A DNA stretch of 64,000 nucleotides, from the IMG/VR virus record IMGVR_UViG_3300037826_000038, positions 4,766 through 68,765 of that record. One strand, given 5' to 3'. The position numbers were made by a program, and so were the translations under genes. Of the stretch, positions 1-64,000 are shown piece after piece; within the stretch, counting starts at the first letter, position 1; the number at the start of each line of letters is the position of its first letter. The notes under the pieces were generated by a model. That model saw only the letters and a program-made list of their open reading frames with translations. It searched no databases and had not been told where the DNA came from. Source of the stretch: a virus.

Positions 1-223
1 GTTTCTTGTGGCTCAGGCGAAGCACGCAGACACTAGCTTGGGTTTTAGTGTTTACATTGACCGGTTTCTCAAATTGTGGAACCCGGAACAGATCGGGTAT
101 AAGGTGTTCGATCAAAGGGCACAAGAGATAAAACGCCGGGTGGAACGCGAACGACGGAACCGCGCACGCCGGGAGCAGGAGGCGAAGAGCCAAACCCGTG
201 CCCGGCATCTAGAATTGCCTTAA
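1..223 (+). CDS. 3' end of a hypothetical protein (truncated by window edge)
   Basis: Open frame runs from the window start to TAA at 221-223; charged helical C-terminus ending RARHLELP. Confidence 0.55.
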   Translation, partial: FLVAQAKHADTSLGFSVYIDRFLKLWNPEQIGYKVFDQRAQEIKRRVERERRNRARREQEAKSQTRARHLELP

Positions 224-260
224 ACGCCTTGCCCCCTTTTTGGTTTATGTATGTAAACCA
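220..260 (+). promoter_or_regulatory. Phage-specific promoter motif TTAAAC-N16-GGTTTAT (copy 1)
   Basis: TTAAAC 220-225, GGTTTAT from 242; upstream of RBS ACCGGGAGG and ATG 288. Confidence 0.75.
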
Positions 261-287
261 TAACCAACAGACCGGGAGGAAACAGAC

Positions 288-1949
288 ATGACCACGAACG
301 CCACGCAGCAAGCAATGGAAAAACTTGACCGCAGCATCCGGGCGCGATGTCCCGTCATCGGGATAGAGACCCCGGAGACCCGCCGTTTTATGGAGGGGTT
401 GGTGCAGGTGATCGAGAACGACAACCGACGCAATATCCGGGCGGATAACAAACGCCCCCGCCGCAAACTATTCTCCTTCTCGGTGACCCAGGGACTAACC
501 CAGGTTGCCACCTACTCCGGGGAACTTGGGTCGGAGTCCATTGTATATGACGAGCAGAGTGTGATGGAGCCGGGACCGGAACCGGACTTTTCGGTGGTCA
601 TGGCCATCGACATCATCCTGGAGCAGGGCAAAGAGAACGACGAGCCGGTGATCTATATGCTCAAAGATGTGGACGAGTATATGGAGAACCCGCTGGTTGT
701 GCGCGCCCTACGGGACCTCGCGGAGATACTCATTCGCCGTCGCCAGACCGTGATTCTGGTTAGCCCGGACCTTGGAGGGCTGCCGGAGGTGTTGAACAAG
801 GACATCAAGGTTATCAGTTGGCCCTTACCTACAAAGGACGAACTCAACCAGCAGGTAGAGTCTTTCGTCCAGAACCTAACCGACGCTGAGGTGAACCTGA
901 ACGGCACCCGGGACGAACTGATCGAAGCCCTGCGGGGTTTGACCGTGAACGAAGCCGATCAGGTGCTAGCCGAAGCGGTTATCAACCACGGGGTGCTAGA
1001 CGAACGGGCAGTCAATTTTACGATTGACGCCAAGGCCGAGATTATCCGGTCCAGCGGGGCGTTGGAGTTTTACCCGCCGTCCGTGAAGATGGGGGACGTG
1101 GGGGGGCTGGACAACCTGAAAGACTGGCTAGTTAAGGCCGGGCGGTCCCTCACTCCCCAAGCCCGACAGTTTGGGATCCAACCCGCACGCGGGGCGTTGG
1201 TGGTTGGCGTGCCGGGGTGTGGTAAGAGCCTGACCGCCAAACTGTTAGCCAGTTTGTGGGGTGTTCCCCTACTGAGGTTGGACGTGGGGGCGTTGTTTGG
1301 GAGCTTGGTAGGGAGCAGCGAAGCCCAGACCCGTCAAGCCCTCAAACTCGCCGGAGCCATCGGGCGGTGTGTGCTCTGGATTGACGAGATCGAGAAGGGG
1401 TTGAGCAGCCAGGGGGGAGAACTGGACGGAGGGACCAGCAAGCGGGTACTGGGGACGATCCTCACGTGGATGGAGGAGCAGAGCGGAGCGAGCGGGGTGT
1501 TCGTATTCGCCACTGCCAATGACATTGAGAGCTTGCGCCCGGAGTTGGTCCGCAGGTTCACCGAGGTCTTTTTCGTGGACATTCCCACACCCCAGGAACG
1601 GGAGACCATTTTCAACATACACCTTCGCAAAAGCGGACGGGACCCCCAGCAGTTTGACGTGAGCAAGCCGGTCGAACTGAGCCAAACCTTCACCGGCGCG
1701 GAGATCGAAGAGGCGGTGCAGGGGGCGTTGTGGATCGCGTTTAGTGAGGACCGGGACCTGACGAACCAGGACCTGATCGACGCCGTAAACGAGACTGTCC
1801 CCCTACTGACCACGATGGGGGAGCAGGTAGAGCGGATGCGAAAATGGGCAGCCAGGGCGCGCCCGGCAAGCCGCTACCAGCAGTCCGGTCGTCAGACCCA
1901 ACGGACCCAAGGGGGGACCGGAAGCCGGGCACAGGCGTTGGAGATGTAA
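288..1949 (+). CDS. Ycf46/SpoVK/Vps4-type AAA+ ATPase
   Basis: Walker A GVPGCGKS, Walker B LWIDEIEK, VFATAND sensor 1, VGGLDNLKDWL; degenerate N-terminal AAA domain as in Ycf46. Confidence 0.9.
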   Translation: MTTNATQQAMEKLDRSIRARCPVIGIETPETRRFMEGLVQVIENDNRRNIRADNKRPRRKLFSFSVTQGLTQVATYSGELGSESIVYDEQSVMEPGPEPDFSVVMAIDIILEQGKENDEPVIYMLKDVDEYMENPLVVRALRDLAEILIRRRQTVILVSPDLGGLPEVLNKDIKVISWPLPTKDELNQQVESFVQNLTDAEVNLNGTRDELIEALRGLTVNEADQVLAEAVINHGVLDERAVNFTIDAKAEIIRSSGALEFYPPSVKMGDVGGLDNLKDWLVKAGRSLTPQARQFGIQPARGALVVGVPGCGKSLTAKLLASLWGVPLLRLDVGALFGSLVGSSEAQTRQALKLAGAIGRCVLWIDEIEKGLSSQGGELDGGTSKRVLGTILTWMEEQSGASGVFVFATANDIESLRPELVRRFTEVFFVDIPTPQERETIFNIHLRKSGRDPQQFDVSKPVELSQTFTGAEIEEAVQGALWIAFSEDRDLTNQDLIDAVNETVPLLTTMGEQVERMRKWAARARPASRYQQSGRQTQRTQGGTGSRAQALEM

Positions 1950-1955
1950 GTAAGT

Positions 1956-2006
1956 AGAGGGGGGAGTTAAACGCTCCCCCCTCTTTTGGGTTTATGTATG
2001 TAAACT
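1956..2006 (+). promoter_or_regulatory. Terminator hairpin overlapping promoter motif (copy 2)
   Basis: AGAGGGGGGAG-ttaaacg-CTCCCCCCTCT-TTT; TTAAAC 1967-1972, GGTTTAT from 1989. Confidence 0.75.
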
Positions 2007-2032
2007 AAACACACACACCAGGAGGACACACG

Positions 2033-2491
2033 ATGAGCGAGAAGGCAAAAGCACAGATTGAGGTTTGGGACCCGGAAGCCGTCCGTGAGGTTTTAGAGGA
2101 GATGGGCGTGGTATTCACCGAGGATACAACCTGGACCGGATACCGCAGCCATCAGAACCAGCCCGCGGACTTCGTGGTTAGCAAGGCCCAGGTGGGCGGG
2201 CACTATGGGGACGTGGGGTTCGAGCAGAGGGACGGCAAGCTCAACATGATCTACGACGACCTTGACGCTGGGGCCGGGCGCACCAGCAAGTTTTTGTCCG
2301 AGTTCAAGAAGCGATACAGCCTGACCGCCACCCGCCGCCTGCTGGAACGGTACGGCTACCGGATCGAGGAGCACGAGGACGGGACGTTTAGCGCCCACAG
2401 TACAATGAAGTCAGCCCAACGGATGAGCCAGCACGGGCACGGACGCAGCGCCGGACGCCAGACCCTACGCCAGCGGTTGGGGCGCGGGTAG
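2033..2491 (+). CDS. DUF1257/Ycf35-like protein
   Basis: GY..Q..ADFVV, YGDVGF, YDD pattern; directly follows a Ycf46-type ATPase, the usual context. Confidence 0.7.
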   Translation: MSEKAKAQIEVWDPEAVREVLEEMGVVFTEDTTWTGYRSHQNQPADFVVSKAQVGGHYGDVGFEQRDGKLNMIYDDLDAGAGRTSKFLSEFKKRYSLTATRRLLERYGYRIEEHEDGTFSAHSTMKSAQRMSQHGHGRSAGRQTLRQRLGRG

Positions 2492-2540
2492 GTTTAGCCT
2501 AACTCAAGTCAGCAGCACCAGACAAACCGGAGGATATACG

Positions 2541-2780
2541 ATGAAATTCAAAGCACAGACCAAACTACACCCCAACCACCGCATTGACGTGAGCCTTGAC
2601 ACCGAGGGCAACGTGGTTGCTCAGATTGAAGGTATCCAGGGCCAAGGGTGTGAGGGGATTCTGGACGTATTGGCAGAAGCCGGGATGATCACAGACCGCG
2701 AACACACCGACGACCACGACAAGCCGGAACCCCAGTATCGGGGAACCCCAACGCGCACCCACCAGAAGACCGGACATTGA
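2541..2780 (+). CDS. DUF2997-like small protein
   Basis: IDVSLDTEGNV..IEGIQGQGCE motif; third gene of the AAA-DUF1257-DUF2997 neighbourhood. Confidence 0.7.
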   Translation: MKFKAQTKLHPNHRIDVSLDTEGNVVAQIEGIQGQGCEGILDVLAEAGMITDREHTDDHDKPEPQYRGTPTRTHQKTGH

Positions 2781-2834
2781 GCAAACACAAGGGGCGGGGA
2801 CACCCGCCCCCCCTCTCGTCACACAGGAGGACGC

Positions 2835-3353
2835 ATGAGAGACCAACCATTGATTATAGCATTTGACCCCTCGACCGTGGGTGTGGGTGTAGCTGTCGGC
2901 CCCGCACGTGAGCAGGGACCGGACAAAGCATACACCTATATGCCGCCAAGGGATGCTCAGGTTGATGCCCGTATCCGAGCAATCACGGTCAAAGCCTTTG
3001 AGATCATTGAGGAGCACTTACCCGATGTGGTTGTCATTGAAGAACCTGCTGGGGATCACCACAACCGGGCCACAGACCGGAAGCTGGCACGCGCCGGACA
3101 GTCTATCGAAAGCGCGGCGACACTAGTTAGTTGGGAGACCGGTCATCCTATCCGGGTGATTCGCATCTACCCTTCCCAGGTGAAAGCTACCGGAGCGAGC
3201 AAGGATAATACTCGATATGCAGCCTCCTTAATCCAGGGGAGCGACGAGTACGACGTTTCGGGTGACTCCGCCGACGCTATTGGTGCGTGGTTGGCCGCCG
3301 ACACCCAACTCAAACAAGAACGCCTGGAGAGATGGGCGCGTGATGACCGGTAG
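2835..3353 (+). CDS. RuvC-like Holliday junction resolvase
   Basis: IIAFDPST, VVVIEEP, YPSQVKA, DSADAIG RNase H-fold acidic motifs. Confidence 0.85.
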   Translation: MRDQPLIIAFDPSTVGVGVAVGPAREQGPDKAYTYMPPRDAQVDARIRAITVKAFEIIEEHLPDVVVIEEPAGDHHNRATDRKLARAGQSIESAATLVSWETGHPIRVIRIYPSQVKATGASKDNTRYAASLIQGSDEYDVSGDSADAIGAWLAADTQLKQERLERWARDDR

Positions 3354-3684
3354 AAACGTAGATGAACTTGTTACAGACCTAATGCAATCACTCCCGGAGG
3401 GGCGCGACAACGCAGAACTGTTTGACAATGTGCAGGAGCAGATGGACGTCTCCACGAGAATGCTCAATTTCATCATCGAGCGAGCTCATGAGCGGGGTGA
3501 GCTGGTTATGGAGACCCAGTTGGACCCCTTCAGGGAGCCAGGGTTATTCAAGCCCGCCACCTTTACAGAGTTTGAGGAATGGCGCAGCAACTATGCTATC
3601 CCCCGACTGGTGAAGGAATTAGACAAACTGCAACGGATGAGTGAGCGTGCCCAGCAACTGAAAGGAGCAGATCATGCGCGTTGA
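3343..3684 (+). CDS. Hypothetical protein
   Basis: ATG 3343 overlapping the upstream gene end; coupled operon. Confidence 0.6.
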   Translation: MTGRNVDELVTDLMQSLPEGRDNAELFDNVQEQMDVSTRMLNFIIERAHERGELVMETQLDPFREPGLFKPATFTEFEEWRSNYAIPRLVKELDKLQRMSERAQQLKGADHAR

Positions 3685-4123
3685 GGTAGAGTTTGAGGGT
3701 GTGGATATTGGAGGAGAGATCGAAGACGGGTATGTGAACCACAGTGTAACCATGGTTGGAGTTGAGATCAAGCTAACCGATGACTTGTTGAATACCGGGG
3801 TCACCAAGCCGTCAGACGCGATTATGGCCGGAGCATCGGCCGCACTTACGGACTTCCTAATCACCCTCGGCAACATGGGGGCATTCAAACCCACACAGCA
3901 GGACCTGGACCAAATCGGTGGCTGCACCAACGGCGAAGATATGGTGGTCGCTGCACGCGAAGCCACCACACGCGCCATTGACGAAGCCGTTGCCAGATAT
4001 TACGACAAACTGGTGAACATGGAACTGACACCCACCGACACCCCGGATTGGAACGTGATGTTTCAGCGCCTGATCGAAAACGGGGATAACGGCAATCAAG
4101 GCTCGCCACCTACGGGTGCGTAG
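3674..4123 (+). CDS. Hypothetical protein
   Basis: AAGGAG RBS, overlaps the previous gene. Confidence 0.65.
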   Translation: MRVEVEFEGVDIGGEIEDGYVNHSVTMVGVEIKLTDDLLNTGVTKPSDAIMAGASAALTDFLITLGNMGAFKPTQQDLDQIGGCTNGEDMVVAAREATTRAIDEAVARYYDKLVNMELTPTDTPDWNVMFQRLIENGDNGNQGSPPTGA

Positions 4124-4216
4124 CCAAACGCTGTACCCCGTTAAGAGGCGGTGGGGTATGTTTACCTATGGACACGGACAAAACGCCGTAGAAAGCGTCT
4201 AGTTAGGAGAAGAACA

Positions 4217-4621
4217 ATGAAACGAAAGGACGAACAAGGTATCATCGCCCGTATGGTAAAACTATGTAGGGGGCTAGTTTTTCTGGCGCTGATCCTCACA
4301 GTCAGATACTCTCATTATTGGCCCCCGTATGGGGGGGTCAACACGTCCCGGCCCGACGCCCCACATCTGGCTCGTCTTGCCAACGGAGACCGCTGGCAGC
4401 CGTGGGGTGGACGAGGCGCGGCGTGTCCCGACTGGCTCGACCTGGGAACCCAGTTCGTCGCGTTTGGGTCAACGTGGACGTGCGTAGATCGAGGTGGGAA
4501 GGTCAAGGGGTCGTGGGTTGATTTCTTAACCCCACACGCCCATGCTGGATACGGAGACTTCATCGAGATAACCTTTATAGGTTCCCAGTTCGATTTTGAT
4601 TGTGACCATACCATGCAATAA
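4217..4621 (+). CDS. 3D-domain / RlpA-like cell-wall protein with hydrophobic N-terminal segment
   Basis: AACP..LDLGT, CVDRGGKVKG, WVDFL resemble the 3D domain; AGGAG RBS before ATG 4217. Confidence 0.6.
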   Translation: MKRKDEQGIIARMVKLCRGLVFLALILTVRYSHYWPPYGGVNTSRPDAPHLARLANGDRWQPWGGRGAACPDWLDLGTQFVAFGSTWTCVDRGGKVKGSWVDFLTPHAHAGYGDFIEITFIGSQFDFDCDHTMQ

Positions 4622-4635
4622 ACTAAGCCATAGCC

Positions 4636-4664
4636 AAGCCCCCTCAACCGAGGGGGCTTTTTTT
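4636..4664 (+). terminator. Intrinsic terminator (near-identical copy at 32891-32920)
   Basis: AAGCCCCCTC-aacc-GAGGGGGCTT-TTTTT. Confidence 0.85.
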
Positions 4665-4689
4665 GTTACCTATCTTCTACCCCAGCCCC

Positions 4690-4788
4690 GTTCTACGGTG
4701 CTGTAGGCGCACCTCTGGTGAAAATTGAGGGGAGTAGGTATAAACACCTATTAACGCAGAGAAAACGCCGTAGAGAGCGTCTAAGCCC
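4690..4788. repeat. Degenerate ~95 bp dispersed repeat (other copies ~4110-4203 and ~32940-33035)
   Basis: Shared blocks CTAC..GTAG, GGTATNNNNACCTAT, AAAACGCCGTAGARAGCGTCTA (last block degenerate in the third copy). Confidence 0.6.
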
Positions 4789-4789
4789 T

Positions 4790-4875
4790 AAACGCAAAGG
4801 AACCCCGCCAATATGACGGGGTTCCCGACCGGGAGAAAACGGGACCTGAAAGAGGAGAGATCAACCGCTTCTCGT
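4790..4875 (-). ncRNA. Predicted small RNA with anti-Shine-Dalgarno segments
   Basis: Minus-strand TTGCAA(4909-4904)-17-TATACT(4886-4881) with TG extension; terminator hairpin 4799-4825; no ORF; contains CGTTTTCTCCCGGTC. Confidence 0.55.
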
Positions 4876-4897
4876 CTACTAGTATATCACATCTCGC

Positions 4898-7800
4898 TCA
4901 CGATTGCAAGATGCTTTCCACCGCCCCCAGCACGGCTTGATTATCGTAGAGGAACCATTCGTCCCTCGCCCACCGATACAGGCATAGGGCCGCATATCCC
5001 ATCGTGTCCGCTGCCTGATACGCTGCCAGCACAACCTCACGTGCCCTCGCGTCGTCTACCCAGCCCCAGTCATATTCCTGCGTGCGCCAGAGGTGGTTGA
5101 ACTCGGTGACGACAACCGGGAGGGACCGGTAGCCACCGGGTAAGGCCTCTAGCAGGGCTTCGATGCACAGGGGATAGTTGAGGTACTGCCACGTCATCGG
5201 GTCATTGACAAACCGGGCGGTAGAGCCAACCTTCTCCGGATCCGGTCCCCGTATGTAGCCGTGAACCGGCACCAGTTCAGCCCCGTCAATCCCCGTATAC
5301 ATCTCACGCAGCCAGTCCCGAGGGTCTCCCAGTTGGGCGTTGAATGGGTCCAGCGCCCCCGGGCCCATCGGCACGTCAACGGCTGCATAAACGGAGTTGT
5401 AGGCCGCAATCCAGTTCTGTACCGTCAACCGGGTATCTTTGGGGTGTTCACGCACGTTATTGATTTCATTGCATAACGTGTATCCCGCAACTCCCCGGCT
5501 GTCTTTGATGGTCTGAATGCATGCCTGGATAAAGCGCACGTATTCATCAGAGCCAAACGCCGGCATCGTCCCCCCACCGCCGAGGTCGCTGCTCCACGAG
5601 TACCGCAGGTTCACGTAAATGTCTATCCCCGCGTCTGCGTACTGGGTGAAGTCGAACGGTCGAGCGTCTCCCCCCAGGAAGACCGGCATTGCAATGGCGC
5701 GGGGTCCCGGATAGTCAAGCAACCACTGGGCGGCAAGAATATCCCGGTTGCTCCCGTCTACGACCATATCATTGAAGCCAATCGCCGGAGCCGAGGGAGG
5801 AGGCGGTGGGGGCTCCTCAACGGTCCGATATTCAGCCAAGGCATAGATGGCTTGGGCCAGCGTCTTGCCAGGACCGTAGGCTTGGAGCAGTTTGCGTCGT
5901 GTCCCCGTCCACGGATCCATCACCAGTATATCCGAACCGTCGTCAACTATTTGTAACCCTAACACAAAATGGCTGTCCAGAGGATCGCCCGGATAGAAGT
6001 CGACTTGCATGATTGCAGGACCGTTCGCCAGCACGCGCCGCACCGTGCCCATATCGGCGACCTGTCCCGGATCGCGCCATGTGTGGTACTGCACAAACTC
6101 CAATTCGTCTACCAGTTCTGCACCCTTGGCCCAGACAAACAATGCGCCGTCCACGAATCCCCCACTAGCGGTCATCTGGCGATTGACCTCTCCCGGTGTC
6201 AGGTCCGGGTCATACGGACTTGCCAGGGACGCAAAGGCCGTGACTACGCACCCGGCTTTGCCTAGGATCAAGGCTGACGTCCCCAACCGATCATCGGCCC
6301 ACCTCTCGTCCCGTTGGGAGTGATTGACAATCTCCGGGTATCCGGGGTCCGGTTCGGTGTCGGCAAACACCAGTACGGTATCCGGGTCGCGGTTCTCAAC
6401 CCACGCCCGGTAGCGGGGACGGTTTTCTTCAGGCATCGGCCCGGCGTCAACCGTATTGGTACGCCACTCAGGGGGACGGTTCACTTGGACGGCATCGTGC
6501 CAGGAGTTGGTCACCGTCCGGGTTTCCTCAAATCCCCGCATATACGCTGTCATTCGCTGTGTGTCACTCATGTAGGTGGGGTCTGCCATAATCACGTAGC
6601 GGTCATACTGGTTGGGTTCAGGTTCCGGGTCGGGTTGGTAGGAGGCTGCTTCAATCACCAGTTCACGCCACACCCCAGTAAGCCCGGCACGTTTGAGATC
6701 AAACCCTGCCCACGCACCCCCTAGGCTCCCCCACCCGAACACCTGCATCGACCGGATATAAGGAGACTTCCCTATCTGGTTGAGATACCAACGCATTTGC
6801 GCGCCCCAGTTCTCAGGCGTCATCGTGCGTAGGTCTCTGGCTACGTTGACCTCGGTGAGATCGACCAGCGGCATGTGCTTTGCTCCACCCACGGCATCTT
6901 CCCACCAGCGGAACCGGCACGCGAGGGGTCCCCGGTCTGGGTGAGCTTCGCGTCCGGGGATGGGGCTGCCAAAATCCTTGTCCAAGGGATTGGCGTATTC
7001 GTGCAGCGCCAGGGCGTGCCCCCGTGCCTTCATCTCGGCGAGGATTCCGGTTTCAGCTACCGCTAACATTTCCGTCCACTCCGGCACGCCCAGGGAGTAC
7101 GAGAACAGGCTGGTCAGGTAGCCGTTGGCGTCCGCAATGTCCATACAGTGGAACATAAACTCGGCCAGACGCCGATGTCCGTCTGCACCCGGTGGGTCCT
7201 GCTCGTTGATGATCTCCCATACGTCCACGTATTCCCGGTGAGGGTCCCACGCCCGCATTGACGCATCCATCACCCGTTCGGCCTCGCGGCGTAGGTCCCC
7301 GTCCAGGTTGGGGCCCTCTACGTTGACGTCATTGGGGATACCCCGGTGCAGGCGCCCGATGGTCAGTATGTCACGCCCAGCCTCAGCAGCTAGCGTTTTG
7401 AACAGTTCGAGGGTTCCCATCACCGGAGGGTCTCCGTAAGCTTTCACGGAAGGGAGCGGGGCATCGGCAGGTAACTCACCGGCCAGGGACCGGTATTCGT
7501 CACTGGCTCCATCGTCCCCGGTATTCAGGTGTAATCCCGGCATCACCATGCGCTGGTTAGGAGTGGGAGGCGGTTCCGGGTCGTCGGTTACCCGCTCTAG
7601 CAGCATTGCGTCCCAGTAGACATCGCAGTGTTTGAACGGCCATAACACCTGTGACCGCAGAAACACCGTCACGGTCTCCGACAATGCCTCGGCGGTGACG
7701 CCGGGGACTTGTCCGTAGGTGTTGTAGATATGCCCAGTCTCTCCCCACACGACACTATCTCCCCACGGATCGGTCCGTCCCGTGGGGTCGATCCCCACCT

Positions 7801-8209
7801 GGACGCCGATGTTTTGCACCCCATCCCCATCTAGGTTAGAGGTGTAGGGGTTGTCGTCTAAACTGCTCCAAGCATGCGCCCAGCCCCCAGCCCGGTAGAG
7901 GTCTCCCTTGTCCACAGAAACCTGCTGATACAGTCCGGCGTCGTGGATGCGAAAGAAGGTAAAGAGCTTGAACGCTTTATAGTCCAAATGGATTCGGGGA
8001 GGGTCCAGGTACGGCGGTTCGTGGTTAATGACGTGCATCTCCGGGCGTGCGTAGCCTTTGTCATTCGTGGGGTCGTGAGGGACAGGCAACCCTTCTTTCC
8101 ACCACGCCACCCAGCCTTCAGGTACGAAGATCTCCCCAAACTCCTGCCCTGTGAAAGTGTCTCGTGTCCAACCGCCTTCAAAGCCGGGATTGGTCAGTAG
8201 GTTTTGCAT
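4898..8209 (-). CDS. Large multidomain lysin/cell-envelope hydrolase (CBM-like + glycoside-hydrolase-like barrel + C39-like peptidase + second GH-like barrel)
   Basis: NLLTNPGFE start; INE/TE acid pairs twice; SQRDERW..GC..HFVL..DP C39 pattern; Pro-rich linkers; last gene of the late arm. Confidence 0.7.
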   Translation of the reverse strand: MQNLLTNPGFEGGWTRDTFTGQEFGEIFVPEGWVAWWKEGLPVPHDPTNDKGYARPEMHVINHEPPYLDPPRIHLDYKAFKLFTFFRIHDAGLYQQVSVDKGDLYRAGGWAHAWSSLDDNPYTSNLDGDGVQNIGVQVGIDPTGRTDPWGDSVVWGETGHIYNTYGQVPGVTAEALSETVTVFLRSQVLWPFKHCDVYWDAMLLERVTDDPEPPPTPNQRMVMPGLHLNTGDDGASDEYRSLAGELPADAPLPSVKAYGDPPVMGTLELFKTLAAEAGRDILTIGRLHRGIPNDVNVEGPNLDGDLRREAERVMDASMRAWDPHREYVDVWEIINEQDPPGADGHRRLAEFMFHCMDIADANGYLTSLFSYSLGVPEWTEMLAVAETGILAEMKARGHALALHEYANPLDKDFGSPIPGREAHPDRGPLACRFRWWEDAVGGAKHMPLVDLTEVNVARDLRTMTPENWGAQMRWYLNQIGKSPYIRSMQVFGWGSLGGAWAGFDLKRAGLTGVWRELVIEAASYQPDPEPEPNQYDRYVIMADPTYMSDTQRMTAYMRGFEETRTVTNSWHDAVQVNRPPEWRTNTVDAGPMPEENRPRYRAWVENRDPDTVLVFADTEPDPGYPEIVNHSQRDERWADDRLGTSALILGKAGCVVTAFASLASPYDPDLTPGEVNRQMTASGGFVDGALFVWAKGAELVDELEFVQYHTWRDPGQVADMGTVRRVLANGPAIMQVDFYPGDPLDSHFVLGLQIVDDGSDILVMDPWTGTRRKLLQAYGPGKTLAQAIYALAEYRTVEEPPPPPPSAPAIGFNDMVVDGSNRDILAAQWLLDYPGPRAIAMPVFLGGDARPFDFTQYADAGIDIYVNLRYSWSSDLGGGGTMPAFGSDEYVRFIQACIQTIKDSRGVAGYTLCNEINNVREHPKDTRLTVQNWIAAYNSVYAAVDVPMGPGALDPFNAQLGDPRDWLREMYTGIDGAELVPVHGYIRGPDPEKVGSTARFVNDPMTWQYLNYPLCIEALLEALPGGYRSLPVVVTEFNHLWRTQEYDWGWVDDARAREVVLAAYQAADTMGYAALCLYRWARDEWFLYDNQAVLGAVESILQS

Positions 8210-8230
8210 TGTTTCTCCTTTTGTTGTGGT

Positions 8231-9472
8231 TTATGCCAACTCGCGCCATTGTAATGACGCATAGACCTCCGGCGAACCATCAATAAGCACCGCAACTAGT
8301 ACCAACTGATCCACGGTGCCGTCAATTTCTGATCCTAATCGTATTGCGTTTTGTAGTTCTGCACTGACGATATTCGTCATCTGGTTAGTGCCCGCTATAT
8401 ATCCGCTGGCAACAACGTATCCATCCGTCGTTACCGTTTCCCCACCACCTACCGCTGATTGTAAGCCCGAGTTATCAACGTTGGAGTATGATAACGCAGC
8501 CGACAGGGTGGGGTTGTACTGTAATTCCCACAACGCAACAGCATTAGCGGTTTGTAGGATATTAAGCGTTTCCAGATCAACAGATAGACCTAGATGAGTG
8601 CTTCGCAACTGAATTGCTAAAATAACTTCTTTGGTTGCCCCAACCGTGATGCCGGTGGTTTCATTATTCACACTATGAAGAGCACCATTTTTCTCCTGAC
8701 CGCCCTCGGAGATGACGCTTGAGCAGATCTTAATCAGGTCTGCGGCTACACCAGTTCCATCATTGACAATCTCGGTGCGGAGAGGTAAATTGGGCGTGCT
8801 CATATATACGTTAGCCAAACTGTTCGCGTTTAGGAACTCATGGGCGTAGTAGATCATTCCATCAACCACAAACCCCATCCGCACACGCCCGACACCCAGC
8901 CATTCAAAATCAATCACCAAAATCTGCGTCTTGGTGAAATCGAGTGTAATTCCAGAATCCCCGCTCCCGTCCATTGTGTCCAAGTTCCAACTGGATTGGG
9001 CTACTCGGTTATCTACCGCAGATCCGGTGACATACGTGCGGCGAACGAAACCATAGTTGCTTCCGTTATCTTCCAGAAATAGGCCATTGTCACCGTCAAA
9101 TAATCCTTCTCGCTTGGTGATACCGCTGTCTTGCGATCCCATGACGAAGGTCAGGAAAACCAACTGGCTTTTCCCAGGCTGATAGTTAAATCGCATTTTG
9201 GTTTGTCGCACTCGCATTCCCGCCGTGGTTGCCCCAACCGAAAGCGTTGTGGATGCCGTGTCGTTATCATACGCCGTAGACGTTCCTGACCCGCTAGTCT
9301 CTTGGTTGTCATAGAGGAGCGGATATTGTTCAGCGCTGTCGGCAATGTCTCCGTCGTCAAAGATTTGCTTTGAATCGAAAATTGTGACGGGGTTGGACAC
9401 ACGCCACCGCGCAAATGCATCAATGCTTGGTGAATCGTCAGCTTTTACATTCACGTTGCGTAGTTCGGTCAT
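8231..9472 (-). CDS. Beta-rich virion/structural protein
   Basis: DAFARWRVSNPVTIFDS, RQTKMRFNYQPGKS, DFEWLGVGRVRMGF: a family common in phage tail regions. Confidence 0.6.
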   Translation of the reverse strand: MTELRNVNVKADDSPSIDAFARWRVSNPVTIFDSKQIFDDGDIADSAEQYPLLYDNQETSGSGTSTAYDNDTASTTLSVGATTAGMRVRQTKMRFNYQPGKSQLVFLTFVMGSQDSGITKREGLFDGDNGLFLEDNGSNYGFVRRTYVTGSAVDNRVAQSSWNLDTMDGSGDSGITLDFTKTQILVIDFEWLGVGRVRMGFVVDGMIYYAHEFLNANSLANVYMSTPNLPLRTEIVNDGTGVAADLIKICSSVISEGGQEKNGALHSVNNETTGITVGATKEVILAIQLRSTHLGLSVDLETLNILQTANAVALWELQYNPTLSAALSYSNVDNSGLQSAVGGGETVTTDGYVVASGYIAGTNQMTNIVSAELQNAIRLGSEIDGTVDQLVLVAVLIDGSPEVYASLQWRELA

Positions 9473-10174
9473 TTAGAATATGCTCCATTCTGTCGAGGTT
9501 GCCACAACCTCAACCGATTCATCCTCGATCAGGTCAAAGGTCGCGTCACCGTCGATGGTCTCAGCGCCATTGCCATCCAGTGTCACCGTGCCGCTCCCCA
9601 CGTTTTTGACTTTGTACGACCCGTCCACGTTCGCTAGTTCTGGTAAATTGATGGTTATGTCTCCGCTGCCGGTATCGGCTACAATGTGGATCGTGCCATT
9701 AGTTTCCGCAGGCGTGTAGGGAGAATCGGTGTCGTCGATTTCGACGACAGACAGGGTGAGGTTTTCGGTTAGTAGAAGCGCCAAAAGCTGCGCTTGCGTC
9801 CAGTGATACAGCGGAGAGCCGTCATAGATGTCCTTGGCGTGGCGCTCGCCGTAGTTCTCCACATCCCACGCGCCCTGCGGTCCCCAGGCAGGCGTCACGT
9901 TCTCCGGCGCACCGTTCTCGTGCCTTCCGTTTCTCGCCACGCCCTCCGAGCTCCAGTCGGTGTAGAGGACACTGACCTCCATCATAATCTGCGAGGCACG
10001 CACCTCGTTATCGTCGCGTTCGGCGCTGACCTCGATGACCTCCTGAGTCGAGCGCACCTCAGCGTCATCAGCCTGTGCGCTGACCTCGATGACCTCCTGA
10101 GTCGAGCGCACCTCAGCGTCATCAGCCTGTGCACTGACCTCTATTATTTCCTGCGTTGAGCGAACCTCTCCCAT
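9473..10174 (-). CDS. Tail-fibre-associated protein with N-terminal 18-aa repeats
   Basis: EVRSTQEVIEVSAQADDA x3-4; C-terminal TINLP..KNVGSGTVTLDGNGAETIDG module. Confidence 0.6.
   Translation of the reverse strand: MGEVRSTQEIIEVSAQADDAEVRSTQEVIEVSAQADDAEVRSTQEVIEVSAERDDNEVRASQIMMEVSVLYTDWSSEGVARNGRHENGAPENVTPAWGPQGAWDVENYGERHAKDIYDGSPLYHWTQAQLLALLLTENLTLSVVEIDDTDSPYTPAETNGTIHIVADTGSGDITINLPELANVDGSYKVKNVGSGTVTLDGNGAETIDGDATFDLIEDESVEVVATSTEWSIF
9975..10168 (-). repeat. 54-bp tandem repeat (~3.5 units)
   Basis: Near-identical gctgacctcgatgacctcctgagtcgagcgcacctcagcgtcatcagcctgtgc units. Confidence 0.85.
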
Positions 10175-10182
10175 AATACCCC

Positions 10183-11160
10183 TTACGGTATATTGGACTC
10201 GATGCCGATCAGCGCCGCATTAATTGCGGCCTGATTTGCCCACGCGGCTGCGGTATCGGGATCATTCTCGAGCAGCATCTGAAAATAGCCCTGGTACGTA
10301 GTGTATAAATTCTCGAAACTGCCCGTTTGCTCAGTGCCATTTGAGCTAAGTACCAATCGCATCTGATCTCCGTTCGCTACCGTCTTTCGGCCCCGCGCCC
10401 AGACCGTCACCCAGAATGGGGTCGTGTAATCTGACAGATCGACCCCGCCATGTCCGTAGAGGTCCTTCTGGGCATCGGTCGAGGTGCTAACGTAGGAGGT
10501 ATCACCATCGGGACCGAGTTCATCGACGTCTGCATAGTTGCTGCCCCCACCCGACGCGGTAAACTGTGCGGTATTGTCTGAGGTGGGTACCGCGCCCACA
10601 ACACGGCGGTCATATAATCGCGAGCTATCAAAGTGAATATCGTCAACATAATGCACAGATCCGCCCGTTTTGTAAATACGAATGTACTCAATATCGTCTG
10701 AGGTTCCGGGCTGCGTATCCCCAGTGTAATCAATGTCCGCCACGCCCTCAATCCACGATTGTAGCCGTCCGCCTGCATTTGCGCTGCTCAAGCGGAATTC
10801 CAAATGTTTCCACACGTTAATCGGAAATAAAACTGTGCCATCCGCAACTTTCGTGCTGTCAACGTAGGCGTCAAATTGGTAAGCGCCGTTCATCCGGAAG
10901 TCGATATCCTCGCCGCTGCTTAAATGGAATCGAACTCGGAACTCAGAAAAATCACTGCTGTAGTGCCACAACGATACGTAGACATCCGTTTCTGTCGTGG
11001 CTAAATACCATGATATACCCCCCAGGGCCCAACTGTACGAGCCGGTATGCACCGTCCCGGTATTGACTGCTCCTCCACTCTGTTGAGCATCCGGCACAAG
11101 GTCAATTGACCCCATCTCGAATCCACAGGCAAACGGCAACGCTACAGCTCCTATTGTCAT
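10183..11160 (-). CDS. Virion protein with LamG/concanavalin-like domain
   Basis: GFEMG start, WKHLEFR, YVDDIHF; C-terminal DPDTAAAW..AAINA motif. Confidence 0.55.
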   Translation of the reverse strand: MTIGAVALPFACGFEMGSIDLVPDAQQSGGAVNTGTVHTGSYSWALGGISWYLATTETDVYVSLWHYSSDFSEFRVRFHLSSGEDIDFRMNGAYQFDAYVDSTKVADGTVLFPINVWKHLEFRLSSANAGGRLQSWIEGVADIDYTGDTQPGTSDDIEYIRIYKTGGSVHYVDDIHFDSSRLYDRRVVGAVPTSDNTAQFTASGGGSNYADVDELGPDGDTSYVSTSTDAQKDLYGHGGVDLSDYTTPFWVTVWARGRKTVANGDQMRLVLSSNGTEQTGSFENLYTTYQGYFQMLLENDPDTAAAWANQAAINAALIGIESNIP

Positions 11161-11408
11161 AATTTACCTCCGCGTATCAAGGGTGGTTCTGGTTTGCCGA
11201 TAGGCCCCATCCAATGAGTGGTCGTGTCGACGCTGATCATCGGTTCATTTTGGGTCATGTGAGGGTTTGGGAGCCACGGGTTCCCTTCCGGGTCTATCGC
11301 CACCTCAACGCACGTGATGATATACGAGGCGCTCGGGTATCGAAAACCGTCAAGCGTTCGCACCCAATAAAATCCTGGTTTGGTCGGTTTTTCAGTAGTC
11401 CATTTCAT
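11157..11408 (-). CDS. Small hypothetical phage protein
   Basis: MKWTTEKPTKPGFYW..THWMGPI..P; GAGGTG RBS. Confidence 0.65.
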   Translation of the reverse strand: MKWTTEKPTKPGFYWVRTLDGFRYPSASYIITCVEVAIDPEGNPWLPNPHMTQNEPMISVDTTTHWMGPIGKPEPPLIRGGKL

Positions 11409-11419
11409 GTGTCACCTCG

Positions 11420-12517
11420 CTATGTTCCTGTATAAATGTGGATGTCCCCGGATAACCAGTAATCATTCAAATCGTATCCGGCGTCCTGGAGCTTGAGATC
11501 GTATCCAGTTCCTGCCCCGGCGTTTATCACCTCGACCTTGCAGTGATGGAGGTGCCCGACGCCGACAGCCTTTCGAGGGAAGATCACCCCGTACTCATTG
11601 TCGGCGGTGTTAAGCGAGCGGTGGACGTAGGCGTTGACCAAATACGACCCCGCTGATAGTGTGATCTCGCCGGTTAACTCGCACTCAATCATATTCATCC
11701 CTGCCACCGTCACCGAGGTCGGGACGGTGTGATCCCCGCTGTACGTCCCCGGCGGCAGCAGGATCGTGTCGCCGGAGGTCGCGGCGGTGATGGCACTGGC
11801 TAGGTCCGCGTACTCTCCTGTCACGCTGGACCCATCGTGGACAAGCACGGTATCCATCAGCGTGTCCAGCGTGTACGCCCCGTCTGCCCCGCCGTCCGTC
11901 GCGCCCAGCCAGTAGCCAGGATTGAACAACCGCTCGGCGCTCAGATCGCCATCCAGCGCCAGCGTCAGGTATTGCGCGTCATCAGGTGCGTAGGACCCAG
12001 GCAAGTCCGCCTCAACCAGTGCGCGGAAACTGGGTTTCTGTCCATCAACAGCGGTGTCAGACATAAAGGCTAGGTTTTTGTTTTGGGTGTCTAAATCAAT
12101 TTCGCCCCCAGTGAACCCCAACAGGTTTGCCAAAAGATCGGCGGCAAGTGCTACTGCCAGTGTATAATCACCGTTCGCGCCTCCATCTGTGCCGGTGAGA
12201 CCGTCACCGGCCTGAAACCGGCGCTCTCCGGTCAGGGTCGCGTTAAACGCCAGTGTCAGATACTGTGCTGAAACCGGAGCCCCACTAGCCCCGGACCCCC
12301 CGCCCAATAACTGCCAGTCGGTGCCCGAGGGGTTGGAGATACAGACATACAGATCAAAGTTAGCCGTATCCCAGCAAAGCGTCCCAGCTTGTGCTTCCAG
12401 GTTGGTATCGGGGTTCCCGGCATACGTGACCAGCGGAGGGACCTGAGTTGCCAATACCCCCCGCATCCGCTCGGCCAGGCTATTGATTTGCCTCTGTAAA
12501 TCATTAGAGCTAGTCAT
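11420..12517 (-). CDS. Tail fibre/spike protein
   Basis: N-terminal coiled coil, duplicated AQYLTLA..ER..TDGGA unit, start of a beta-helix (AITAATSGDTILLPPGTY). Confidence 0.65.
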   Translation of the reverse strand: MTSSNDLQRQINSLAERMRGVLATQVPPLVTYAGNPDTNLEAQAGTLCWDTANFDLYVCISNPSGTDWQLLGGGSGASGAPVSAQYLTLAFNATLTGERRFQAGDGLTGTDGGANGDYTLAVALAADLLANLLGFTGGEIDLDTQNKNLAFMSDTAVDGQKPSFRALVEADLPGSYAPDDAQYLTLALDGDLSAERLFNPGYWLGATDGGADGAYTLDTLMDTVLVHDGSSVTGEYADLASAITAATSGDTILLPPGTYSGDHTVPTSVTVAGMNMIECELTGEITLSAGSYLVNAYVHRSLNTADNEYGVIFPRKAVGVGHLHHCKVEVINAGAGTGYDLKLQDAGYDLNDYWLSGDIHIYTGT

Positions 12518-13718
12518 AGTCTCTCAGTTCTGGCTTGATCGTGACCCGCTGTTCGCTGGCCGACGCAGCGACTCGCACCCCTACGACCTTCTGGTTGACT
12601 TGCCGCCCGGCGCGGGTGTCCTCGACTGTGATCAAATCTCCCAGCCACCAGTCACGCCCGTACCGGGTGTTGCCTACCTGCATCACGTCTACGTCAATCT
12701 CAACTCTGGCTCGCTGTTGATCCAAGACCGCTTCGGCAATCGTGTTGAGGTTTGCGGTCCCGTACTGGTCCCGAGACGTGCGGAGCACCGCCCGGCGCGC
12801 CCACGAGGTGTCCGACAGTTCTCCGGCTAGGTACGCGCCCCCTTCGGCGCGGTTATCCCCGTAGCCTTGACCTTGGGTAATGACGACGTTGGGGGTGTCC
12901 AAGTAGCTTTTCTCGCTCACGACGCTTTCCACGTTGCGACGGCGTGCCGAGAATATGACCGGCGCGTTGCCGGCCCCGTTGCCCAAGGTTTTGTCGTCGC
13001 CCCACTGTCCCTCCCTCCACTGGAATTCAAACGTCGCGTCCCCCGTCTGTACGATGTTAAAGTCCGCACCCGCAAATGCAGCGATCTCCGATAGCACTTC
13101 GATCAACACCTTGCCGGACCGGTCACCGCTCCACGTTGCCCCGGTCCCATTGTCGGTTTCCACGGACAGACCGGTCCGCACCCGGGACAGGCCTAATGCG
13201 TCGGTCCCGGCACTGGGTCCGATGTTCTCGTCAACGTAGGCTTTCGCCACGGTTTCCGCCGCCCCACTTTTCTCTGCTTGCGATGTACCCTCTCCGTATA
13301 GGATATATTCGAGCTTGGGGAACTCGTTGAGCCCCCGCCCTCGGATTACAGAGGTGTAGGAGCCATCGGCGCTTTGCTCAATTCGGGGTTCGGTGAGGAC
13401 CAGCCCGGTCCAGTCGCGCCACCAGCCAGGGAGTAGGGAGCTTTTGCGATAGGGAGGTAAACCGTTAATCCACGCATTGTAGGCTGCTCCGCCACGCATA
13501 TCGCGCAGCCAGAACTCTACGAGGTGGAACGGCTCAAACGCCAGGGCGCGATCATCCCCAGCGTTAATGCCCATCTCCCAACCCCCTGCGGTCCTTACCC
13601 GCTTGAGATAGTTGAAATAGGAGAGGCCGCCAGGGGTTGTCCCCCGCCGACCTCTCCCTGCGAACTCTGCGAGTTTGTCACCACTGTGATCTCGGTGCCG
13701 GATAAAAGCCAGGTACAT
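12510..13718 (-). CDS. Siphovirus baseplate/hub protein (ReqiPepy6 Gp37-like)
   Basis: NVVITQGQG, YGRDWWLGDLITV; position after Dit and baseplate genes. Confidence 0.75.
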   Translation of the reverse strand: MYLAFIRHRDHSGDKLAEFAGRGRRGTTPGGLSYFNYLKRVRTAGGWEMGINAGDDRALAFEPFHLVEFWLRDMRGGAAYNAWINGLPPYRKSSLLPGWWRDWTGLVLTEPRIEQSADGSYTSVIRGRGLNEFPKLEYILYGEGTSQAEKSGAAETVAKAYVDENIGPSAGTDALGLSRVRTGLSVETDNGTGATWSGDRSGKVLIEVLSEIAAFAGADFNIVQTGDATFEFQWREGQWGDDKTLGNGAGNAPVIFSARRRNVESVVSEKSYLDTPNVVITQGQGYGDNRAEGGAYLAGELSDTSWARRAVLRTSRDQYGTANLNTIAEAVLDQQRARVEIDVDVMQVGNTRYGRDWWLGDLITVEDTRAGRQVNQKVVGVRVAASASEQRVTIKPELRDYD

Positions 13719-13721
13719 GGT

Positions 13722-14987
13722 TTAGCTATCCGATGTATATTCCGCAATTACAGCATACAACCTAACGATGTCCCCAATGGTATCACCAACATTGCCACCA
13801 TACCGATAGAACACACATTCTATGTAATCACCGATAGCTGCGTCGCTCAATGTCATCTCCGTAATCTCCGTAAGGGTCAATGATGACAGAGTGATAGCCG
13901 TAGACGCAAAACTTGCTGTATGCTGAGAGTCAGATTCGCCTTCAGCGCCATAGTCGCATGTTGCAGATGCATACATGTCACCCGCAGAGTCAGCGGTTAC
14001 AACTGCCCGGACCTTCAGGTCACTGACAAAATCCTCTGGGACTCTCCAGTGCGCAGCCCAGGCCGTTGTCAATCCATCAGGCAACTCCCAATCCTTATCA
14101 GTATAGTCATATGAAACCTCTACCGCTACAATGGGAATGGCTACAATTCGAGTACGGTTCTGAATCTTGGCTGCTGTGACCTGCTCGTCGGCAATGTGAA
14201 CTGTATCAATTGCACCATCCGCTATCTGATCACTATTCACTGCATCGTCTGCTAATTCCGTATTGGTCACTGCGTTGTTGTCTATCTTGGCTGTAGTCAC
14301 CGCGCCATCAGCCAGTTTGACAGCAGTTACCGCATCCGCCTCAAGTTTTGCCGTCGTGACCGCAGCATCCTCCAGGTTCTCCGTGTCCATCTTGGGAGCA
14401 TATTCCCTGTAATCAGTGAGACTGGAAACGGCACCCCCGGAACTGATGTCGTACCGGGCCAGCTCGATCATCCAAATGTCACCGTCGATAGCGACGTCCT
14501 GCGTCAAGGACCGGGCCGCGCCCCCCGCAACCCCGGTGAGAATCGCCAACCGGCACGAGTGCGCGGGAACAGACGAAGTGCTTTCATAATCAGTAAGGTC
14601 CGTGGGGAACTCCAACACCGCCGAGCCATAGTCTGCGGTCCCATCGTAGGCGCTGTCGGTGTTGTTTTCCACCAGCACCACCTTATCGGTCCGGGCCGCA
14701 GCCGGGGTTGTGGGGGAGAAATCGACGTTGGACGCATTAGCCGGGGTCGTCTGGTCCTCATTGGCAAACCAGTAGCCCCGACATAGAGCGGCTCCGCTGG
14801 CAACCCGGATCGTTTTACCTGAGGGGTTGCTTACCGCAAGCTCAGACAGGTGTTTGAGCACCCCCTCGGTTGTTTCGTCCAACAGAAAAACCGTGGCGAA
14901 AATTCGTGCCCACTGAGACGCTGTATATCCCCCGGCGTCGGGATAACTGGTTTGCCTCCCCGCTTGGGGTCTGCTTATCTGTGTCAT
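13722..14987 (-). CDS. Baseplate upper/minor tail protein with 10-aa repeats
   Basis: IRVASGAALCRG, RTDKVVL; DxAVTTAKL-type repeats x7; GGAGG RBS before ATG 14987 (in-frame extension to 15098). Confidence 0.7.
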   Translation of the reverse strand: MTQISRPQAGRQTSYPDAGGYTASQWARIFATVFLLDETTEGVLKHLSELAVSNPSGKTIRVASGAALCRGYWFANEDQTTPANASNVDFSPTTPAAARTDKVVLVENNTDSAYDGTADYGSAVLEFPTDLTDYESTSSVPAHSCRLAILTGVAGGAARSLTQDVAIDGDIWMIELARYDISSGGAVSSLTDYREYAPKMDTENLEDAAVTTAKLEADAVTAVKLADGAVTTAKIDNNAVTNTELADDAVNSDQIADGAIDTVHIADEQVTAAKIQNRTRIVAIPIVAVEVSYDYTDKDWELPDGLTTAWAAHWRVPEDFVSDLKVRAVVTADSAGDMYASATCDYGAEGESDSQHTASFASTAITLSSLTLTEITEMTLSDAAIGDYIECVFYRYGGNVGDTIGDIVRLYAVIAEYTSDS

Positions 14988-15084
14988 ATCTCTGCCTCCC
15001 TCTCCCCGAATGACCGTGGGTAGATAAATCGTGTTGAGCGGTACGAAAGCCAACAACAACATACAAATTATGAGTCTAACGTGA

Positions 15085-16305
15085 TTATGCTGACGCATAG
15101 ACATTCCTCCACTTGAGCGTGATGGCACTGGTTCCGGCTTCTCCCTGTCCCAAAGTCGCGGTCACTAGATTAGACCGGTCTGCGTTACGGTCAGGGGACA
15201 AAATAAAATTGGCGATGTCCCCTGAAACATACGAATAAAGATCGTTTCCGCCGCTGTCCTCGGCGGTGATGTCGCGGGTATCTATGGTCACGGTCTCCCC
15301 GCTGCCTATGGTATAGTTCATTGAGATCGACACGTCAAGCGTGTCGTTGGTGATAACCGGATCCGTTGCGGGGCCTGTAATCTCAATCGTGGGATAGGCG
15401 GGGTGTGTCCCCCAGTAGACGACCTCAACCTGATCACTGAGGTACGCATCCGCGAAGAGCCAGCGCCCGGTGCCCGGCGTGGTTCCAAAATACGCACCGG
15501 CGTTACCTGCCGTTGCCGGAGTGCCGAAGTCAAATACCAAATCATCGAACGTGTCAGGCAGCGTCCACGATTGGGACTGCTCGGGCCCGTACCAGAAGGG
15601 GTCGTTACCCACGAACCTGAGAGCCTCTCTATACCCTGTTAGCCCGTCATCCTCGCGGTTGTGGGACGGCCCTAACTCAAGGATACAGTACAGGTCTCTA
15701 ATCGCGTTTCCGCGCCTGTACGACCACTGTACGCCGGTCTCTGCTGTGGACATATTCGAGTCCAGCCGCACCGTATAGTCATTGACGACTTCCGTCACTT
15801 CATAGGTTCCATCGTCGGCGGTGCTCCCGGCTATGGTCAGAAACCCGCCCAGGGTGATGGCCCGGTCCACGAACCGGGCGGTGTCACTGACAACCAGATC
15901 ACTCCCGTTGGTCAATTCCAGGTCCATTCCCTGCGCCTGTTTGCCTCCGGGGAGGCGCTGGCGGTAGATAAGCGTGTCCGGTTCGTCGTCGGGGGCAAAG
16001 GTGCGCGAGGGACGGAGCAGGTCTACAATGCGGTTCTGGCGGTCTGTTAAGTCGATCATACCGGCTAGCTGCTCCTCCACCACCACCTGCAACACCCGGT
16101 CTCCATACCGATAGTCAAGGGGTGTGGACCCATGCTGGAACGGTCCCGACTGGGAGATAATCCGAATGGGGGGCATCCCGAAATTGCTTGCGCTCGCCAG
16201 GATGCTCCGGTTCATCCCCAGGAGCACCAGCAGGGGATAGGTGCGATACGTCCCGGCAACGGGAACTAGGATGCTATGACTGCCTCGTAGGGTTGCACCT
16301 AGCAC
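15085..16305 (-). CDS. Distal tail protein (Dit-like) with internal insertion
   Basis: Immediately after tape measure; DPFWYG, YPTIEITGPATDPVI, TVTIDT motifs. Confidence 0.8.
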   Translation of the reverse strand: MLGATLRGSHSILVPVAGTYRTYPLLVLLGMNRSILASASNFGMPPIRIISQSGPFQHGSTPLDYRYGDRVLQVVVEEQLAGMIDLTDRQNRIVDLLRPSRTFAPDDEPDTLIYRQRLPGGKQAQGMDLELTNGSDLVVSDTARFVDRAITLGGFLTIAGSTADDGTYEVTEVVNDYTVRLDSNMSTAETGVQWSYRRGNAIRDLYCILELGPSHNREDDGLTGYREALRFVGNDPFWYGPEQSQSWTLPDTFDDLVFDFGTPATAGNAGAYFGTTPGTGRWLFADAYLSDQVEVVYWGTHPAYPTIEITGPATDPVITNDTLDVSISMNYTIGSGETVTIDTRDITAEDSGGNDLYSYVSGDIANFILSPDRNADRSNLVTATLGQGEAGTSAITLKWRNVYASA

Positions 16306-19007
16306 TAGATCCTCCCCATGGACATGACCTCAAACTCTGCCTCTAACCCGCCCGGTCTGACAATGCTCTGGGTCGTTAAATTGTACTGCGGGGCATACGT
16401 GGTATTGCTCTCCCGGACAACCTGTGACATATTCGTGACCGGAGCCATCGCCCGCGCCATGGCCCGTTGGACCAGCGGCGCCATATCGAGCACGCCCAGC
16501 GCCACACCTTCGGGAATAGTCCGTCCGACTTCCTTTCGGGCGCGGGTACTGGGTGAGTTGGCTCCCAAGAATCCCTTGGCAGCGTCAAGTCCTGCCTTTG
16601 CTGCACTGACCGCCGCGTTAGCCAATTTTGATACCGCCCCTGTCACGCCCTTGGCGATCCCCTCAATGATGCTTCTGCCAATGGCTCCCCAGTCTGTGTC
16701 CGTGAACTTTTCTTTTATGGTCGTAATGATAGAGCCAATTGACCGGATGAACACCTTACCTATATTGACAATGAACCGCCCCATCGCTTCCCAGTTGCGC
16801 CTCCAAATATCTCTGAGTTTTGAGCCAAACGTCTCCCAGTCACCCTCAAGCGCCGCCGCAAAAGCGTCCACAACATCGGTGATGTTGGCTAGTACGGTCT
16901 GAATGAAGTTCTGGATCATCTCCCACGCCGTCTGCGCGTTTTGGAGAATGGCTTGTCCGTGTGCGTCCCAAAATGCTTGGATGAAGTCAAGAGCCGCTTG
17001 TACCTTAGCGATAATTCTGTTAGCGAGGGCGGTCACGGCATTGACGATTCCGTTCCACGCAGACCGAGCGATGGTCAAAATGCTTGCACCGTGAGCGTCC
17101 CACCAGCCCCGGATCGTTGCCAAGGCGGTCTGGATAAACGTTTTAACCGCCGTGAACACTGTCATCACCACAGTTTTGACCGTCTGCCAGACCATAGTCG
17201 CTTTGGCTAAAATCGCCTCGTTGTTCTCGGCCCACCACGCCCTGACGGTCTGGATGGCGTTGGAAATGAAGGTAGCTACGCTCGCCACGATGTCCCGGAT
17301 GCCCAGGAAATTCGTCTCCCAAGCTTGTCGAGCTAGGGCTACAACGGCAATCACCGCAGCAACCGGAGCCAGGAGAGACACGACGGTACTCACCAACGTC
17401 GCGATAGCCGGGATGATTGCAGCAGCCAGTACCGCCCCCAGGCCAATCAATACGTCCTGTAAACTGAGGTTCTCCGTGAGCCACTGGGTCACCTGCGCGA
17501 TAATGGGTTGGATGATGTCATACAGTTCCCACAGTCTCATAATCGTGGCTTCGGGGAGCAGGTTGTCCAGGACCTCCATCAACACCGCAAAGGGACCCTC
17601 CCCCTGCTGTAATACCTGAAACCCGGTGCTTAACCCCATCCACAGGTCCTCAAAGAACCCGATGACTTGGGGGAGCGCGCCTTCGGCTAGAGTGAGCAGG
17701 TTGTCAATCAAGGGACGGATTCCCTCGGCTAGCTGCCCTACGGCGGCTATCACCATCGGACCGTACTCCTCAGCCATCCCACTGAGCCAGTCGATCACGT
17801 CCCCGGCAATGGGAAGCAGTTTGTCTCCCAGGGAGATGAGCAGCGTTTCAATGGTCCCCTCGAACGCCTCCATCTTCCCCGCCAGGGTGTCGGCTTTCCG
17901 GGCCGCCTGCTCCTGCATCGTCGCGGCGCTGGCGGTTGCGTCCTCCATCTCCGTCCACCCCTCGGTTCCGACTTCGAGCATGGTGTCCATAGCCCGGAGA
18001 CCTTGGCTGGTGAAAATGGCACCCAGCGCAGCGTCACGTTCGGCGGCGGTTGCGTCCCCCAGTTTGTCCTCAAACTGCTCGATGATTCCCACCATGGGAA
18101 GCATCTCCCCCGTAGAAGCATCTCGGACCGCAATACCCAGGTCGTCCAGCGCCTCAGACGCTTTCGGGGTCAGGTCCCGCAGGGAGTTAATCATTGAGTT
18201 GAGGCTGGTCCCCGCCATGGATCCTTGGATACCCCGTGTGCTCAAAATGGCGATGGCGTTGTTGACTTCCTCAATGCCGAACCCCGCGCCCCCCGCAGCC
18301 GGACCGACCATCTTGAGCGCCTCAGCCATCCCACTGACCTCAGCCACCGACGCATCGGCAGCCATGATCATGTTGTTGAGAGCGTCATTGACAAATTGGG
18401 CGCGTTCCTCCGGGGTCTCCATAGACGCACCGAAGGTGGACAGGGCAACCGAGGCGAGGTCTGACGCTTGCACCATATCCAACTCACTGGCAGCGGCAAG
18501 GTCAATCGAAGACCGCAGCGCCCCGCCCAGTTCGGCCCCTTCTTCCATGTACCCATTCATATCCCCGAAAATCTCGGTTGTGGTCAGACCGCTCTTGTAA
18601 AGCCCGGTGAGAGCTTCAGCGGCACCAGACGCCGACACACCCAGCAGCCGGGTATCCCCACCCACCGCCAGGGCCGAGGCTTTCAACTGCTCGAAGGTCA
18701 GGTCCGTCGCGCTTGCCGCGATCTCCAGGTCTGCCATCGACGAGTCAAAGTCCGTCGCCATGGCCATACCTTGCTTGCCCACGTCAATCATCGACGTACC
18801 CAACCGGCCCAGGGTACGGGTCGCGGTCTGAACGCCACTGGCAAAGATGTTACCCAGGCCCGTAGCCAGGGTCTGGGTCAGGAACGATCCGGTACGGTTG
18901 GTCGTCTGGTAGACCTGCTCCACCGACGCATCGGCCCGGCGCATCGTGCTCTGGAACTGCGCCCAGCCTTGGACGACAAACTCCGCACCTAACTGCTCGA
19001 AGGCCAT
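16305..19007 (-). CDS. Tail tape measure protein (TP901-like core)
   Basis: 900 aa, Ala-rich, GIQGSMAGTSL, Trp-periodic amphipathic repeats, LGANSPS end motif. Confidence 0.95.
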   Translation of the reverse strand: MAFEQLGAEFVVQGWAQFQSTMRRADASVEQVYQTTNRTGSFLTQTLATGLGNIFASGVQTATRTLGRLGTSMIDVGKQGMAMATDFDSSMADLEIAASATDLTFEQLKASALAVGGDTRLLGVSASGAAEALTGLYKSGLTTTEIFGDMNGYMEEGAELGGALRSSIDLAAASELDMVQASDLASVALSTFGASMETPEERAQFVNDALNNMIMAADASVAEVSGMAEALKMVGPAAGGAGFGIEEVNNAIAILSTRGIQGSMAGTSLNSMINSLRDLTPKASEALDDLGIAVRDASTGEMLPMVGIIEQFEDKLGDATAAERDAALGAIFTSQGLRAMDTMLEVGTEGWTEMEDATASAATMQEQAARKADTLAGKMEAFEGTIETLLISLGDKLLPIAGDVIDWLSGMAEEYGPMVIAAVGQLAEGIRPLIDNLLTLAEGALPQVIGFFEDLWMGLSTGFQVLQQGEGPFAVLMEVLDNLLPEATIMRLWELYDIIQPIIAQVTQWLTENLSLQDVLIGLGAVLAAAIIPAIATLVSTVVSLLAPVAAVIAVVALARQAWETNFLGIRDIVASVATFISNAIQTVRAWWAENNEAILAKATMVWQTVKTVVMTVFTAVKTFIQTALATIRGWWDAHGASILTIARSAWNGIVNAVTALANRIIAKVQAALDFIQAFWDAHGQAILQNAQTAWEMIQNFIQTVLANITDVVDAFAAALEGDWETFGSKLRDIWRRNWEAMGRFIVNIGKVFIRSIGSIITTIKEKFTDTDWGAIGRSIIEGIAKGVTGAVSKLANAAVSAAKAGLDAAKGFLGANSPSTRARKEVGRTIPEGVALGVLDMAPLVQRAMARAMAPVTNMSQVVRESNTTYAPQYNLTTQSIVRPGGLEAEFEVMSMGRI

Positions 19008-19028
19008 CTGGTTATGCTCCTAACAGGT

Positions 19029-19466
19029 TTATTCTGTCTCAGATTGTGGTGTATCAAGCCCGTCTTTGAACGTCACCCCGGCAATCACGCCCCACAGTTC
19101 CCCGGCTTCCTCCTCGTCTGCCAGGACCATATACCGGAGCCAGTTAGCCCGGTTGACGCGGGTTGAGGGCGTGTCAAACCCCAGGGCGCGCAACTCTTTC
19201 ACCGCCGAGGGGGGCGGGTCCTCGACGACGCCATAGGCCGCACAGTAGTTGAATAGCCGGTTGCTGTCTTGAGCAAACTGTACCTTCTCCTGCGCGGAAA
19301 GGTTGTCAATCCGTCCCTTCACTTCGTCCTGATCTCCCCCGCTGAGAAAGCCCAAGTCAGAAAGCAGACCCTGTAATGCGAGTCTGCTTACTGGCTTTAA
19401 CGTCAACATTATCCCGGTCTTGGTACGTACTTTCACCCTACCATCACGTTCTCCGAAAACCTTCAC
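19029..19466 (-). CDS. Putative tail assembly chaperone
   Basis: Directly upstream of tape measure; own AGGAGG RBS. Confidence 0.55.
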   Translation of the reverse strand: MKVFGERDGRVKVRTKTGIMLTLKPVSRLALQGLLSDLGFLSGGDQDEVKGRIDNLSAQEKVQFAQDSNRLFNYCAAYGVVEDPPPSAVKELRALGFDTPSTRVNRANWLRYMVLADEEEAGELWGVIAGVTFKDGLDTPQSETE

Positions 19467-19478
19467 CGCTACCTCCTG

Positions 19479-20141
19479 TTAATGACTTTGTGCCGACAAC
19501 GCCTGTATGCGCATACTGACCCGATAATGGGCCAGGATCGCGCTCTGTTGGGGGCCGGGTAGGTCACAGAACTCAGACCACGCCATCTGCCCAAACCGCG
19601 CCGCTTCCCTTGCCTCAAACACCGATGAATAACTACATGGGAGCCGGGGAACTCTCAACCGCATCACCGGGACGTTGGCCCACGTTGCGTCATAGGTGTT
19701 TAACGCCTCCTGGACACCCCGTTCGGTGGTCGTGCTGTGGTACATCAGGTCGAGAAGCACCCGCTCGGCGTCCTGCTCATCTTGCAGGGCCACGAACCGT
19801 AGAAAACTACCCAAGGACCCATCGGTCACGTTGAGCCTGCATAGGTCCACGAAATCGGGGTGCTCCTGCCAGTCCTCCGGATCAATCACTTTGACCCCTA
19901 ACGCAATCACCCGTATCTGGTGATCGCGGATTTTGAGCAGCCACGCCCGATATTGCCGTTGGTAAGCAGGGTCTTCACGGTCCTCAACCTGCTCGGTCAT
20001 TCCCCCGAAAATGGGAACGTCACGCATCGGTGGATCGGGAGGCGGGTCGTGAGCCAGCAGGGAATCAAATACCCCGCGGTCAACCCGTCCCACCTCCACG
20101 CTCACGCCCGACGATAGCTTTATGATAGCAGACCGACCCAT
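19479..20141 (-). CDS. Putative tail assembly chaperone
   Basis: Position; EAREAARFGQMAWSEFCDLP C-terminus resembling gpT-like chaperones. Confidence 0.55.
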   Translation of the reverse strand: MGRSAIIKLSSGVSVEVGRVDRGVFDSLLAHDPPPDPPMRDVPIFGGMTEQVEDREDPAYQRQYRAWLLKIRDHQIRVIALGVKVIDPEDWQEHPDFVDLCRLNVTDGSLGSFLRFVALQDEQDAERVLLDLMYHSTTTERGVQEALNTYDATWANVPVMRLRVPRLPCSYSSVFEAREAARFGQMAWSEFCDLPGPQQSAILAHYRVSMRIQALSAQSH

Positions 20142-21115
20142 CCGTAGGTTGACCCGTCCCCGCCGACGACCATGGCAAGGTTGCTGTGGCAACACATCAT
20201 GTCCGCAGGCTCTTCGGGCAGGTCATCACAGGACTGCTCGATCTCAAACTGCCCGGAACCCCAACCGGCATTGCGGTAGATTTTGTGGGCGGCCGAGCTA
20301 CCATCCTTGACTGCCACATACAGGGTCCCGGCTGCATGGACGGTTCCGCAGTTGCACGCTGCCATAGCCACCCCAACCGGGGTCGTGACCAGTTGCGGAA
20401 GGTCTGCCATCTCGGTCCACGTGGTCCCCCCATCCGTCGAATACCACAGTTCGGCATCGTCGTTGAGGACCAGCACGTCATACTCGTTAGGAGCCACGAT
20501 ATCCACGAGGGCGTCACTGGCACTGGGTCCCGTCAGGGCGAACCACGAATACCCGCCGTTCTCCGACTTGATGAGGGCGTTGTTGGCTCCCAGGGCATAC
20601 ACCACTGAGGGATTCGTGCGGACAATCCACACCTTGGTTAGATTCTCCGTGGTCGCATCCCCGGCGTCAACTGTGGTCCAGGTATCCCCACCGTCATCGG
20701 ACAGGTAGACGTATCCATCCGCACCCACGGCGATCAGGAAGTCTTGATGAATGGCGTCAATGGCAGCTAGGGCGTGACTCGCCATATCGGTGTTACCCGA
20801 CAGGTAGGTAAAGTTCGTCCCGCCGTCAATGCTGCGCGCCAGGGGCAGACTCTCCGCACCGTTGACCACCATGATGAAGTCACCCCGACAAATGATGTCA
20901 TCCGGGCTTTCCGTGGTCCAGGTAGTCAGTTCGGTTTCCGTCCATTCCCCGGCTTCGCCCCCCTCGTCGTTCACGTACACATACGGGGACCCCGCCGCCA
21001 AGAGGGTGCTCACGATTGCGAATTTACACTTATAGCCGTCACCACACCGCCCGCAGTCCTCACCCTCACAGCGGTCTACGGCGACGATACTCACGTCTCG
21101 ACTGATGGTTGCCAT
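20120..21115 (-). CDS. BNR/Asp-box beta-propeller tail protein
   Basis: Repeated SxDGGxTW Asp boxes. Confidence 0.75.
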   Translation of the reverse strand: MATISRDVSIVAVDRCEGEDCGRCGDGYKCKFAIVSTLLAAGSPYVYVNDEGGEAGEWTETELTTWTTESPDDIICRGDFIMVVNGAESLPLARSIDGGTNFTYLSGNTDMASHALAAIDAIHQDFLIAVGADGYVYLSDDGGDTWTTVDAGDATTENLTKVWIVRTNPSVVYALGANNALIKSENGGYSWFALTGPSASDALVDIVAPNEYDVLVLNDDAELWYSTDGGTTWTEMADLPQLVTTPVGVAMAACNCGTVHAAGTLYVAVKDGSSAAHKIYRNAGWGSGQFEIEQSCDDLPEEPADMMCCHSNLAMVVGGDGSTYGWVGLLS

Positions 21116-21166
21116 TGTGTTGCCTCCCTAATTCGTTCAGGTGTGTTGCCGTACTTGCAACACTGA

Positions 21167-21667
21167 TTAGCTGGATGCGGTCCCGAAGGTCTGGGTGCTC
21201 AGTGCGATACGACGAATCACGCAGTCGTCTTGGGCGCTCCACGGCAATGAGACCACCGACTCTTCCTCGTCTTCCTCGTAGGTGGACCCGGAGAAGGTCT
21301 TGGACGTTGCGCGCCCGTAGGCGTGTCGTCTGATCTTGTCCCAGGCACTCCACGCTGGCATATCCCGACAGTGCGTGCGCCGGTCCACGTCAAAGAAGCA
21401 ACCCTTTTCCATCCGCTCGATCAGGTGCTTCATCTGCTGCTCTTTGGCGGTTAGGGTCGTGGACCCCAAACCGGGCGTGCCGCGCAGGACCCCCCCCACC
21501 TCCACCCCGCCGTTGACGCCCTGGCGCAGGGATGGGTTCAGATCCCCCAACTCCTTCTCACTCTCGTCAATCATCATACACTTCCCGCCCCACTTAAAGG
21601 ATTTGAAACCCCTGGCGCGCCGGGCATAGACCGTGTTCTGCTGGGTCATGATAATGTTATCAGCCAT
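21167..21667 (-). CDS. Putative tail tube protein (N-terminal part)
   Basis: Position between neck and chaperone genes; beta-rich; GGAGG RBS. Confidence 0.45.
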   Translation of the reverse strand: MADNIIMTQQNTVYARRARGFKSFKWGGKCMMIDESEKELGDLNPSLRQGVNGGVEVGGVLRGTPGLGSTTLTAKEQQMKHLIERMEKGCFFDVDRRTHCRDMPAWSAWDKIRRHAYGRATSKTFSGSTYEEDEEESVVSLPWSAQDDCVIRRIALSTQTFGTASS

Positions 21668-21685
21668 CTCGTTAGCCTCCTAAAC

Positions 21686-22201
21686 TTAGCCTAATTTTCT
21701 GATACCCCGCCGCCAAGCGTTTTCCATCGTGCGTGAAAACCATCGCTTTTCTTGCTTGCGAATGACCTCCGGCCAGTTGCGGGGTTCGGTGCCGGGATGC
21801 ATCACTGCAAAGGGAGACACCCACTGTCCCCCGGCAACCCTACCCGGTCCTCCGTACCACTTGCCCCCGGGACCGGTCTTGGGCATATATGTTCCGGCCT
21901 TGAACCTGAGCGTTGGGGCGTTCTTTGCCCGGATAGGGTGAGGGCGCGTACCCTCTACGTTCCACTGCCATAACTGCTTATGCGTAGCTGGGAACACATA
22001 CAGTCTGATCTCGTCTTGGGTGATGCGTTTCCTGGCCCGAAAGGTGGGTCTGTGGTCCCAGTTGCTCACAATCTTGTCAAACTCACTGATAAAGTGCGGT
22101 TTCACGTCATTGTCCAATGTACGCTCAAGCTCTTTGCGCGCCTTGTCTGCATTAACGAACACCCGCCGAGACCGTATGCCCCGCATCGCGACTTTTGGCA
22201 T
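21686..22201 (-). CDS. HK97 gp10-like neck/tail completion protein
   Basis: Basic protein, EGTRPHPI, HPGTEPR motifs. Confidence 0.7.
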   Translation of the reverse strand: MPKVAMRGIRSRRVFVNADKARKELERTLDNDVKPHFISEFDKIVSNWDHRPTFRARKRITQDEIRLYVFPATHKQLWQWNVEGTRPHPIRAKNAPTLRFKAGTYMPKTGPGGKWYGGPGRVAGGQWVSPFAVMHPGTEPRNWPEVIRKQEKRWFSRTMENAWRRGIRKLG

Positions 22202-22395
22202 TATACCCCTAATCCTTTATTAGCTTTCGTAGTTTGGCGAATCTCGGAGAACGTCATTGCCATATCTCAATACTCTCCCCGCTGGCTGACGTAGGATCCC
22301 TGCTCGGCCTCCGGAGGGGTGGGTAAGCAGGGTGGCAGCGGAGCGTCCTGGATCCCGTCCTCAAATGTCGGATTGGTTAATAGGTTAGTCATCAT
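22201..22395 (-). pseudogene. Two short gene remnants (MMTNLLTNPTFEDG.. 42 aa; MAMTFSEIRQ.. 20 aa)
   Basis: Each has an RBS and start codon; the first begins like the lysin (MQNLLTNPGFEGG) then stops at ~22267. Confidence 0.45.
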
Positions 22396-22433
22396 CAATC
22401 TCCTAATTGTATGTTATATTGCTACGAACTCAG

Positions 22434-23243
22434 CTACGGGCTGTTGGAAAACGCAAAACCATTTGGCTCCGGTGATATTCGCGTGACTTCGACCTCAAGA
22501 GGCGCACGAGGCTGCACCCACCTTGCTATCTCTGCCACCCTTTGAGGTGCCGCCATTGATGTGCCGGACATCACCCCGTAGACAGATGGAGTTCCTGAGT
22601 ATTCCTGCAAAAAAAAATTCCCCATAGGCGTTGTGCTTCTTACGGTGCCCAGCCTCCACGTATCCACGCATCCCCAGTTGCTATAGCTGGCACGGTAACC
22701 GTTTGTATCCAACGCACCAACACCAATCACGCCGGGAAAGCAAGCGGGGTAAAGCTTGCGGTATTCTCCGTTGTTGCCTACAGAAGCCACGATGATCACC
22801 CCGTGGTTTCTGGCATGGATTACAGCATCTTGTAGGTCGTTACTATCTGTAGAAGTAGTCATGCTCACATTGATGATAGATGCTCCCTCCGCCACGGCAT
22901 AACGGATACCCTGTGCTATATATCCGCTGTACGTGTTGCCGCCCCAATCTATCACCTTGACCGGCAAAATTTCGCATCCATCACACCCTGCCGCAATAAT
23001 ACCGGCAACGTGAGTGCCATGTCCGTATCGATCATGTGTATCGTCTACCCTGGGTACGAATGACCGGCCTGGCAAAACTCTTCCTGCAAGGTCGGGGTGT
23101 GTTGCATCTACCCCGGAGTCAAGCACTGCAACGATAATCCTTTGAGATGCTAACACTGGAGTCGGCAGTAGCGCCAGCAGTAATGTGAGCAGGAACGCCC
23201 AAGTCCTCCGCCTTCGACCTTTGTTGACTCTTCTATTCTTCAT
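22434..23243 (-). CDS. Secreted S8 subtilisin-like serine protease
   Basis: Signal peptide; VAVLDSG, HGTHVAG, GTSMAAP catalytic triad. Confidence 0.92.
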   Translation of the reverse strand: MKNRRVNKGRRRRTWAFLLTLLLALLPTPVLASQRIIVAVLDSGVDATHPDLAGRVLPGRSFVPRVDDTHDRYGHGTHVAGIIAAGCDGCEILPVKVIDWGGNTYSGYIAQGIRYAVAEGASIINVSMTTSTDSNDLQDAVIHARNHGVIIVASVGNNGEYRKLYPACFPGVIGVGALDTNGYRASYSNWGCVDTWRLGTVRSTTPMGNFFLQEYSGTPSVYGVMSGTSMAAPQRVAEIARWVQPRAPLEVEVTRISPEPNGFAFSNSP

Positions 23244-23382
23244 CGTTCGCTCTCAACCTCCTTTTTGAGTTGATTGTTTACAGTAAACCGCCCAACGCCC
23301 GGCCCTGCGGACCTCGTACGTCACGCGCATGCTTCAAAAGAGCTACCCTAGAGCTACCCTAACTGGCGATTCTCGGAGAGCG

Positions 23383-24003
23383 TCATAGCGCACTCCAGAG
23401 CGCAGGCGTGTTCGGTGGCTCCCAGCCGACCTGCGCCGTGTGCGCTTGTAAACATTCGTACTCCGTGCCGTTGTAGATCACCACATCGCCGATGTCGTAA
23501 CTCACGCCCGCCTGCCATTCGTCGATTGGCTCACTCACCACACTCCATAGACTCGGTACGTTCGGCGGTTGCCAGTCATCCTGTGTGACGTGCGGCTGGA
23601 TGCAGACGTACTCCACGCCCTCGTAGGTGCGGATCGTCCCGATGGTCACTGGCTCCCCAGCTATCCACCCAATCCCGTCCACGTCCGGTCGATGGACCAG
23701 AAAGTGCGACGGAATCAGGTCGTCTACCGGGTGCCCGGTGCGTTCGTGCGGCTGACGCACCAGTACAGCGCGGTCGCCGTCTGCATACAGATCACCCGCC
23801 TCAAGCCACGTACCCTGCGGGGGAAGTGGGGGCAGCGCATCGACCGGCACGCTGCCGAGAAAATCATTGTCGTCCTCGGATTCTACCACGACCAGGCTCG
23901 TTGCCAGGTAGTCCCCGTCCTGGAGTTCGGCAGTCGAGACCAGTTCACCGCCATACATCAATGCGTAGCGTTTGGAGCGTCCGCTAGTTTGCACGAGTGT
24001 CAT
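23383..24003 (-). CDS. Carbohydrate-binding protein (tandem CBM5/12, ChiC-type)
   Basis: W.AG..Y..GD.V.YNG.EYECLQAHT..W.PPN.PALW repeated. Confidence 0.85.
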   Translation of the reverse strand: MTLVQTSGRSKRYALMYGGELVSTAELQDGDYLATSLVVVESEDDNDFLGSVPVDALPPLPPQGTWLEAGDLYADGDRAVLVRQPHERTGHPVDDLIPSHFLVHRPDVDGIGWIAGEPVTIGTIRTYEGVEYVCIQPHVTQDDWQPPNVPSLWSVVSEPIDEWQAGVSYDIGDVVIYNGTEYECLQAHTAQVGWEPPNTPALWSAL

Positions 24004-24956
24004 GGTGCGCTACCCCCTGAATACGTAATGCTCCACGTGTTGAACCCCTCCGCTTCGGGATCGTTCACCACCTCGTACACGTACTCAAGCCCCGTCGTTG
24101 GCGGGTCGCCGTCCTGATACGTGCCAGACGGTGCGGCATTCGTACCGCCGATATTGAGTTCCGGCGTGCCGTCGGTGAAGTTGGCCCGCTCGGCGTACAT
24201 ATCGGCCAGCAGCGCATCCACCGCCGCCTCTGTCCAGCCGCAATCTTGGACGCGACAAACCGTTATTGCGGTCATTGTGCCGATTGTGCCTTGGCTTACG
24301 CCGGTGTCGTACAGGTACAGCTCCGTCAGCGATGTGAGCGTCGCAATGTCTGCGATGTCACCTGATACGCTGGTGTTGTACAGTTGCAGGACCGTCAGCG
24401 AGGTGAGTGTGCTGATGTCGGCAATGTCACCACTCACGCTGGTGTTGTACAGGTACAGGCGCGTCAGCGAAGTGAGTGTGCTGATGTCGGCAATGTCACC
24501 ACTCACGCTGGTGTTGTACAGGCGCAGGAACGTCAGCGAGGTGAGTGTGCTGATGTCGGCAATGTCACCACTCACGCTGGTGTTGTGCAGGTACAGGCGC
24601 GTCAGCGAGATGAGCGTCGCAATGTCTGCGATGTCACCCGATACGCCGGTGCTGCCCAGGCGCAGGCGCGTCAGCGAGGTGAGCGGGCTTAGCTCTCCCA
24701 GACCATTTCCGTCAACGTTCGCATCACCGTGCAGGTCTAGCTCCGTCACATGCCCGCCGGACACTGTGACGCCGGTCCAGTTGTCCACCACAGGATCAGT
24801 CGTCCAGCCGGTGTTGTCGGTCCAGTTGTCCCCGTCTGTCGCGTCGTAGAACGCGATCAGTGCGTCCGCCTCAACCTGTGGCACATCGGACGGGGTGAAG
24901 CCCCCGCTCATCAGCACCGGGACGGCAAGCCCGCGTCGCACTCTCAGCACGCCCAT
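24000..24956 (-). CDS. Leucine-rich repeat protein
   Basis: LRRNT-like cap (ALIAFYDATDGDNW..W.GVT) and 23-aa repeats SGDIADISTLTSLTxLxLxNTSV. Confidence 0.9.
   Translation of the reverse strand: MGVLRVRRGLAVPVLMSGGFTPSDVPQVEADALIAFYDATDGDNWTDNTGWTTDPVVDNWTGVTVSGGHVTELDLHGDANVDGNGLGELSPLTSLTRLRLGSTGVSGDIADIATLISLTRLYLHNTSVSGDIADISTLTSLTFLRLYNTSVSGDIADISTLTSLTRLYLYNTSVSGDIADISTLTSLTVLQLYNTSVSGDIADIATLTSLTELYLYDTGVSQGTIGTMTAITVCRVQDCGWTEAAVDALLADMYAERANFTDGTPELNIGGTNAAPSGTYQDGDPPTTGLEYVYEVVNDPEAEGFNTWSITYSGGSAP
24295..24690 (-). repeat. 69-bp tandem repeat (5-6 units) encoding LRRs
   Basis: Near-identical gtgagtgtgctgatgtcggcaatgtcaccactcacgctggtgttgt units. Confidence 0.9.
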
Positions 24957-25004
24957 CGCGTCACCTCTCCGAGAATCTCGCTTACTGGGTAGCCCGTCAT
25001 CAGA

Positions 25005-25628
25005 TTAGTCCTGCAGCACATGCAGAATCACCGTGATGTCATCCGTCGCGGCCAATGTGCCCCCAGTACGATCCACCAAAAACCCGTACAAACTCATCCC
25101 GCTGTCCGGGTCATACCTAAAATATTCTGAGACATAATTTGCGCTTGGCGTCCCCGCCGCACGCCACGCGCCGTCTGACGTGCTGATAATTCCTGCTAGA
25201 TCGTGTAGGTCAGCCTCTGTTGGTGCAAAGGGTGCATTGTCGGCGATGGCATCTGGCTGTGCGTTGAATAGCCAAAGTTCCATCTCTGAATCCTGCCCGG
25301 CGTCATCGACAATCGTAATACCGACGACCAATCCACCCGCACCTGCCTCACGTGCTGCGTTTTCAAACGTGAGCAGCCCCCCAACCACGTCACCAGCAGC
25401 ATACGCACCAGCGGTGACGGTTGGCGTAACAGGAATGGTTGCTCCTGACGTCTCCACCTGCAACACCTCAGAATCAGTTATATTAACCTGAAGGGACGAA
25501 CCTTCGGCCCGTAATTCCACCGGATCCCCAGCAGCGTCAACCCCGGTCAAGACGACCTGATTGCCAACCCTCTCCCTATTGCCATTATCCAGAACTCGCA
25601 CAAATTCAACCGGGTTCCCATGTGCCAT
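25005..25628 (-). CDS. Hypothetical virion-associated protein
   Basis: TAATG coupling to upstream gene; AYAAGDVVGG beta-rich phage family. Confidence 0.6.
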   Translation of the reverse strand: MAHGNPVEFVRVLDNGNRERVGNQVVLTGVDAAGDPVELRAEGSSLQVNITDSEVLQVETSGATIPVTPTVTAGAYAAGDVVGGLLTFENAAREAGAGGLVVGITIVDDAGQDSEMELWLFNAQPDAIADNAPFAPTEADLHDLAGIISTSDGAWRAAGTPSANYVSEYFRYDPDSGMSLYGFLVDRTGGTLAATDDITVILHVLQD

Positions 25629-26671
25629 TAGAGCACCCCCGCTCTGTATAATTTCATATTTGTTGCAAACTCGTAGGCCACCCACGCCCCTTCTTCAGGA
25701 CCGAAGGGACTTATCCCCCGGAGTGGCTTCCCAAACCCATCAACCTCTACCCTGCGGTCCCGTTTCCACATCTCCGAGGCTGCATCACACGCACAAGGCT
25801 CGTGAGGCATCTTGGCGTGAGCCAGCCGGACAATCGCGTTAAATGCCTGCCGCCCCCACGGTCTAAACGTACCATCGTCATTATACAGGTCCCGTCCGGC
25901 ATAATAGTTAAGCAACACCCGATCTCCACACAAACTCGAACACCCGAGTCCCAGGACTCCCACCATACTATTATGAACATAAACGCAAGCCGTGTCGCGG
26001 GTATCGGTGCAGTTCTCACCCCGGCAGTATTTGATTAACGTCGCCGGTTCGTCGTTTATGTTGTAGACCCGCGTCAGGTCTACCGTATCCGCAAAATAGG
26101 TATCGTCGTCATAGTCAAGCCCCTGTGAGGGGTTGTCCCTATACGCCGGTTTGACCAGCCTGCACCGGGGAATCTCAAGGGTGACGTTACCCCCGGACAG
26201 GGTGATGTTGCTGGGCATAATTTCAAGGTCCGTGTCGGTGTGGTAGACGTGGATTTCAGACACGTCCGTCACCGTGGTTGCAACCGGCCCGATCACAGCC
26301 GGGTCACTGGTATGATCGACGGCAGCCCCTGCGGCAATGGTAGCCGTGGTACGTACCCCTCCGGCAATCACATACCCATACTCCGTAGCCAGGGGGAGCC
26401 GATAGTCGTGTTGCTCGTCTGTTATCCATTGGCGCCCGAATTTGTAGTTGACGAACTGCTCTAGCTCGTACTGGGCCTCAGCCAAATAGTGCTGTACCCA
26501 GTCCCGTTCATCGCGGGTCCATATCTGGTTGCACCCTCCGGTGCGGGTGCATTCGTCGTAGTTGACGCCCCAGAACGCACACTCGCACGCCTGAACGTGA
26601 CGCGCATAGGCCGCCATAGATACCACGCTGCTCTCCGGGTATTGATCAGATTGTACGGGTACGATGGGCAT
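25628..26671 (-). CDS. Putative head-tail adaptor
   Basis: Position after capsid; LAEAQYELEQFVNY, LNYYAG, AIVRLAHA pattern. Confidence 0.6.
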   Translation of the reverse strand: MPIVPVQSDQYPESSVVSMAAYARHVQACECAFWGVNYDECTRTGGCNQIWTRDERDWVQHYLAEAQYELEQFVNYKFGRQWITDEQHDYRLPLATEYGYVIAGGVRTTATIAAGAAVDHTSDPAVIGPVATTVTDVSEIHVYHTDTDLEIMPSNITLSGGNVTLEIPRCRLVKPAYRDNPSQGLDYDDDTYFADTVDLTRVYNINDEPATLIKYCRGENCTDTRDTACVYVHNSMVGVLGLGCSSLCGDRVLLNYYAGRDLYNDDGTFRPWGRQAFNAIVRLAHAKMPHEPCACDAASEMWKRDRRVEVDGFGKPLRGISPFGPEEGAWVAYEFATNMKLYRAGVL

Positions 26672-26952
26672 TAGTGAATGACCTCACGATCAGGGTCGTG
26701 GTCCCTGGGACACAAGACGGCATCGAACCGGTCAACCAAATTCGTGATGACTGTGGTGTTGCCCTCAATAGCATTGGATAATTTCTCATTGGCTTTTGCC
26801 TGCTGCATGAACGCATCCAATACCTGCTTTTCGCGTTGCTTACTGACGTCGCGCTCCTCACGCCACGCCTTCCAAAACAACCACGCAGCAACCCCCACGG
26901 CCCCAACATTCGTTAAGGCTGTGATGACCTGAATTGCCTCATTCTCTCCCAC
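26671..26952 (-). CDS. Small holin-like membrane protein
   Basis: Single N-terminal TM helix followed by a coiled coil. Confidence 0.5.
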   Translation of the reverse strand: MGENEAIQVITALTNVGAVGVAAWLFWKAWREERDVSKQREKQVLDAFMQQAKANEKLSNAIEGNTTVITNLVDRFDAVLCPRDHDPDREVIH

Positions 26953-27286
26953 GGTTCCCCTCCATGAACTCCTGTAAAAGACACTGACCTCCAGCGATTG
27001 CCAACCACGCCAGAGGAACCGTAAGCCACTCCCCCCACAACGCCATACCCGCCGTCACGGCGGCGAACCACACCCCGCAGCAATACGGACATTCCGCACC
27101 CTGCGCCAAAGTGTTCCAGATTTTGTGAGCCGTTTGTTTCCTGCTTTTTATGGACCTAATGCTTTGATCGACCAACCAATGCCTGATCTTGCCAAACACA
27201 TTGAACGGACCGGCCTCAAACGCCAGGAGTTGAGCCAGCCTGTACGTCGCCAGGACCGCCAGCACTAGCCGAATCTCAATGTGCAT
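26939..27286 (-). CDS. DUF1360-family membrane protein
   Basis: LATYRLAQLL..GPF, CPYCCGVW. Confidence 0.8.
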   Translation of the reverse strand: MHIEIRLVLAVLATYRLAQLLAFEAGPFNVFGKIRHWLVDQSIRSIKSRKQTAHKIWNTLAQGAECPYCCGVWFAAVTAGMALWGEWLTVPLAWLAIAGGQCLLQEFMEGNRGRE

Positions 27287-29111
27287 CCACATATCCTTGC
27301 ACATCGCTCTTGAGTACCCGCCCGTCCACACCGGACCCTTGGCCCCCTAGCCACTCCATTAGGTCAATCAGCCCGATATTGTGCTCCTCAGTCAGAGCTT
27401 GCGCAGCACTGGTCAAGTCAATCTCCAAGTCTAAAGTCTCGTCAGTGTCTGGTTCGGATCGTTCGCGTAATGGCTCCGGGTCAACCACGTCCTCCGGTTC
27501 AGGTTCCACCCGCTCGGCCTCTGGTTCAACGGGCAGCGGATCCTCAACAAACTGCCCGGTCTCCAAGAGAAAATCAACGTCTTCCGGCTTGACACAGATA
27601 TGCAGATACCTTGCCGTCCTGCCGTACTTGTACCGGGTATAACTGGGACCGGCGATGGTCTGCTTGCCGATAGACGCCCCGGTGTATTTCATCCTGACCA
27701 TATCTCCCGGACACGGCGTTGTCTCCGAGGTCTGCGGGGCATTAGAGACGGTACGCGCCGACCGTGAGGCTCGGCGGTTACTGGTATTTCGCTGGCTACC
27801 ACAACATCCCATAGGTCTCTCTCCTAACTCGTAAACTCGCGGATACAATCGTTTTATCTTCTCAAGAAAATAGTGCCGGGGCTTAGGCTTTCGTTCTGTG
27901 CGTCCCTGCCCCTGCCTGCGGTAGATGTAGAGCGGTTTGTGGAAGTGGACCCCGCAGTAGCCGTACAGTCCCAAACCCACGTTAAACGCCCAGTCCTCAC
28001 GCCCATCGTCCATTAGGAGGCTGTACCCCCCCACGGCCTTCCACGCTGAACGGGGATACAGGATACCCTTGTGCATCTGGTTTTTGTAAAGCAGCCTCTC
28101 GAAGTCGTACTCCTGCATCCGGCGGGGAACCTGCTTGCCGTTGTCCAGCAACCACATTGTGTCGTCGTAGACAAAGGAGTGGGGATACTGTTCAGCCAGT
28201 TTCTGCATCTCCTCAATCCGGGTTGGAGCCATCATATCGTCGCCGTCCAGGACCGTGACGTACCGCCCGTAAGCGTGCTCGATCCCCGTATTAGCGGCGG
28301 CACTTGCCCCGGCGTTGTTGCGGTGCCAATAGAATCGAACGCCTTTCCAGGGGTCTACGTACTCACGAACGATCTCAGCGGTGCGGTCATGGGAAGCGTC
28401 GTCAACTACGATAATCTCAATCCCCTGAAAGGTCTGGTTCAGGACGCTCTCAATGCCTTGGGCAATATAGGCCTCGTGGTTATAGGCCGTGATAATGACA
28501 CTTACCAGTGGGGGCGTGCGAACCAGCCATTTCTTTTTGTCAGGTTCCTCGGTCAGTGCCGAACTGATACCGTCCCCATACGTGCCTTTCCGGGAATGGA
28601 CCACAACCTCGTCAACGTCCATCGGTTCGGCCCAGTAGCCGGCCCGGCACGCCCGTAATTGCCACTCGGACGTCGCGCCCCACAGCGGCCAATACTGCTC
28701 GTCAAAGCCCCCAATCTCATCAAGGGCGTCCCGGCTGACGTACATAAACGTCCCCTGTACGTACCCCTTCTCCCAAGCGGGGTGCCCCATCACCCCGTCC
28801 CCCGCCGTGGCAAATGACCTATTCGCTTGGTAAGGTACGATTAACTGCTCCCATCCCTCTTTTAGTCTCACGTCCTGGTTCAGTATAAGCACGTCGGTGT
28901 CACAGGCGTCAAAGCCCGCGTTGCACGCCCCGGAGAAATATCCCCGCCGATCTAAATTGATAAGGTCTACGTTCTCCCACTGCTTAATATACGGTGGGTC
29001 GCTCTCGTAATCGTTTACGACTATAACGTGATACGTTTCTGGGATACTGTTGAGTAGACTGGGTAGGGTGTCGTGTCCCCGCCAGAACGGGACGATCAAG
29101 GTCAAGTCCAT
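27276..29111 (-). CDS. Double GT2 glycosyltransferase fused to a Cys-rich/acidic region and a C-terminal E3-binding (PSBD)-like domain
   Basis: Two GT-A folds (LIVPF..VVND..LNQD; VSVIITAYN..VVDDAS..LDGDD..EDW); MGCCG; GSGVDGRVLKSDV. Confidence 0.85.
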   Translation of the reverse strand: MDLTLIVPFWRGHDTLPSLLNSIPETYHVIVVNDYESDPPYIKQWENVDLINLDRRGYFSGACNAGFDACDTDVLILNQDVRLKEGWEQLIVPYQANRSFATAGDGVMGHPAWEKGYVQGTFMYVSRDALDEIGGFDEQYWPLWGATSEWQLRACRAGYWAEPMDVDEVVVHSRKGTYGDGISSALTEEPDKKKWLVRTPPLVSVIITAYNHEAYIAQGIESVLNQTFQGIEIIVVDDASHDRTAEIVREYVDPWKGVRFYWHRNNAGASAAANTGIEHAYGRYVTVLDGDDMMAPTRIEEMQKLAEQYPHSFVYDDTMWLLDNGKQVPRRMQEYDFERLLYKNQMHKGILYPRSAWKAVGGYSLLMDDGREDWAFNVGLGLYGYCGVHFHKPLYIYRRQGQGRTERKPKPRHYFLEKIKRLYPRVYELGERPMGCCGSQRNTSNRRASRSARTVSNAPQTSETTPCPGDMVRMKYTGASIGKQTIAGPSYTRYKYGRTARYLHICVKPEDVDFLLETGQFVEDPLPVEPEAERVEPEPEDVVDPEPLRERSEPDTDETLDLEIDLTSAAQALTEEHNIGLIDLMEWLGGQGSGVDGRVLKSDVQGYVDAH

Positions 29112-29130
29112 GTACAGTCTCCTAGATAGA

Positions 29131-29164
29131 GAGGGAGGGGGAGGGTAGCGGCTCCCCCTCCCTC
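29131..29164 (-). terminator. GC-rich hairpin downstream of major capsid gene
   Basis: 13-bp inverted repeat GAGGGAGGGGGAG/CTCCCCCTCCCTC, weak U-tract. Confidence 0.6.
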
Positions 29165-29194
29165 GTGTAGGGAGTGATACGTGCCCAGTGTCGG

Positions 29195-30529
29195 CTAACT
29201 ACATTCAGCGGCGTCGAAGCTGCTCTCCGGGTAGAAGCTGGTCTCAGCTGGATCCGGGCTCAGCGGGTCGAGGGCGCTGGTGCAGCGTACGTCCTGGAAC
29301 CGGACCTGTGCCCACGGCGCGTAGCAGAATAGACGCGGGTGCATCCACATACTCATCTGGATACACTCATTATCAAACCGTTTCTTGCCCAGCAACCGTC
29401 CGCCGTCTGCGGTGAAATAACCCATCGAGCTGTCGAGGTTCGTGCGGATGCGCTCAAGGGCCCTGGTCGCGTCCAGGTGCTCCCCTTCCCAAATGCGGAC
29501 GTTGCCTACGGACCCGGTCAGCACGTACATATCGCCCCGCGTTGGACCGGTGATCGTGTCCCAGTCGTAGGTGAGAATGGGGATGGGGAAGGAGTCAACC
29601 GTGATGTAGCCGTCGCCAAACAGGTTTTCCGGCACGTTGGCGATCAGTCCCTTGCGGAACTGACGGGCCTCATAGGTTTGCAGGTTGACCTCACTGTACT
29701 GTGATCCCTCGCAGACCGACCAGCAGGTGAAATAGTCAAGCAAACAGTCCTTGAGGAACGTCGGCAGCACCAGGATCATATCACCAATTTGCATCTGGTT
29801 CACTTGGTTCTGCAACCACTTGGACCAGGAGATACGCTGGCGAATCCGGCGAATCACGGAGATCAGCACGTCGATGATGTTGAAGGTGTTGGCGATGGCC
29901 GTCCCGTTGACCGTGATGCCAGCCCCACCGTCCATCACGTTATCATTCCAGTCAATCACGTAGGAGTTAAGCATCCCGCCGTGGGTTGTCGCCACCCACT
30001 GCTGGAGACCGTCAAACTGACCGGATACGGCGGCACTGCCCGAAACGAGGTCCTGGCGGATATCGTTCAGGAGCGTGTCGGTGGCGAAGAGCATATCCCA
30101 CTCGTCCTCGCTCTCCACAGGGGACCCATCGAGCCGATAGCGGGGACGGGTCTTGCAGTACCGGAGCGGCTTCACAATGTCGCGCACCGGACCGGACCGC
30201 CCGTACCGTCCGAAGTCCTCGACGGTCAGCTTGCGGGTTCCGAACTCAAACCCGTTAGGTGTGTCACACGGATCGGAGAGATACCCCGCCGTGTCGGTGC
30301 CCTGAAGAGTCTGCTCAGGTCGGACGTAGGTGATGAACTCGACGGACCGGTAGCACTCCTCGGTCACGTTGAACCCCATCCAGTCGAGTAGGGGAAGCTG
30401 TCCCCCAAACGACAGAGTCATGATCTCGTCCGTGCAGGCGTCGAAATAGTTGCAGCAGCCGAACGGGCTGGCGTGTGTGTCCAGGGTCAACCGCTGCCTG
30501 CGCGAAAGCGTGCGTGCGTTGCCTCTCAT
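29195..30529 (-). CDS. Major capsid protein
   Basis: 444 aa after scaffold/protease; GQFDGL motif; strong GGAGGT RBS; downstream hairpin. Confidence 0.75.
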   Translation of the reverse strand: MRGNARTLSRRQRLTLDTHASPFGCCNYFDACTDEIMTLSFGGQLPLLDWMGFNVTEECYRSVEFITYVRPEQTLQGTDTAGYLSDPCDTPNGFEFGTRKLTVEDFGRYGRSGPVRDIVKPLRYCKTRPRYRLDGSPVESEDEWDMLFATDTLLNDIRQDLVSGSAAVSGQFDGLQQWVATTHGGMLNSYVIDWNDNVMDGGAGITVNGTAIANTFNIIDVLISVIRRIRQRISWSKWLQNQVNQMQIGDMILVLPTFLKDCLLDYFTCWSVCEGSQYSEVNLQTYEARQFRKGLIANVPENLFGDGYITVDSFPIPILTYDWDTITGPTRGDMYVLTGSVGNVRIWEGEHLDATRALERIRTNLDSSMGYFTADGGRLLGKKRFDNECIQMSMWMHPRLFCYAPWAQVRFQDVRCTSALDPLSPDPAETSFYPESSFDAAECS

Positions 30530-30576
30530 AATTTTACCTCCATAAAGGAATCGTGTGGGTCAGCAGCCAGCGGTGG

Positions 30577-32280
30577 CTATTTCAGACCCTTCTCGGCCAG
30601 TAAATCCTCAACCTTCTTGCTGGTGTCGGGTTCGTCGTCGTCATCGTCATCGTCCTTGGCGCGTGCCTGGGACGGGCGGTGTAGGTCCAGAGCTTTGAAG
30701 GCGTCAGGAAGATCACTCTCCCATTCACGCTGTCGAGCTTCGGCCTCCCCCTCAAGCGCCTCAACCCGTGCCGTCAGAGTCTCGATCACCTCCGTCGCTT
30801 CGTTGAACGCTTCACCCAGGTCCGTGAGGGCTTGGGAGTGCTCAGGGACGATCTCGGCCAGCCGGGCAAGCAATACCTGCTCCGGGGCTGGGTCTTCGTC
30901 CGTGGGTTCGGTGCGGGTCTCAAGGTCCTGATGGTTTGGATTGTCGGAACCAGCGGTGTCACCGGGCTCGGGGTCCTCGTCGCCGTCCCCGGTCCGGGCA
31001 ATCATCCCCTCGTCCTGGATGCGCTGGTTGACGCGATCAGTGTTCTCCTGCATCCAAGCCTCGGCCGCATCCTTATCACCGCCAAACAGTTTCAAAAATG
31101 CCTCTCGTGCACGTCCTTCCAACATAATATCCTCCCCTTGCTCAATCTGTGTCGTCCGCGTGAACAGTGCGGCCACTTGGTCCTCAGGAGCGGTGCTGAT
31201 CTCCTCGATATATCCCTGTACAAAGACCGGTATCTCAATATCTTCCTCAATCCCCAACCGTAGTATCTCCGGTTCGGCGGTGGGATAATAGCCGATACTC
31301 TCCCCCCAGTAATCGGGGTCTTTTTGCCGGGCGGTGATCTCCCGTTGGGCAATCTCCGTGTCGTCATACAGCCCACTGGTGATTAACGTATAGCCGTCGC
31401 GGGCCAGGAAGTCGCATTGTCCGGTCCTGAATTGCTCGCCTTGGTGATAGAAAGTGCGGTAGGGATAGCCGTGCTCCTCGACATTCTCCGTGAAACTGTC
31501 AAACAGATCGGAGCCGTCAATCTCCCCAACCCGGTTCAGGACCGCCGTACAGGACACGGAAAACCACCGCCAACGCCCCTCTGCGGTACGCCGGATGGTG
31601 GTGGTCGTGCGTGCGGAGACCGGCTCGTGGACAATCATCACCTCGACCCACTCAGGGTTAAGCATCACCTCAGTCTCGTCGATGGTGAAGGGAATACGGT
31701 AGAGCTTGCCGTCCCATACCGCCAGGGCATACAAGGACCCGTCCTCGTGATAATAGTCCATAAAATACGCGCCGTCCCGTGCCTCGTAGACGGCTTCGTA
31801 GAGCATGTCCCAGACCCGGTACGAACTCAGGGCACGTTCTTCGCCCTCTGGCGGTTCCATCCCGGCTGCTTCATACACACTGTCAGGAGCAACTTCATCC
31901 ATCTGTTCATAGGCGGAGATGATCTCGGCGGCTGCGGACTGCACGGCGTCACCCCATTCGTCGTCGGGGATACCGGGGTTCTCGACGGCGGTGATACCCC
32001 GCCCCCCGGCTGCGGCATAGACAGCTTGATCGACGTAAGTCCCCGCGTCGTCCCCCGGCTCGCGGATAGGGAGCATACAGTGACTTTGCACCCAGTCCGC
32101 TTGTTCAGTGTTGCCGGCCTCGGCGTTGACGTTGATTAAGCAGTCCTGACAGTAGGCCGCCGTGTCCGGCCAGTTGGACGCCGATCCATCCCACTCGTCT
32201 ACCTGTTTGATCGCCCGTTGGTTGGGCTGAAAGATACGTTTAATGCGGTCCCACGCCTCGTCAATGGTTTTCGGTCTCAC
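30577..32280 (-). CDS. Prohead protease/scaffold protein
   Basis: NRVGEID, H, GESIGY, EEIS caudoviral protease-like pattern; acidic coiled-coil C-terminus. Confidence 0.65.
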   Translation of the reverse strand: MRPKTIDEAWDRIKRIFQPNQRAIKQVDEWDGSASNWPDTAAYCQDCLINVNAEAGNTEQADWVQSHCMLPIREPGDDAGTYVDQAVYAAAGGRGITAVENPGIPDDEWGDAVQSAAAEIISAYEQMDEVAPDSVYEAAGMEPPEGEERALSSYRVWDMLYEAVYEARDGAYFMDYYHEDGSLYALAVWDGKLYRIPFTIDETEVMLNPEWVEVMIVHEPVSARTTTTIRRTAEGRWRWFSVSCTAVLNRVGEIDGSDLFDSFTENVEEHGYPYRTFYHQGEQFRTGQCDFLARDGYTLITSGLYDDTEIAQREITARQKDPDYWGESIGYYPTAEPEILRLGIEEDIEIPVFVQGYIEEISTAPEDQVAALFTRTTQIEQGEDIMLEGRAREAFLKLFGGDKDAAEAWMQENTDRVNQRIQDEGMIARTGDGDEDPEPGDTAGSDNPNHQDLETRTEPTDEDPAPEQVLLARLAEIVPEHSQALTDLGEAFNEATEVIETLTARVEALEGEAEARQREWESDLPDAFKALDLHRPSQARAKDDDDDDDEPDTSKKVEDLLAEKGLK

Positions 32281-32295
32281 CGGCTACCTCCCTAA

Positions 32296-32394
32296 AACAC
32301 AAAAAAGGCCACGGACAACCTGCGGTCCATGGCCTCGGCGGGCTCAAATTACTGCTTCACTGTCTAGTTTAGCACACTTTCGTTAGGAACGCAA
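32296..32394 (-). promoter_or_regulatory. Sigma70-type promoter with terminator-containing leader before the head operon
   Basis: TTGCGT(32394-89)-17-TAAACT(32371-66) with TG; leader hairpin AGGCCATGGAC/GTCCGTGGCCT followed by TTTTT. Confidence 0.6.
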
Positions 32395-32396
32395 GG

Positions 32397-32498
32397 GCTT
32401 AGTACGTGAATACTATGCCAATCCGGGGCAATTTTAGGCAATTTCACAGATTGCCCCCCCAAAACCCCTATTTGCCCCTTGACATTTTAAGGTTTTAC
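32397..32498 (+). repeat. Early promoter cassette copy lacking its -10 box
   Basis: gcttagtac.tgaatactat..ggggcaattttaggcaattt..attgcc..tatttgccccTTGACA (32479-84); no TATAAT at 17 bp. Confidence 0.7.
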
Positions 32499-32585
32499 GG
32501 CCTTCAGATTCACAACTCGAACAATTGGCCCCTCGACGATCTGCTCACCAATCGTCCGCACGGTATATTTTTCTTCGGAGATGAG

Positions 32586-32837
32586 ATGGATCGCCCCCTG
32601 AGCCACAAAGTCATCGTCAAGATCGAGGACCTGGACACCAATAAGCTCTATGCATACCCAAGCATCCTCGCCGACGCCGCCGCGATGATCAAGGCGGAGT
32701 TGGTCGACGCCGAGCAGGCAGAGATCGCTCGGGAGCTGATGGCGGAGATCGAAGCCGTACCTTACGCTGAGTATGACGGCTCGTTTGCCGCCGAGTGGAT
32801 CTACACAGAGGACGTAGCCGCAGATATCATCAACTAG
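32586..32837 (+). CDS. Small acidic moron-like protein on the opposite strand within the head module
   Basis: GGAG RBS; flanked by promoter cassette and terminator. Confidence 0.55.
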   Translation: MDRPLSHKVIVKIEDLDTNKLYAYPSILADAAAMIKAELVDAEQAEIARELMAEIEAVPYAEYDGSFAAEWIYTEDVAADIIN

Positions 32838-32887
32838 ATTTGTTAGCCTAGCACCACAGGGGTGCTCCGTCGCCTCACCATCCAATC

Positions 32888-32920
32888 AAAAAGCCCCCTC
32901 AATCGAGGGGGCTTTTGTTT
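32888..32920. terminator. Bidirectional intrinsic terminator
   Basis: AAAAAGCCCCCTC-aatc-GAGGGGGCTTTTGTTT between convergent genes. Confidence 0.85.
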
Positions 32921-33037
32921 GTCATCCACCAGCCGTTATCTACCACACTGTAGCCACACGCCCTTAGCCGTTCGTAGGGGTCATGGTATAAATACCTATC
33001 TCCACACCAGAACCCCACAGGGACAGTCTAAGCCGTA

Positions 33038-33877
33038 TTAGAGAGCGACCGTCTTCCAGAGGTTGTACGCATCCGCGCATCCATCGCGCACGTATTGGCT
33101 GTCAGCATTGCCCATCGGCTCAGGGTGTTTTCGTCCCGGATCCACCAGCCTTGCCGCTTTCCCTGCGGTCTGTGGGTCAATGGTGAAGCGGGGTTGGGAC
33201 CACTGACCGATCCAGTGAAACAGAAAACCCAGTACCCGCCCCGGATCGTCAACCAAATCCTCTAGCTGTACGGTCAGCCAGCGGTTGGCGTCCAGTTTGG
33301 AGAACTCTACCCACGCTTGTTCCATCAGGGTATTGTACCACTCTACAAACGCCTCCGGGTCGCGGGGTCCCCAGTTCTTTGTCAGCACACTGGCGCACAC
33401 GTCTACCGGGTCACGGATGATATGCACGAACAGGGAGCCGGGGAATACCTGCTCCAACCAGTCAGCAAAGCACATGGTATGCGGGGTCTTGTGAACGGTT
33501 TGAGTCGTGCCGTTGACGGCGTGTGTTAGCCCAAACAGAGCGCGGGTGAACCTACGCACGAACAGGCTACGTTGGTTTGTTGAGGTGATGGCCGAGACGT
33601 TCTTGCCGATCTCCACGATCATATTAGGTTTGTAAAGCAATGGGGCTTGGGGGAGCACTCCAAACCGCTTGAGGTTGTGGGTCATTTTGTTGGCAAATAA
33701 GTAGGCCACGTTCTCCACGAAGTCGCTGCGGGTGATTGAGTTATCAACATAGTCAACGGCCCCGCCGTGATCAATCAGAAAACGGGGCTCGATAAACGCA
33801 GAAATCGCGGGGTCCTCGTTCAGCATCCGTGCCAACAACGTCGTGCCGCACCGCCCGGTCCCGGCTATAAAGATCAT
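33038..33877 (-). CDS. Sulfotransferase (Sulfotransfer_3-like)
   Basis: IFIAGTGRCGTT 5'-PSB loop, KTPH, HIIRDPVDVCAS 3'-PB, EDLVDDP. Confidence 0.88.
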   Translation of the reverse strand: MIFIAGTGRCGTTLLARMLNEDPAISAFIEPRFLIDHGGAVDYVDNSITRSDFVENVAYLFANKMTHNLKRFGVLPQAPLLYKPNMIVEIGKNVSAITSTNQRSLFVRRFTRALFGLTHAVNGTTQTVHKTPHTMCFADWLEQVFPGSLFVHIIRDPVDVCASVLTKNWGPRDPEAFVEWYNTLMEQAWVEFSKLDANRWLTVQLEDLVDDPGRVLGFLFHWIGQWSQPRFTIDPQTAGKAARLVDPGRKHPEPMGNADSQYVRDGCADAYNLWKTVAL

Positions 33878-34548
33878 TGATCCTCTCCTGTCTGTATGCG
33901 TGCCATCATATCCAATACCTTATCCGGTGCTCCTACGAACCCGGCCAACCCAGCCACTTCGTCCTCGGCGTGACTACCCATTAACCGTTCGTAGGACACG
34001 TTGAACCGGATGGCACCGTATCGCTCAAAAAACACCCGGATATGGAGCCAGTAGGTGTCTACCAAATCCGACCAGTCCTGTGCGGACCGGTCACCCAAAT
34101 TAGTGCCCTCGTGCCTCCGTAGCAAACTGTCTACGATGTCCTGCTTGCGACGTTGGACCACCACGTAGAACGGGGTGCAGTTTTCGAGCAGCAGGACGGG
34201 ATGCCACGCAAACGAGGTCAGGGCGTTGCGCGGGTCCTTCCATCCCCACTCCGGGTAGCGTGTGCTGCGCTTCTGGACCAGACTCCGCATCGTTCGGGTG
34301 ATTAACGGCCCCGCTGCATCAATTACGCGCCAGGGTTGGGGTGGATTATGCCAGTTGCCCCGCGCTCGCGCGAGGATTAAACGGTTTAGGTCCACAAAAT
34401 CAACATCCTCGTGATAGCCATACGGCTGCGTCGCGTCGTGTCCCCCACAGCGGTTGACACACATTGGGACCCCTGCTGTCCGCAGCATCGAGGATACCAG
34501 ACTGGTCCCGGATCGGTGCATACCTAGAACCACGTAGACCATACTCAT
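33874..34548 (-). CDS. Sulfotransferase family protein
   Basis: VLGMHRSGTS, WGWKDPR, SYERL; ATGA overlap with the GT gene. Confidence 0.88.
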   Translation of the reverse strand: MSMVYVVLGMHRSGTSLVSSMLRTAGVPMCVNRCGGHDATQPYGYHEDVDFVDLNRLILARARGNWHNPPQPWRVIDAAGPLITRTMRSLVQKRSTRYPEWGWKDPRNALTSFAWHPVLLLENCTPFYVVVQRRKQDIVDSLLRRHEGTNLGDRSAQDWSDLVDTYWLHIRVFFERYGAIRFNVSYERLMGSHAEDEVAGLAGFVGAPDKVLDMMARIQTGEDQ

Positions 34549-35192
34549 AAGGCTTGCCCCTTTCGGTGCCAGTGGGTCCCATACCGAGACCGGGTCCCTT
34601 TCGTTTTGTGGTGAATATACTCGTCTATCGGGAAGTGCTGGGGGCGGTGTCCCCACCGCATTGCGCGCCGTTGGTTGCGGAGCGCCGGTGCGCCGTGCGG
34701 TTCAAATGGGGGATAGGCCATGTACGTTGACCGGTGCCACAACGCCGCGCAGGGGTGACAGTAAGAGATACCCTGCCCTGTCAGAAGCCGGTGTCCTGTG
34801 TCATCAACCTGCACGACCCGACCCACCACATACACCTCGGGATCGGTCATCATTTGGAGCATCGGCCGCAGGAACTCACCCCGTTTGACCTCGGTGTCAC
34901 TGTCCAGCGAAAAGAAGAAGGGCGTCCGGGTTTCCATCACCCCGGCGTGCAAGCCCGGTCCGTGCCCTTTGTTCTCCATCAGCCACACCCCTTTCGTCTG
35001 CGGGTGTAGTTCGGCCCATCGATGGATCATGTTCGCTGAATTATCGTGGCTACCATTGTCCACGACGATCACCGCGATCTCCGGGTAGTAATACCGCAAG
35101 GACTGATAGCAGGTTGTGGTCAAATCCGGGGTCTGGTAGTTTACGATGATGAAGGTCACGTCACTCAGGCTCGGAACCATTCTCCCATCCAT
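34545..35192 (-). CDS. GT2 glycosyltransferase
   Basis: IIVNYQT, VVDNGSHD, ENKGHG, LDSD. Confidence 0.9.
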   Translation of the reverse strand: MDGRMVPSLSDVTFIIVNYQTPDLTTTCYQSLRYYYPEIAVIVVDNGSHDNSANMIHRWAELHPQTKGVWLMENKGHGPGLHAGVMETRTPFFFSLDSDTEVKRGEFLRPMLQMMTDPEVYVVGRVVQVDDTGHRLLTGQGISYCHPCAALWHRSTYMAYPPFEPHGAPALRNQRRAMRWGHRPQHFPIDEYIHHKTKGTRSRYGTHWHRKGQAL

Positions 35193-35403
35193 TCTCTAGT
35201 ATGTCTACCAATTCCTGACAACTGATGCTAACCAATTCAGTTCCCCGCTGGCGGGTGCGGTCACTATTGCGTTTATCCTTTAGCAGTATAAGCAGTTGCC
35301 CCCCCTGCTCGATGCGCTGGCAAAGGGGGATGCCGTCAACACGCACCAGTCCATCGTCGTCAATCTCGATGGCGTGCTGTCCGACACGTTTGACTCGGCT
35401 CAC
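35161..35403 (-). CDS. Hypothetical protein
   Basis: GTGA overlap with the upstream gene stop. Confidence 0.55.
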   Translation of the reverse strand: MSRVKRVGQHAIEIDDDGLVRVDGIPLCQRIEQGGQLLILLKDKRNSDRTRQRGTELVSISCQELVDILENGWENGSEPE

Positions 35404-36242
35404 GAATACTCCAAATGACACGCACACGATGTCAAGCAGATTGTGTCACCTGAGCCGGGAATGGCAATGTTTCCTGTTGACGGAGCGATAAAGTCCTCAT
35501 CCAGGAGGATAGCTTCCTGATCGGCCAACGCTAGACAGTCCTCGCAGTGTTCAGCGGGTCCCAGCACCCACGTCTTGTCCGTGTACCCAAACTCCGGGGC
35601 GCGCCGGGCACGGGCCCGTTCGTACGCTTCACGGCTAGAGTTGATATACATACGGGCCCGGTTGGCAATCTGTCCCACCGATAACTCGTCGGCTGGGGTC
35701 AACCGCAGGTCATCATACCAGTCCTCTAGGTAGCGGTACTGATCGGCGATCATCCCCCCCACCGACCCCCAGTCCTCTTGCGTCATCGTGTTCCGGCCCC
35801 CGGCTCCTTGGAGGTACTGGGTGATGTAATTGTCCTTGATCTCCTGTCGGAGTAAGCGCCGGAAGTCGGCGGGGGACACCTGCTGATCGGTCAACATCTC
35901 AGCCATGCCGTCTGCAACGTTGGCGCTTGACGTGACCATATTCTCCATCAGCGCACGGGCGGCCTCGGTGCTCATAATCTGCCCGGTTTCGGTGTTCCGG
36001 TAGCCGGATCCCCCTAGCCGGGGATCGTACACCCAGCCCCCGGTTTGGCGGTACACCCGGCTCAGCACCACGCCGTTCGCCTGCTCAAAGGCGTCGCTCT
36101 CACACTCGTCGGCATCCCCGCCCCCATCTACGCAGTCCTCGTAGACACTGTTGAAGACCGCCACCCACTGGGAGCGGTCGTCGCTGGACAGATCCTGCAC
36201 GTATGTGGGCAGGTCTGCGTCATTGTCTCCACTATAAGGCAT
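35400..36242 (-). CDS. Head morphogenesis (MuF-like) protein with N-terminal ChaB-like domain
   Basis: MPY..LPTYVQ.L....QWVAVFNSVY (ChaB); QYRYL; AEHCEDC..CLTSCACHL. Confidence 0.75.
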   Translation of the reverse strand: MPYSGDNDADLPTYVQDLSSDDRSQWVAVFNSVYEDCVDGGGDADECESDAFEQANGVVLSRVYRQTGGWVYDPRLGGSGYRNTETGQIMSTEAARALMENMVTSSANVADGMAEMLTDQQVSPADFRRLLRQEIKDNYITQYLQGAGGRNTMTQEDWGSVGGMIADQYRYLEDWYDDLRLTPADELSVGQIANRARMYINSSREAYERARARRAPEFGYTDKTWVLGPAEHCEDCLALADQEAILLDEDFIAPSTGNIAIPGSGDTICLTSCACHLEYS

Positions 36243-36435
36243 CGTGTTCTCTCAAGGCTACGGCCAGGGGGGGCAACCCCTGCCGGGTGCGGCATTCGGT
36301 CTGGTCGTCAAAACACTCCCGACACAACCAACCTCCGTCCCGTAAGTGGATAACCTCTAATCTCTCAAGGGACCGGTGACAGTCCCGGCATACATATCGG
36401 ATCCGGGCAATGGCGCTGATCGGTTGCTGACTCAC
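36232..36435 (-). CDS. Small zinc-ribbon protein
   Basis: CRDC..CREC; overlaps portal stop and MuF start. Confidence 0.55.
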   Translation of the reverse strand: MSQQPISAIARIRYVCRDCHRSLERLEVIHLRDGGWLCRECFDDQTECRTRQGLPPLAVALREHDAL

Positions 36436-38105
36436 GGTTCCTCCCTCTCGTCCTCGGCCTCAAGCAAGCCCCGGTATTCCTGGGGCTGTCTGCGTTCCCA
36501 CTTGGCAATCGCCCGTTCCACATCCTCGACTGTGATCTCCACGCTGTCGTCGTCGCTCTCGTACAGGACCTCCGGCTCGCTCTGCCTCGCCACGGTACGG
36601 CTGGGGATGGAGTAGACCCGTTCGGGATACAAGGCGTCGGCTCCCGTCCACCACAGAACATCTAAGACGTTCTCCGGGTATCTGTACCGGACAATCGGCT
36701 CGGTCTTGTACCGCTCGCACGCCAGACGCACCCGCCCTTTACTGAGCAACCGTTCCTTCTCCTGCTTGCGGAGCCGGGTTTCTGCCTCGGAGTCATCGGT
36801 GTCGGTGGTCGTCACGTCCTCCTCCGGCAGCGTCCAGTCATCGAGAATGTAACCCCGTTGTGCGTAGAGGAACCGGCGTTCCTCGCGGGTTAGGGTTTCC
36901 ATCCCCTGGACGGGAGACTCGCTCATTGCGTTCACGGCTTCGCTGTATGCCTGTATAGCCTCAGCTTCAGCTTGTAACCCCGCGTCGTCCCGCTGCTCGA
37001 ACTCAAAATGCAGGGACGAGGGCAACTCCCGCTGAAACTTGTCCTGCCAGGACAGCACGAAGTCTAATTCACCCTTGGCGCTGGCCTTCACTGCCTGCAT
37101 CTCGGTCTCCCGTCCGGTGCCCAGGGTGCCCCCACTGACCGGCCAGAACTCGCGGGGATCGTACCCCGCCTCAAGCGCATAGGCATACATTAGCACATCG
37201 ACAAACTCGGTCAGGTCAAAGTCGCGGGGCAACTGGGAGAACGACAGCAGCTTGCCGTCAACGTCCCCCTCACCCCCTAATGTCATTACACCCCTAAAAA
37301 ACTCACGCTCCCGTTGAGTGAGTTGGGCGTCGTTATACTCCAAGGCGTCCTCCCACTGTTTTTGCGAAATGCCTTGCAGGAGCAGCAAGCCCTTGGGCAT
37401 CATCGAGAACAGCATCTCCCGGTCGTGCCGGAAGACCGCCACCATAATAGCCGCCAGTTCTACGCACCGGCTGACAAACGAGTAGCCCAGTTCGTGCTTA
37501 GTTTCGTCGGTGGTTGGCATCGACACGCACCGGAAGAAGTCGGTAGGGAGCCAGTCTTGGGGTTTGCCGGTAGCCGAAGGGTCGTATTCCAGGGGGGCGT
37601 CAGGGTTGCCGGTCAGTTTGCACCGGGCGGGGTCCACAGACCAGATGGCCGTCAGAGGACCGGTCTCCGCGCCGGACCGCCCAATCTCCGTCACCGCTCC
37701 CAGGTCGCTTGTCCAGTACGACTCACTTTGCAGGTAGGCGTACCGCCGCCAGCCGGTTCCCTCGTGGGCGTTACGCAGAACCCGCGTGTACCGGGCCACT
37801 TGGTTGCGCCCCCCGATAAACGACCAACCCCGGTTCTTGTCAATGGCGGTGATGGTGTTCACGACCCCTGCTAACAATGGCTCCTGCTTCCAGAAATTAC
37901 GCAGCCACTTGTCGCGTTCGCGGGAATCTTCTCCCCACGAAGGCACGTCTAAGACCATCTCCTTGGACCACCGCTCTAGTTGGTGATACCAGCGCCGCAT
38001 GCCTGCTGTGGTCATGGAAAACCGGGGTTGCCGGCTCTCACTGTCGGCCCGTTGGATCATCTGGTCTACTGCCTGTTCTGCGCGTTTAATGCGTCCCTTT
38101 GCCAT
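36432..38105 (-). CDS. Portal protein
   Basis: 557 aa after TerL; VDP, GYS, PKGLL, GYDPREF, LTREERR patterns. Confidence 0.85.
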   Translation of the reverse strand: MAKGRIKRAEQAVDQMIQRADSESRQPRFSMTTAGMRRWYHQLERWSKEMVLDVPSWGEDSRERDKWLRNFWKQEPLLAGVVNTITAIDKNRGWSFIGGRNQVARYTRVLRNAHEGTGWRRYAYLQSESYWTSDLGAVTEIGRSGAETGPLTAIWSVDPARCKLTGNPDAPLEYDPSATGKPQDWLPTDFFRCVSMPTTDETKHELGYSFVSRCVELAAIMVAVFRHDREMLFSMMPKGLLLLQGISQKQWEDALEYNDAQLTQREREFFRGVMTLGGEGDVDGKLLSFSQLPRDFDLTEFVDVLMYAYALEAGYDPREFWPVSGGTLGTGRETEMQAVKASAKGELDFVLSWQDKFQRELPSSLHFEFEQRDDAGLQAEAEAIQAYSEAVNAMSESPVQGMETLTREERRFLYAQRGYILDDWTLPEEDVTTTDTDDSEAETRLRKQEKERLLSKGRVRLACERYKTEPIVRYRYPENVLDVLWWTGADALYPERVYSIPSRTVARQSEPEVLYESDDDSVEITVEDVERAIAKWERRQPQEYRGLLEAEDEREEP

Positions 38106-38121
38106 TATGTCTCTAACTCCT

Positions 38122-39471
38122 TTAGGCTCCCCGCCCCCAGCCCCCTTGCTTGGCTGCCCGGACCGCCATCGCTCCCGCCACTACGCTGTCAGGCGGGTGT
38201 CCCCTCCCGTACAGGTCGTCGCGGGTGCAGTAGACGTGCTCGTTTCTACAAAACTCAATCTCAGGAGACACAACGCCCCCCTGCTCAATCATCATAATAT
38301 ACTCGCTAAACAGGTTCTGCCGAACCGCCCCCACCATCTTATAGCCCCTGGCGTCTACGGTCAAATAGTCATCTACCACATTCCCCACGCCGGTCTTGTC
38401 GTGAGCGGCCTTACCCCGGTAGCGGTTGACCCGCTGGTTAAACCGTTTGACCATCGCGGGCCACGGCTCCCGTCCCCTCCGCTCCCAGGCTACAACCCTC
38501 CAGGGTTCAACGTCTGTCCGCAACGTCACGATCACCGTCCAGTCCTGGTCCTTGGCCCAGTCCGCGCCGGTTGCGTACCGCGCCCCCCGTTGGGGTTCTT
38601 CGATCTCCACATACTGCCCTAACGCCCCATCGTATGTACCGAGAGAAGCTTGGAACATCTGCTCCACATACTCGGTCCAGATGGCCCGGTTCTCCGAGGA
38701 CGGTTCCTGTAGGTCATACTCGGTCTCCCACTGGCGGGTCGTGACCTCGTTACGCTTGGCCCGGATCTCCGAAGGGAGCAACCAGCCGTCGCTCGTGCTG
38801 GTTTCGTGATACGACCACTCGTGAATCGGCCAGCCCCGGTCCTGAGCGCGTTTGAGTACCTCCGTCATCGTCGCGTCCGGGTAGTGATGCGTGCTCGACA
38901 AGACCGTTTGGGCGGGGATAATCACCCGGCGCCCCTCGGTCCGGGACATAGCCTGCCCCATCGCTGCATCGAGAATGAGCACCGCCATCTCGTCGATCTC
39001 ATCCATCCGCATCCGTTCGGGGTGCGGACCCCGCGTGCTCTTGGTTGACGCCATCAGCGCCTGAATGGAGTTCCCCCACACGAACCGGGATACTGTGGTT
39101 AAGGGTTCACCTTGCCACAAGTGCGTTGGGGCGTTGTCCTTCTCGTACAGCTCTTTGCTGATATAGTCCTGCACGTTCTGGCTCTGCGCGCCAGACCCGC
39201 CCAGGATTTTAACGTTCGCTTTGAGCGTCAGGGCCTCCGTCAGCCCCAGTAACGCCAGTAGATAGCTCTTGCCCCCGAACCCACGACTGGCTTTCCAGAC
39301 CGTGACCCGGCTCCGTGCAAAATACGCATCGGCAAAGGCGCGCCAGGGTGTCGAATGCCCCGGTATCACCACGGTATCGGGGATGATGGCCCCGAAACAG
39401 ACCTCTACAAAATCGCGTAGCTGCCTCTCCGTCCGCAGCGGTATCGGGAAGTTATGCTGAATAACGGCAAT
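38122..39471 (-). CDS. Terminase large subunit (probable ATT start at 39471; first canonical start GTG 39372)
   Basis: ASRGFGGKS Walker A, MDEIDE Walker B, GADWAKDQD, DKTGVG, PPDSVVA nuclease motifs. Confidence 0.9.
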   Translation of the reverse strand: MAVIQHNFPIPLRTERQLRDFVEVCFGAIIPDTVVIPGHSTPWRAFADAYFARSRVTVWKASRGFGGKSYLLALLGLTEALTLKANVKILGGSGAQSQNVQDYISKELYEKDNAPTHLWQGEPLTTVSRFVWGNSIQALMASTKSTRGPHPERMRMDEIDEMAVLILDAAMGQAMSRTEGRRVIIPAQTVLSSTHHYPDATMTEVLKRAQDRGWPIHEWSYHETSTSDGWLLPSEIRAKRNEVTTRQWETEYDLQEPSSENRAIWTEYVEQMFQASLGTYDGALGQYVEIEEPQRGARYATGADWAKDQDWTVIVTLRTDVEPWRVVAWERRGREPWPAMVKRFNQRVNRYRGKAAHDKTGVGNVVDDYLTVDARGYKMVGAVRQNLFSEYIMMIEQGGVVSPEIEFCRNEHVYCTRDDLYGRGHPPDSVVAGAMAVRAAKQGGWGRGA

Positions 39472-39473
39472 GG

Positions 39474-39926
39474 CTACACCTCATCGTCAGGGACGTGCTC
39501 GTAGACACTAACCACGTTCCCCTCGTAGGGTTGCTCACCAGACGGGTCCGTGGGTGCGATTTTGACCGGCCTGTCCAATCCCAGCAGTTCGCGCCGAGCC
39601 TTCTGAATATGTCGTACCTCGGTCAAGTCCCCGTCGCGCCACGCCTGGATTTCTAACTCCTCATAGGTGGCTAGGGTTTCCTCGATCCACGCCGACGCCG
39701 CCTTGACCCGCGCCTCGCGCCACTCCTCTTTGATCGCCTCGACGTCACTCTGGACGGTTCCCAAACTGTACGGTCTCCCGGTGTCCGGGTTGCGCATACC
39801 ACCGTCTTTGACCGGGCGTGCCAGCGCCGCTTGTATCTGACGCCGGGTGATGCGCGGATTGCGCCGGAGCAGGGACGCCACCAGATTGCGCCTGCGGTCC
39901 ATAATCAGTGCGGTGTTCGTGGGCAT
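39474..39926 (-). CDS. Terminase small subunit
   Basis: N-terminal HTH, ARRELLGLDRPVK; directly upstream of TerL. Confidence 0.75.
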   Translation of the reverse strand: MPTNTALIMDRRRNLVASLLRRNPRITRRQIQAALARPVKDGGMRNPDTGRPYSLGTVQSDVEAIKEEWREARVKAASAWIEETLATYEELEIQAWRDGDLTEVRHIQKARRELLGLDRPVKIAPTDPSGEQPYEGNVVSVYEHVPDDEV

Positions 39927-39944
39927 CGTTCAGCTCCTATACGT

Positions 39945-40607
39945 TCAGTTGGCGAAGGTGTCCGTCAACGTCGCAAACGTCCGGTCAATATGGTTCTGTC
40001 GGTTAGAAACTAGATAGATTAGAGGGAGAGAAAGAAGGGTGACCGCGGCCTTGAACACGATTTGGCCCTGAACGAGGCTCCACAGCCCGGAAACGGGCAT
40101 CGTTCCGGCAAAGGCCAGGGCCGCAAAGACAAACGAGTCTACGGGGAGAGAGATGGTGTTGCTGGCAAGAACCCGCATCCACTGTTCGCGGTTGGTGAAA
40201 TGCTTGGCAAAGACCTGATAGACCCCGGTGTCCATGATTTGGCTGATTAACTCGGCCACAATGGACGCCACAGCGATGCGGGGCACGATTCCTAAGACAA
40301 GAGAGAATGCCTCTTGGTTGGGCCAAAATGTAGCCGGGGGCAGGCCAATGGCTAGGAAAAAGTAGGCTACCATAAACAGGTTAGCAACCGCAGCCATGAC
40401 AATAGCCGCGATAGCCCACTGGGCACCGAGGCGTTTATGGAGCAGGTCACGCCACGTAAACGTCAGGGCGAAGATCAAGGTCCCCGCTGGCATCGACAGC
40501 CCGAAGAGCGTGAACTGCTTGGCTGCCGTGACGTCCGCCGTTAGTTGAAAGGTTACGTACAAAGAAATGAGAATCACCGCCGTCCAAATCGCCTTATCGC
40601 GTTTCAT
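39945..40607 (-). CDS. yhhQ: Queuosine-precursor transporter (YhhQ/VUT family)
   Basis: Six TM segments; AGTLIFALTF..RD, PRIAVASIVA..ISQ..DT, SN.IS...DS. Confidence 0.88.
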   Translation of the reverse strand: MKRDKAIWTAVILISLYVTFQLTADVTAAKQFTLFGLSMPAGTLIFALTFTWRDLLHKRLGAQWAIAAIVMAAVANLFMVAYFFLAIGLPPATFWPNQEAFSLVLGIVPRIAVASIVAELISQIMDTGVYQVFAKHFTNREQWMRVLASNTISLPVDSFVFAALAFAGTMPVSGLWSLVQGQIVFKAAVTLLSLPLIYLVSNRQNHIDRTFATLTDTFAN

Positions 40608-40611
40608 TGAG

Positions 40612-40944
40612 TCAACTCCCTTCGTGAATGATCGTCACACTGGCGGGGGCGTGAACTTGGGTTTCGGCGTGGATATAAATCCGAATCGGAGTCTGCTCCC
40701 CCAGCACCTCTACCAATTTGTCCATGATTATCGCCGCCAAGCCCTCGATGGTTGTGTGGGTCTGACTGATTTCTTTCAGCCACGATTCAAACGCCTCAAA
40801 CTCAAGGAGTTTGTCGTTAGGGACATAACTGATTTGAGCCTGCCCCTGAAACGGGGCATCCCCCTCTACGCAGATCGCGGAAACTGTGGGGTTGAACGTC
40901 ACCTCGTCTAGATTATATGGGTTGTCTATGGTAAGTTTGCTCAT
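40612..40944 (-). CDS. QueF-like tunnelling-fold protein (QueF-L/archaeosine-synthase-like)
   Basis: 110 aa, SAIC, ISYVPNDKLLE, TIEGLA..IMDKL; next to yhhQ. Confidence 0.65.
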   Translation of the reverse strand: MSKLTIDNPYNLDEVTFNPTVSAICVEGDAPFQGQAQISYVPNDKLLEFEAFESWLKEISQTHTTIEGLAAIIMDKLVEVLGEQTPIRIYIHAETQVHAPASVTIIHEGS

Positions 40945-41366
40945 TATGACCTCCCTATCATATCAACATAAGGAGGTATCAAAATCCCCCCCCCGGCTAA
41001 CGTGGTAGCATTGTGGTCCACCCCGTAGGCTTCGGCGGCGGCCTCGCTGGCTGCGTCAACGCCAAAGAGGACAGGGACCAACCACACCCCGTCCTCTGTC
41101 ACCGCAATTCCCCTCGGTGGGGGAATGGCCTCACGGCGCATCTTTGCCAGTGCCTCCATCCGTCCGTTGCCCTCCACAATGCCCCCGCGTCCGTCGTTCA
41201 GCACCGGCTCAAACTTGGGCGGGTCCTTGAAGCCATGGGTCTCAAACGACTCAATTAGTTTGGGTATGTCGTGGAGTTTCTTGTTATCCTCCCAAACCAA
41301 CGCCAAGTCCAGGGGGATATACTCAACGCGCAGACGTTCGTTCTCAGTTGGGTCTTGGATGGTCAT
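40944..41366 (-). CDS. ParB/Srx N-terminal domain protein, apparently C-terminally truncated
   Basis: N.KLHD...LIESFETHGFKDP, IVEGNGRMEAL, AYGVDHN; ends 13 codons after a G9 run. Confidence 0.75.
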   Translation of the reverse strand: MTIQDPTENERLRVEYIPLDLALVWEDNKKLHDIPKLIESFETHGFKDPPKFEPVLNDGRGGIVEGNGRMEALAKMRREAIPPPRGIAVTEDGVWLVPVLFGVDAASEAAAEAYGVDHNATTLAGGGILIPPYVDMIGRS

Positions 41367-41803
41367 TGATGGGTGTCCGGGTCCTTGCGTCCCTTGAGGT
41401 ATCTATCCCACGCATCCAACGCCTCTTGCTCGGAAACCTCTCCGGCAAGCAACTGGGCAATAAGCTCGCGCTCCCGGCGCTTGCGGGGCAGGAACGGATT
41501 GACGGTCTGGTAGGTGGCCTCACCACCGAAGATGAATAGCACCCAGGACGACCCCAACCCCATCAGGGTATAAATGTCAAAGGTGTCCCCTAGCCCCAAG
41601 TCAAGGGCGGTGAAATAGTGGAGCAGTCCCAGCGCCCCGGCCAGCACCAGCCCAACCCAGCCCCGGATTGCCCGCTTGTTCTCCTGCGTGACGTGCTCCC
41701 AAACCCGCGCCAGCGGAGGCACCAACTCGATCAGCAAACTCAAGATAACGGCAAACAGTGTCGATATGATCGGGGTTAATTCCAAGGTGTCCGTAATCTC
41801 CAT
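41363..41803 (-). CDS. Holin-like membrane protein (first gene of late arm)
   Basis: Three hydrophobic segments, charged C-terminus. Confidence 0.55.
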   Translation of the reverse strand: MEITDTLELTPIISTLFAVILSLLIELVPPLARVWEHVTQENKRAIRGWVGLVLAGALGLLHYFTALDLGLGDTFDIYTLMGLGSSWVLFIFGGEATYQTVNPFLPRKRRERELIAQLLAGEVSEQEALDAWDRYLKGRKDPDTHQ

Positions 41804-41861
41804 CGGTCTATCTCCTATCTGTGTGAGGGAACGGTCTCTTGTCCGTCAACCTTTCGTGTTC

Positions 41862-41890
41862 AGTATATCAAAGGTTTGTGACATTCGCAA
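41862..41890 (-). promoter_or_regulatory. Sigma70-type promoter for the late arm
   Basis: TTGCGA-17-TATACT with TG extension. Confidence 0.65.
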
Positions 41891-41905
41891 GTTATGGAGG
41901 TTAAA

Positions 41906-41943
41906 CCAGAAAACTCCTTGCTTTAGCGGGGGGAGTAGTCACA
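41906..41943 (+). mobile_element. Isolated IS200/IS605-type right-end remnant
   Basis: AGAAAACTCCTTGCTTTAGCGGGGGGAGTAGTCAC matches the stem-CTTTAG-stem-GGAGTAGTCA pattern of these ends; no tnpA/tnpB nearby. Confidence 0.55.
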
Positions 41944-42078
41944 GGCTTAGTACCTGAATACTATATGTCCCCAGGGCAGTTTTAGGCAATTTGTGAAATT
42001 GCCCTATTTGCCCCTTGACTTTATAATGTTTTAGGGTTATAATGTAAGTGAGTTAAGTAAACACTACACACCGGGAGG
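41944..42078 (+). promoter_or_regulatory. Repeated early promoter cassette with consensus sigma70 promoter
   Basis: TTGACT 42015-20, 17 bp, TATAAT 42038-43; GGCAAT/ATTGCC repeats; ~96 bp nearly identical to 49343-49439. Confidence 0.9.
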
Positions 42079-42083
42079 ACAAA

Positions 42084-42383
42084 ATGTACGGAACACGAAA
42101 ACCCAGAAGCCGGACCTTGAAGCAAGCCAAAGACGCAGACGGAAAAACGGTCAAGGTTGGAGAGAAAGTGTTTTTCAAAGAGGACATCGAGGGCGAGGGA
42201 TGCATACTCAAAATTGAGGTTAAGTACAGTTCGTTCGGTACAAGCCGGACCACCTTCTACCTTGGGAACCACCCCACCGACCCCACTTACGAGCCTTGGC
42301 ACCGGATGGCTTACGACGACGATTGGGACCTGAAATGTGCGGTAGTTGCAACCACCACAGTTCACAAGATTGATTGGAAGTGA
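42084..42383 (+). CDS. Hypothetical early protein
   Basis: ACCGGGAGG RBS after a strong promoter. Confidence 0.7.
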   Translation: MYGTRKPRSRTLKQAKDADGKTVKVGEKVFFKEDIEGEGCILKIEVKYSSFGTSRTTFYLGNHPTDPTYEPWHRMAYDDDWDLKCAVVATTTVHKIDWK

Positions 42384-42394
42384 CCTACTTGGAG

Positions 42395-42443
42395 GGGGCT
42401 GGTTAAACACCAGCCTCGGTTTTTGGTTTATGTGTGTAAACCA
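42395..42443 (+). promoter_or_regulatory. Terminator/promoter motif (copy 3)
   Basis: TTAAAC 42403-08 in hairpin loop, GGTTTAT from 42425. Confidence 0.75.
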
Positions 42444-42462
42444 TACACAGGGAGGAACCGAG

Positions 42463-42657
42463 ATGAAACGCTTTTTCTGTACGTGCGCAGCCTGTGGAAA
42501 ACAAATGGAAGAATGTCGGGAGATACCGTTGTGCGAGGGGTGCGAGCAGGTAGACCGCGACCGCCAGGACGAGCACCAGATGTATCAGGACCTGAGGTAC
42601 GATGGGGGGCGAGGATACAGTGCTCAACCCCACCACCTTGACCCTCTCCCCTTCTAG
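42463..42657 (+). CDS. Small zinc-finger protein
   Basis: CAAC..CEGC; GGGAGG RBS. Confidence 0.6.
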   Translation: MKRFFCTCAACGKQMEECREIPLCEGCEQVDRDRQDEHQMYQDLRYDGGRGYSAQPHHLDPLPF

Positions 42658-42682
42658 TATCCCTAGAAAACCCAAGTATCCC

Positions 42683-42762
42683 AAAGCCCCCTTGAACGCT
42701 AAGGGGGCTTTTTGGTTTATAAGCATATAACGTTTGACATTTATAAGCGGATGATTTATAAT
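42683..42762 (+). promoter_or_regulatory. Terminator/promoter motif (copy 4) in tandem with a consensus sigma70 promoter
   Basis: TTGAAC 42692-97, GGTTTAT from 42714; TTGACA 42734-39, 17 bp, TATAAT 42757-62. Confidence 0.8.
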
Positions 42763-42802
42763 GTTAGTATCTTTCACTCACAGAACAGACAGGAGACAAT
42801 CT

Positions 42803-43183
42803 ATGGATAACCGAGACATGCTAGCCCTACACACCGGCGACATTTCTCTTAGCACAGCCCATCACAGACTAGGCAAAGTCCTTGACAGTATCGTGACGGA
42901 GAACCGGGTTGTGCGCGTGGTCAACGGTCACACCGGGGAACCGGAGGCGTTTATCGTTTCACCTGAGGTGATCGAGACCCTGGCCGAAGGAGGCTCCCTG
43001 CGTGACCTGTTCCCGGTCACCGCCCAGGACATTCTCAATCACATGGCCCACCTACGGGACACCGAGGGTGATGATGCCGCCGTTGCATACTGGGAGAGCC
43101 TTGACCCGGATGCTAGAGAGCTGGTCCGGGTCTGGTGGGAAACCCAACGCAATGCGGTTGGGATGGTTGTTGACGGGGAATAA
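42803..43183 (+). CDS. Phd/YefM-fold DNA-binding protein (orphan antitoxin-like regulator)
   Basis: ISLSTAHHRLGKVLDSIV..VVRV..GEPEAFIVS pattern. Confidence 0.65.
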   Translation: MDNRDMLALHTGDISLSTAHHRLGKVLDSIVTENRVVRVVNGHTGEPEAFIVSPEVIETLAEGGSLRDLFPVTAQDILNHMAHLRDTEGDDAAVAYWESLDPDARELVRVWWETQRNAVGMVVDGE

Positions 43184-43222
43184 TGGTTTACACCAACCCA
43201 TTTGATTAGAAAGGAGATTGCT

Positions 43223-44032
43223 ATGGGAGTCGTAGGATTTGACCTTGAGATTTACAAGGAGCTGCCGGGTGGGGACTGGCGGCCCCACCGCCCCCTCGGG
43301 ATCACGTGCGCCGCCATCGTAGGGGAGAGTGATTCTGGCGGGGAGATCGTGTCGGTATTCCCCGATGACCCGGAGTGGACGTTCAACCAGATGCCTACCC
43401 ATCAGGCTGAGGAACTGGCGGTGGAACTGGTGATGAACCACGACCAGGGCAACCGGCTGGTGACGTGGAACGGGCTGGGCTTTGACTTCCCGGTGTTGCT
43501 CGACGCCGTGGAGAGCCAGGGGCTCCGGCGACGACTGGCTGAGATAGCCTTGGACCATATCGACATGGCATTTGTGATGCTGTGCGATAAGGGGTTTATG
43601 ATATCCCTCAATAAGGCGGCTCAGGGGCTGGGGCTGTCCGGGAAGACCGAGGGTATGTCGGGCTCGCTGGCTCCGATCCTTTGGAACAAGCCGGAGCGGG
43701 GACTGACGGTCAACGAGCAATATGCCATCGACGCCCTGCACGTGGAGCCGGGCACCCAGGAGGCGCGAGACTTATGCCTTGAATACGTGACCCAGGATTC
43801 ACGCGCCACCTACGAGGTCTATCAAGCGTTGGTCGAGGATGGGGCGCTGTTCTGGGAGACACGGCGGGGTACGCAGAGCAAGTATCCGTGGGTGCCCTTT
43901 ATCACGAACGGTCACCTCCCTACCTGCCGGGAAGCCTACCAGACGGAGGAGCCGGATACCAGTTGGATGACGGACCCGTGGCCCCGGGAAAGATTTATCG
44001 GGTGGGCATTGGAGATGGTCAATGACAACTGA
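43223..44032 (+). CDS. DEDD 3'-5' exonuclease / RNase H-like (YprB/PolB-exo-like)
   Basis: FDLEI, VTWNGLGFDFPVL, IDM, SLNKAA, YVTQD. Confidence 0.85.
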   Translation: MGVVGFDLEIYKELPGGDWRPHRPLGITCAAIVGESDSGGEIVSVFPDDPEWTFNQMPTHQAEELAVELVMNHDQGNRLVTWNGLGFDFPVLLDAVESQGLRRRLAEIALDHIDMAFVMLCDKGFMISLNKAAQGLGLSGKTEGMSGSLAPILWNKPERGLTVNEQYAIDALHVEPGTQEARDLCLEYVTQDSRATYEVYQALVEDGALFWETRRGTQSKYPWVPFITNGHLPTCREAYQTEEPDTSWMTDPWPRERFIGWALEMVNDN

Positions 44033-44669
44033 ACTTCCCATCCTGTATAACTCATTCTCGATGCGTGCGTTCCTCGCTGACCGGAAACGGGAGACGCGCC
44101 GGGCCATCACCCCGCAGCCGTGGTTGGCTAACAACCTATGGCATTATAGTCCCAACAAGAAGGCTGTGGGGTTGACCGGAGAGGCTTTGCTTGACGGACC
44201 GTACGAGTACAACGTCTGGCCCAACGATCAGGCCTACTCCCTGGCAATGGTGCGCTATTGTCCTTACGGACAGCGGGGAGGCAGGGTGTGGGGGCGTGAG
44301 TCGTGGATCCTTCTTGAGATCGACGCCCCCACCTACCGCATCCAGTACACTGCCGACAAGACCCAGGCAGTGATCCACTGTGACCGGGAGCTTGACGTGC
44401 TCACTACAACAGGTCCCAAGCCGGGCATCTTTATGCCCCGCGAGTTCTCACGGATCACCCATGAACTTGTCAACGTGCGCGCCGAACGGCTCCACGAGAT
44501 CACCCGCGAAGGGGCGCTAGCCGAGGGAATCGAGCCGATACCACAACTTCAGGGTGAGGCCATTCAAGCGTATGGGGCACTATGGGACGCGATCAATTTT
44601 AGCCGGGGCTACGGGTGGAAGGATAACCCGTGGGTGTGGGTACTACAACTAGGAGAGTGGATTGTATGA
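44022..44669 (+). CDS. ASCH/PUA-related phage protein
   Basis: RKRETRR, CPYG..VWGRE, IFMPR..SRI, ERLHEIT..ALAEG, NPWVWV. Confidence 0.8.
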   Translation: MTTELPILYNSFSMRAFLADRKRETRRAITPQPWLANNLWHYSPNKKAVGLTGEALLDGPYEYNVWPNDQAYSLAMVRYCPYGQRGGRVWGRESWILLEIDAPTYRIQYTADKTQAVIHCDRELDVLTTTGPKPGIFMPREFSRITHELVNVRAERLHEITREGALAEGIEPIPQLQGEAIQAYGALWDAINFSRGYGWKDNPWVWVLQLGEWIV

Positions 44670-45316
44670 ATGTCAAACTACTGAGCATCACCCCAAACGC
44701 CGATGAACTGATTGAGCACGCCGGGCGGGTATGTCACCAGTCCAACGAACTTGATGGTACGGATACAGAAACGTTTATCCGGTATCTGGTTAAAGTGGGA
44801 CATGAGAGTGTAATTGAGCACGCCACAGCTACGTTCGAGATCAGCGGGATCAGCCGGGCGTGCAGTCACCAGCTTGTCCGGCACCGCATCGCGTCGTACT
44901 CCCAGGAGAGCCAGCGGTACGTCGATATGTCTGACCCCGAATACGTGATGCCCCCTACCATTGAGGACGACGCTGAGGCGCTGGAGACCTTTACGGAACT
45001 GTGCTATCACGTCACACGCCTCTATCGCGAACTGCGTGAGTTGGGTATTCCCAAGGAGGACGCCCGGTTCGTGCTGCCCAACGCCACCGCAACCCGTATC
45101 GTGGTCACGATGAACTTCCGGGAACTGCTCCACTTCTTCAGGCTGCGTACTACACCGCACGCCCAGTGGGAAATCCGTTGGGTTGCACTGTGGATGCTGG
45201 ACCTACTTGGGACACAGAGTGTCATTTTCTACGATTTTCTGGCACGGTTTATCGACTATCACCCTGACCTGTATCAACAATACCTCGGCCGGAGGACCCA
45301 CTATGAAGCGCAGTAA
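44666..45316 (+). CDS. thyX: FAD-dependent thymidylate synthase
   Basis: GHESVIEH, RHRIASYSQESQRY, EDARFVLP, AQWEIR. Confidence 0.97.
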   Translation: MNVKLLSITPNADELIEHAGRVCHQSNELDGTDTETFIRYLVKVGHESVIEHATATFEISGISRACSHQLVRHRIASYSQESQRYVDMSDPEYVMPPTIEDDAEALETFTELCYHVTRLYRELRELGIPKEDARFVLPNATATRIVVTMNFRELLHFFRLRTTPHAQWEIRWVALWMLDLLGTQSVIFYDFLARFIDYHPDLYQQYLGRRTHYEAQ

Positions 45317-46115
45317 GATCGAGTGGACGGACTATTCAGGTGGCTACGCTAACATCGTCTGGCGGGGTTCTGAGGACTCCGACTGCAAATGCTCACCGGG
45401 GTGCGCGAACTGCTATGTTGACCGCATCACTGCCCGCGCCGGGGACCGCTGGCCGCACCTAACCCAGTTTCACCCCGACAAACTGGACAAACTGGCACGC
45501 TGTCAGCCCCGTCCCGGTAAGACCCCGTATCGTCGAGGTCCGGGCAGCAAGCCCATGGTCTTTGTTGTAGACATCGGGGACCTTTTTCACCGGCGCGTCC
45601 CCCAGTGGTTTATCCACAAGTCACTGGATACGTTTTATGTCCGTAACGACATCACATGGCAGTTACTCACCAAACGCCCGGACCGTATGTATGACGAGAT
45701 CGAAGCGTGGCTGACGGTCAATGCTCTAAATGAGTTGCCGGATTGGATATGGGCCGGTGTGACCGTGGAAAACCAAGACTGTGCGGCAGACCGCATCAAT
45801 CCATTTTCGGCACTGAGAGCAGCGGTGCGGTGGGTGTCTTATGAGCCAGCGCTGGGTGACATCTACTGGGCCGGTTGGGAGTTTGTGGACTGGCTGGTGG
45901 CTGGGGGAGAGTCCGGTGCTGATGCCCGGCCCGCGTCTGTGGTATGGTTCCGCAACGCCCGTGACTGGGCGTTGGAAAACGGGATCGACTTCTTCTTCAA
46001 ACAGTGGGGGGAATGGGCACCCACAGGGGACAATTCGATGATGCTCAAGCGTGTTGGGCGGTATGATGCAGGGTGTGAGTTGGACGGGAGAGAATGGAGG
46101 GAGTTTCCGAGATGA
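45303..46115 (+). CDS. DUF5131 (phage Gp37/Gp68) radical-SAM-like protein
   Basis: SKIEWTD, C.CSPGCANCY, LLTKRP, GVTVENQ, GGESG, FFFKQWG. Confidence 0.92.
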   Translation: MKRSKIEWTDYSGGYANIVWRGSEDSDCKCSPGCANCYVDRITARAGDRWPHLTQFHPDKLDKLARCQPRPGKTPYRRGPGSKPMVFVVDIGDLFHRRVPQWFIHKSLDTFYVRNDITWQLLTKRPDRMYDEIEAWLTVNALNELPDWIWAGVTVENQDCAADRINPFSALRAAVRWVSYEPALGDIYWAGWEFVDWLVAGGESGADARPASVVWFRNARDWALENGIDFFFKQWGEWAPTGDNSMMLKRVGRYDAGCELDGREWREFPR

Positions 46116-46327
46116 CGTGGCAAATGGTACTGGTATGGATAGCAGCAATGATTATCGTGGCTTTGACAAGCTATGGTTTCGGGTATTTTCGGGGGCTGGG
46201 TGAGGGGTTTGCGGGCGGTATCGAATCGTGCCGCGAGATACAGGTTTACGGACAAATCATGTCTGGGTATATGGACACAGACACCGAACCCGACGTACCT
46301 GACGAGCAGCGTTGGGATTGTGGGTAA
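46112..46327 (+). CDS. Small membrane protein
   Basis: ATGA overlap, N-terminal TM helix. Confidence 0.6.
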   Translation: MTWQMVLVWIAAMIIVALTSYGFGYFRGLGEGFAGGIESCREIQVYGQIMSGYMDTDTEPDVPDEQRWDCG

Positions 46328-46333
46328 GAATTT

Positions 46334-46807
46334 ATGAAACCAAACGATTATGCTGAGGCATTACGGGAGCAGTACCGGGGCGCTGGCACGTACAGCGCCC
46401 TGATTGATCGGTTTAAGCGCGCCGGGGTAGACAAACCATACAGCGCCGGGACGTGGAGCCGGATCGTCAACGGGGACGAGCCTAATTTCAAGCAGATGGT
46501 TCAGATCGCCAAACTGTGCGGTCTCCCCGCCCCGGAGCCTCCATTGGACGTACAGGCTGCGGGTGTGGAACACTGGGAGCGGGTTGGGGATGGCGCACCC
46601 CGGTACGGGGTGCTGTTCGATCAACCGTCAAGCGTCAAGGTGCGACCCAGTGAGAGTGCAGAGGTTGACGTCCATCTGGTCACACCCCGCCCCCGCAAGG
46701 AGCCAGTGCTGGACCCCGCGCCCCGGTTGGTTGCGGCGGTACGGGAATCGGCGGAGATCGCCAGGGAGATAGGATTGCTGGATATGATAGGAGGAAACTG
46801 TGAATAA
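46334..46807 (+). CDS. HTH-like (XRE-related) protein
   Basis: YSAGTWSRIVNG.EPN...MVQIAKLCG. Confidence 0.55.
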   Translation: MKPNDYAEALREQYRGAGTYSALIDRFKRAGVDKPYSAGTWSRIVNGDEPNFKQMVQIAKLCGLPAPEPPLDVQAAGVEHWERVGDGAPRYGVLFDQPSSVKVRPSESAEVDVHLVTPRPRKEPVLDPAPRLVAAVRESAEIAREIGLLDMIGGNCE

Positions 46808-47432
46808 GGGACTGGTATTACTGACAGCTATACTATTACTGCTAGGGACCGGGTGTGACGCGATTGACAATCATGCCCAGCGAGCCGCCGACCTCGCCGA
46901 GGCAGAACGGATCGCCACGGAGGCCGAAGCCAATGAACGGAAGATACAGGCAGAGGCCGAGGCTGCCGCCAAACTGACACAGGCTCAAGCCTTTGCCGAT
47001 GCAGAACGTGCCAGGGGAGAAGCCACCCGAATTCAAGCACAGGCCGACAAGGACAGGGCCGCATCTGAAATTCAGAGGGCGTTAGGGGACCGAGCAATCA
47101 GTGAGGCCGTTGCCGGACAGGTGGACGCGAATTCCGAGTTTATCCGGGCTCAGGCGACGGTAGAGCGTGCTCAAGCGTCTCAGTACAAAGCCAATACATG
47201 GGCGATCTACGCGTTAGCCGGCGCCGGGTTGCTGATGATTGTGGGCGTTGCGTTGCGGCTGATCCTAGCCGGAATTGCAGATGTGAGTGAACTCAGACGC
47301 GATCACCGAATTATCGAATATCAACAACAACCCACTCACCAGCTACCTCGATCGACGTTGGTTGCGGCACAATTAGTCCCTCAACGTGACAGCAGACGAC
47401 ACCAGTTGGAGAGGATGGACGCTGATGGCTGA
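46800..47432 (+). CDS. Lipoprotein with coiled coil and C-terminal TM helix
   Basis: Lipobox LLGTGC, Ala/Glu/Gln-rich heptads, WAIYALAGAGLLMIVGVAL. Confidence 0.7.
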   Translation: MNKGLVLLTAILLLLGTGCDAIDNHAQRAADLAEAERIATEAEANERKIQAEAEAAAKLTQAQAFADAERARGEATRIQAQADKDRAASEIQRALGDRAISEAVAGQVDANSEFIRAQATVERAQASQYKANTWAIYALAGAGLLMIVGVALRLILAGIADVSELRRDHRIIEYQQQPTHQLPRSTLVAAQLVPQRDSRRHQLERMDADG

Positions 47433-48681
47433 TAATAACATTGCAGCAGCAGGTTGGGGCTCTGGTCAAAAGAGCATCGAGATTCAGGGAGGGAAAGAGC
47501 GCGAATTCGATCTCCCGAGAATGCACACCCGCGACCGGTTCAAGCGCCGGATTCAGGGGGGCTTGTTCTGGCTGGTGCTGATTCCGGTTGTGGTGGGACA
47601 ATGGTTTGCCGTAGCAGTGACGTCGTGGATTGCTACGGTAGTGCTCAATCCGTTGGGCAGATACGACCCGGAGACCGATAGGATGCTCCGGCGTTCCAAG
47701 AAGGCCACGTCTCTGCGGCTGGGAATGATTGTCGGAGTTGCGTTTCTCACGCTGTGGGCGGTGAGCGTGGGATTCACTGACAGGTTGTGGTATCCGGTGT
47801 CGTGGGGTTGGCGCTGGCACGATGCATTGATGCCGGTCACACTAGGCCGGTTCATCCACAGTATCCCCGTCAAATATCTGGACCTATCAGTCATGGGTGC
47901 ATTAATCGCCGTGCTGTTGGCCCTGTTGGGACGCGGGTTTGCCAAAAAGGACGCCAAGGGCGTGCAGAAGGGGGCGCTGTCGGCATTCTTCTGGTTCTGT
48001 GTGGTTGTGGTTCCGCTGTGGTTTATAGGCATAAGGTCATCAGTGTCACCAGCGTGGGTGCTCAAGCCGGTGCGTATCAACCTACCGATGTATGCCGTGA
48101 TTCTGCGGTTCGGGCTGCCGGTGATTGTGTTCAGGGCATGGATGGAAACCATGGACGATCTGGACCGCCGACAGTTGGCCGAGGTCCTGTTCCCCGGATC
48201 CAGTGGGATCACGTTCCCCAAAATTGACCCCTCGGTCATTGCTGACATTTTCGGCAGGGATGTTCGGCTGCCGGGAGAGGGAGAGGCTCAGGACACGGAG
48301 AGCGAAGCGGTCACGACCGTCTGGTCTCCCGACGACCTGGACGAGGTAGCTGCCCACGACGCCAGAGACACCCAACGCCAGAACGGTACGGTCTACATCT
48401 ATGACGTACCGACGCAGCTACTTGCCGGGGACACCCCTGAGGAAAAACTGGCGGCCCAAGCCGACTTTGCCCGGTTTGTGCTGGACAATCCCGACGACCA
48501 TTTTAGCCGGTCCCGGTGCGAGCGGTTCTTCCGGTCCCAACCGGCAGCCAGGGAGTTCTTCGAGTACCTACGAGAGCGGGGCTTTGCAACCCATACCAGC
48601 CCCACCGATCAGCAGCTATTGGCGATCGGGCGGTGGCTAATGGGGCAGTTGGCCCGGTACGACGAACTTGAAACCTCATAA
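47425..48681 (+). CDS. Multi-pass membrane protein with soluble C-terminal (winged-helix-like) domain
   Basis: About five TM segments, acidic linker, helical C-terminal domain. Confidence 0.65.
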   Translation: MADNNIAAAGWGSGQKSIEIQGGKEREFDLPRMHTRDRFKRRIQGGLFWLVLIPVVVGQWFAVAVTSWIATVVLNPLGRYDPETDRMLRRSKKATSLRLGMIVGVAFLTLWAVSVGFTDRLWYPVSWGWRWHDALMPVTLGRFIHSIPVKYLDLSVMGALIAVLLALLGRGFAKKDAKGVQKGALSAFFWFCVVVVPLWFIGIRSSVSPAWVLKPVRINLPMYAVILRFGLPVIVFRAWMETMDDLDRRQLAEVLFPGSSGITFPKIDPSVIADIFGRDVRLPGEGEAQDTESEAVTTVWSPDDLDEVAAHDARDTQRQNGTVYIYDVPTQLLAGDTPEEKLAAQADFARFVLDNPDDHFSRSRCERFFRSQPAAREFFEYLRERGFATHTSPTDQQLLAIGRWLMGQLARYDELETS

Positions 48682-48794
48682 CCTTACAACACCCCCTGTC
48701 GGGCGAGGGCTTGGTTGGGGGCTTGGTTGGTTGGTCACAGCATACGTTTTAGGGGTCCCCCACCGAAAATCGGAGCAGGGGACCCCGTTTAATG

Positions 48795-48834
48795 TTAAAC
48801 AAAGTCGTTGATGTTTGGTTTATATATGTAAACC
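48795..48834 (+). promoter_or_regulatory. Promoter motif (copy 5)
   Basis: TTAAAC 48795-800, GGTTTAT from 48817. Confidence 0.75.
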
Positions 48835-48860
48835 TTTTAACCATACGCAGGGAGGCTGTA

Positions 48861-49304
48861 ATGCCAGAGAAAGACCGGACATGTGAGATCAGATACGTAA
48901 TCGGGGATGCTCTTGAACGTCCCCAGGTTGTCCCCCATAACGACGCGCCCAGGTATTATGTGGAGGGGGGACAGACGATCCCGGAGGACTGGGAGATTTA
49001 CAATGCCCCCCGCCCTTTGGGAGGACATTTGACGTGGTTGGACACCGATGGCCCGGGTGGATGGTTCTGGGCGGCGGTGGACCCGGAGGGCGAGTTCGCC
49101 GACGAGTACCGGGACCGGTTGTACCAGAATGATGCCCGGCAACTGGTCTGGATCAGCGAGGACCAGTTCTACGACGTGGTACAACGGTACGCCGACAGCA
49201 CCTACGGGGAGGGCAGGTTCGATGCCCGTGAGTTCAATATCAGAGAACTGTACTCCACGTTCGGAATGGCTGTCGAGGAGGGGTTCGATCCCCAGGACAA
49301 CTAG
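48861..49304 (+). CDS. Hypothetical protein
   Basis: GGGAGG RBS after the promoter motif. Confidence 0.7.
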   Translation: MPEKDRTCEIRYVIGDALERPQVVPHNDAPRYYVEGGQTIPEDWEIYNAPRPLGGHLTWLDTDGPGGWFWAAVDPEGEFADEYRDRLYQNDARQLVWISEDQFYDVVQRYADSTYGEGRFDAREFNIRELYSTFGMAVEEGFDPQDN

Positions 49305-49439
49305 GCATAGTACCAAGGTACTAGCACCAACCGGGGCAATTCTAGGCAATTTGTGAAATTGCCCTATTTGCCCCTTGACATTATAATGTTTTAGGGTTAT
49401 AATGTAAGTGAAGTTAAGTAAACACTACACACCGGGAGG
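49303..49439 (+). promoter_or_regulatory. Repeated early promoter cassette with perfect sigma70 consensus
   Basis: TTGACA 49375-80, 17 bp, TATAAT 49398-403. Confidence 0.9.
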
Positions 49440-49445
49440 CGAGAG

Positions 49446-49733
49446 ATGACACAGGATCGTATGCTAACAGATCAGCAAATGGAGGCCGCAAAGGAGTTCG
49501 TTATTAACAATGTCGCAAATCTTTACAACCCGGAGGATGCAAATCAGGCTCGGGAATTAGTTGAGTACCTCGATTATTTACGCGGTTTGGGTGCAGAGAT
49601 CGTGATCGGAATGGCCATGAACTGGGAATCATATCGGCCAGCTCCAATCATGCGCGGACATGGATGCGTGCCAAAACTAGAGAATCGCGCGCAGCAAATG
49701 CTTCGCGACGGAATGTTTCCGCCTGTTGAATAA
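49446..49733 (+). CDS. Hypothetical early protein
   Basis: ACCGGGAGG RBS. Confidence 0.7.
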   Translation: MTQDRMLTDQQMEAAKEFVINNVANLYNPEDANQARELVEYLDYLRGLGAEIVIGMAMNWESYRPAPIMRGHGCVPKLENRAQQMLRDGMFPPVE

Positions 49734-49737
49734 CCAC

Positions 49738-49767
49738 TCACCGGGGCCGGTCAGCACGACGGCCCCA
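49738..49767 (+). repeat. 30-bp intergenic hairpin repeat (second copy 50378-50407)
   Basis: TCACCGGGGYCGGYCAGCACGACGGCCCCA, 28/30 identical. Confidence 0.85.
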
Positions 49768-49788
49768 CCTATCAAATCGGAGGATGAA

Positions 49789-50223
49789 ATGGCAGAACTA
49801 GAATTCAGGGGCAAGGTCTACGAAGTGGAGACGGATGAGTTCTTTGGAACTCATCACGTAAAGATCGATGCCGAAACCTGGACCATGGGCAAGGGATCGA
49901 CAGAAGCCGAAGCTATGCGTAAATTCCACGCGGCAATCGCGCCCGCCCAGAAAGAGTGGGAAGAGGCGCACCCTCACTGGGGAGAGCGCCCGGACGGTCT
50001 GGAATTTGAGGGCGACGTGATCCGCGAGTGCGAGCGATGCGGGCAAGGACAGGTGCGACGCACAAACGCGCACCTGAAAGTATGCAACCATTGCTTCACG
50101 GCGTGGGATTACGGAGTCCCCGCCCGAGGGGTTCCCTGGTCTAGGCTAGCAAGGTGGGCCGCAAACCCAGACGACGCCTTAAAGTCCGAAGCAATGGGTG
50201 AGTTTGTCAATTCGCTCTACTAG
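49789..50223 (+). CDS. Hypothetical protein with zinc ribbon
   Basis: CERC..CNHC; GGAGG RBS. Confidence 0.65.
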   Translation: MAELEFRGKVYEVETDEFFGTHHVKIDAETWTMGKGSTEAEAMRKFHAAIAPAQKEWEEAHPHWGERPDGLEFEGDVIRECERCGQGQVRRTNAHLKVCNHCFTAWDYGVPARGVPWSRLARWAANPDDALKSEAMGEFVNSLY

Positions 50224-50241
50224 CTCTGAAAGGGGTCAAAA

Positions 50242-50376
50242 ATGAGCAACTGGGATTGGGAATGGGTGTGTATCGAGCCTGACTGTTCTTTCCGGGGCAC
50301 GAAGGAAGAAGCTCGGCAACACGAAGAGGAAACTGGCCATGAATGCATTGCTGATGATCAGGATGTCGAGTGGTAA
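50242..50376 (+). CDS. 44-aa C2H2-type zinc-finger protein (below ORF-track cutoff)
   Basis: MSNWDWEWVCIEPDC..HEEETGH; AAGGGG RBS. Confidence 0.55.
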   Translation: MSNWDWEWVCIEPDCSFRGTKEEARQHEEETGHECIADDQDVEW

Positions 50377-50411
50377 ATCACCGGGGTCGGCCAGCACGAC
50401 GGCCCCAATCC

Positions 50412-50450
50412 TTAAACACAGCTATTAGTTTTTGGTTTATGCATGTAAAG
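50412..50450 (+). promoter_or_regulatory. Promoter motif (copy 6)
   Basis: TTAAAC 50412-17, GGTTTAT from 50434. Confidence 0.75.
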
Positions 50451-50479
50451 CGATCAGATCAACTAACCAGGAGGATACG

Positions 50480-51082
50480 ATGACAGTGAACATTCGATGC
50501 GACGAGGACCGTTGTTTTGCCAGTAGCCCCTATCACCCCGACTTGCACAAGGAAGAAGCAATGGACAAGCAAACCTACACGATCAATGACGAAAAGCCGC
50601 CTTTGCGAGAACTGATTGGGCGCAGGTTTGATGACGTGCGCGATCTCCGCGAGCAGGACCTCGATCACCTGCAGGACGCGATTACCATTCGGCGTAATGA
50701 GATCATGGCCTCTCGTCTGGAAAAGCGCGGCATCCAGACGAGAATCTGCAAAGACTTCGACGACGGTCCCGCATACCATTTCTCCTACATATTGGTCTGC
50801 GACCCTGAAGGTGAGCTCCCGAACGAATGGGCTGACCTGGGTGAGGCACGCCGATTGCTGGATACGGCCCGTAACCTGGGACCTGCCGAAGCGTTCCGAC
50901 GCTGGCGTGAGAAGGTCGCCCCACTAGCGCACGAGACGTACACCCGAGCCGACGCTCTTCGTGACGTGCGCGCCGAACGCGCGGAAGCTGATCAGATGTA
51001 CAGGGACGGGCAGATCGATGCAGAAACCCATCGGATGATGCACCGCGATGCCCGTGATTACCTGGACATGGCAGAAGAATGA
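50480..51082 (+). CDS. Hypothetical protein (alternative start 50561)
   Basis: AGGAGG RBS; ATGA overlap with the helicase. Confidence 0.6.
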   Translation: MTVNIRCDEDRCFASSPYHPDLHKEEAMDKQTYTINDEKPPLRELIGRRFDDVRDLREQDLDHLQDAITIRRNEIMASRLEKRGIQTRICKDFDDGPAYHFSYILVCDPEGELPNEWADLGEARRLLDTARNLGPAEAFRRWREKVAPLAHETYTRADALRDVRAERAEADQMYRDGQIDAETHRMMHRDARDYLDMAEE

Positions 51083-53163
51083 CCCTCCTCGTCAAACCGG
51101 AAGAGCAGGTCTCGACCCAGACGGCGTCGCTGCGCATCGATGGCGACGTCGTCTCGGTCGTGCTCCCGGATCGCGACCCTCGGTTCGTGAACGTCGTCCG
51201 GTCCTTATCATTTCGTTGGGACCGATCGCGCTACGCCTGGGTCCGGAAGGTCGGCAAGTTCACCGGATCCGTCGAGGACCGTGCCGCCGAGGCAGGGCGC
51301 GCTATCCTCGCTGCCGGCTTCGGCGTCGATTTCCCCGACGAGGCGGTCCAGGACAAGGCCGTCTCCGGCGATTACGAGCCAGAGGTCCGCCGCTGGGTCC
51401 TCGCTGCGACCGGTGGTGAGTACAAGGGGTGGTTTCTCCTCCGGTGGGGCCGCCGCCGTGACGAGGTCAACTACTACACGCGGGCCAAGAAAATCACCGG
51501 TGCATGTTACGACCGTAACGCGCATGCGGTCGTCGTGCCGTCCGATCAATATCGCGAGGTCGAGGACTTTGCGCAAATGCACGACTTCCGTTTCTCCCCT
51601 GGGGCTCACGCCCTCGTCACTGAGGCCAAGCAGCGCGAGGCCAAGGCCCTGGTCGTCGCCGTCGAGTTCGAGGATGCGGACGACGGCGGGCGCCGCTGGC
51701 GACGCCCTACGCTTGACGAGCCCTCCGGCAAGCCGCTCCCAAAGTTTATCGACTACCGGGGTGTGGACTTCGGCGTGACGACCGCTCTCTTCCGCCATCA
51801 GACACAGGCCGTGGAGAAGCTCGCGCCTCTGACCGTCGGCGGGGCATTTATGGAGATGGGGACCGGAAAGACCCGCGTTGCCATCGAATTGGCGCATCGC
51901 CGCCGGCGCCGTCTCAGCGGCGTCGTGTGGTTCTGCCCCGTCTCGCTCAAGGCCACGATCCGCCATGAGATCCACAAACATACGGCGGACTCGGCGGTCT
52001 ATGTCTTCGACGACAACACGACGATCCGCTCGCTGCCGCGTGCAGATTGGTACATTGTCGGCATTGAATCGATGAGCAGCTCGGACCGGACGGTCCTGGC
52101 CGCCAACGCCATCATCGATGAACATTCGATGGTGGTCGTCGATGAGTCGTCGAAGATCAAAAACCACGACGCCAACCGGACGCGTAGGATTACCAGCGTC
52201 GGGGGGAAGGCCCGCTACCGGATGATTCTCACCGGCACGCCGGTCTCCCAGGGCGTCGAGGACCTCTACGCGCAATTGCGCTTCCTGTCGCCGGAGATCC
52301 TCGGGTACAACTCCTACTATAGCTTCGCAGCCAATCACCTGGAATACCATCCGGATTATCCCGGTATGGTCGTCCGGGCGCACAACACCGCCTGGCTGGC
52401 CGCCAAGCTGCAGCCGTACGTCTACCAGGTGACCAAGGACGAGGCCGGGCTGGATCTCCCCCGCAAGGTCCACGAAGCGCGGTATTTCGACATGACGTAC
52501 GAGCAGCGGGAACTCTACGAGCGGGCGAAGTACGAGCTGCTGATGATGCTGCCGGACGACGAGATTGACAGCTACGCCATCTTTCGGCTGTTCGGCGCGC
52601 TTCAGCAGATCACGAGCGGCTTTTGGAATCGCGACGGGGAAGTGATCGCCGTTGACCACGACCGCCTGGGAACCGCGCTGGCCGCCGTCGATAGCATTCC
52701 CCCGGAGGCCAAGGTGATCATCTGGTGCAAATACCTCCGCAGCCTTCACGCCCTGGCCGGTGCCCTGCGTGCCGAGCATGGCGAGGAAAGCGTCGCGCTC
52801 TACTACGGCGATCTCAACGAGCAGGAGCGCGAGGCAGAGCTCAACCGGTGGCGATCTGAGGCCCGCTTCCTGGTGGCCACCCAATCCACCGGCGGCTACG
52901 GCCTGACGCTTAACGAGGCGCACCACGTGCTCTTCTACGAGAACGGATTCAGCTACGCCGAACGCCTCCAAGCCGAGGACCGGTGCCACCGGATCGGCCA
53001 GGAGCACCGCGTCACGTACGTCGACGTGACCTGCGAGCGGTCCATTGACACCCGGATCCAGCAGGCGCTGGACAGCAAGGAGAACTTCGCCGCAGCTTTC
53101 CGCAGACAAATCGACCGAGTCAAAGACGATCCGGCTAAGGTTAAGGAACTCATCAACGCATAG
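51079..53163 (+). CDS. SNF2-family helicase with HARP-like N-terminal domains
   Basis: MEMGTGKT, VVDESS, LTGTP, GGYGLTL, QAEDRCHRIGQ. Confidence 0.93.
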   Translation: MTLLVKPEEQVSTQTASLRIDGDVVSVVLPDRDPRFVNVVRSLSFRWDRSRYAWVRKVGKFTGSVEDRAAEAGRAILAAGFGVDFPDEAVQDKAVSGDYEPEVRRWVLAATGGEYKGWFLLRWGRRRDEVNYYTRAKKITGACYDRNAHAVVVPSDQYREVEDFAQMHDFRFSPGAHALVTEAKQREAKALVVAVEFEDADDGGRRWRRPTLDEPSGKPLPKFIDYRGVDFGVTTALFRHQTQAVEKLAPLTVGGAFMEMGTGKTRVAIELAHRRRRRLSGVVWFCPVSLKATIRHEIHKHTADSAVYVFDDNTTIRSLPRADWYIVGIESMSSSDRTVLAANAIIDEHSMVVVDESSKIKNHDANRTRRITSVGGKARYRMILTGTPVSQGVEDLYAQLRFLSPEILGYNSYYSFAANHLEYHPDYPGMVVRAHNTAWLAAKLQPYVYQVTKDEAGLDLPRKVHEARYFDMTYEQRELYERAKYELLMMLPDDEIDSYAIFRLFGALQQITSGFWNRDGEVIAVDHDRLGTALAAVDSIPPEAKVIIWCKYLRSLHALAGALRAEHGEESVALYYGDLNEQEREAELNRWRSEARFLVATQSTGGYGLTLNEAHHVLFYENGFSYAERLQAEDRCHRIGQEHRVTYVDVTCERSIDTRIQQALDSKENFAAAFRRQIDRVKDDPAKVKELINA

Positions 53164-53177
53164 AGCAGAAAGGAAAG

Positions 53178-53705
53178 ATGATGGATAGATACGAAGTCGA
53201 GTTGGCGAGTGAGTTCTGCGATGTTTTGTTTGCGACTTTATCTGCGGTCGGTTTGTTTCCTGACGACCCGGCAGCTCCGGATCACGAGTTTGAGGAGCCG
53301 GGCTTGTTGTTGGTCAAGCGTCTACGTCAGTACGATGATCCCGAGCCGGGTTATTTGGAATGGATCTCTGAGATTCTGCGTCGTGAAGACGCCGAACACC
53401 GAGAAGTCACATTCCCAGAGCTGATGGTCCTACGGTCATGGGTTATCGAGATGTCCTACGAGTTCAATGATGAGATGTACCGACATCTGGAGAAATCTCT
53501 GTTGGCAAGGGCAAGGCAATGGCAGTTTTCGCTTAAGAAAAACCTTCTCAGCTTGGCAGACGCTGAATCAGAATGGGGGATGTCGAACCTTCGCCAGAAT
53601 GCACGGGGGCGACTTCCGATGTGGAAAGTTGGTCGAAATTGGGTGACCACCAGAACTGCGATGTGGACGACGTTTGGAGAACCGGAGGGAGAATACGACC
53701 TATGA
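53178..53705 (+). CDS. Protein with C-terminal helix-turn-helix (excisionase/MerR-like)
   Basis: LLSLADAESEWG..LRQ..WKVGRNWVTTRTAM..FG. Confidence 0.65.
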   Translation: MMDRYEVELASEFCDVLFATLSAVGLFPDDPAAPDHEFEEPGLLLVKRLRQYDDPEPGYLEWISEILRREDAEHREVTFPELMVLRSWVIEMSYEFNDEMYRHLEKSLLARARQWQFSLKKNLLSLADAESEWGMSNLRQNARGRLPMWKVGRNWVTTRTAMWTTFGEPEGEYDL

Positions 53706-54394
53706 GTAAGACGCTGTTTGACACCCTGGTCGACGATATCGTCGACCAGGGGCTTGAGTTGGCCAAGCAGATAGAGACGCTTCCAGAGGAGCAACGTATC
53801 AGGGCGCTTAACCGTGTCAGGACCGCGCTTCATAGGGTTAGTCCTTTTAAGGACGAGCCGATAGATCTGGTCCTGTGGGAAAAAGGTGAGCGCGTCAAAC
53901 CAAACGATTACAACCCCAATGTCGTCCATCGCCCGGAGATGAGGCTCCTCGAAGAGTCCATCGACGTGGATCATATGACACAACCGGTTGTCACGTCCTC
54001 GCCCGATGCGGATCCTCACGTAGACCCCAAACCAATAGTCGATGGCGAGCATCGATACATTATATGCACCGATGTAGGCCGGATACACGCACGGCTTCGA
54101 GGATATGTGCCGATCACAATCGTACCGGCAGACACAGAGCAAGCGCAGATGGCGAGCACGGTTAGACACAACCGTGCTCGCGGGGTACATAAATTAGACG
54201 GCATGACAGACATTGTTCTGTCAATGCTGCAAGCTGGATGGGAAGACGACGAGATTGCCAACGCGATGGGTATGGATGCCGACGAAATCCTTCGCCTCAA
54301 ACAGGTCGCGGGTGCAGCGGAGGCGTTCAGACGTCCGATGTACAAAAGAGCCTGGGTTTTCGATGATGGACAAACAGAAATTGAAACACCTTGA
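53702..54394 (+). CDS. ParB/Srx-like protein (IbrB-like)
   Basis: PNDYNPN, IVDGEHR, MASTVRHNRARGVH, LGMDADE-like HTH, RLKQ. Confidence 0.88.
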   Translation: MSKTLFDTLVDDIVDQGLELAKQIETLPEEQRIRALNRVRTALHRVSPFKDEPIDLVLWEKGERVKPNDYNPNVVHRPEMRLLEESIDVDHMTQPVVTSSPDADPHVDPKPIVDGEHRYIICTDVGRIHARLRGYVPITIVPADTEQAQMASTVRHNRARGVHKLDGMTDIVLSMLQAGWEDDEIANAMGMDADEILRLKQVAGAAEAFRRPMYKRAWVFDDGQTEIETP

Positions 54395-55028
54395 ACAGTG
54401 GCGCGTCCGCGGTATTTTCGCACAGGACCGCTGCGAGCTATTTGAGGCGGCGGCGGAACAGATTTTGCAAGCTACCGGTCTCACCAGGGTCGTCTATTTG
54501 CATGACGAAGGTGGTGACATTCGTTTTGCTGGTGCGGACGAAACTTTTGTCCTACAACATATGACCAAGCGTTACACAGACCTACTAGCCGCTATGGATA
54601 CCATCAACGACGAGACCCTGTTGATTGTCGATGACGTCGAAAACATACAGAGGTATCCAATCTCAATGACACGCCACATGATCAATCATATTGCCAGTCA
54701 AACGCGGTATAAGATTATTGGAGGAGCGTCTTTGTTAGAACGTCACTTTTATGATCTGTACGCACCGTTCCACGTACTGGACCGGCGCATTCTCTGGGCT
54801 TCGCATTACTGGGCCCTCAAGGCTCAACATCGTGAAGTTTCTGTTTTTGACGGTCGTACCGTGGTTGAAAACAAAGACATGGCATACACAGCCAGAAAAA
54901 TCAAGCCGTTTGTCTATTTTGATTTGCAACCGGACTCGGACAACCCGTTACAGGTTGAGTTCTATGGCGATTTGCGACGCGCACCTATAATGCCCCGCAC
55001 GCAGGATATGGAGGACTTGAAGTTGTGA
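54363..55028 (+). CDS. Degenerate SNF2 N-terminal-domain paralog (no Walker A)
   Basis: LIVDD, DLYAPFHVLDRRIL, KIKPFVY align by eye with VVDE, DLYAQLRFLSPEIL, KLQPYVY of the helicase. Confidence 0.6.
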   Translation: MMDKQKLKHLEQWRVRGIFAQDRCELFEAAAEQILQATGLTRVVYLHDEGGDIRFAGADETFVLQHMTKRYTDLLAAMDTINDETLLIVDDVENIQRYPISMTRHMINHIASQTRYKIIGGASLLERHFYDLYAPFHVLDRRILWASHYWALKAQHREVSVFDGRTVVENKDMAYTARKIKPFVYFDLQPDSDNPLQVEFYGDLRRAPIMPRTQDMEDLKL

Positions 55029-56104
55029 GTAAAATCTACCTACTGCAGAATGTGTACGAAGCCGCTATCGAGCGTCTTAGATTCGTCAGAGAAAACTTCG
55101 ATCGCGTTGTTGTTGCCTTCAGCGGCGGCAAAGATTCAACGCTAACACTGCACTTGGCCATGGAGGTATTCAGTGATTTCACGGTCTACTTCTGGGACAA
55201 GGAAAGCAACTTGATCTCCACGGCGGACTTTATTCGTGATATATTCGATACTCTCTCTGGGCGGGTCGAACCTTATTGGTTCGCGCTTCCATTTAGGATG
55301 CGCAACGCACTAAGCGTTTATGAACCGTATTGGTACTGTTGGGACCCCTCATGTGTTGACCGCTGGATCTATCAGCCACCAGACCGTTCGTATGTCTATA
55401 TGAGAGATCGAAATATTCTGTCTTCATATGGATACAACCCCGATCGGCATAATTTATATCGGCTCTTCGCAGAACATATTAGCGAGCGCGGAAAATACAG
55501 AACCGCTATTCTCGTCGGCTTGCGCACCGACGAGTCACTGAATCGCTTCCGGGCAGTCACCAAAAACCCACAAATGGGAAAAACATGGATGACAAAAACG
55601 GACGCAGATGGCAACAACTGTTTCAATGTGTATCCGGTTTATGATTGGTCCTTCGGTGATGTCTGGACCTATATCGCTGAGAACAATGTCCCCTACGCGC
55701 CTGTTTATGACCAAATGCACAAAGCTGGTATTTACAAACGCAATATGCGGATTTCGCAATCTTTCTGTGACGTTAGCAAAAAGGGACTGCCGGCAATTCG
55801 AGAAATCGAGCCCGAGTCTTTTGCGAGGTTCGCGCAACGCGTCGCCGGTGTGAACTCGCTTACCCATGTTGACCTCGAAGAAGTTATCAAGGCGGCAGAA
55901 GGTATAAGTTACGATTTCCTTTTGCAGCTTTACCCTGCTGATGTACGAGAAGAAGTTGAGACTAGGCTTGAACGCAGCCCCACGCTCGATGGAGAAGACC
56001 GTAATGTTATTCGTGCGTTGCTCAACAATGACATCCGCCTGAAACGGGTAAATCGTTCTCGGCGCAATGGGGCAGCGGTTAAGGAGAAATATAGTAACCT
56101 ATAG
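55025..56104 (+). CDS. PAPS-reductase/PP-loop family protein (IbrA-like)
   Basis: VAFSGGKDS, WYCWDP, VGLRTDESLNR, YPVYDW..DVW, RVAGVN. Confidence 0.88.
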   Translation: MSKIYLLQNVYEAAIERLRFVRENFDRVVVAFSGGKDSTLTLHLAMEVFSDFTVYFWDKESNLISTADFIRDIFDTLSGRVEPYWFALPFRMRNALSVYEPYWYCWDPSCVDRWIYQPPDRSYVYMRDRNILSSYGYNPDRHNLYRLFAEHISERGKYRTAILVGLRTDESLNRFRAVTKNPQMGKTWMTKTDADGNNCFNVYPVYDWSFGDVWTYIAENNVPYAPVYDQMHKAGIYKRNMRISQSFCDVSKKGLPAIREIEPESFARFAQRVAGVNSLTHVDLEEVIKAAEGISYDFLLQLYPADVREEVETRLERSPTLDGEDRNVIRALLNNDIRLKRVNRSRRNGAAVKEKYSNL

Positions 56105-56110
56105 GAGGTT

Positions 56111-56575
56111 ATGATGCGACCTATTAAGGAGAAGAAACTTGTTGTCGTCGTGGGACCACCCGGTAGCGGGAAAACCACAATTCTTGACGATTATCCGGGA
56201 TACGTTCGCTTCGACAACGACAGGATCATCGAGGCACTATGGGGGGAGTTGAAGTATCATCCCCGTATCAAGAGAATGGCCAAGGGGATGGTGCGTGAGG
56301 GCATGCGCAGAGCGATGGAGTACGGGATCGCGATGGCGACCCCTATCAGCGGGCGAACAAAACAAGATCGTGCGAAAATCGTCAAACCAATCCGGTCGGC
56401 AGGCTATGAGGTTACCATGGTGCGAGCGACGACACCGGCGGACGAGTGTCTTGCGCGATGCAAAGCGGATGAAAATAGACCGAAAACCACAAATTGGGAA
56501 CCGATCATTGACCGGTGGTTCCGTGTCTTCGAACCTGTTGAGGCTGATGAGTGCGATACCTACATTGAGGTCTAG
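56111..56575 (+). CDS. P-loop kinase (AAA_33 / polynucleotide-kinase-like)
   Basis: VVGPPGSGKTT, R...R lid (CLARCKAD..R). Confidence 0.8.
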   Translation: MMRPIKEKKLVVVVGPPGSGKTTILDDYPGYVRFDNDRIIEALWGELKYHPRIKRMAKGMVREGMRRAMEYGIAMATPISGRTKQDRAKIVKPIRSAGYEVTMVRATTPADECLARCKADENRPKTTNWEPIIDRWFRVFEPVEADECDTYIEV

Positions 56576-56684
56576 TAGATAGGGAAGTCTCCCATCCCCT
56601 AACAAACACTTAACAGACCAAAAAGGAGGCACCATGCCGAAAGCAAACGAGCTCGCCCAGCACCTGCCCGTCCTTACACCCACT

Positions 56685-56737
56685 AACCGGAACCTGTTAA
56701 ACGCAGGTTCCGGTTTTTGGTTTATGTACGTAAACCA
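56685..56737 (+). promoter_or_regulatory. Terminator/promoter motif (copy 7)
   Basis: AACCGGAACCTG-ttaaacg-CAGGTTCCGGTT-TTT; TTAAAC 56697-702, GGTTTAT from 56719. Confidence 0.8.
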
Positions 56738-56753
56738 TACACCGGGAGGTAAC

Positions 56754-57392
56754 ATGCAGACGTTTCTACCGTACGAGGATTTCGAGCAGAGCGCACGAGT
56801 GCTTGACAACAGACGCCTAGGCAAACAGATCACCGAGGTCGATCAGATTCTTGACCGTCTGGAAAGCCCCAGTATGCCCCACGCTTGGCGCAACCACCCC
56901 ACGGTCAAGATGTGGGTTGGACACGCCGGCACACTGGTTGACTACGGGATCGAGATGTATGCTGAATGGCAGGACCGGCTATCCAAGGGGGAACGGGGTG
57001 GGGTGATGGAACACAAGTCTGGCGAACATATCCTTGACCAACACCTTACCTACTGGGACGGTTGCCAGTACAGAAACCCGCCGTGGCTGGGGGACCCCGC
57101 GTTCCACAAAGCCCACCGAGGGGCGCTTCTGTGGAAGGGATTGATGGACAAGACCTACGGACGGCTCAAGGAGAAGCTCCCCCAGGGAACCACCGCCGCG
57201 CAATGGCTTAGGGACCACGGCTACAACAAAAAGCACCGCTGGACCGAGGTCGATTACAACCGGGCGTGCCGGTACATTGGAACCACGGTCACGCTTGGGA
57301 TGACGTACTATGGGCTTGTGTTTGCCGACTGGGACAGCATGCTGGTTGCGGACGACAGTGGCAGCCTCCCGTATGTCTGGCCGGTGTCCTAA
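56754..57392 (+). CDS. Pyrimidine-dimer glycosylase/DenV-like (MSMEG_6728-type) protein
   Basis: MQTFLPYEDF..SARVLD.RRLGKQ, WRNHPTVKMW.GH, PPWLG..FH..HR..LL.K, LPYVWP. Confidence 0.85.
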   Translation: MQTFLPYEDFEQSARVLDNRRLGKQITEVDQILDRLESPSMPHAWRNHPTVKMWVGHAGTLVDYGIEMYAEWQDRLSKGERGGVMEHKSGEHILDQHLTYWDGCQYRNPPWLGDPAFHKAHRGALLWKGLMDKTYGRLKEKLPQGTTAAQWLRDHGYNKKHRWTEVDYNRACRYIGTTVTLGMTYYGLVFADWDSMLVADDSGSLPYVWPVS

Positions 57393-57424
57393 TAGTTTGT
57401 ATACCTAACAGAAAGGATAGAACA

Positions 57425-58006
57425 ATGGCAGCTCCGACGGTTCAAGAAGTGCGAGCACATCACGAGCAGTACCCACTTGTCGATAACGATGGCTTTGATT
57501 GCGGTTGTGTATGGCTCGCCACTGACACCCGCCGAGGTATCCCCGCACTGGTGAGGCTCAAAGTCGATGAGGGACAGGTCGCGCTCCACAACGGTCTGTC
57601 GTTTTGGCAGCCCTTGAATGAGTTAGTCTGGGTAGAGCATACTGTCTTTATGCCCTGCACCCCAGAGGGACGCCCGTTGTACCTAATGGAAGAGAATCTA
57701 ATCCTGCGCGAGAAATACGAGGGATTAGCGCGCAAGACCGAGGGGTTGGTGAACGAGAAAGTCAACCTCCAACACCAGCTACGGGTGCAGGGTGATGTAT
57801 TACTGGATGCAACCCCACGCACACAGCCACAGAGGTTTGTTGAGCTTTCACATGGTGATTTTATTAACCTTTCGGCGGTGGCTTATGTTAATGTTTGGGG
57901 TGAAGACGCTTTGACAATCTACTGGAACCATGGACCGGGCGACGAGATAGACTGTGATTTCGTTGGTAACGATGCTACGAAAATCTTAGAAGCCCTGCGG
58001 GTTTGA
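57425..58006 (+). CDS. Hypothetical protein
   Basis: AAGGA RBS; internal coiled coil. Confidence 0.6.
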   Translation: MAAPTVQEVRAHHEQYPLVDNDGFDCGCVWLATDTRRGIPALVRLKVDEGQVALHNGLSFWQPLNELVWVEHTVFMPCTPEGRPLYLMEENLILREKYEGLARKTEGLVNEKVNLQHQLRVQGDVLLDATPRTQPQRFVELSHGDFINLSAVAYVNVWGEDALTIYWNHGPGDEIDCDFVGNDATKILEALRV

Positions 58007-58225
58007 CACCGTGTCCTTTTAATGGTACAATGAGATCACAGTGACGGAGGGGTGGCGCCCTCGGAGTTGAGGTCACATCCGGCAAACGGGAAGAGGCAAA
58101 GGGGTATGATATGACGCAGTTAGCAGACAAGCGGTTTGTTGTAGGGCGTTCTCCTATTCCCGGGGAACATGCCACGTTCCTCCTTTTGCAGGAGGGCGCT
58201 CTACAACAAATCGCTTTTTTGTTTT
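58003..58225 (+). promoter_or_regulatory. Sigma70 promoter plus structured attenuator leader (C4-antisense-like) upstream of replication genes
   Basis: TTGACA 58003-08, 17 bp, TACAAT 58026-31; loop GTGGC 58052-56 complementary to loop GCCAC 58171-75; 27-bp stem 58129-58216 plus U-tract. Confidence 0.7.
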
Positions 58226-58236
58226 AGGAGGTTGAC

Positions 58237-58608
58237 TTGACAAACAAATCGTATTGGCAGAAGTTTGGTAGAAAGGTGGCTCTGATTGGCGGGGGAATGA
58301 AATGTTATTATTGTGAAGCTAGAGTTCTCAGAGGTGATACCGTTCACCAAATGATTACCCATCTTCACATCATTCGAGACCTCGGTATGATTCCCCACAT
58401 AATATGCAAAGAACTAGAGAGGTCCTTGAGAATGCGTATAGCAACGATTGATCACGTTATACCTATAAGCAAAGGAGGTTCAGAAACCGATTTGGATAAC
58501 ATGGTTGTGGCTTGTCATAGGTGTAATACCTGGAAAGGATCAGCTGATTGGAGTAGGTTTATAAACAAGAAGGGTAGTATGAAAGGACATGACCATGGCG
58601 ATCTATAA
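58237..58608 (+). CDS. HNH endonuclease
   Basis: CYYC, TIDHVIPISKGG, NMVVACHRCN; AT-rich. Confidence 0.9.
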   Translation: MTNKSYWQKFGRKVALIGGGMKCYYCEARVLRGDTVHQMITHLHIIRDLGMIPHIICKELERSLRMRIATIDHVIPISKGGSETDLDNMVVACHRCNTWKGSADWSRFINKKGSMKGHDHGDL

Positions 58609-59578
58609 GAACCGAGTCACCCGCGAATTTGCTCAGATACGTAACGATCTACTAGCCGACCCCAGTTTGTCCTTCAAGGCCAAGGGAATCCTGTCTTACC
58701 TGCTCAGTCGTCCCCCAACCTGGGAAGCGTGTATATCTGACATCGTGAACCGAGCCACCGATGGCATTCACGCAGTGCGGTCAGGGTTGGACGAGCTGGA
58801 GGAGCAGGGATTCATTATTCGCTCCCAACTGCGTGATGATGAAGGCCGTTTCTCGGGATTCCAGTTTGACGTGTACGACGCCCCACAACCCCAGGACAAC
58901 CGCACAACCCCGCAGGACAGAACCCGGACCGTTTTAAGGAAACCTGATAACGGGAAACCCGTTAACGGGGATTCACACCCTAATAATACTGACTCTACTA
59001 ATACTGATTCTACTAACACTAAAAGAACAGGGGCTTCGCCCGGCATTTCTCCCGGCGAGGGCTTAGCTCCCCAAGACGACACCCCCATCCAAGCCAGCGA
59101 CATGCTCACCCAGGAGGGACGGGACCGCATTTTGGAGAACCACTGGGGCAAGTGGGGACAGACCGACGAGGGAGACCCACTCGACCAAGCCTACCTTGAT
59201 CTCCTAGATCGGTGTGACACATTAGCCAGCTACAATCCCCCCATCGAGATTGACCGGGTTGCGGTGCTGCGGTTCATCCACGCGATGATCGAGACTGCTG
59301 GGGTGCCGCTGGATTACGCCAACAAGAGCGAGGTCCGGTTCTGGATCGACCAGACCCAGGGGTTATTGCGCAAAGCCGACTGGGACCTCAACCTAGCCAA
59401 AGCCGCTTTGCGTAAGGCGTTGATGGATGGGTTGAGCATCAAAGGCCCTCAGAGCGTTCACTACGCCGTGGCGGACGTGAAGCGCAAAGCCAAGCAGCGC
59501 GAAAACGGACCGGTGTCTGGTGGGGATGGGGGACGGGTAACACGCATTCACAAGATCGGTGGGAGGAGGAGAGAGTAA
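58589..59578 (+). CDS. Phage replication initiator (N-terminal wHTH)
   Basis: FAQIRN..DPSLSFKAKGIL.YLLS, GLDELEEQGFI; low-complexity linker; upstream of DnaB. Confidence 0.85.
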   Translation: MTMAIYKNRVTREFAQIRNDLLADPSLSFKAKGILSYLLSRPPTWEACISDIVNRATDGIHAVRSGLDELEEQGFIIRSQLRDDEGRFSGFQFDVYDAPQPQDNRTTPQDRTRTVLRKPDNGKPVNGDSHPNNTDSTNTDSTNTKRTGASPGISPGEGLAPQDDTPIQASDMLTQEGRDRILENHWGKWGQTDEGDPLDQAYLDLLDRCDTLASYNPPIEIDRVAVLRFIHAMIETAGVPLDYANKSEVRFWIDQTQGLLRKADWDLNLAKAALRKALMDGLSIKGPQSVHYAVADVKRKAKQRENGPVSGGDGGRVTRIHKIGGRRRE

Positions 59579-59808
59579 TGAGCTATTGCCGATTTGGAGA
59601 TAGTGACGCCTATCTATTCTACAGTAAGACCAGTGGTCAATATGAGTGCTGTGATTGTAGCTTACGTGAGGAACGTTGGGCATTGATGGACACGCCCCAG
59701 GAGGCACTAGACCATCTGCTAGAGCACAGACAGGCGGGCGACACCATTGATCAAGATGGGATCGACCGTCTGACAGACGAAGTGGAGGGACGCCGTGAGC
59801 AGCAATGA
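59578..59808 (+). CDS. Small Cys/His protein
   Basis: MSYCRF, ECCDCSL, HLLEH; coupled overlaps. Confidence 0.65.
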   Translation: MSYCRFGDSDAYLFYSKTSGQYECCDCSLREERWALMDTPQEALDHLLEHRQAGDTIDQDGIDRLTDEVEGRREQQ

Positions 59809-61168
59809 CCACCTACCCAACTCAGAACGTGCTGAGAAAACGGCCCTGAGCATTGCCCTGTCGGACCCAGTGGTTGCCATGCCGGAACTGGTGAAACTGG
59901 ACCCGATGGACTTCTACAATGCAGACCACCGCACGCTATTCAGGGTGATGAGTGATGTATGGGGAGAAACCGACGACGTTGACGCCGTGACCATTCTAGA
60001 GCGTCTGGACAACCGGGGACACGACAGGCTTACCCGCAGCCTCAATACCTACATGACGTTTCACCCGTTTGGTCATATCGACCAATACCTTGAGATCATA
60101 AAGGATAGAGCAGCCAGACGGCGGATCATCGAGGGGATGGGGTCGCTGGCGCAGAATCTGCACGACACGGAAACTCCCTTGGGGCAGGTGATCGACGAGG
60201 GCGTGCAGGTATTCGAGCAACAAGCCCCGGTGCCGGAACGCGAATACCAGGCAGAGGACGGAGCACGAGCCGTCCTTGCCAAGGCCCACGAGTATTACTC
60301 TAACCCCTTGAGTTATGGGGAGACACGAGGCATCAACACCGGGTGGACCGACCTCAACGTTGCCCTCGGTGGGTGGAAACGCGGGTACGTCTACTATGTG
60401 CTAGGGATGCAGCACAGCGGCAAGACGTGGTTCTGCCTGAACGCCGCGATGAACATCTGTGAACGCGGGGGATCCGCTGCGGTGTTTTCGATGGAAATGA
60501 ACGCCGACACCGACGACGATCCGCAGAAGGTGACACTGTGGGAGCGGGTTGTGCTGGCCCAGGCACAGATTGATTACAGGACCTATCAGTCCGGGCACTT
60601 GAGCGACGACCAGTACAACCGGCTACTGGCAGCCGGGGACGAGGTCGCCACCTGGGACCTCACCATGTACGATGACGTTCGTACCTTGGCGGGGATGGAG
60701 TCGGCGGTACGCAGGTTACAGCGGGACCGCAGGCTAGACCTTGCCGTGGCTGACTACCTGGGACTGATCGAGCAATACCGGGATTACAGGAGCCGAAATG
60801 AGGAGATTGGCGGATTGACCAGTGGGCTAAACCGGCTGGGACACCGCACGCAGGTTCCGTGGCTGGTGCCCCATCAGGTGTCGGACAAAGCCATTGCGTC
60901 CCGGAACAACAAACGCATCCAAGCCAGCGATGGCTATGAGAGCGGACACCTCAGCAAAGACGCGGCGGTGATCCTCGGTATCTACCGGGAGGACCTATGG
61001 AACCCCGATGCGGTGCCGGGACTGTACGAGATCGACGTGCTGAAGGACCGGATCGGGGGAGCCGGGGGCGCGAGCGTGGACCTGCTGTTCACCCCCCACG
61101 GACGCATACGCACCTATACAACCACACAAGCCCCCGAACCGGCGTTGGTTGGGGATTGGTACGATTAA
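59795..61168 (+). CDS. dnaB: Replicative DNA helicase
   Basis: LPNSERAE, DFY..H, GINTGWTDLN, HSGKT, FSMEM, DYLGL, ESG. Confidence 0.93.
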   Translation: MSSNDHLPNSERAEKTALSIALSDPVVAMPELVKLDPMDFYNADHRTLFRVMSDVWGETDDVDAVTILERLDNRGHDRLTRSLNTYMTFHPFGHIDQYLEIIKDRAARRRIIEGMGSLAQNLHDTETPLGQVIDEGVQVFEQQAPVPEREYQAEDGARAVLAKAHEYYSNPLSYGETRGINTGWTDLNVALGGWKRGYVYYVLGMQHSGKTWFCLNAAMNICERGGSAAVFSMEMNADTDDDPQKVTLWERVVLAQAQIDYRTYQSGHLSDDQYNRLLAAGDEVATWDLTMYDDVRTLAGMESAVRRLQRDRRLDLAVADYLGLIEQYRDYRSRNEEIGGLTSGLNRLGHRTQVPWLVPHQVSDKAIASRNNKRIQASDGYESGHLSKDAAVILGIYREDLWNPDAVPGLYEIDVLKDRIGGAGGASVDLLFTPHGRIRTYTTTQAPEPALVGDWYD

Positions 61169-61198
61169 CTTAGACATATAGATAAATGGAGGTACTCG

Positions 61199-61648
61199 GT
61201 GAGCTCTTACGATGCAGATCATATCGAGGTTTATGACGACGAATTGGTCTACGTGTGGTTCAATGAGAATCGAGAGAAGTTGGACATTCAGGGAAAGACT
61301 CTCATCCTAGAGATTAACTCTTTCGAGGGGGCTTGGTTCAGCGAAGGGCATGCTTATGCAAAACTCAGGGCCGAAAACGGAAACGGATTTGATCAAATAA
61401 CACTAGGCTGGCGCATTACGAAAGCCGCTATGAAATCGCAGCCTCAATCATGGAATAGATACAAGCCCGGAGATTGGTCGAGCAGATTTTTATCCGCCGA
61501 ACAGGCGAAACACGCTGCGCTGAAGTGGTTTGAGGACACTTTTCATAACGGGAGCGGGTGGAGACTTATCGAGTATGTTTGGCAAGAGGTTGAGGACGCT
61601 AACGAGACATACATGGATCGGGTTGAAAAAGAACTAGCTACCCGATAA
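61199..61648 (+). CDS. Hypothetical protein
   Basis: GGAGGT RBS. Confidence 0.65.
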   Translation: MSSYDADHIEVYDDELVYVWFNENREKLDIQGKTLILEINSFEGAWFSEGHAYAKLRAENGNGFDQITLGWRITKAAMKSQPQSWNRYKPGDWSSRFLSAEQAKHAALKWFEDTFHNGSGWRLIEYVWQEVEDANETYMDRVEKELATR

Positions 61649-61657
61649 GGGTTCTAC

Positions 61658-61719
61658 TAGGGCAATCTCCACCCAGTCAGCATTTGCCCCTTGACTTTAT
61701 AACGTTTTACCCTTATAAT
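61658..61719 (+). promoter_or_regulatory. Early promoter cassette copy driving the sigma factor gene
   Basis: gggcaat..tttgccccTTGACT 61691-96, 17 bp, TATAAT 61714-19. Confidence 0.85.
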
Positions 61720-61761
61720 TGAATTGTAGGGTTAAGGGACACAAACAACCGGGAGGAAACG

Positions 61762-62292
61762 ATGGAATACCTAGAGAACCAAGAGGTCGTTTACGGGATA
61801 CAGGAGGCCGGGATATGGTCAAAAGTCCACAAACTAGTCAAAGCGTGTGGGGGAGAGGTCGAGGACCACTTTCAGGAGATCGTCGCACAGGCAATTGAGG
61901 TTGTAGCCGACGATCCCACCTTGCTTGACCAGGAGCCGGGCTACCTGCTCCAACGGGCCATGTGGGAGGCCCAAAAACATTACCGACAGATCAACCACAC
62001 CTACATGAAACAGGCTCATAACTACCAGACGCTCAGCATGGACCGGGAGAGTGGCACCGGGAGCACCTTACACCAGATGTTATCCGACACCCCGAACCTC
62101 GACGACGCCATTGATCGGGCGTGGCTGGCAGACCGGGTACGCAGCGAGGCCCAACGGTTCGAGCAGGGTGTGGAGATGGTTGACCTTTTGAGCCAGGGTT
62201 GGTCTTACGCGGAGATCGCGGAGACCCTGGACATCTCCAAGGGGACGATTAGCTACCGGGTCCGCAAAATCCGGGAAGCCATCGCCGGGTAG
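61762..62292 (+). CDS. ECF-like RNA polymerase sigma factor
   Basis: 176 aa; EDHFQE region-2-like motif, LSMD linker, GWSYAEIAETLDISKGTISYR region 4 HTH. Confidence 0.8.
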   Translation: MEYLENQEVVYGIQEAGIWSKVHKLVKACGGEVEDHFQEIVAQAIEVVADDPTLLDQEPGYLLQRAMWEAQKHYRQINHTYMKQAHNYQTLSMDRESGTGSTLHQMLSDTPNLDDAIDRAWLADRVRSEAQRFEQGVEMVDLLSQGWSYAEIAETLDISKGTISYRVRKIREAIAG

Positions 62293-62304
62293 TTAGCCCC
62301 ACTG

Positions 62305-62346
62305 GCCGGGGTGGATTAAACGAACACCCCGGCTTTTGGTTTATGT
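62305..62346 (+). promoter_or_regulatory. Terminator/promoter motif (copy 8)
   Basis: GCCGGGGTG..ttaaacg..CACCCCGGC-TTTT; TTAAAC 62316-21, GGTTTAT from 62338. Confidence 0.75.
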
Positions 62347-62349
62347 AGA

Positions 62350-62713
62350 TGTACAACACAGGACATTAACAAGCAGACAGTGACAGGGCCAAGCCAGAAC
62401 GTCCCGGCAGGAGTAACGAAACCTGCCCAATCACCAACCTAAACAAATAGCGTGTGGCTGAGGGACACCACGTTAAACGATGCGTCTGCTTCTAACGTGC
62501 TGAACCTCCACGTTAGTCGACACAATCGACCCTGACGGGACGCTGAGGGCTGGCAACTAAAGGAACGGGACCGACCCGTATATGGATCAGTCAGTTGCGC
62601 AAAGCTAATAGGGTGTTGGTTCAGTCCCGTTCCTTTGCCCCGAATGTTCCTCCCGGGCATTCGAGGCAGACCCTCTAGAGCCGGGGGCGGTGTCACAGCC
62701 GCCCTCGGTTTTT
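62350..62713 (+). ncRNA. Putative ~350-nt structured non-coding RNA
   Basis: Own promoter motif and terminator (62681-62713); no credible ORF; multiple long helices and a potential pseudoknot. Confidence 0.6.
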
Positions 62714-62716
62714 GTG

Positions 62717-62756
62717 TTAAACGAAACCTCGATAATTCGGTTTATATATGTAAACC
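62717..62756 (+). promoter_or_regulatory. Promoter motif (copy 9)
   Basis: TTAAAC 62717-22, GGTTTAT from 62739. Confidence 0.75.
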
Positions 62757-62776
62757 TATAAGACCGGGAGGTAACG

Positions 62777-63217
62777 ATGCCGACACGAGCTGGCGTAATT
62801 GAAGGGAATCAGGAAGAAAGCCGGACGAATGACTGGTGGGCTGATGAGTCGGCCCAGGGTGAGTTAAACGATGTCGCCAAGGAACTGGGGATGACAAGCG
62901 CCGACATCTGTGAGGCGCTGGACGTGAACAAGGTGCGGTTCTTTCAAGGTTCTCCCCTGGACGCCAAGCGCCGGATGCGCGACTATGCGCGCCGCCGCCG
63001 ACACACTCTGATCGACCGGTTGGAGACCCCCCAACCGGAACACACCGAAGCCAAAACCATCGCGTGGACGTATATGCGCGCCCCCAACGGGGCCAAGATC
63101 AACATCACCGCCAGGGAGGGCAGCACCGCCGAAGCGATAGCGGCCACGGTTCTCAACCTCGCAGAAGCGATGGATATGTTGAAAGAGCAAGCTGGATTTA
63201 AGATCGAGGTTTGGTAG
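62777..63217 (+). CDS. Hypothetical protein
   Basis: ACCGGGAGG RBS after the promoter motif. Confidence 0.7.
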   Translation: MPTRAGVIEGNQEESRTNDWWADESAQGELNDVAKELGMTSADICEALDVNKVRFFQGSPLDAKRRMRDYARRRRHTLIDRLETPQPEHTEAKTIAWTYMRAPNGAKINITAREGSTAEAIAATVLNLAEAMDMLKEQAGFKIEVW

Positions 63218-63231
63218 AAAGGAGCTTTGTG

Positions 63232-63615
63232 ATGGATAAGGACCAAGAACCCCTGATTGATCGACTAGCACGTGTGACGGAACCAACTGGGTTCAGACTC
63301 AAGGATCCGGTGATTGTAGAGGTTGGACCGTGTGATGGACAAGCCGCCCGGTTCATTCGGGACCGTATTATGGGCAGAGACCTGAGATTTATTGATGCCG
63401 AAGTTGTCATATTTACAGAACTGTTCAAGCATTGGCGCGATATGCTAGCCACCGTAGACGAGGCCGATGACATTCCGTGGGAAGATGTGCTCCATAGCGA
63501 CCGGGTCAATGAGCTGCTTTCGGCGTGGTGGTGGTTAGTGTTTTTCATATATACGCGGGCAGGGGAGAGAGACATCCAGGATAAAGACCCAACGGGAGAA
63601 GGAGACCTATTATGA
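63232..63615 (+). CDS. Hypothetical protein
   Basis: AAGGAG RBS; ATGA overlap with the next gene. Confidence 0.6.
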   Translation: MDKDQEPLIDRLARVTEPTGFRLKDPVIVEVGPCDGQAARFIRDRIMGRDLRFIDAEVVIFTELFKHWRDMLATVDEADDIPWEDVLHSDRVNELLSAWWWLVFFIYTRAGERDIQDKDPTGEGDLL

Positions 63616-64000
63616 CCATAAAGCAATTACAGGCGGGGACCTACCCACCCCGGCGTTGGAGTTTGGCCGGGTTTGCGGAGGCCGGCAAGACCGTATTTCT
63701 CACGCAGATGGCGCGAAGTCCCATGCTGGTGATCGACGCTGATCACCGCTTTGCGGAATACCGGCACCTCGTCGAGGGAGAGAACAAGCCCCCGGTATAT
63801 GTCATGGGCCAGGGAGCCAATGACCCCCTGACGATCCTCAATGAACTGAAGGGGTTTATGCCGGGGTCTGACGTAGGGGTGATCGGGGTGGACAGTCTGA
63901 CCAGCATTTTCCAACCGGTCCTGACCGAGGGACTGGCGCGGGTTGACGCCGACGAATGGTCGTCCTCAGATATGGCCCGTAGGAAGGCCAACGTGATCCG
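63612..64000 (+). CDS. Sak4/AAA_24-like P-loop ATPase (truncated by window edge, absent from ORF track)
   Basis: MTIKQLQAG..GFAEAGKT..LVIDAD..VIGVDSLT. Confidence 0.75.
   Translation, partial: MTIKQLQAGTYPPRRWSLAGFAEAGKTVFLTQMARSPMLVIDADHRFAEYRHLVEGENKPPVYVMGQGANDPLTILNELKGFMPGSDVGVIGVDSLTSIFQPVLTEGLARVDADEWSSSDMARRKANVI

Follow-up and report, generated by a model that had tools for sequence, protein, structure and literature searches.

Small RNAs that arise from the 3′ untranslated region (3′UTR) of an mRNA are represented in enterobacteria by DapZ and MicL, each with a promoter of its own inside the upstream coding sequence and with the terminator of the mRNA shared. Among phages, the C4 antisense RNA of P1 and P7 (immI region) serves prophage immunity in these temperate phages and is released by processing from the very transcript that carries its targets. 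In lambda, the constitutive sigma-70 promoter PR′ with its close intrinsic terminator tR′ yields the short 6S RNA, and oop RNA is antisense in cis to cII. Others—DicF of the Qin prophage and the C-rich-loop sRNAs RsaE and RoxS—pair with the Shine-Dalgarno sequences of host mRNAs.

The locus described here, positions 4910–4789 on the minus strand of an uncultured phage genome, can be set beside each of these. It resembles DapZ and MicL in its predicted promoter over the end of a coding sequence, its short non-coding RNA, its use of the parent operon's terminator and its proposed pairing with ribosome-binding sites (RBSs), but it is phage-encoded, is proposed to act on early and middle leaders of that same phage, and has a partly structured seed right next to the terminator. 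Like C4, it would be a phage RNA of ~80 nt that pairs at a distance over the RBSs of the phage's own genes (C4 blocks translation; here this is predicted), whereas the unit here is separate, has many dispersed targets with one signature, comes with no integrase or repressor signature and bears no sequence relationship to C4. With lambda 6S and oop it shares a promoter followed by a close terminator, and a second module of this phage (at promoter P32393, below) occupies the PR′–tR′ position at a late-operon head; in contrast to lambda, no Q homologue (PF06530) was found in the record, and the complementarity here is in trans where that of oop is in cis. The likeness to DicF, RsaE and RoxS lies in pyrimidine-rich, single-stranded tracts that could mask Shine-Dalgarno sequences, one of them (tract 2, below) likewise in a hairpin loop, whereas the targets of those RNAs are host mRNAs and neither homology nor an Rfam family match connects them to this locus.

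Non-coding RNA units of this kind do exist in phages, since ONT-cappable-seq of virulent Pseudomonas phages mapped candidates that come from 5′UTRs or from 3′UTRs, together with antisense RNAs, with defined start sites, according to the sections of that report used here (PMC10914365). Those candidates are transcript-mapped and carry no assigned targets in the same sections, whereas we work from sequence alone and arrive at a specific target hypothesis.

Genome Setting and the Convergent Junction

The window—the whole 64,000-nt stretch of DNA analyzed, to which all coordinates refer—is most of the genome of a 68.8-kb uncultured phage. Its gene content is probably that of a virulent phage: neither a tyrosine integrase nor a CI-type HTH_3 protein was found above threshold in the whole record, in agreement with the initial annotation, which saw no CI-like repressor or integrase in the window. 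For the same reason its proposal of a lysis/latency or superinfection switch is without basis and a lysogeny switch was dropped; any role of the locus would be temporal (late versus early/middle).

The locus lies at a convergent junction (4622–4897) where the + strand early and middle genes meet the minus-strand late operon. The + strand operon ends at 4621 and has its own intrinsic terminator (4636–4666, + strand; 10-pair stem and T7), whose hairpin (4636–4659) has no T-run in the minus orientation, so that the late operon needs a terminator of its own. From the other side, a 37-kb block of minus-strand genes ends at 4898. The last gene of this late/tail operon, in which the tape-measure gene (16305–19007) lies upstream, is an ORF of 1103 aa (4898–8209, minus strand; TGA stop at 4900–4898) that has no match in Pfam, PHROG or PDB sequences and no relative among viral or metagenome contigs, i.e., it is an orphan that closes the tail module. 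The intergenic region itself is a patchwork of repeated regulatory pieces. A 47-nt element found just upstream of the RBS of the last + strand gene (first copy, 4155–4201; gene at 4217) recurs with 79% identity at 4737–4783 on the + strand, and this second copy sits within a ~150-nt element (4636–4790) that is repeated at 32891–33040, the other convergent junction.

A Predicted Minus-Strand Promoter Family

Candidate promoter P4909 (4910–4881, minus strand) reads C-TTGCAA, a 17-nt spacer containing TG, then TATACT, with TTGCAA at 4909–4904, TG at 4889–4888 and TATACT at 4886–4881; the extended −10 is TGATATACT. A −35-like hexamer is thus followed, after a 17-nt spacer with TG at −15/−14, by a TAnnnT hexamer, which are the elements of a promoter of the sigma-70 extended −10 kind. 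The −35 coincides with Leu-Gln codons, the last but two and last but one of the 1103-aa gene, and the TGA of that gene falls inside the spacer. The promoter sequence claimed in the initial annotation is present and does overlap a stop codon, but the "lysin" label given to the gene finds no backing in its empty Pfam, PHROG and PDB searches.

By generic promoter criteria P4909 is ordinary (three such sites found versus 1.5 expected in 3 kb, and 59 sites scoring 9/12 or better genome-wide), and its interest lies in membership of a family. A pattern built only from the two sites where minus-strand operon promoters are expected, CTTGCG-N15-TGNTAWACT, has P4909 as its sole additional match in the genome, at up to one and at up to two mismatches, with 13 of the 14 specified positions kept; 60 simulated genomes contained none at ≤1 mismatch and, on average, 0.6 at ≤2. 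TGNTAWACT occurs three times in the 68.8 kb, always on the minus strand, in non-coding DNA and with TTGC at 17-nt spacing; two of these sites head minus operons 1 (41891) and 2 (32395), and the third is that of P4909. In the first paralog, P41890 (41862–41891, minus strand; CTTGCGA...TGATATACT), the −35 hexamer begins 87 nt ahead of the first minus-strand gene's ATG (41803). The second, P32393 (32366–32395, minus strand; CTTGCGT...TGCTAAACT), precedes the second minus-strand operon, whose first gene starts at 32280. Its leader, as read from the sequence, contains a strong terminator-like hairpin with a T-run (32294–32334, minus strand) just before the RBS of a 567-aa gene and within ~25 nt of the predicted start, a layout of promoter, short RNA and terminator that matches that of 4910–4789.

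Judged by these motif counts, the resemblance of P4909 to the minus-strand operon promoters is no chance match. As the only further match to their pattern it makes an independent RNA of ~80 nt likely, and with its 13 family positions it can be expected to be active provided that the other two members are. The class is probably read by the host sigma-70. One point counts against the production of a separate small RNA, namely that late-operon transcription running through P4909 could occlude it.

The Predicted RNA

From the position of the −10, transcription would start at about 4875–4873 and proceed through a pyrimidine-rich body (4827–4875, minus strand) into the intrinsic terminator of the late operon (4789–4826, minus strand), which late mRNA and predicted RNA would have in common. 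The terminator, which the initial annotation had placed at the end of about 85 nt, is indeed there: a hairpin at 4826–4798 with a 13-pair stem (eight G-C pairs) and a 3-nt loop, followed by UUUGCGUUU and reading TTTGCGTTT after the stem on the minus strand, that starts 72 nt past the stop codon. It thus combines a G+C-rich stem-loop and a U-rich tract—though an interrupted one—downstream of the last gene, as in Rho-independent terminators. With a promoter over the 3′ end of the upstream coding sequence and an mRNA terminator shared, the arrangement is that of a 3′UTR-derived sRNA as far as sequence features can tell, and a promoter-plus-terminator unit giving an ~80-nt RNA without a credible ORF is plausible.

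Several other products of the region were considered and dropped. The only minus-strand frame inside the predicted RNA (as read by eye from the sequence) is TTG-started, has ~27 codons and runs through the terminator, which led us to discard a translated peptide. A small + strand gene after GGGAG was rejected since no ATG, GTG or TTG stands at ribosome-binding distance after the 4827–4841 block, and the ORF at 4813–5100 was set aside as a gene, as it runs opposite to the tail gene and would give a product rich in Pro and Arg. Nor does the RNA belong to a known family: Rfam gave no match at gathering thresholds over the whole window, and only sub-threshold, terminator-like matches over 4600–4960.

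Two tracts of the predicted RNA are complementary to Shine-Dalgarno sequences. The seed tract, 5′-CGUUUUCUCCCGGUC-3′ (4827–4841, minus strand), lies directly 5′ of the terminator stem; the second, CUCUCCUCUUUC, the complement of 4848–4859, is present as the initial annotation had it and lies in the apical loop of the 5′ stem-loop. Burial of the seed in stable structure, which that annotation had named as evidence against its own proposal, is predicted in part. Specifically, both the minimum-energy and the centroid folds have the seed's 5′ half (CGUUUUCUC) base-paired to the 5′ end of the same RNA (unpaired probability 0–0.2), and opening the seed would cost 5.9–10 kcal/mol depending on context. 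Tract 2 has an unpaired probability of ~0.9 and an opening energy of 2.4–3.7 kcal/mol.

Complementarity to a Shared Leader Signature

The first gene after most early and middle promoters of this phage carries a leader/RBS signature, ACCGGGAGG(A/G)AAC; the associated promoters are of sigma-70 consensus (early) or of the GGTTTATGTATGTAAACC type (middle), and the genes include the phage sigma factor and the AAA ATPase. As had been claimed, the seed pairs over 14 contiguous nucleotides, with one G-U, both to ACCGGGAGGAAACG (61748–61761, + strand), which immediately precedes the ATG of the gene for the sigma factor (61762–62292), and to GACCGGGAGGAAAC (270–283, + strand) before the AAA ATPase gene (288–1949). 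Ten contiguous pairs form with a further family member before gene 62777 (62762–62776, + strand) and with the leader of 42084, nine with those of 49446 and 56754, and nine and ten with two leaders outside the window, such that at least nine nucleotides of the UCUCCCGGU core pair at 8 of the 12 promoter-proximal leader sites. The core ACCGGGAG, reported earlier before the genes at 42084, 49446, 56754 and 62777, is found before all four ATGs and occurs 15 times in the window versus 3.54 expected, a count reached by none of 100 shuffles. Tract 2 adds a 13-nt run with the RBS of the gene at 59578. At the locus itself, the RBS-like similarity (4827–4841) is a sharply bounded block of 14–15 nt with no flanking similarity. 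The complementarity to the shared leader/RBS signature is real.

How unusual this complementarity is depends on the measure. The RBS windows for the statistics came from our own crude ORF caller, which includes some false ORFs and misses the true starts at 42084 and 56754. Of 400 dinucleotide-shuffled versions of the RNA body, 4 gave a run of at least 14 nt with at most one G-U, and elsewhere such 14-nt runs number nine unrelated occurrences or clusters in 137,530 nt (both strands), or ~0.006 per 87 nt; contiguous-run complementarity thus has p ~0.01. With unlimited G-U pairs, 14-nt runs to some RBS are common (374 positions). The best accessibility-aware score, −12.9, was reached by 3.6% of random genomic 84-mers (p = 0.036), yet against composition-matched shuffles the values were p = 0.136 (best) and 0.128 (top five). 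Accessibility-aware scores are not clearly above those of shuffles (p 0.05–0.14), so that much of the anti-RBS potential stems from pyrimidine richness alone.

Predicted heterodimers with the sigma, AAA ATPase, 62777 and 42084 leaders all contain the seed–RBS helix, with ΔΔG between −14 and −20 kcal/mol. Summed over these four targets, the value beats 95.5% of shuffles, and the single-target cofold gains are marginal (p = 0.075–0.26); in these models, net binding is predicted to be favorable despite the half-paired seed. A naive RNAduplex ranking, in which the sigma site came only eighth, was set aside as a poor measure, as it ignores accessibility and rewards long spurious helices (null mean best −40.6 kcal/mol). 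Of the proposal that a trans-acting antisense RNA acts on the genes with this RBS signature, then, the promoter–terminator unit is plausible and the complementarity real, but the energy scores do not clearly beat shuffles.

Relatives of the Phage and of the Locus

A DNA search with 4300–5300 against 50,697 phage records gave no match, and the 134-aa product of the last + strand gene has no relative among viral contigs. The middle-promoter motif has one stray match in viral contigs and 71 loci in metagenome contigs, which by blastn share with this genome only the motif; one of them (L122) adds a weak 26% protein match. The 413-aa virion protein as query recovered 54 loci with essentially only that gene in common, making them mosaic and useless for synteny. 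Of the 27 loci recovered with the AAA ATPase, only one (L134) also holds homologues of the window's structural genes; as these lie on the opposite strand, it has a convergent junction.

These searches turned up no close relative, and the sole syntenic one is a distant, 54-kb record with 45% identity in the AAA ATPase. Its convergent junction holds a bidirectional terminator only, with no equivalent of the sRNA, and its own RBS signature is matched three times on the forward strand at ≤2 mismatches (twice exactly) and never on the opposite one. Contigs of four DNA runs were compared over 4000–6000; in the three besides the likely source, the sister-strain contigs of these tidal-flat runs neither cover nor bridge 4722–4869.

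Competing Readings of the Locus

We propose, with a probability of about 0.4, that 4910–4789 on the minus strand encodes a late-expressed, 3′UTR-type anti-RBS RNA. Such a short non-coding unit would sit within the 3′ end of the late tail operon, with a promoter of the phage's minus-strand class (weak −35 TTGC plus extended −10 TGnTAwACT) that lies across the last late gene's stop codon and would fire ~48 nt ahead of the operon's terminator. Its expected product is an ~80-nt RNA of the 3′UTR-derived type with its own promoter, and the 3′UTR of the late mRNA would carry the same sequence. Two anti-Shine-Dalgarno tracts would lie in its pyrimidine-rich body, of which CGUUUUCUCCCGGUC matches the ACCGGGAGG(A/G)AAC signature; by pairing across the RBS the RNA would block 30S binding, and translation of the early and middle operons would be turned down once the late-class promoters are active. 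From the features above we infer that the RNA is made, where it ends, when it appears and what it does to translation. The fuller proposal, in which a probably virulent phage uses a trans-acting riboregulator under a late-class promoter, with an RBS "address" on the first early and middle genes (the sigma factor included), to shut down the earlier classes, is offered more tentatively still.

The main rival of an anti-RBS RNA, which we think somewhat unlikely, is an ordinary 3′UTR and terminator at a mosaic junction, where the promoter copy, the RBS-like block and the repeats are leftovers of recombination and any short RNA is without function in trans. The 72 nt from stop codon to hairpin could be a simple untranslated end of the late operon, with the hairpin exactly where that operon needs its terminator, and the junction carries both the 47-nt repeat of the gene 4217 upstream region and the ~150-nt repeat from the other convergent junction. 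Energy-based scores no better than those of same-composition shuffles, a half-buried seed and the absence of a counterpart from the syntenic relative favor this account, and an orphan such as the 1103-aa gene (no relatives in two collections) is expected at a recently exchanged module boundary. It sits less well with a promoter that retains nearly its whole family pattern (13/14), with a contiguous 14-nt match that is rare under both null models, and with an RBS-family similarity so sharply bounded: an unflanked block of 14–15 nt is unlike the remains of a duplicated module.

Two further accounts are less probable. P4909 and the terminator starting at 4826 could form a promoter-proximal terminator module like lambda PR′–tR′, i.e., an antitermination checkpoint with the short RNA as a by-product (cf. 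lambda 6S RNA); this is improbable, and no more probable is its extension, that with antitermination on the read-through transcript is antisense to the + operon end or has no role. The P32393 leader speaks for this account, since the strong hairpin and T-run between that promoter and the first late gene's RBS, within ~25 nt of the predicted start, imply that late-gene expression needs read-through, and P4909 is of the same class and layout; moreover, read-through on the minus strand would yield a transcript with 79% complementarity to the gene 4217 leader across 47 nt. Against it, the Q-type antiterminator PF06530, the only antiterminator family searched, was not found in the record, no downstream minus-strand gene would benefit from read-through, and the 14-nt RBS match is left unexplained. 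Least probable of all, to our minds, is that GACCGGGAGAAAACG at 4827–4841 is a relic + strand RBS of a lost gene, or of the dubious 4813–5100 ORF region, with its minus-strand complement incidental. Every real family member comes with a promoter, an ACAC leader and a start codon, none of which the block has; it is located downstream of the terminator of the + operon, and its similarity is limited to 15 nt. Still, it shares its strand with each of the 12 family members, a copy of the gene 4217 upstream region lies ~44 nt upstream, GGAGA in place of GGAGG would be a weakened Shine-Dalgarno sequence, and no ATG, GTG or TTG follows at ribosome-binding distance.

Implications for Phage Temporal Control

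Should the proposed action in trans not hold, the analysis still yields a three-class promoter map of an orphan 68.8-kb phage, with consensus sigma-70 promoters for early genes, terminator-coupled palindromic promoters for middle genes, and a late-strand class of extended −10 promoters, among them one that has a terminator in its leader. The timing of phage gene expression is usually credited to proteins, be they sigma factors, antiterminators or factors that modify or replace the polymerase, and phage small RNAs are now mapped in numbers, almost none with a target. If our reading of 4910–4789 as an anti-RBS RNA is true, its target set would be readable from the genome as the conserved leader/RBS signature on promoter-proximal genes, and the locus would represent an RNA-based early-to-late switch, in which one sRNA acts on a whole regulon of phage operons.

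The convergent junction and its neighbouring genes

The virus genome is a 68,765-bp IMG/VR record rated complete by CheckV (the window being its bases 4766–68765), with a G+C content of 57%, and its sequence is present in tidal-flat metagenome sequencing runs. On the plus strand, genes start at ~42.0 kb, reach the right end and resume at the left end as far as 4621; their products include a DnaB-like helicase, a second helicase, a RuvC-like resolvase, an AAA ATPase and a 176-aa sigma-factor-like protein. A minus-strand block of ~37 kb (41803 down to 4898, with a single interruption at 32281–33037) holds a weak terminase-like match, a tape-measure gene and tail-region genes. As the plus-strand genes end at 4621 and the minus-strand genes at 4898, the candidate RNA sits in a convergent intergenic region (4622–4897).

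Inside the structural block, a 611-aa protein (27276–29111, minus) resembles GtrB-like glycosyltransferases (phrog_841, E = 6e-17), which is unusual amid a head and tail gene cluster. A 413-aa virion structural protein (phrog_1645; 8231–9472, minus) shares 35–37% identity with relatives from T4-like cyanophages and from Puniceispirillum phage HMO-2011, and 40–56% with relatives on 54 IMG/VR loci that have essentially no other gene in common with this phage; it is a single, widely exchanged gene. By position, the 1103-aa gene (4898–8209, minus) is the last of the tail module. The lysin label given to it in the initial annotation is unsupported: the protein has no sequence match in Pfam, PHROG or PDB, is an orphan without relatives in two contig collections, and draws only weak language-model leads (0.76–0.79, where a match counts as more than a lead above 0.9) toward GH5- or GH53-like glycoside hydrolases. 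Its product could be a tail fibre or depolymerase.

Downstream of this gene, the hairpin at 4826–4798 has a 13-pair stem followed by UUUGCGUUU and is terminator-like on the minus strand only. The plus-strand operon terminator (4636–4659) ends in seven Ts and lacks a T-run in the minus orientation, so the hairpin at 4826–4798 is the expected late-operon terminator, and the 72 nt from stop codon to hairpin are at least a 3′UTR. The region is a patchwork. A ~150-nt element (4636–4790), comprising the terminator and a downstream region with GGTATAAAYACCTAT and GTCTAAGCC, recurs at the other convergent junction (32891–33040) with 78% column identity. A 47-nt element immediately ahead of the RBS of gene 4217 (4155–4201) has a 79% identical second copy at 4737–4783; this direct repeat flanks the last plus-strand gene and its terminator, resembling the borders of an inserted gene cassette.

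A shared leader signature and a minus-strand promoter family

Every element listed in the initial annotation was found in its place, and its underlying observation, a predicted RNA sequence complementary to a recurrent RBS signature, is confirmed. In the window ACCGGGAG is found 15 times where 3.54 would be expected, a count reached by 0 of 100 shuffles; six occurrences lie 5–9 nt ahead of an ATG and the others, except that at 4828, lie within coding sequence. Two kinds of promoter-leader module carry the signature. Modules of the first kind comprise, in order, a terminator hairpin (loop GTTAAACG, identified by eye from the printed module sequences), a T-run, a palindromic GGTTTATGTATGTAAACC(ATA), a short ACAC-rich leader, a strong RBS and an ATG. 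All ten are on the plus strand, two of them in the 4.7 kb beyond the window, and they include those at 242, 1989, 42425, 48817, 50434, 56719 and 62739 and at genome positions 845 and 2536. They are probably middle promoters that depend on the 176-aa sigma factor encoded by the phage itself, each probably coupled to the terminator that closes the unit before it; a search of IMG/VR for their motif returned no matching family and one stray match. The second kind consists of five near-consensus sigma-70 promoters on the plus strand of the 42–62 kb region (42015, 42734, 49375, 58003 and 61691), which match 11–12 of 12 positions and have a 17-nt spacer. Three of them (42015, 49375 and 61691) are followed by ACCGGGAGG leaders, the first two with tandem TATAAT boxes and nearly identical leaders, and that at 61691 precedes the sigma-factor gene, of which it is the predicted promoter. 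ACCGGGAGG is thus a hallmark of the leading gene in most transcription units of the early and presumed middle classes.

By generic criteria the candidate's own predicted promoter (P4909, 4910–4881) is unremarkable, with three promoter-like sites against 1.5 expected in 3 kb and 59 genome-wide at ≥9/12, seven of them with TG. Its specific departures from consensus are nevertheless shared: TGNTAWACT occurs only three times in the genome, always on the minus strand, in non-coding sequence and with CTTGC at equal upstream distance. The other two sites are P41890 (41891–41862), in the divergent region with 87 nt from the start of its -35 hexamer to the first minus-strand gene, and P32393 (32395–32366), upstream of the second minus-strand (late structural) operon. 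When the pattern CTTGCG-N15-TGNTAWACT was derived from these two alone, leaving the candidate out, P4909 was the only further match in the whole genome at ≤1 and at ≤2 mismatches; 60 simulated genomes gave no match at ≤1 mismatch and averaged 0.6 at ≤2. We conclude that P4909 truly belongs to the family of minus-strand promoters in this phage, which strengthens the promoter claim made initially, and a transcript of ~80 nt (~4875 to ~4790) is likely on this sequence evidence.

Complementarity of the candidate RNA

At the ribosome-binding sites of the sigma and AAA genes the candidate RNA can form 14 contiguous pairs, one of them G-U; of the 12 promoter-proximal leaders, six others can pair with it over 9–10 nt. 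If G-U pairs are allowed without limit, 14-nt runs complementary to one ribosome-binding site or another are common, at 374 of 137,530 positions. At ≤1 G-U there are 22 clusters, which on manual reading comprise the candidate, 12 antisense strands of family members or false-ORF artefacts, and nine unrelated clusters, or ~0.006 per 87 nt; 4 of 400 dinucleotide shuffles of the 49-nt RNA body reached such a run.

Energy-based measures give weaker support than these contiguous-run statistics. The best accessibility-aware score (-12.9 kcal/mol, tract 2, the second anti-Shine-Dalgarno tract, against the gene at 59578; sigma, -11.0) was reached by 3.6% of random genomic 84-mers and 13.6% of composition-matched shuffles. 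With the sigma, AAA and 62777 leaders, cofolding gave gains of -19 to -20 kcal/mol (p = 0.075–0.09 each; p = 0.045 summed over four targets). The weakness arises because the 5′ half of the seed is paired with the RNA's 5′ end in the predicted fold, at an opening cost of 5.9–10 kcal/mol. The initial concern that the seed might be buried therefore holds for this half, whereas tract 2 lies in an open loop.

Relatives and alternative readings

No close relatives were found in the phage, viral-contig and metagenome-contig collections searched. The only relative with the convergent layout is L134 (record G001, 54 kb; 45% identity in the AAA ATPase), in which the middle-promoter motif and RBS signature both differ, the convergent junction has a single bidirectional terminator, and its own RBS signature has no opposite-strand match anywhere in the record. 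This argues against an ancient conserved mechanism and says little about the present phage. In L134 a promoter-leader module of its own (TTTTTCTGTTCTGTACACAGGG...AAGTCAAGCGGAGGTC-ATG; 2200–11650) is repeated, so the design of one signature per promoter-proximal gene is shared, with differing sequences.

Several readings must be weighed against a regulatory RNA. A plain 3′UTR in a mosaic junction is doubtful but the most serious of them: a late-operon terminator is expected here and the energy-based scores are modest, while the P4909 family match and the scarcity of 14-nt runs point the other way. Recombination could bring promoter and RBS fragments together in such a patchwork, which makes incidental matches more probable than our null models allow. 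That the signature at 4828 is a relic plus-strand ribosome-binding site we consider quite improbable. A by-product resembling lambda PR'-tR' is unlikely, if slightly less so. The P32393 module (32294–32395, minus) carries a strong hairpin and T-run ~25 nt past the predicted start, directly before the first gene's RBS, and shares with P4909 the promoter, short leader and terminator layout that recalls PR'-tR'; a Q-family (PF06530) gene was not found in the record, and the layout by itself leaves the leader complementarity aside. At P32393 the leader hairpin implies that ~27 kb of late genes are controlled by attenuation or antitermination.

The latency or superinfection role initially proposed is unsupported, as no integrase (tyrosine type) or CI-type repressor scored above threshold in the whole record. 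Small RNAs derived from 3′UTRs with internal promoters, and the C4 RNA of P1, are known parallels. Another is offered by virulent Pseudomonas phages, in which candidate non-coding RNAs have been mapped (PMC10914365). The most likely single reading, to which we give a probability of roughly 40%, is a 3′UTR-type small RNA of the late class that would mask the leader and RBS common to the early and middle operons of this phage.

Follow-up and report, generated by a model that had tools for sequence, protein, structure and literature searches.

A phage operon with an enlarged IbrA/IbrB module and an inserted fusion of a Cas11d-derived bundle and a winged helix

The six-gene cassette described here is an enlarged form, specific to one sublineage, of the IbrA/IbrB module that is widespread in phages. 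It belongs to the early/replication arm of its phage. Positions 4,766 to 68,765 of the 68.8-kb record (IMG/VR virus record IMGVR_UViG_3300037826_000038) make up the window, the stretch of 64,000 nucleotides that was analysed. The conserved core of the cassette comprises a long SNF2 protein, IbrB, a predicted dead SNF2 N-lobe (p4), IbrA and a P-loop kinase. Outside this five-gene core, p2 is an insertion after the SNF2 gene and encodes a two-domain protein composed of a Cas11d-derived helical bundle and an Xis-type winged helix (Table 1); its Cas11d homology is the new point of this analysis. We infer that the cassette serves ATP-dependent, DNA-directed adenylylation or an anti-defence role.

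Table 1. Features of the cassette and its borders (window positions)
Feature	Position	Strand	Remarks
Upstream copy of TTTGGTTTATNNNNGTAAAC	50431-50450	+	followed by RBS AGGAGG and ATG at 50480
First gene of the motif-bounded block	50480-51082	+	200 aa, no family; stop overlaps SNF2 start
SNF2 gene	51079-53163	+	SNF2-rel_dom and Helicase_C
SNF2 N-terminal extension, residues 1-195	51079-51663	+	two tandem alpha/beta modules (AF2, VIA-align)
SNF2 ATPase core, both RecA lobes	51853-52998	+	motifs intact
p2 gene	53178-53705	+	Cas11d-like plus wHTH
p2 N-terminal five-helix bundle	53187-53537	+	homologous to first ~118 positions of the type I-D small subunit Cas11d
p2 C-terminal wHTH	53544-53675	+	excisionase/MerR-type (AF2 secondary structure, VIA-align)
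ParB/IbrB-like gene	53702-54394	+	phrog_2159; ParB/Srx
p4 gene	54363-55028	+	stand-alone SNF2 N-lobe, predicted ATPase-dead (hhalign)
IbrA-like gene	55025-56104	+	PAPS_reduct and shortened DUF3440
P-loop kinase gene	56111-56575	+	AAA_33/Zeta-toxin-like
Terminator-like hairpin	56685-56715	+	sequence
Downstream copy of TTTGGTTTATNNNNGTAAAC	56716-56735	+	directly after the hairpin

All six open reading frames were found on the plus strand and, as the initial annotation held, they are tightly coupled: neighbouring genes share 4 nt at 51079, 53702 and 55025 and 32 nt at 54363, and the remaining gaps measure 14 nt (SNF2 to p2) and 6 nt (IbrA to kinase). The window contains the motif TTTGGTTTATNNNNGTAAAC 7 times, always on the plus strand, compared to 0.01 expected by chance. 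Two copies do bound the block, as had been proposed, but they enclose seven genes, the extra one being the first gene, for which no counterpart was found in loci L007, L089 or L091. The base-composition shift noted earlier inside the block was also recovered (GC3 of 0.82 in SNF2 compared to 0.52-0.61 in the next five genes). Genes for Pyr_excise, HNH and DnaB come after the cassette.

A relative of IbrA was found in 223 of 50,697 phage records, and IbrB, a ParB protein, adjoins IbrA in 80 of 81 viral loci, the pair usually being located among DNA-metabolism genes. SNF2 is present in 13 of these 81 loci and lies directly upstream of IbrA in 11. The five-gene order SNF2-ParB-p4-IbrA-kinase is conserved in L091 and, interrupted by 3 kb of other genes, in L007; L090 preserves ParB-p4-IbrA-kinase (47-72% identity). 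The pairing, the upstream SNF2 gene and the order kept in these three loci support the proposal of a translocase-coupled IbrA/IbrB unit. The six genes do not, however, form one co-conserved unit as initially expected, p2 (the "HTH protein") being absent from L007, L090, L091 and every one of the 81 IbrA loci. The kinase and p4 are limited to a sublineage (1/81 loci, plus L090 and L091), in which the kinase directly follows IbrA (4/4 loci); a chemistry in which the kinase acts first is therefore not general.

Profile and hhalign matches agreed with the domains first assigned to the SNF2, ParB/IbrB, degenerate SNF2, IbrA PP-loop (SGGKDS) and kinase proteins. The SNF2 protein matches SNF2-rel_dom (residues 259-486; E = 6e-22) and Helicase_C (residues 542-640; E = 3e-13), and its motifs GTGKT (261-265), DESS (355-358), TGTP (386-389) and Q/R/G/Q (at 631-641) are kept in 13/13 sequences from the window and 12 loci, which argues that this SNF2 is active. 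For its N-terminal extension, the AF2 model (pLDDT 79.6 on average and about 90 for residues 1-190) gave 5tnu_A (Z 6.2, model residues 13-88) and 2fz4_A (Z 5.8, residues 104-177) as the top two of 48,161 chains in VIA-align, Foldseek local probabilities of 0.8-0.91 against XPB, and the atlas leads HARP and XPB_DRD with scores below 0.9. Weak as these matches are (Z 4.7-6.2), they offer a HARP-like lead, the two modules being similar to the damage-recognition domain of XPB and to the N-terminal domain of T4 UvsW.

A family search with p4 returned no match, and hhalign aligned it to residues 272-452 of the SNF2 protein, past Walker A (probability 98.3; E = 2e-14). It has neither Walker A nor a C-lobe, and motifs II and III are degenerate (DESS to DDVE, TGTP to GGAS). 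The p4 family nevertheless shows 62% mean column identity and many invariant residues over 10 sequences, and counterparts occur in L007, L090 and L091; p4 thus appears to be a catalytically dead SNF2 N-lobe that is yet under selection. The IbrB-like protein matches phrog_2159 (E = 7e-57) and nothing in a Pfam search; its family profile matches ParB 4umk (E = 4.6e-4) and Noc 7ol9 (E = 1.6e-3), and the motifs NxxNPN, DGEHR and HNRARGxH are followed by a helix-turn-helix-like segment. The kinase matches AAA_33 (E = 2.6e-11) and carries GPPGSGKT.

The designation of p2 as an HTH protein stands for its C-terminus, but it had overlooked the N-terminal domain. This protein matches the PADLOC Cas11d model (E = 1.1e-20), and a profile of p2 and 3 homologues matches six proteins of 893-1028 aa (E = 2e-11 to 7e-9) that are Cas10_Id (PADLOC E = 1e-132 to 1e-247) with Cas11d, so that this reverse search arrives at Cas10d C-termini. 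When 10 HTH-fused p2-type sequences were compared to 24 canonical Cas11d sequences, hhalign gave a probability of 99.8 (E = 1e-29, 117 columns), and the HTH-fused proteins formed their own clade (support 100/100). In the AF2 model (pLDDT 91.5), the top three of 48,161 chains for the bundle were the Cas10d C-terminus 7sbb_I (Z 7.7), Cas11d 7sba_J (Z 7.5) and Cas10d 6thh_C (Z 6.8), values in the range that VIA-align rates middling for helical bundles. Foldseek returned no match to the model at E ≤ 1e-3, and neither p2 profiles nor a mixed profile matched solved Cas11d by sequence. The winged helix is closest to Pukovnik Xis (4j2n; Z 5.7, rmsd 1.8), with RdfS, BldC and TraN also matched and HTH_17/excisionase as atlas neighbours; HTH_59 is sub-threshold on p2 (E = 0.034) and reaches 5e-4 on the homologue P0003. 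The rest of the virus record holds no other cas gene, no Cas10_Id match and no CRISPR array, so p2 is an orphan. Only one further p2 locus comes with context, L089; it was identified solely by its p2 and has the order long SNF2 - p2 - ORF - IbrA - ParB.

The IbrA-like protein has a PAPS_reduct domain (E = 8.8e-19) with SGGKDS at residues 33-38 and a DUF3440 match of 22.7 bits, under the cut-off of 25; DUF3440 also has matches in the E. coli control genome. Its closest solved relative is CysD 1zun (E = 2e-6), followed by FAD synthase. Over 82 IbrA sequences the PP-loop and about 30 residues are invariant, indicating conserved catalysis. Adenylylation is a plausible candidate activity of IbrA. 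A Dnd/Ssp-like phosphorothioation or base-thiolation system, which the initial annotation had entertained, would fit a ParB-like partner that recalls DndB (PMC12839542) and the resemblance, weak and local, between IbrA and the DndC, SspD and BrxP models. However, the alignment holds no invariant cysteine, which disfavours thiolation, the window's IbrA retains just 1/5 semi-conserved Cys columns, the DndC equivalog scores 38.3 bits (cut-off 290.4), and neither the cassette genes nor the scanned neighbours included a cysteine desulfurase; we consider such a system very improbable. Even harder to credit is a role of IbrA in sulfur assimilation, as an auxiliary metabolic gene equivalent to a viral cysH and with unrelated neighbours. 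Its relatives are routinely annotated as "PAPS reductase", and a preprint on viral organosulfur metabolism mentions DUF3440, but the scores against TIGR00434 (36 bits, cut-off 165) and TIGR02057 (32, cut-off 254), the lack of a conserved catalytic Cys and the obligate ParB-like pairing all argue against it.

The one phenotype reported for IbrA/IbrB is that of a "co-activator of prophage gene expression", and annotation notes in phage records carry the same label, which indicates regulation rather than DNA marking; a literature search found no IbrA/IbrB biochemistry and no modification, substrate or phenotype there. A regulatory module that counters silencing would have IbrB as a ParB-like DNA clamp or an HTH protein and IbrA as its nucleotide-handling partner, and the two would switch on phage gene expression with no covalent DNA mark. 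The ParB N-domain and HTH-like segment of IbrB, the further DNA-binding wHTH of p2 and the repeated regulatory motif around the block are consistent with this. Yet the invariant residues of IbrA, the usual DNA-metabolism setting of the pair, and a dedicated SNF2 motor and kinase that regulation alone hardly accounts for make it unlikely. Less probable still is a replication-fork or repair set rather than a modification system, in which an annealing helicase like SMARCAL1 or UvsW, a nickase of the ParB type and an end-healing enzyme akin to polynucleotide kinase act with IbrA as an accessory nucleotide enzyme. The SNF2 N-terminus, the AAA_33 kinase, the HAD/PNK3P phosphatase gene inside the L007 array and the pyrimidine-dimer glycosylase (Pyr_excise), HNH and DnaB genes after the cassette would suit it, but the extension, whose fold matches are weak, is missing from most SNF2 proteins linked to IbrA (about 413-500 aa), the kinase is rare, and strict IbrA-IbrB pairing is left unexplained. 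A similarly improbable reading makes p2 an integral subunit of the SNF2-IbrAB machine instead of an anti-CRISPR, its bundle holding the displaced strand for the PP-loop enzyme. In 2/2 loci with context the long SNF2 is immediately followed by p2, which is <2 kb from IbrA/ParB; p2 is co-transcribed, with no promoter of its own; and type IV-B operons carry cas11-like and cysH-like genes (PMC8175902), CasCysH being without the catalytic cysteine much as IbrA has no conserved one. Against this, p2 groups with type I-D Cas11d and not with a IV-B family, PADLOC found no Csf-type match among the six proteins, and p2 is missing from the sister and 81 IbrA loci, so the machine works without it.

The explanation we prefer, though we put it at somewhat under an even chance, is an enlarged IbrA/IbrB DNA-modification or anti-defence module with p2 as separate cargo. 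In such a module IbrB would recruit IbrA to double-stranded DNA, the SNF2 motor would give access or scanning, and p4 could be a non-catalytic adaptor retaining the IbrA-facing surface of SNF2. Using ATP, IbrA would adenylylate an oxyanion on DNA, which in this sublineage may be a phosphate put on beforehand by the kinase, and this would leave a post-replicative mark, or else an activated intermediate, that shields phage DNA from host nucleases. As a truncated Cas11d with its own DNA-binding (Aca-like) domain, p2 would most likely be separate anti-defence cargo recruited into the same operon as the SNF2-IbrAB genes, a candidate decoy against type I-D Cascade, whose minor filament it could poison. 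Its context in just 2 loci and its lack of a separate promoter count against this reading. The operon thus unites the widespread, biochemically unsolved IbrA/IbrB pair with a DNA motor, a putative dead motor fragment and a kinase, and it also carries a stray Cas11d domain, joined to a DNA-binding one, possibly as a decoy that counters CRISPR immunity.

Among known systems, the cassette is most directly comparable to the E. coli ibrAB island and the phage phrog_2302/phrog_2159 pair, in which a PP-loop (SGGKDS) PAPS_reduct protein with DUF3440 is paired with a ParB/Srx partner bearing DGxHR and HNRARGxH, often with a compact SNF2 directly upstream; the K-12 paralogues are YbdN/YbdM. It differs from the usual pair in its IbrB-p4-IbrA order, a shortened DUF3440 protein (359 aa compared to about 400-440) that has lost most semi-conserved Cys, the coexistence of an apparently active long SNF2 with a dead lobe, the added kinase and the inserted Cas11d-like gene. 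The p2 bundle resembles Cas11d and the Cas10d C-terminus of type I-D (7SBA, 7SBB, 6THH), but p2 is a viral orphan, without cas10d or an array, in which the Xis-type wHTH replaces the C-terminal third; its clade lacks a sequence match to the solved Synechocystis chain. As an orphan cas homologue beside candidate anti-defence genes, p2 recalls the viral cas homologues of Katz et al. (bioRxiv 10.1101/2023.06.24.545427), which are reported to act as anti-CRISPRs, to sit in anti-defence loci and, for Cascade-subunit homologues, to form defective complexes. Unlike these, p2 carries a fused HTH and its anti-CRISPR role is putative; "Cas11" was not found in the main text of that preprint, whose Table S3 may list Cas11 queries. 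Type IV-B CRISPR-Cas also combines, on a mobile element, a member of the Cas11 family with a PP-loop protein of PAPS-reductase fold that is cysteine-less (PMC8175902), whereas in the present cassette Csf1, Csf2 and Csf3 are absent, the Cas11-like gene is of I-D type and dispensable in sister loci, and the PP-loop enzyme, of IbrA type, has DUF3440 and is partnered by a ParB protein. DndBCDE and SspABCD share a PAPS-reductase-fold PP-loop enzyme and a ParB-like partner (DndB), but IbrA is far under the equivalog cut-offs and without conserved Cys or Fe-S ligands, and no desulfurase or DndD/E was seen. A ParB-like partner of a DNA-modifying enzyme is also known from phage thymine dioxygenases, which require this activator on dsDNA (PMC13229309), and from DpdB in Dpd systems (PMC12839542); the enzyme there is an Fe/2OG dioxygenase or a TGT, and here it is a PP-loop ATPase.

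The six ORFs of the cassette are present as initially annotated and closely packed, and family searches confirmed the SNF2 helicase, the PAPS_reduct/DUF3440 protein (IbrA), the AAA_33 kinase and the ParB-like protein (IbrB). We surveyed 81 viral loci carrying an IbrA relative (the sister locus L007 plus the top 80 among 313 confirmed relatives; phmmer E ≤ 1e-3), and profile searches of the loci agreed with this census. An IbrB-like ParB adjoined IbrA in 80 of the 81 loci, the exception being a contig end, with IbrA preceding ParB in 43 and following it in 37. SNF2 was present in 13/81 loci and lay immediately 5′ of IbrA in 11, the stand-alone degenerate SNF2 protein (p4) and the kinase were each found in a single locus (L007), and p2, the second gene of the cassette, was found in 0/81. 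IbrA relatives occur in 223 of 50,697 phage records (0.4%), and annotated phages in which IbrA and IbrB are adjacent include Pseudomonas Amjad_SA, Streptococcus CHPC1148, where an SNF2-like gene lies 5′ of the pair, Escherichia PhiR5_2 and Mycobacterium Gaia.

Three further loci with IbrA proteins ~70% identical form a sublineage with the window. L091 carries a long SNF2, ParB, p4, IbrA and kinase contiguously; L007 has an SNF2 whose N-domain is a separate ORF, three other genes including a HAD/PNK3P phosphatase, and then ParB, p4, IbrA and kinase; and the 3.5-kb contig L090 carries the last four genes in the same order. The start of the kinase gene abuts or overlaps the IbrA stop in 4/4 loci of the sublineage. 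The proposed co-conservation of the cassette thus holds for the SNF2-ParB-p4-IbrA-kinase order and fails for p2. We read the five-gene array as an enlarged IbrAB module that would act as a single functional unit using ATP on DNA. Regulation and fork repair were weighed as less probable readings of the cassette. The shift in base composition inside the block was also reproduced, GC3 being 0.82 in SNF2 and 0.52-0.61 downstream; since GC3 is uniformly 0.81-0.89 in all five cassette genes of L091, the step in the window resembles a seam left by recombination at p2. Two motif copies do flank the block, enclosing seven genes instead of the six described, the first of which lacks both a family assignment and counterparts in related loci.

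Coordinates of the cassette, of other features of the window and of features in related loci
Feature	Sequence	Position	Strand	Details
20-nt motif, TTTGGTTTATNNNNGTAAAC	window	239, 1986, 42422, 48814, 50431, 56716, 62736	+	7 copies
AAA ATPase	window	288-1949	+	553 aa
DUF1257 protein	window	2033-2491	+	
69-nt tandem repeat	window	24298-24683	-	5.6 copies, 84% identity, within structural gene
52-nt element	window	42000-42051, 49360-49411, 61676-61727	+	three copies; perfect TTGACA-17-TATAAT
ThyX and DUF5131 (phage Gp37/Gp68)	window	44630-46115	+	ThyX E 5e-70, overlaps start of DUF5131 gene
First gene of motif-bounded block	window	50480-51082		
SNF2	window	51079-53163	+	
p2	window	53178-53705	+	
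ParB/IbrB	window	53702-54394	+	
p4	window	54363-55028	+	degenerate SNF2
IbrA	window	55025-56104	+	
Kinase	window	56111-56575	+	
Pyr_excise (pyrimidine-dimer glycosylase) ORF	window	56634-57392	+	two good starts with RBS and ATG, 56634 and 56754
Sigma-70 region-4-like HTH protein	window	61762-62292	+	176 aa, E 3e-6
HAD/PNK3P-type phosphatase	L007	5412-6473		between SNF2 and ParB
Extra C-terminal domain of p2 homologue	L089	8505-8753		~85 aa
SNF2	L091	4643-7432		929 aa
Additional match to window SNF2 residues 4-170	L091	4649-5152		besides regular position

The product of p2, initially called an HTH protein, carries a second homology. Its residues 5-135 match the PADLOC Cas11d profile PDLC01499 (E 1.1e-20; profile positions 5-133 of 185), and a six-frame repeat agrees. 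An exhaustive profile search seeded by p2 and three close homologues yielded 46 proteins at E ≤ 1e-3. Six of these are 893-1028 aa long, align over their C-terminal ~120 residues and are identified by PADLOC as full-length Cas10_Id plus Cas11d, and the stand-alone matches of 210-234 aa score as Cas11d at E 5e-47 to 4e-86 (PADLOC). Alignment of 10 HTH-fused with 24 canonical Cas11d proteins by hhalign gave a probability of 99.8 (E 1e-29, 117 columns), and in an unrooted tree 11 HTH-fused proteins formed one clade (100/100) separate from the 24 canonical ones. Canonical Cas11d runs ~70-100 residues longer; in p2 this place is taken by a winged helix (wHTH), and the segment 121-167 has structural matches to excisionases (Z 5.7 for Pukovnik Xis). 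In some p2 homologues (that of the second p2 locus, L089, and P0002, P0003 and P0015) an extra conserved C-terminal domain without a family follows the wHTH.

The AF2 model of p2 (28-sequence alignment; pLDDT 91.5, pTM 0.74), in which the Cas11d-like part is a five-helix bundle, was compared with 48,161 chains independently of Foldseek. The three best matches were 7sbb_I (Cas10d residues 788-972; Z 7.7), 7sba_J (Cas11d; Z 7.5 over 117 residues) and 6thh_C (Sulfolobus Cas10d; Z 6.8), values that on their own are middling for helical bundles, so that the structural support comes from the fact that all three belong to type I-D, as the sequence data also indicate. Foldseek against the PDB returned no match to the model at E ≤ 1e-3 (Cmr5 2zop ranked sixth, E 2.3), and PDB sequence searches with p2 and alignments A2 and A4 never reached a solved Cas11d.

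The second p2 locus, L089, encodes a long full-length SNF2 (52% identity), the p2 homologue (61%), a 300-aa ORF, IbrA (30%) and ParB (34%), in this order. Because the search that led to L089 used only p2, and IbrA is so infrequent in phage records, the repeated association is unlikely to be due to chance, with two p2 loci having flanking sequence (n = 2, the window and L089). The identities of SNF2 and p2, much above those of IbrA and ParB, suggest that the former two move together between different IbrAB backgrounds. No further p2 contexts were found in genome, metagenome or viral contigs (the viral ones searched with the homologues P0017, P0019 and P0016).

What p2 might do was considered against this background. 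The 68.8-kb record has no match to Cas10_Id, a model that gave no match in control genomes either but recognised true Cas10d proteins (E 1e-132 to 1e-247), and it contains no CRISPR-like array; we take p2 to be an orphan Cas-derived protein. In type I-D, as described in PMC9123187, two Cas11d copies and the Cas10d C-terminus make up the minor filament, which supports the R-loop, and the assembly of Cas homologues into defective complexes has been reported (bioRxiv 10.1101/2023.06.24.545427). By analogy with such homologues, p2 would most likely be an anti-CRISPR that acts as a defective subunit in type I-D and brings its own DNA-binding domain. Alternatively, p2 could be a working part inside the SNF2-IbrAB machine, which would echo the joint presence of cas11-like and cysteine-less cysH-like genes in type IV-B as described in PMC8175902; we consider this less likely than the anti-CRISPR role because p2 is missing from the sister loci L007, L090 and L091. 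A specific form of the machine, in which p2 would act as strand holder in a guide-independent DNA-opening assembly with the SNF2 motor, ParB and the cysteine-less PP-loop enzyme, as a functional analogue of type IV-B Cas11 and CasCysH that might also be linked to them by evolution, strikes us as improbable.

The SNF2 protein has Walker A, DExx, motif III and motif VI across two RecA lobes, and GTGK and DE are kept in all 13 SNF2 proteins compared (the window's and 12 locus proteins with E < 1e-25, from L007 and the best 80 of 313). Its residues 1-195 are predicted to fold as two repeats (pLDDT about 90), for which the top matches among 48,161 chains were XPB damage-recognition domains (Z 6.2 with an rmsd of 2.1 over 57 aligned residues; Z 5.8 with an rmsd of 1.7 over 55); the T4 UvsW N-domain scored Z 4.7. 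With Foldseek, local probabilities for XPB were 0.8-0.91, with no PDB match at E ≤ 1e-3, and Atlas leads for this region were HARP and XPB_DRD, HARP on just 21% of one cluster (score 0.86). These weak but concordant hints from the predicted fold point to a putative module recognising DNA structure. In the L091 SNF2, the DRD/HARP-like N-terminal module is present twice more.

The degenerate SNF2 domain described initially is also borne out, the p4 family aligning to SNF2 residues 272-452 past the P-loop (hhalign probability 98.3, E 2e-14). p4 is without Walker A and a second RecA lobe, and has DDVE in place of DESS and GGAS in place of TGTP. It has 10 or more relatives that are 45-70% identical (mean column identity 62%, many invariant residues); this conservation indicates that p4 is a selected protein rather than debris, and a decaying pseudogene was rejected given the intact ORF and the strong conservation in 10 sequences. 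Complex prediction for IbrA with p4 scored 0.24 (mark 0.32), which counts neither for nor against binding.

IbrA matches PF01507 (PAPS_reduct, E 8.8e-19) and phrog_2302 (E 1.6e-69), and S33, G35, K36, D37 and S38 of its PP-loop SGGKDS are each invariant in 82/82 sequences, as are about 30 positions besides. The DUF3440 match covers profile positions 1-95 of 182 at 22.7 bits, against a cut-off of 25 (24.5 bits in a six-frame search, 25.7 counting neighbours), and the domain is shorter than in five other aligned sequences. The Dnd/Ssp-like thiolation proposed initially is not borne out: DndC TIGR03183 gave 38.3 bits against a cut-off of 290.4 and SspD E 0.0043, and no Cys is invariant across the 82 sequences, five columns being Cys in 52-72 of them, of which the window's protein retains one. 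Membership of the Dnd/Ssp group was rejected on these grounds, and a cysH auxiliary metabolic gene (AMG) on the scores of CysH TIGR00434 (36 bits versus 165.1) and PAPS reductase TIGR02057 (32.3 versus 254.2) and the lack of a conserved Cys; the curated CysD model was likewise far under its cut-off. Among solved sequences, CysD (E 2e-6) comes closest, followed by FAD synthase; both enzymes adenylylate an oxyanion, sulfate and FMN phosphate, respectively. The model scores, the missing invariant Cys and these nearest neighbours make sulfur insertion by IbrA unlikely, and the most parsimonious guess is adenylyl transfer.

IbrB matches phrog_2159 (E 7e-57) and no Pfam family, ParBc included; D114, G115, H117 and R118 are each kept in 80/81 sequences, and a 16-sequence profile matches ParB 4umk (E 4.6e-4) and Noc 7ol9 (E 1.6e-3). 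The kinase matches AAA_33 (E 2.6e-11) and, weakly, PDB entries (9d8a, E 9e-4; APS kinase, E 0.023). Its presence hints at a two-step scheme of phosphorylation followed by adenylylation, in which the phosphate made by the kinase could serve as the acceptor for IbrA. T4 Pnk-like polynucleotide kinases pair the P-loop kinase domain with a 3'-phosphatase; no phosphatase partner for the kinase was seen among the window genes scanned. The phosphatase gene of L007 lies inside the cassette, and its product would form a split Pnkp-like pair with the kinase.

The record (68,765 bases, of which the window spans 4766-68765) is rated complete by CheckV. Structural genes occupy the minus strand at about 4.9-41.8 kb, and a plus-strand early/replication arm holding the cassette begins near 42.7 kb. 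Besides the cassette, this arm has genes for an RNase-H-fold exonuclease, ThyX, DUF5131, a pyrimidine-dimer glycosylase, an HNH endonuclease, a DnaB-like helicase and a small protein resembling sigma-70 region 4. No tRNA genes were found, the window genes scanned included none of the dUMP hydroxymethylase type, and megablast of the cassette DNA against phages gave no match.

The 20-nt motif has a palindromic core, GGTTTA-N6-TAAACC, and 0.01 copies are expected by chance. Each site lies just 5′ of an RBS and start codon, often preceded by a GC-rich hairpin; the copy 3′ of the kinase comes after a terminator-like hairpin with a 13-bp stem, and copies also precede the AAA ATPase and DUF1257 genes. 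The motif has no match in 89 of 91 loci, the remaining two (L001 and L002) belonging to the same record. It may serve as a promoter or operator specific to the phage, and the sigma-70 region-4-like protein, a candidate phage sigma factor or appropriator, might read it. Binding of its palindromic core by the wHTH of p2 was considered as a further possibility. The 52-nt elements, of which copies 1 and 2 are 98% identical, are probably host-RNAP early promoters of the plus-strand arm. In the Pyr_excise ORF, the 40-codon extension made by the upstream start contains the hairpin and a motif copy, and the Pfam match begins at residue 41.

The IbrA/IbrB pair is carried by hundreds of sequenced phages and by E. 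coli; the present lineage is unusually informative, with a live and a dead SNF2 adjacent and a dedicated kinase. The Cas11d-wHTH fusion seems to represent a class of Cas-derived viral proteins that has not been described: our literature searches turned up no viral or orphan Cas11 and no Cas11 mimic, and the term Cas11 is absent from the main text of the viral-cas preprint. If p2 blocks type I-D Cascade, it would add a second mechanism of I-D inhibition to that of AcrID1, and editing systems based on I-D would gain a compact tool; if it is instead the strand holder of the DNA-opening assembly, it would help to show how IbrA and CasCysH each act on nucleic acids.

Compared with known systems, canonical Cas11d is encoded within or next to cas10d in a type I-D operon that has an array, whereas the record holding p2 has no Cas10_Id match and no CRISPR-like array. 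Type IV-B combines csf1, csf2 and csf3 with cas11 and a cysH-like gene, whereas none of the six cassette proteins has a Csf match in PADLOC. SMARCAL1/HARP, in turn, carries tandem HARP domains before its SNF2 core; the two N-terminal repeats of the window's SNF2 best match the XPB DRD, with HARP as an Atlas lead.

What the first reader, a model, noticed from the sequence alone, without database searches (positions are those of the whole stretch)
62350..62713. Large structured non-coding RNA immediately downstream of the sigma gene
Seen: ~360 nt without a credible ORF, between a promoter motif and a terminator. Helices include AAGCAGAC 62371-78/GTCTGCTT 62484-91, GGCAGG 62406-11/CCTGCC 62422-27, CTAACGTG 62492-99/CACGTTAG 62509-16, a 13-bp AAAGGAACGGGAC 62559-71/GTCCCGTTCCTTT 62624-36, and a hairpin at 62637-62667. 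CGTCCCG 62400-06 can pair with CGGGACG 62536-42, crossing the first helix (pseudoknot or switch). It also carries a lone TTAAAC at 62473. I do not recognise it as tRNA, tmRNA, SRP, RNase P or an intron. Inference: a new phage ncRNA class, possibly a sigma/RNAP decoy, protein sponge or ribozyme.
Basis: partly seen in the sequence, partly recalled or inferred. Interest (0 to 1): 0.75.

Follow-up and report, generated by a model that had tools for sequence, protein, structure and literature searches.

The report
Orphan structured RNA gene in phage
A metagenomic phage carries a roughly 360-base stretch with its own phage-type promoter and terminator but no protein-coding frame, most likely a structured regulatory RNA of no known family, whose function cannot yet be tested because no distant relatives could be retrieved.

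Summary
Every helix is at the stated coordinates, and no credible ORF, tRNA/tmRNA or Rfam family matches. The unit lies between a phage promoter motif (TTAAAC-N17-GTTTAT, 62316-62344) and a strong terminator (62677-62713). That motif occurs 10 times in the 68.8-kb genome, always on the + strand. This is the only 1 of 10 copies with no Shine-Dalgarno sequence and ATG after it. The 13-bp helix beats 300 of 300 shuffles. The whole unit folds at z = -3.8, but the 5' half alone reaches only z = -1.8.

Contigs from three other tidal-flat metagenomes show a modular element. The 3' core (about 62558-62713: long hairpin, second hairpin, terminator) is kept. The 5' 200 nt are deleted in one relative and replaced in another.

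The second hairpin exposes a CUCCC loop. It holds the genome's only + strand complement of CCGGGAGG, the phage's consensus ribosome-binding sequence, and matches 10 of 10 bases at the sigma gene's site.

My best guess is a sigma-dependent trans-acting RNA that masks those ribosome-binding sites. This is weakly supported. No covariation test was possible and no expression data exist. Decoy and ribozyme ideas have no support.

The parts
61691..61719 (+). Sigma-70-type promoter-like site (TTGACT-17-TATAAT, 11 of 12) upstream of the sigma-like gene
61762..62292 (+). Divergent ECF-type sigma-like gene (176 aa)
   Evidence: Pfam Sigma70_r4_2 at 27.1 bits, above its cut-off. phrog_1740 sigma factor, E 3.3e-7 over residues 19-174. 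TIGR02937 sigma70-ECF, E 8e-8 over residues 29-174 but below its cut-off. No homologue other than itself.
62305..62337 (+). Terminator of the sigma gene: a 9-bp perfect hairpin with TTAAAC in its loop, followed by TTTT
   Evidence: (I12)
62316..62344 (+). Phage promoter motif TTAAAC-N17-GTTTAT that drives the RNA. It is the only 1 of 10 copies not followed by an SD sequence and ATG.
62351..62713 (+). Inferred non-coding transcript of about 360 nt. The start is estimated from the motif, not mapped.
62357..62557 (+). Variable 5' domain. It is deleted in a relative (run X3) and replaced upstream of 62527 in another (X4).
62559..62636 (+). Long hairpin of the conserved core: a 13-bp perfect stem closing a 52-nt, weakly structured loop
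   Evidence: (I2)
62636..62668 (+). Second hairpin of the core. The loop CUCCC (62650-62654) is unpaired. 62647-62656 (TTCCTCCCGG) is complementary to the ribosome-binding sequence CCGGGAGGAA of the sigma gene.
62677..62713 (+). Intrinsic terminator: GC-rich stem 62681-90 / 62699-708, loop 62691-98, U-run 62709-13
   Evidence: (I15)
62717..62745 (+). Next copy of the promoter motif. It serves the 146-aa gene at 62777-63217 through the SD sequence CCGGGAGG at 62764-71.

Best explanation
The stretch is a free-standing RNA gene of a tidal-flat phage. It is transcribed on the + strand from one of the phage's ten TTAAAC-N17-GTTTAT promoters and ended by a strong intrinsic terminator, giving a non-coding RNA of about 360 nt. 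I infer that these promoters are read by the ECF-like sigma factor encoded just upstream.

The RNA is modular. A conserved 3' core of about 155 nt (a long hairpin with a 13-bp stem, a second hairpin and the terminator) carries an exchangeable 5' domain of about 200 nt.

The mechanism I think most likely is trans-acting base pairing. The always-unpaired CUCCC loop of the second hairpin would start pairing with the conserved leader sequence CCGGGAGG(AA), which serves as the Shine-Dalgarno site of the sigma gene and of the first genes of the sigma-dependent operons. Pairing could then extend to 8-10 bp and damp their translation, forming a negative feedback loop on the sigma regulon.

Shown: the anatomy, the motif statistics, the uniqueness of the complement and the modular conservation. 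Inferred: transcription, the sigma dependence, and all of the pairing and feedback steps. My odds are about 0.6 that a functional RNA is made here and about 0.2 for this particular mechanism. The confidence value of 0.3 given for this explanation lies between those two figures.
For: Independent unit. The promoter motif has 8 matches in the window against 0 in 100 shuffles. The genome holds 10, all on the + strand. Nine of the 10 are followed within about 20-35 nt by an SD sequence and ATG. Only this copy is not. A terminator follows at 62677-62713. The next gene has its own copy of the motif.

Non-coding. There is no + strand frame above 27 aa and none has an SD sequence. The minus-strand 85-aa frame has no hit at all.

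Structure. The whole unit has z = -3.83 and the core z = -3.37. The 13-bp helix was reached in 0 of 300 shuffles.

Conservation. A contig of run X4 covers 62527-62628 with 1 difference in 102. A contig of X3 covers 62600-62781 with 3 substitutions. Neighbouring coding pieces differ by 1.8% to 8.3%, and most by 4-8%. The three listed changes inside the RNA (62415 A>G, 62695 A>G, a T inserted after 62708) fall in two hairpin loops and the U-run.

Anti-SD loop. CCGGGAGG occurs 10 times on the + strand, and 8 of these are SD sites just before an ATG. It occurs only once on the minus strand in 68.8 kb. That single site lies at the top of the second hairpin, spanning its loop and adjoining stem. The 10-mer CCGGGAGGAA occurs at just two gene starts, the sigma gene and the AAA ATPase gene at 288. 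Loop bases 62651-62654 are unpaired with probability 1.00.

Sigma context. The sigma-like gene itself has a host-type TTGACT-17-TATAAT site and full-length ECF-type similarity.
Against: No RNA data exist; no listed sequencing run is RNA. No homologue distant enough for covariation could be retrieved, so the structure is untested by evolution.

The minus strand folds as well or better: core -57.4 kcal/mol, z = -4.31, against -54.7, z = -3.37 on the + strand. The 5' domain alone is marginal (z = -1.82).

Hybridisation scans give no statistical support for targeting start regions. Complementary 11-mers number 7 against a shuffle mean of 6.4, with 89 of 200 shuffles as many. Complementary 10-mers number 40 against 25.8, with 7 of 200 as many. 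In duplex scans many non-start windows score as well as start regions. Only 2 of the top 25 windows for the hairpin apex are gene starts, and the sigma start region is not among the 25.

I noticed the anti-SD match after looking, so its rough chance estimate of about 0.01 is post hoc. All but 5 nt of the 10-nt complement are buried in the hairpin stem.

Divergence along the locus is uneven: 1.8% to 8.3% in coding pieces. The low divergence of the core could therefore reflect recent recombination rather than selection.
Confidence: 0.3

Rival explanations
1. It is a decayed or mosaic spacer: the remnant of a lost gene cassette that kept its promoter and terminator. Any RNA made would have no function of its own. 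The hairpins would be left-over terminators or recombination scars.
For: The leader after the promoter (GTAGATGTACAACACAGGAC) looks like a degraded copy of the consensus leader (GTATGTAAACCATAACA..CCGGGAGG), lacking the SD sequence and ATG.

The locus is plastic. One relative has a 201-nt deletion, another has replaced 5' sequence, and the neighbouring 134-aa gene is absent in a relative.

The 5' domain folds little better than shuffles. No relative was found outside one habitat.
Against: A 13-bp perfect helix was never reached in 300 shuffles. The 3' core is kept with 1 difference in 102 nt and 3 in 182 nt while its 5' neighbour is swapped. This is not what neutral debris would be expected to show. 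The unit also keeps an intact promoter motif and a strong terminator.
Confidence: 0.2
2. It is a cis-acting leader, comparable to the terminated promoter-proximal transcript of lambda pR'-tR' or to a riboswitch or attenuator. RNA polymerase starting at 62316 would stop at 62713 unless a factor, a ligand or an alternative fold lets it read into the 146-aa gene and the recombination genes beyond.
For: A promoter, a long structured untranslated stretch and a terminator lie directly before an operon.

The 5' domain segment 62380-90 can pair with 62686-96 of the terminator at 82% complementarity, making it a candidate antiterminator (I13).

The CCTCCCGG of the second hairpin is also complementary to the SD sequence of the 146-aa gene 108 nt downstream (I21).
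Against: The downstream gene has its own complete promoter motif straight after the terminator, so read-through is not needed. No riboswitch or leader family scored at E <= 10. The relative without the 5' domain loses the candidate antiterminator but keeps the core. No antiterminator protein was recognised among the neighbours.
Confidence: 0.15
3. It is a protein-binding or decoy RNA. Candidates are the reader's sigma/RNAP decoy or protein sponge, or an anti-defence decoy of the kind carried in variable accessory loci of phages.
For: It has its own promoter and terminator in a hypervariable accessory position, like a 'moron'. A conserved scaffold carries a swappable module. The long stem closes a large, mostly open 52-nt loop that could present a binding site.
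Against: No 6S-like rod with a central bubble is predicted, and no 6S model scored. No repeated binding motifs or tandem units are present. The internal TTAAAC has no partner -10 element. No neighbouring protein matches a defence or RNA-binding family.
Confidence: 0.15
4. It is a DNA-level element such as a replication origin or a set of protein-binding palindromes in the replication module. The inverted repeats would act as DNA, not RNA.
For: It lies among replication and recombination genes: an initiator, DnaB and a Sak4-like ATPase. Both strands fold equally well, as expected for plain Watson-Crick inverted repeats.
Against: There are no iterons or tandem repeats and no AT-rich unwinding stretch. 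The unit is framed exactly by a promoter motif and a terminator on one strand. The hairpin apex and the terminator use G-U pairs that exist only in the + strand RNA.
Confidence: 0.07

Closest known systems
C-rich-loop regulatory RNAs of Gram-positive bacteria (Staphylococcus aureus RNAIII hairpins, Rsa RNAs). Recalled, not retrieved here.
   Same: An own promoter and an intrinsic terminator. A UCCC/CUCCC motif is held unpaired in a hairpin loop and is complementary to Shine-Dalgarno sequences.
   Different: No sequence or model similarity. It is phage-encoded and would act on the phage's own operon leaders. Pairing is not demonstrated and not supported by the hybridisation scans.
Phage antisense and short terminated RNAs (lambda oop and the pR'-tR' '6S' transcript, P1/P7 c4, P22 sar). 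Recalled.
   Same: A short non-coding transcript from a phage promoter that ends at an intrinsic terminator and sits in the regulatory or replication region.
   Different: It is not antisense to a neighbouring gene, since all neighbours are on the same strand. It is larger, about 360 nt. The downstream operon has its own promoter. No Q-like or Ant-like partner was recognised.
6S RNA (RNA polymerase/sigma decoy)
   Same: It is adjacent to a sigma gene. It is of comparable size and highly structured.
   Different: The predicted fold is branched, not one long helix with a central bubble. No 6S model matched at E <= 10.
Large phage-associated structured RNAs in Rfam (GOLLD, ROOL and similar)
   Same: A long, ornate non-coding RNA carried by a phage and without a known partner.
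   Different: No match to any of 4227 Rfam models. It is much smaller. The conserved part is only about 155 nt made of three simple hairpins.
Phage 'moron' transcription units. Recalled concept.
   Same: A self-contained promoter-cargo-terminator cassette between conserved genes, with presence or content varying between close relatives.
   Different: The cargo here is non-coding.

Membership tests
Any Rfam 15 family | Covariance-model score at or above the family's gathering score | tested here: not met
   0 matches over the whole 64-kb window. With permissive filters on 62200-62850, the only match at E <= 10 is Scr3202 at 20.4 bits against a gathering score of 52 (E 1.8). It lies on the last hairpin plus the terminator.
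tRNA / tmRNA | Cloverleaf or tRNA-like domain with a tag reading frame, as detected by ARAGORN | tested here: not met
   0 genes in the window.
6S RNA | One long irregular helix with a central open-promoter-like bubble, and a match to the 6S models | tested here: not met
   The fold is multi-branched. No 6S model matched at E <= 10.
6S RNA | Binds RNA polymerase holoenzyme | not testable with these tools
   This needs a binding assay.
Anti-SD (C-rich loop) trans-acting sRNA | C-rich motif unpaired in a hairpin loop and complementary to target SD sequences | tested here: met
   Loop CUCCC at 62650-54 has unpaired probability 0.57 for the first base and 1.00 for the other four. The genome's only + strand complement of CCGGGAGG lies at the top of this hairpin, spanning the loop and adjoining stem.
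Anti-SD (C-rich loop) trans-acting sRNA | Predicted pairing singles out translation start regions over background | tested here: not met
   Complementary k-mers are not clearly enriched. Many non-start windows score as well in duplex scans.
Anti-SD (C-rich loop) trans-acting sRNA | Own promoter and Rho-independent terminator; a discrete transcript | tested here: inconclusive
   The promoter motif and terminator are present. There is no RNA evidence; no RNA run is listed.
Riboswitch / cis leader | Sits in the 5' UTR of the regulated gene with no promoter in between, and matches a known aptamer | tested here: not met
   A full promoter motif lies between the terminator and the next gene. No riboswitch model matched.
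Type III antitoxin / repeat-mimic RNAs | Tandem direct repeats of a short unit | tested here: not met
   0 tandem arrays. Only short scattered direct repeats are present.
Small protein gene | Open frame with a start codon behind an SD sequence, and conserved product | tested here: not met
   + strand frames are at most 27 aa and lack an SD sequence. The minus-strand 85-aa frame has no hit, not even itself, in 5.8 billion proteins.

The most novel reading that the evidence does not exclude
This would be a new family of modular phage RNAs. A conserved 3' scaffold (long hairpin, anti-SD hairpin, terminator) carries exchangeable 5' modules. The phage's own ECF-like sigma factor switches it on, and it feeds back on the sigma regulon or acts as a programmable guide or decoy. 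The 5' module would set the target and the 3' core the machinery.
Probability: 0.1. Interest if true: 0.7.

Novelty: new variant of a known kind. Interest (0 to 1): 0.4.

Why it matters
If real, this would be a phage regulatory RNA wired directly into a phage-encoded sigma circuit. The proposed order is: a host-type promoter makes sigma, sigma-type promoters then fire, and one of them makes an RNA that can mask the regulon's shared ribosome-binding sequence. Such RNA feedback on a phage sigma regulon did not turn up in my literature searches (search listings only). The swap of the 5' domain between strains would also give a natural experiment on modular RNA evolution. As it stands, it is one orphan locus from one habitat, without expression or covariation data.

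Tried and rejected
Relatives by DNA. blastn of the RNA and of 6 kb around it against GenBank phages found nothing, and plasmids gave nothing. Exact probes from the core in IMG/VR gave 0 hits.

The two arms of the 13-bp stem were used as a gapped pattern in JGI metagenomes and gave 58 loci. All 58 share only the arms, so they are chance or unrelated.

Relatives by promoter motif. IMG/VR gave 21 loci with a single match each. tblastx against the phage gave no significant similarity except a weak hit in L076. The extended consensus gave 0 hits in GTDB genomes.

Relatives by protein. The sigma-like protein, the 146-aa protein and DnaB as single queries in IMG/VR found none. The sigma-like protein has only itself among 178 candidates. 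DnaB has 455 phage records, all below 60% identity, with the listed best below 30%. The 146-aa protein has no match in GenBank phages. It has one 45%-identical homologue, P0003, on a 17.4-kb metagenome contig. That contig could not be fetched: it is not in IMG/VR, and an alignment query found no relative in GTDB genomes.

No RNA holder is listed among the sequencing runs. The parts of the RNA without contig cover in runs X2-X4 say nothing either way.

Target prediction by k-mer complementarity and duplex energy did not single out start regions.

The AlphaFold model of the sigma-like protein from a single sequence was too poor to use (mean pLDDT 51), so no fold search was run. Neighbour proteins matched no Pfam, PHROG, NCBIfam or PADLOC family that suggests an RNA partner. 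No reverse transcriptase, TnpB/IscB or Ro-like protein appeared among the 27 proteins scanned against Pfam. Not every ORF of the phage was scanned.

Supplementary files of papers were not consulted.

Full report
WHAT THE WINDOW IS

The window is bases 4766-68765 of a 68,765-base IMG/VR virus record rated 100% complete. Near-identical DNA occurs in a tidal-flat metagenome, and partial relatives occur in three others.

The region around the finding is a + strand replication and recombination block. It holds:
- a replication-initiator-like gene at 58589-59578 (PHROG hits);
- DnaB at 59795-61168 (Pfam DnaB_C, E 2.5e-37);
- a 149-aa gene;
- a 176-aa sigma-like gene at 61762-62292;
- the stretch in question;
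- a 146-aa gene at 62777-63217;
- a 134-aa gene;
- a weak Sak4-like ATPase.

The sigma-like protein reaches the Pfam cut-off for Sigma70_r4_2 (27.1 bits against 25.7). It matches a phage sigma-factor PHROG over residues 19-174 (E 3.3e-7). It also matches the sigma70-ECF superfamily model over residues 29-174 (E 8e-8, 32.1 bits, below the 42.9 cut-off). It has no homologue but itself in the large protein collection (1 hit of 178 candidates). Calling it a divergent ECF-type sigma factor is reasonable but not proven. A single-sequence AlphaFold model was too poor to help (mean pLDDT 51).

CHECK OF THE OBSERVATION

The + strand has no frame longer than 27 aa in 62350-62713, and none follows a Shine-Dalgarno (SD) sequence. 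The 85-aa frame on the minus strand is not in the 5.8-billion-protein collection, not even as a call on this contig.

ARAGORN finds no tRNA or tmRNA in the window. Rfam 15 gives no match at gathering score in 64 kb. With permissive filters on 62200-62850 the single match at E <= 10 is Scr3202, at 20.4 bits against a gathering score of 52 (E 1.8). It is an alignment of two generic GC-rich hairpins, the last being the terminator.

Folding results:

| Stretch | Strand | MFE (kcal/mol) | z | Shuffles as stable |
|---|---|---|---|---|
| 62340-62715, 376 nt | + | -142.4 (shuffle mean -120.0) | -3.83 | 0 of 100 |
| 62340-62715 | - | -146.9 | -3.54 | 0 of 100 |
| 5' 207 nt | + | -62.0 | -1.82 | 10 of 200 |
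| 3' core, 62545-62676 | + | -54.7 | -3.37 | 2 of 200 |
| 3' core, 62545-62676 | - | -57.4 | -4.31 | 0 of 200 |

The 13-bp perfect helix is longer than the longest perfect helix in any of 300 dinucleotide shuffles (shuffle mean 7.6, maximum 11). Three perfect helices of 8 bp or more compare with a shuffle mean of 0.69, and 9 of 300 shuffles reach three.

Two limits apply. The 5' domain is only marginally better than chance. The minus strand folds as well or better, so thermodynamics does not say which strand matters.

THE PROMOTER MOTIF IS REAL AND SETS THIS UNIT APART

TTAAAC-N17-GTTTAT occurs 8 times in the window, always on the + strand. No match occurred in any of 100 shuffles. The whole genome holds 10, all on the + strand.

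The extended consensus is TTAAAC-N13-TTTTGGTTTATGTATGTAAACCATAACA. In five of the ten copies the TTAAAC sits in the loop of the preceding unit's terminator hairpin (reading of the output). Nine of the ten are followed within about 20-35 nt by an SD sequence (CCGGGAGG, CAGGGAGG or CCAGGAGG) and an ATG. The copy at 62316-62344 is the only one that is not.

The sigma gene itself is preceded by a host-type TTGACT-17-TATAAT site (11 of 12 matches). A second such site (TTGACA-17-TACAAT) lies at 58003-58031.

From this I infer an expression order. The host sigma-70 would express the phage sigma. The phage sigma would then read the ten TTAAAC/GTTTAT promoters, one of which makes this RNA. The 'AAC' in the -35 element fits what I recall of ECF-type promoters, but that is recall, not a test. 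The + strand assignment of the RNA rests on this motif and on the terminator at 62677-62713 (stem 62681-90 / 62699-708, then a U-run).

WHAT RELATIVES SHOW

No relative could be found in any collection that returns DNA; the full list is under Tried and rejected. The only comparative data are Logan contigs of four tidal-flat runs laid on 61000-64000. X1 is probably the source of the record itself.
- In X3, a 151-nt contig joins 62356 directly to 62558 with six other letters between (depth 2.8, 36 letters on the shorter side). This relative keeps the promoter and the first transcribed bases, then goes straight into the 13-bp stem.
- In X4, a contig covers 62527-62628 with 1 difference in 102. 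It continues upstream into 49 nt of unrelated sequence.
- In X3, another contig covers 62600-62781 with 3 substitutions, a T added to the terminator's U-run, and a 7-nt insertion beyond the RNA.
- In X2, the 5' domain is present at least to 62450, with 4 differences in 151.

Neighbouring coding pieces differ by 1.8% to 8.3%.

The listed changes inside the RNA are 62415 A>G (loop of the GGCAGG/CCTGCC hairpin), 62695 A>G (terminator loop) and the extra T after 62708. None touches a predicted pair. This is only three events, and 54 further differences were not shown by the tool.

My reading is that the conserved element is the 3' core of about 155 nt: a long hairpin (62559-62636), a second hairpin (62636-62668) and the terminator. 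The 5' 200 nt are an exchangeable module. The crossing pairs AAGCAGAC/GTCTGCTT and CGTCCCG/CGGGACG appear as near-isoenergetic alternatives in different folds.

A FEATURE THAT SUGGESTS A MECHANISM

The first genes behind the phage promoters share the leader CCGGGAGG as their SD sequence. The 8-mer occurs 10 times on the + strand, and 8 of these lie immediately before the ATG of an ORF. On the minus strand it occurs once in the whole genome, at 62649-62656. So the only + strand complement (CCTCCCGG) lies at the top of the second hairpin of this RNA, spanning its loop and adjoining stem.

The 10-mer CCGGGAGGAA occurs at two gene starts only: the sigma gene (61749) and the AAA ATPase gene (272). 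Its complement is 62647-62656. In the partition function the loop CUCCC (62650-62654) is unpaired with probability 0.57, 1.00, 1.00, 1.00 and 1.00. The flanking bases are paired.

An exposed C-rich loop complementary to SD sequences is how several staphylococcal regulatory RNAs start pairing (recalled, not retrieved). This suggests that the RNA, once made by the phage sigma, masks the ribosome-binding sites of the sigma gene and of the regulon's lead genes.

I hold this loosely, for five reasons.
- I noticed the match after looking.
- A rough composition-based chance of the 8-mer falling within 363 nt is about 0.01, which is my own arithmetic and not a tool result.
- Complementary 11-mers are not enriched: 7 against a shuffle mean of 6.4, with 89 of 200 shuffles as many.
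- Complementary 10-mers are only mildly enriched: 40 against 25.8, with 7 of 200 as many.
- Duplex-energy scans of the core and of the hairpin apex against every window of the genome do not rank start regions above many G-rich coding windows. Only 2 of the top 25 non-overlapping windows are gene starts, and the sigma start region is not among them.

On the minus strand the same bases read as the phage's own SD sequence. They are followed by no ATG, GTG or TTG at a workable distance, and the frame has no homologue.

RIVALS

- Decayed cassette. The degraded leader after the promoter and the plasticity of the locus fit this. The 13-bp perfect stem and the preserved core argue against pure debris.
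- Cis-acting leader or attenuator. This is weakened by the complete promoter motif that stands between the terminator and the next gene.
It has no positive evidence. No 6S-like fold or model match was found, no repeated motifs or tandem units, and no recognisable partner gene nearby.
- DNA-level element. This fits the strand-symmetric stability and the replication context. There are no iterons, and the unit is framed by one-strand signals.

COMPARISON AND NOVELTY

The element belongs to no Rfam family and is not a tRNA, tmRNA, 6S RNA, riboswitch or repeat-type RNA by the tests listed under Membership tests. In kind it resembles phage-encoded, promoter-to-terminator regulatory RNAs and moron cassettes, and in its exposed C-rich loop the anti-SD sRNAs.

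Four features are new relative to those. It sits as one of ten units of a phage-sigma-type promoter set. It is about 360 nt long. It has a conserved-core plus swappable-module layout. Its loop matches the regulon's shared ribosome-binding sequence.

Four literature searches returned nothing describing such an RNA. I saw only the search listings and abstract openings and read no paper. Supplements were not consulted.

VERDICT

'New ncRNA' is plausible: I put about 0.6 on a functional RNA being made here. No 'class' is established. The anti-SD feedback model is the mechanism I would test first (about 0.2). Interest is moderate: this is an orphan locus, with neither expression nor covariation evidence obtainable with the tools at hand.

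Noticed in passing
window 220, 1967, 42403, 48795, 50412, 56697, 62316, 62717, plus two more sites in the 4.8 kb of the record left of the window: There are ten + strand copies of TTAAAC-N13-TTTTGGTTTATGTATGTAAACC. This is a phage-specific promoter class. In five copies the TTAAAC lies in the loop of the upstream terminator hairpin. Nine of ten copies hold a near-palindrome GGTTTAT..GTAAACC, which is broken only in the copy before the RNA. That palindrome could be an operator or a 5' RNA hairpin.
   Followed up: partly
window 58036-58236: This is a second structured untranslated leader. It follows a sigma-70-type site (58003-58031). A hairpin of about 33 bp (58122-58228) ends in a U-run; z = -3.31, with 2 of 200 shuffles as stable. 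It lies just before an HNH endonuclease gene at 58237-58608. By my own reading of the sequence, a 39-codon frame starting at 58112 runs through the hairpin.
   Followed up: partly
window 63218-63598: In a relative (run X3, depth 6.8), 379 nt holding most of the 134-aa gene are replaced by 19 other letters. Another X3 contig keeps 63243-63455. Strains with and without this gene therefore coexist.
   Followed up: no
window 61981: Relatives in three runs (X2, X3, X4) carry an in-frame 3-nt insertion in the sigma-like gene.
   Followed up: no
window 62777-63217: The 146-aa gene downstream of the RNA matches no family. It has one 45%-identical homologue (P0003, 147 aa) on a 17.4-kb metagenome contig, with a strongly conserved PEHxEAKTIAWTYM block. 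That contig would be the best place to look for a diverged copy of the RNA.
   Followed up: partly
window 288-2491, 44630-46115, 55025-56104, 27276-29111: Gene content of the phage includes an AAA ATPase followed by a DUF1257 protein, ThyX, DUF5131, a PAPS-reductase/DUF3440 protein, an SNF2 helicase, and a family-2 glycosyltransferase inside the minus-strand structural block. DnaB is below 30% identical to the best-listed GenBank phages and below 60% in all 455 matching records. The phage is therefore an isolated lineage with an unknown host.
   Followed up: no
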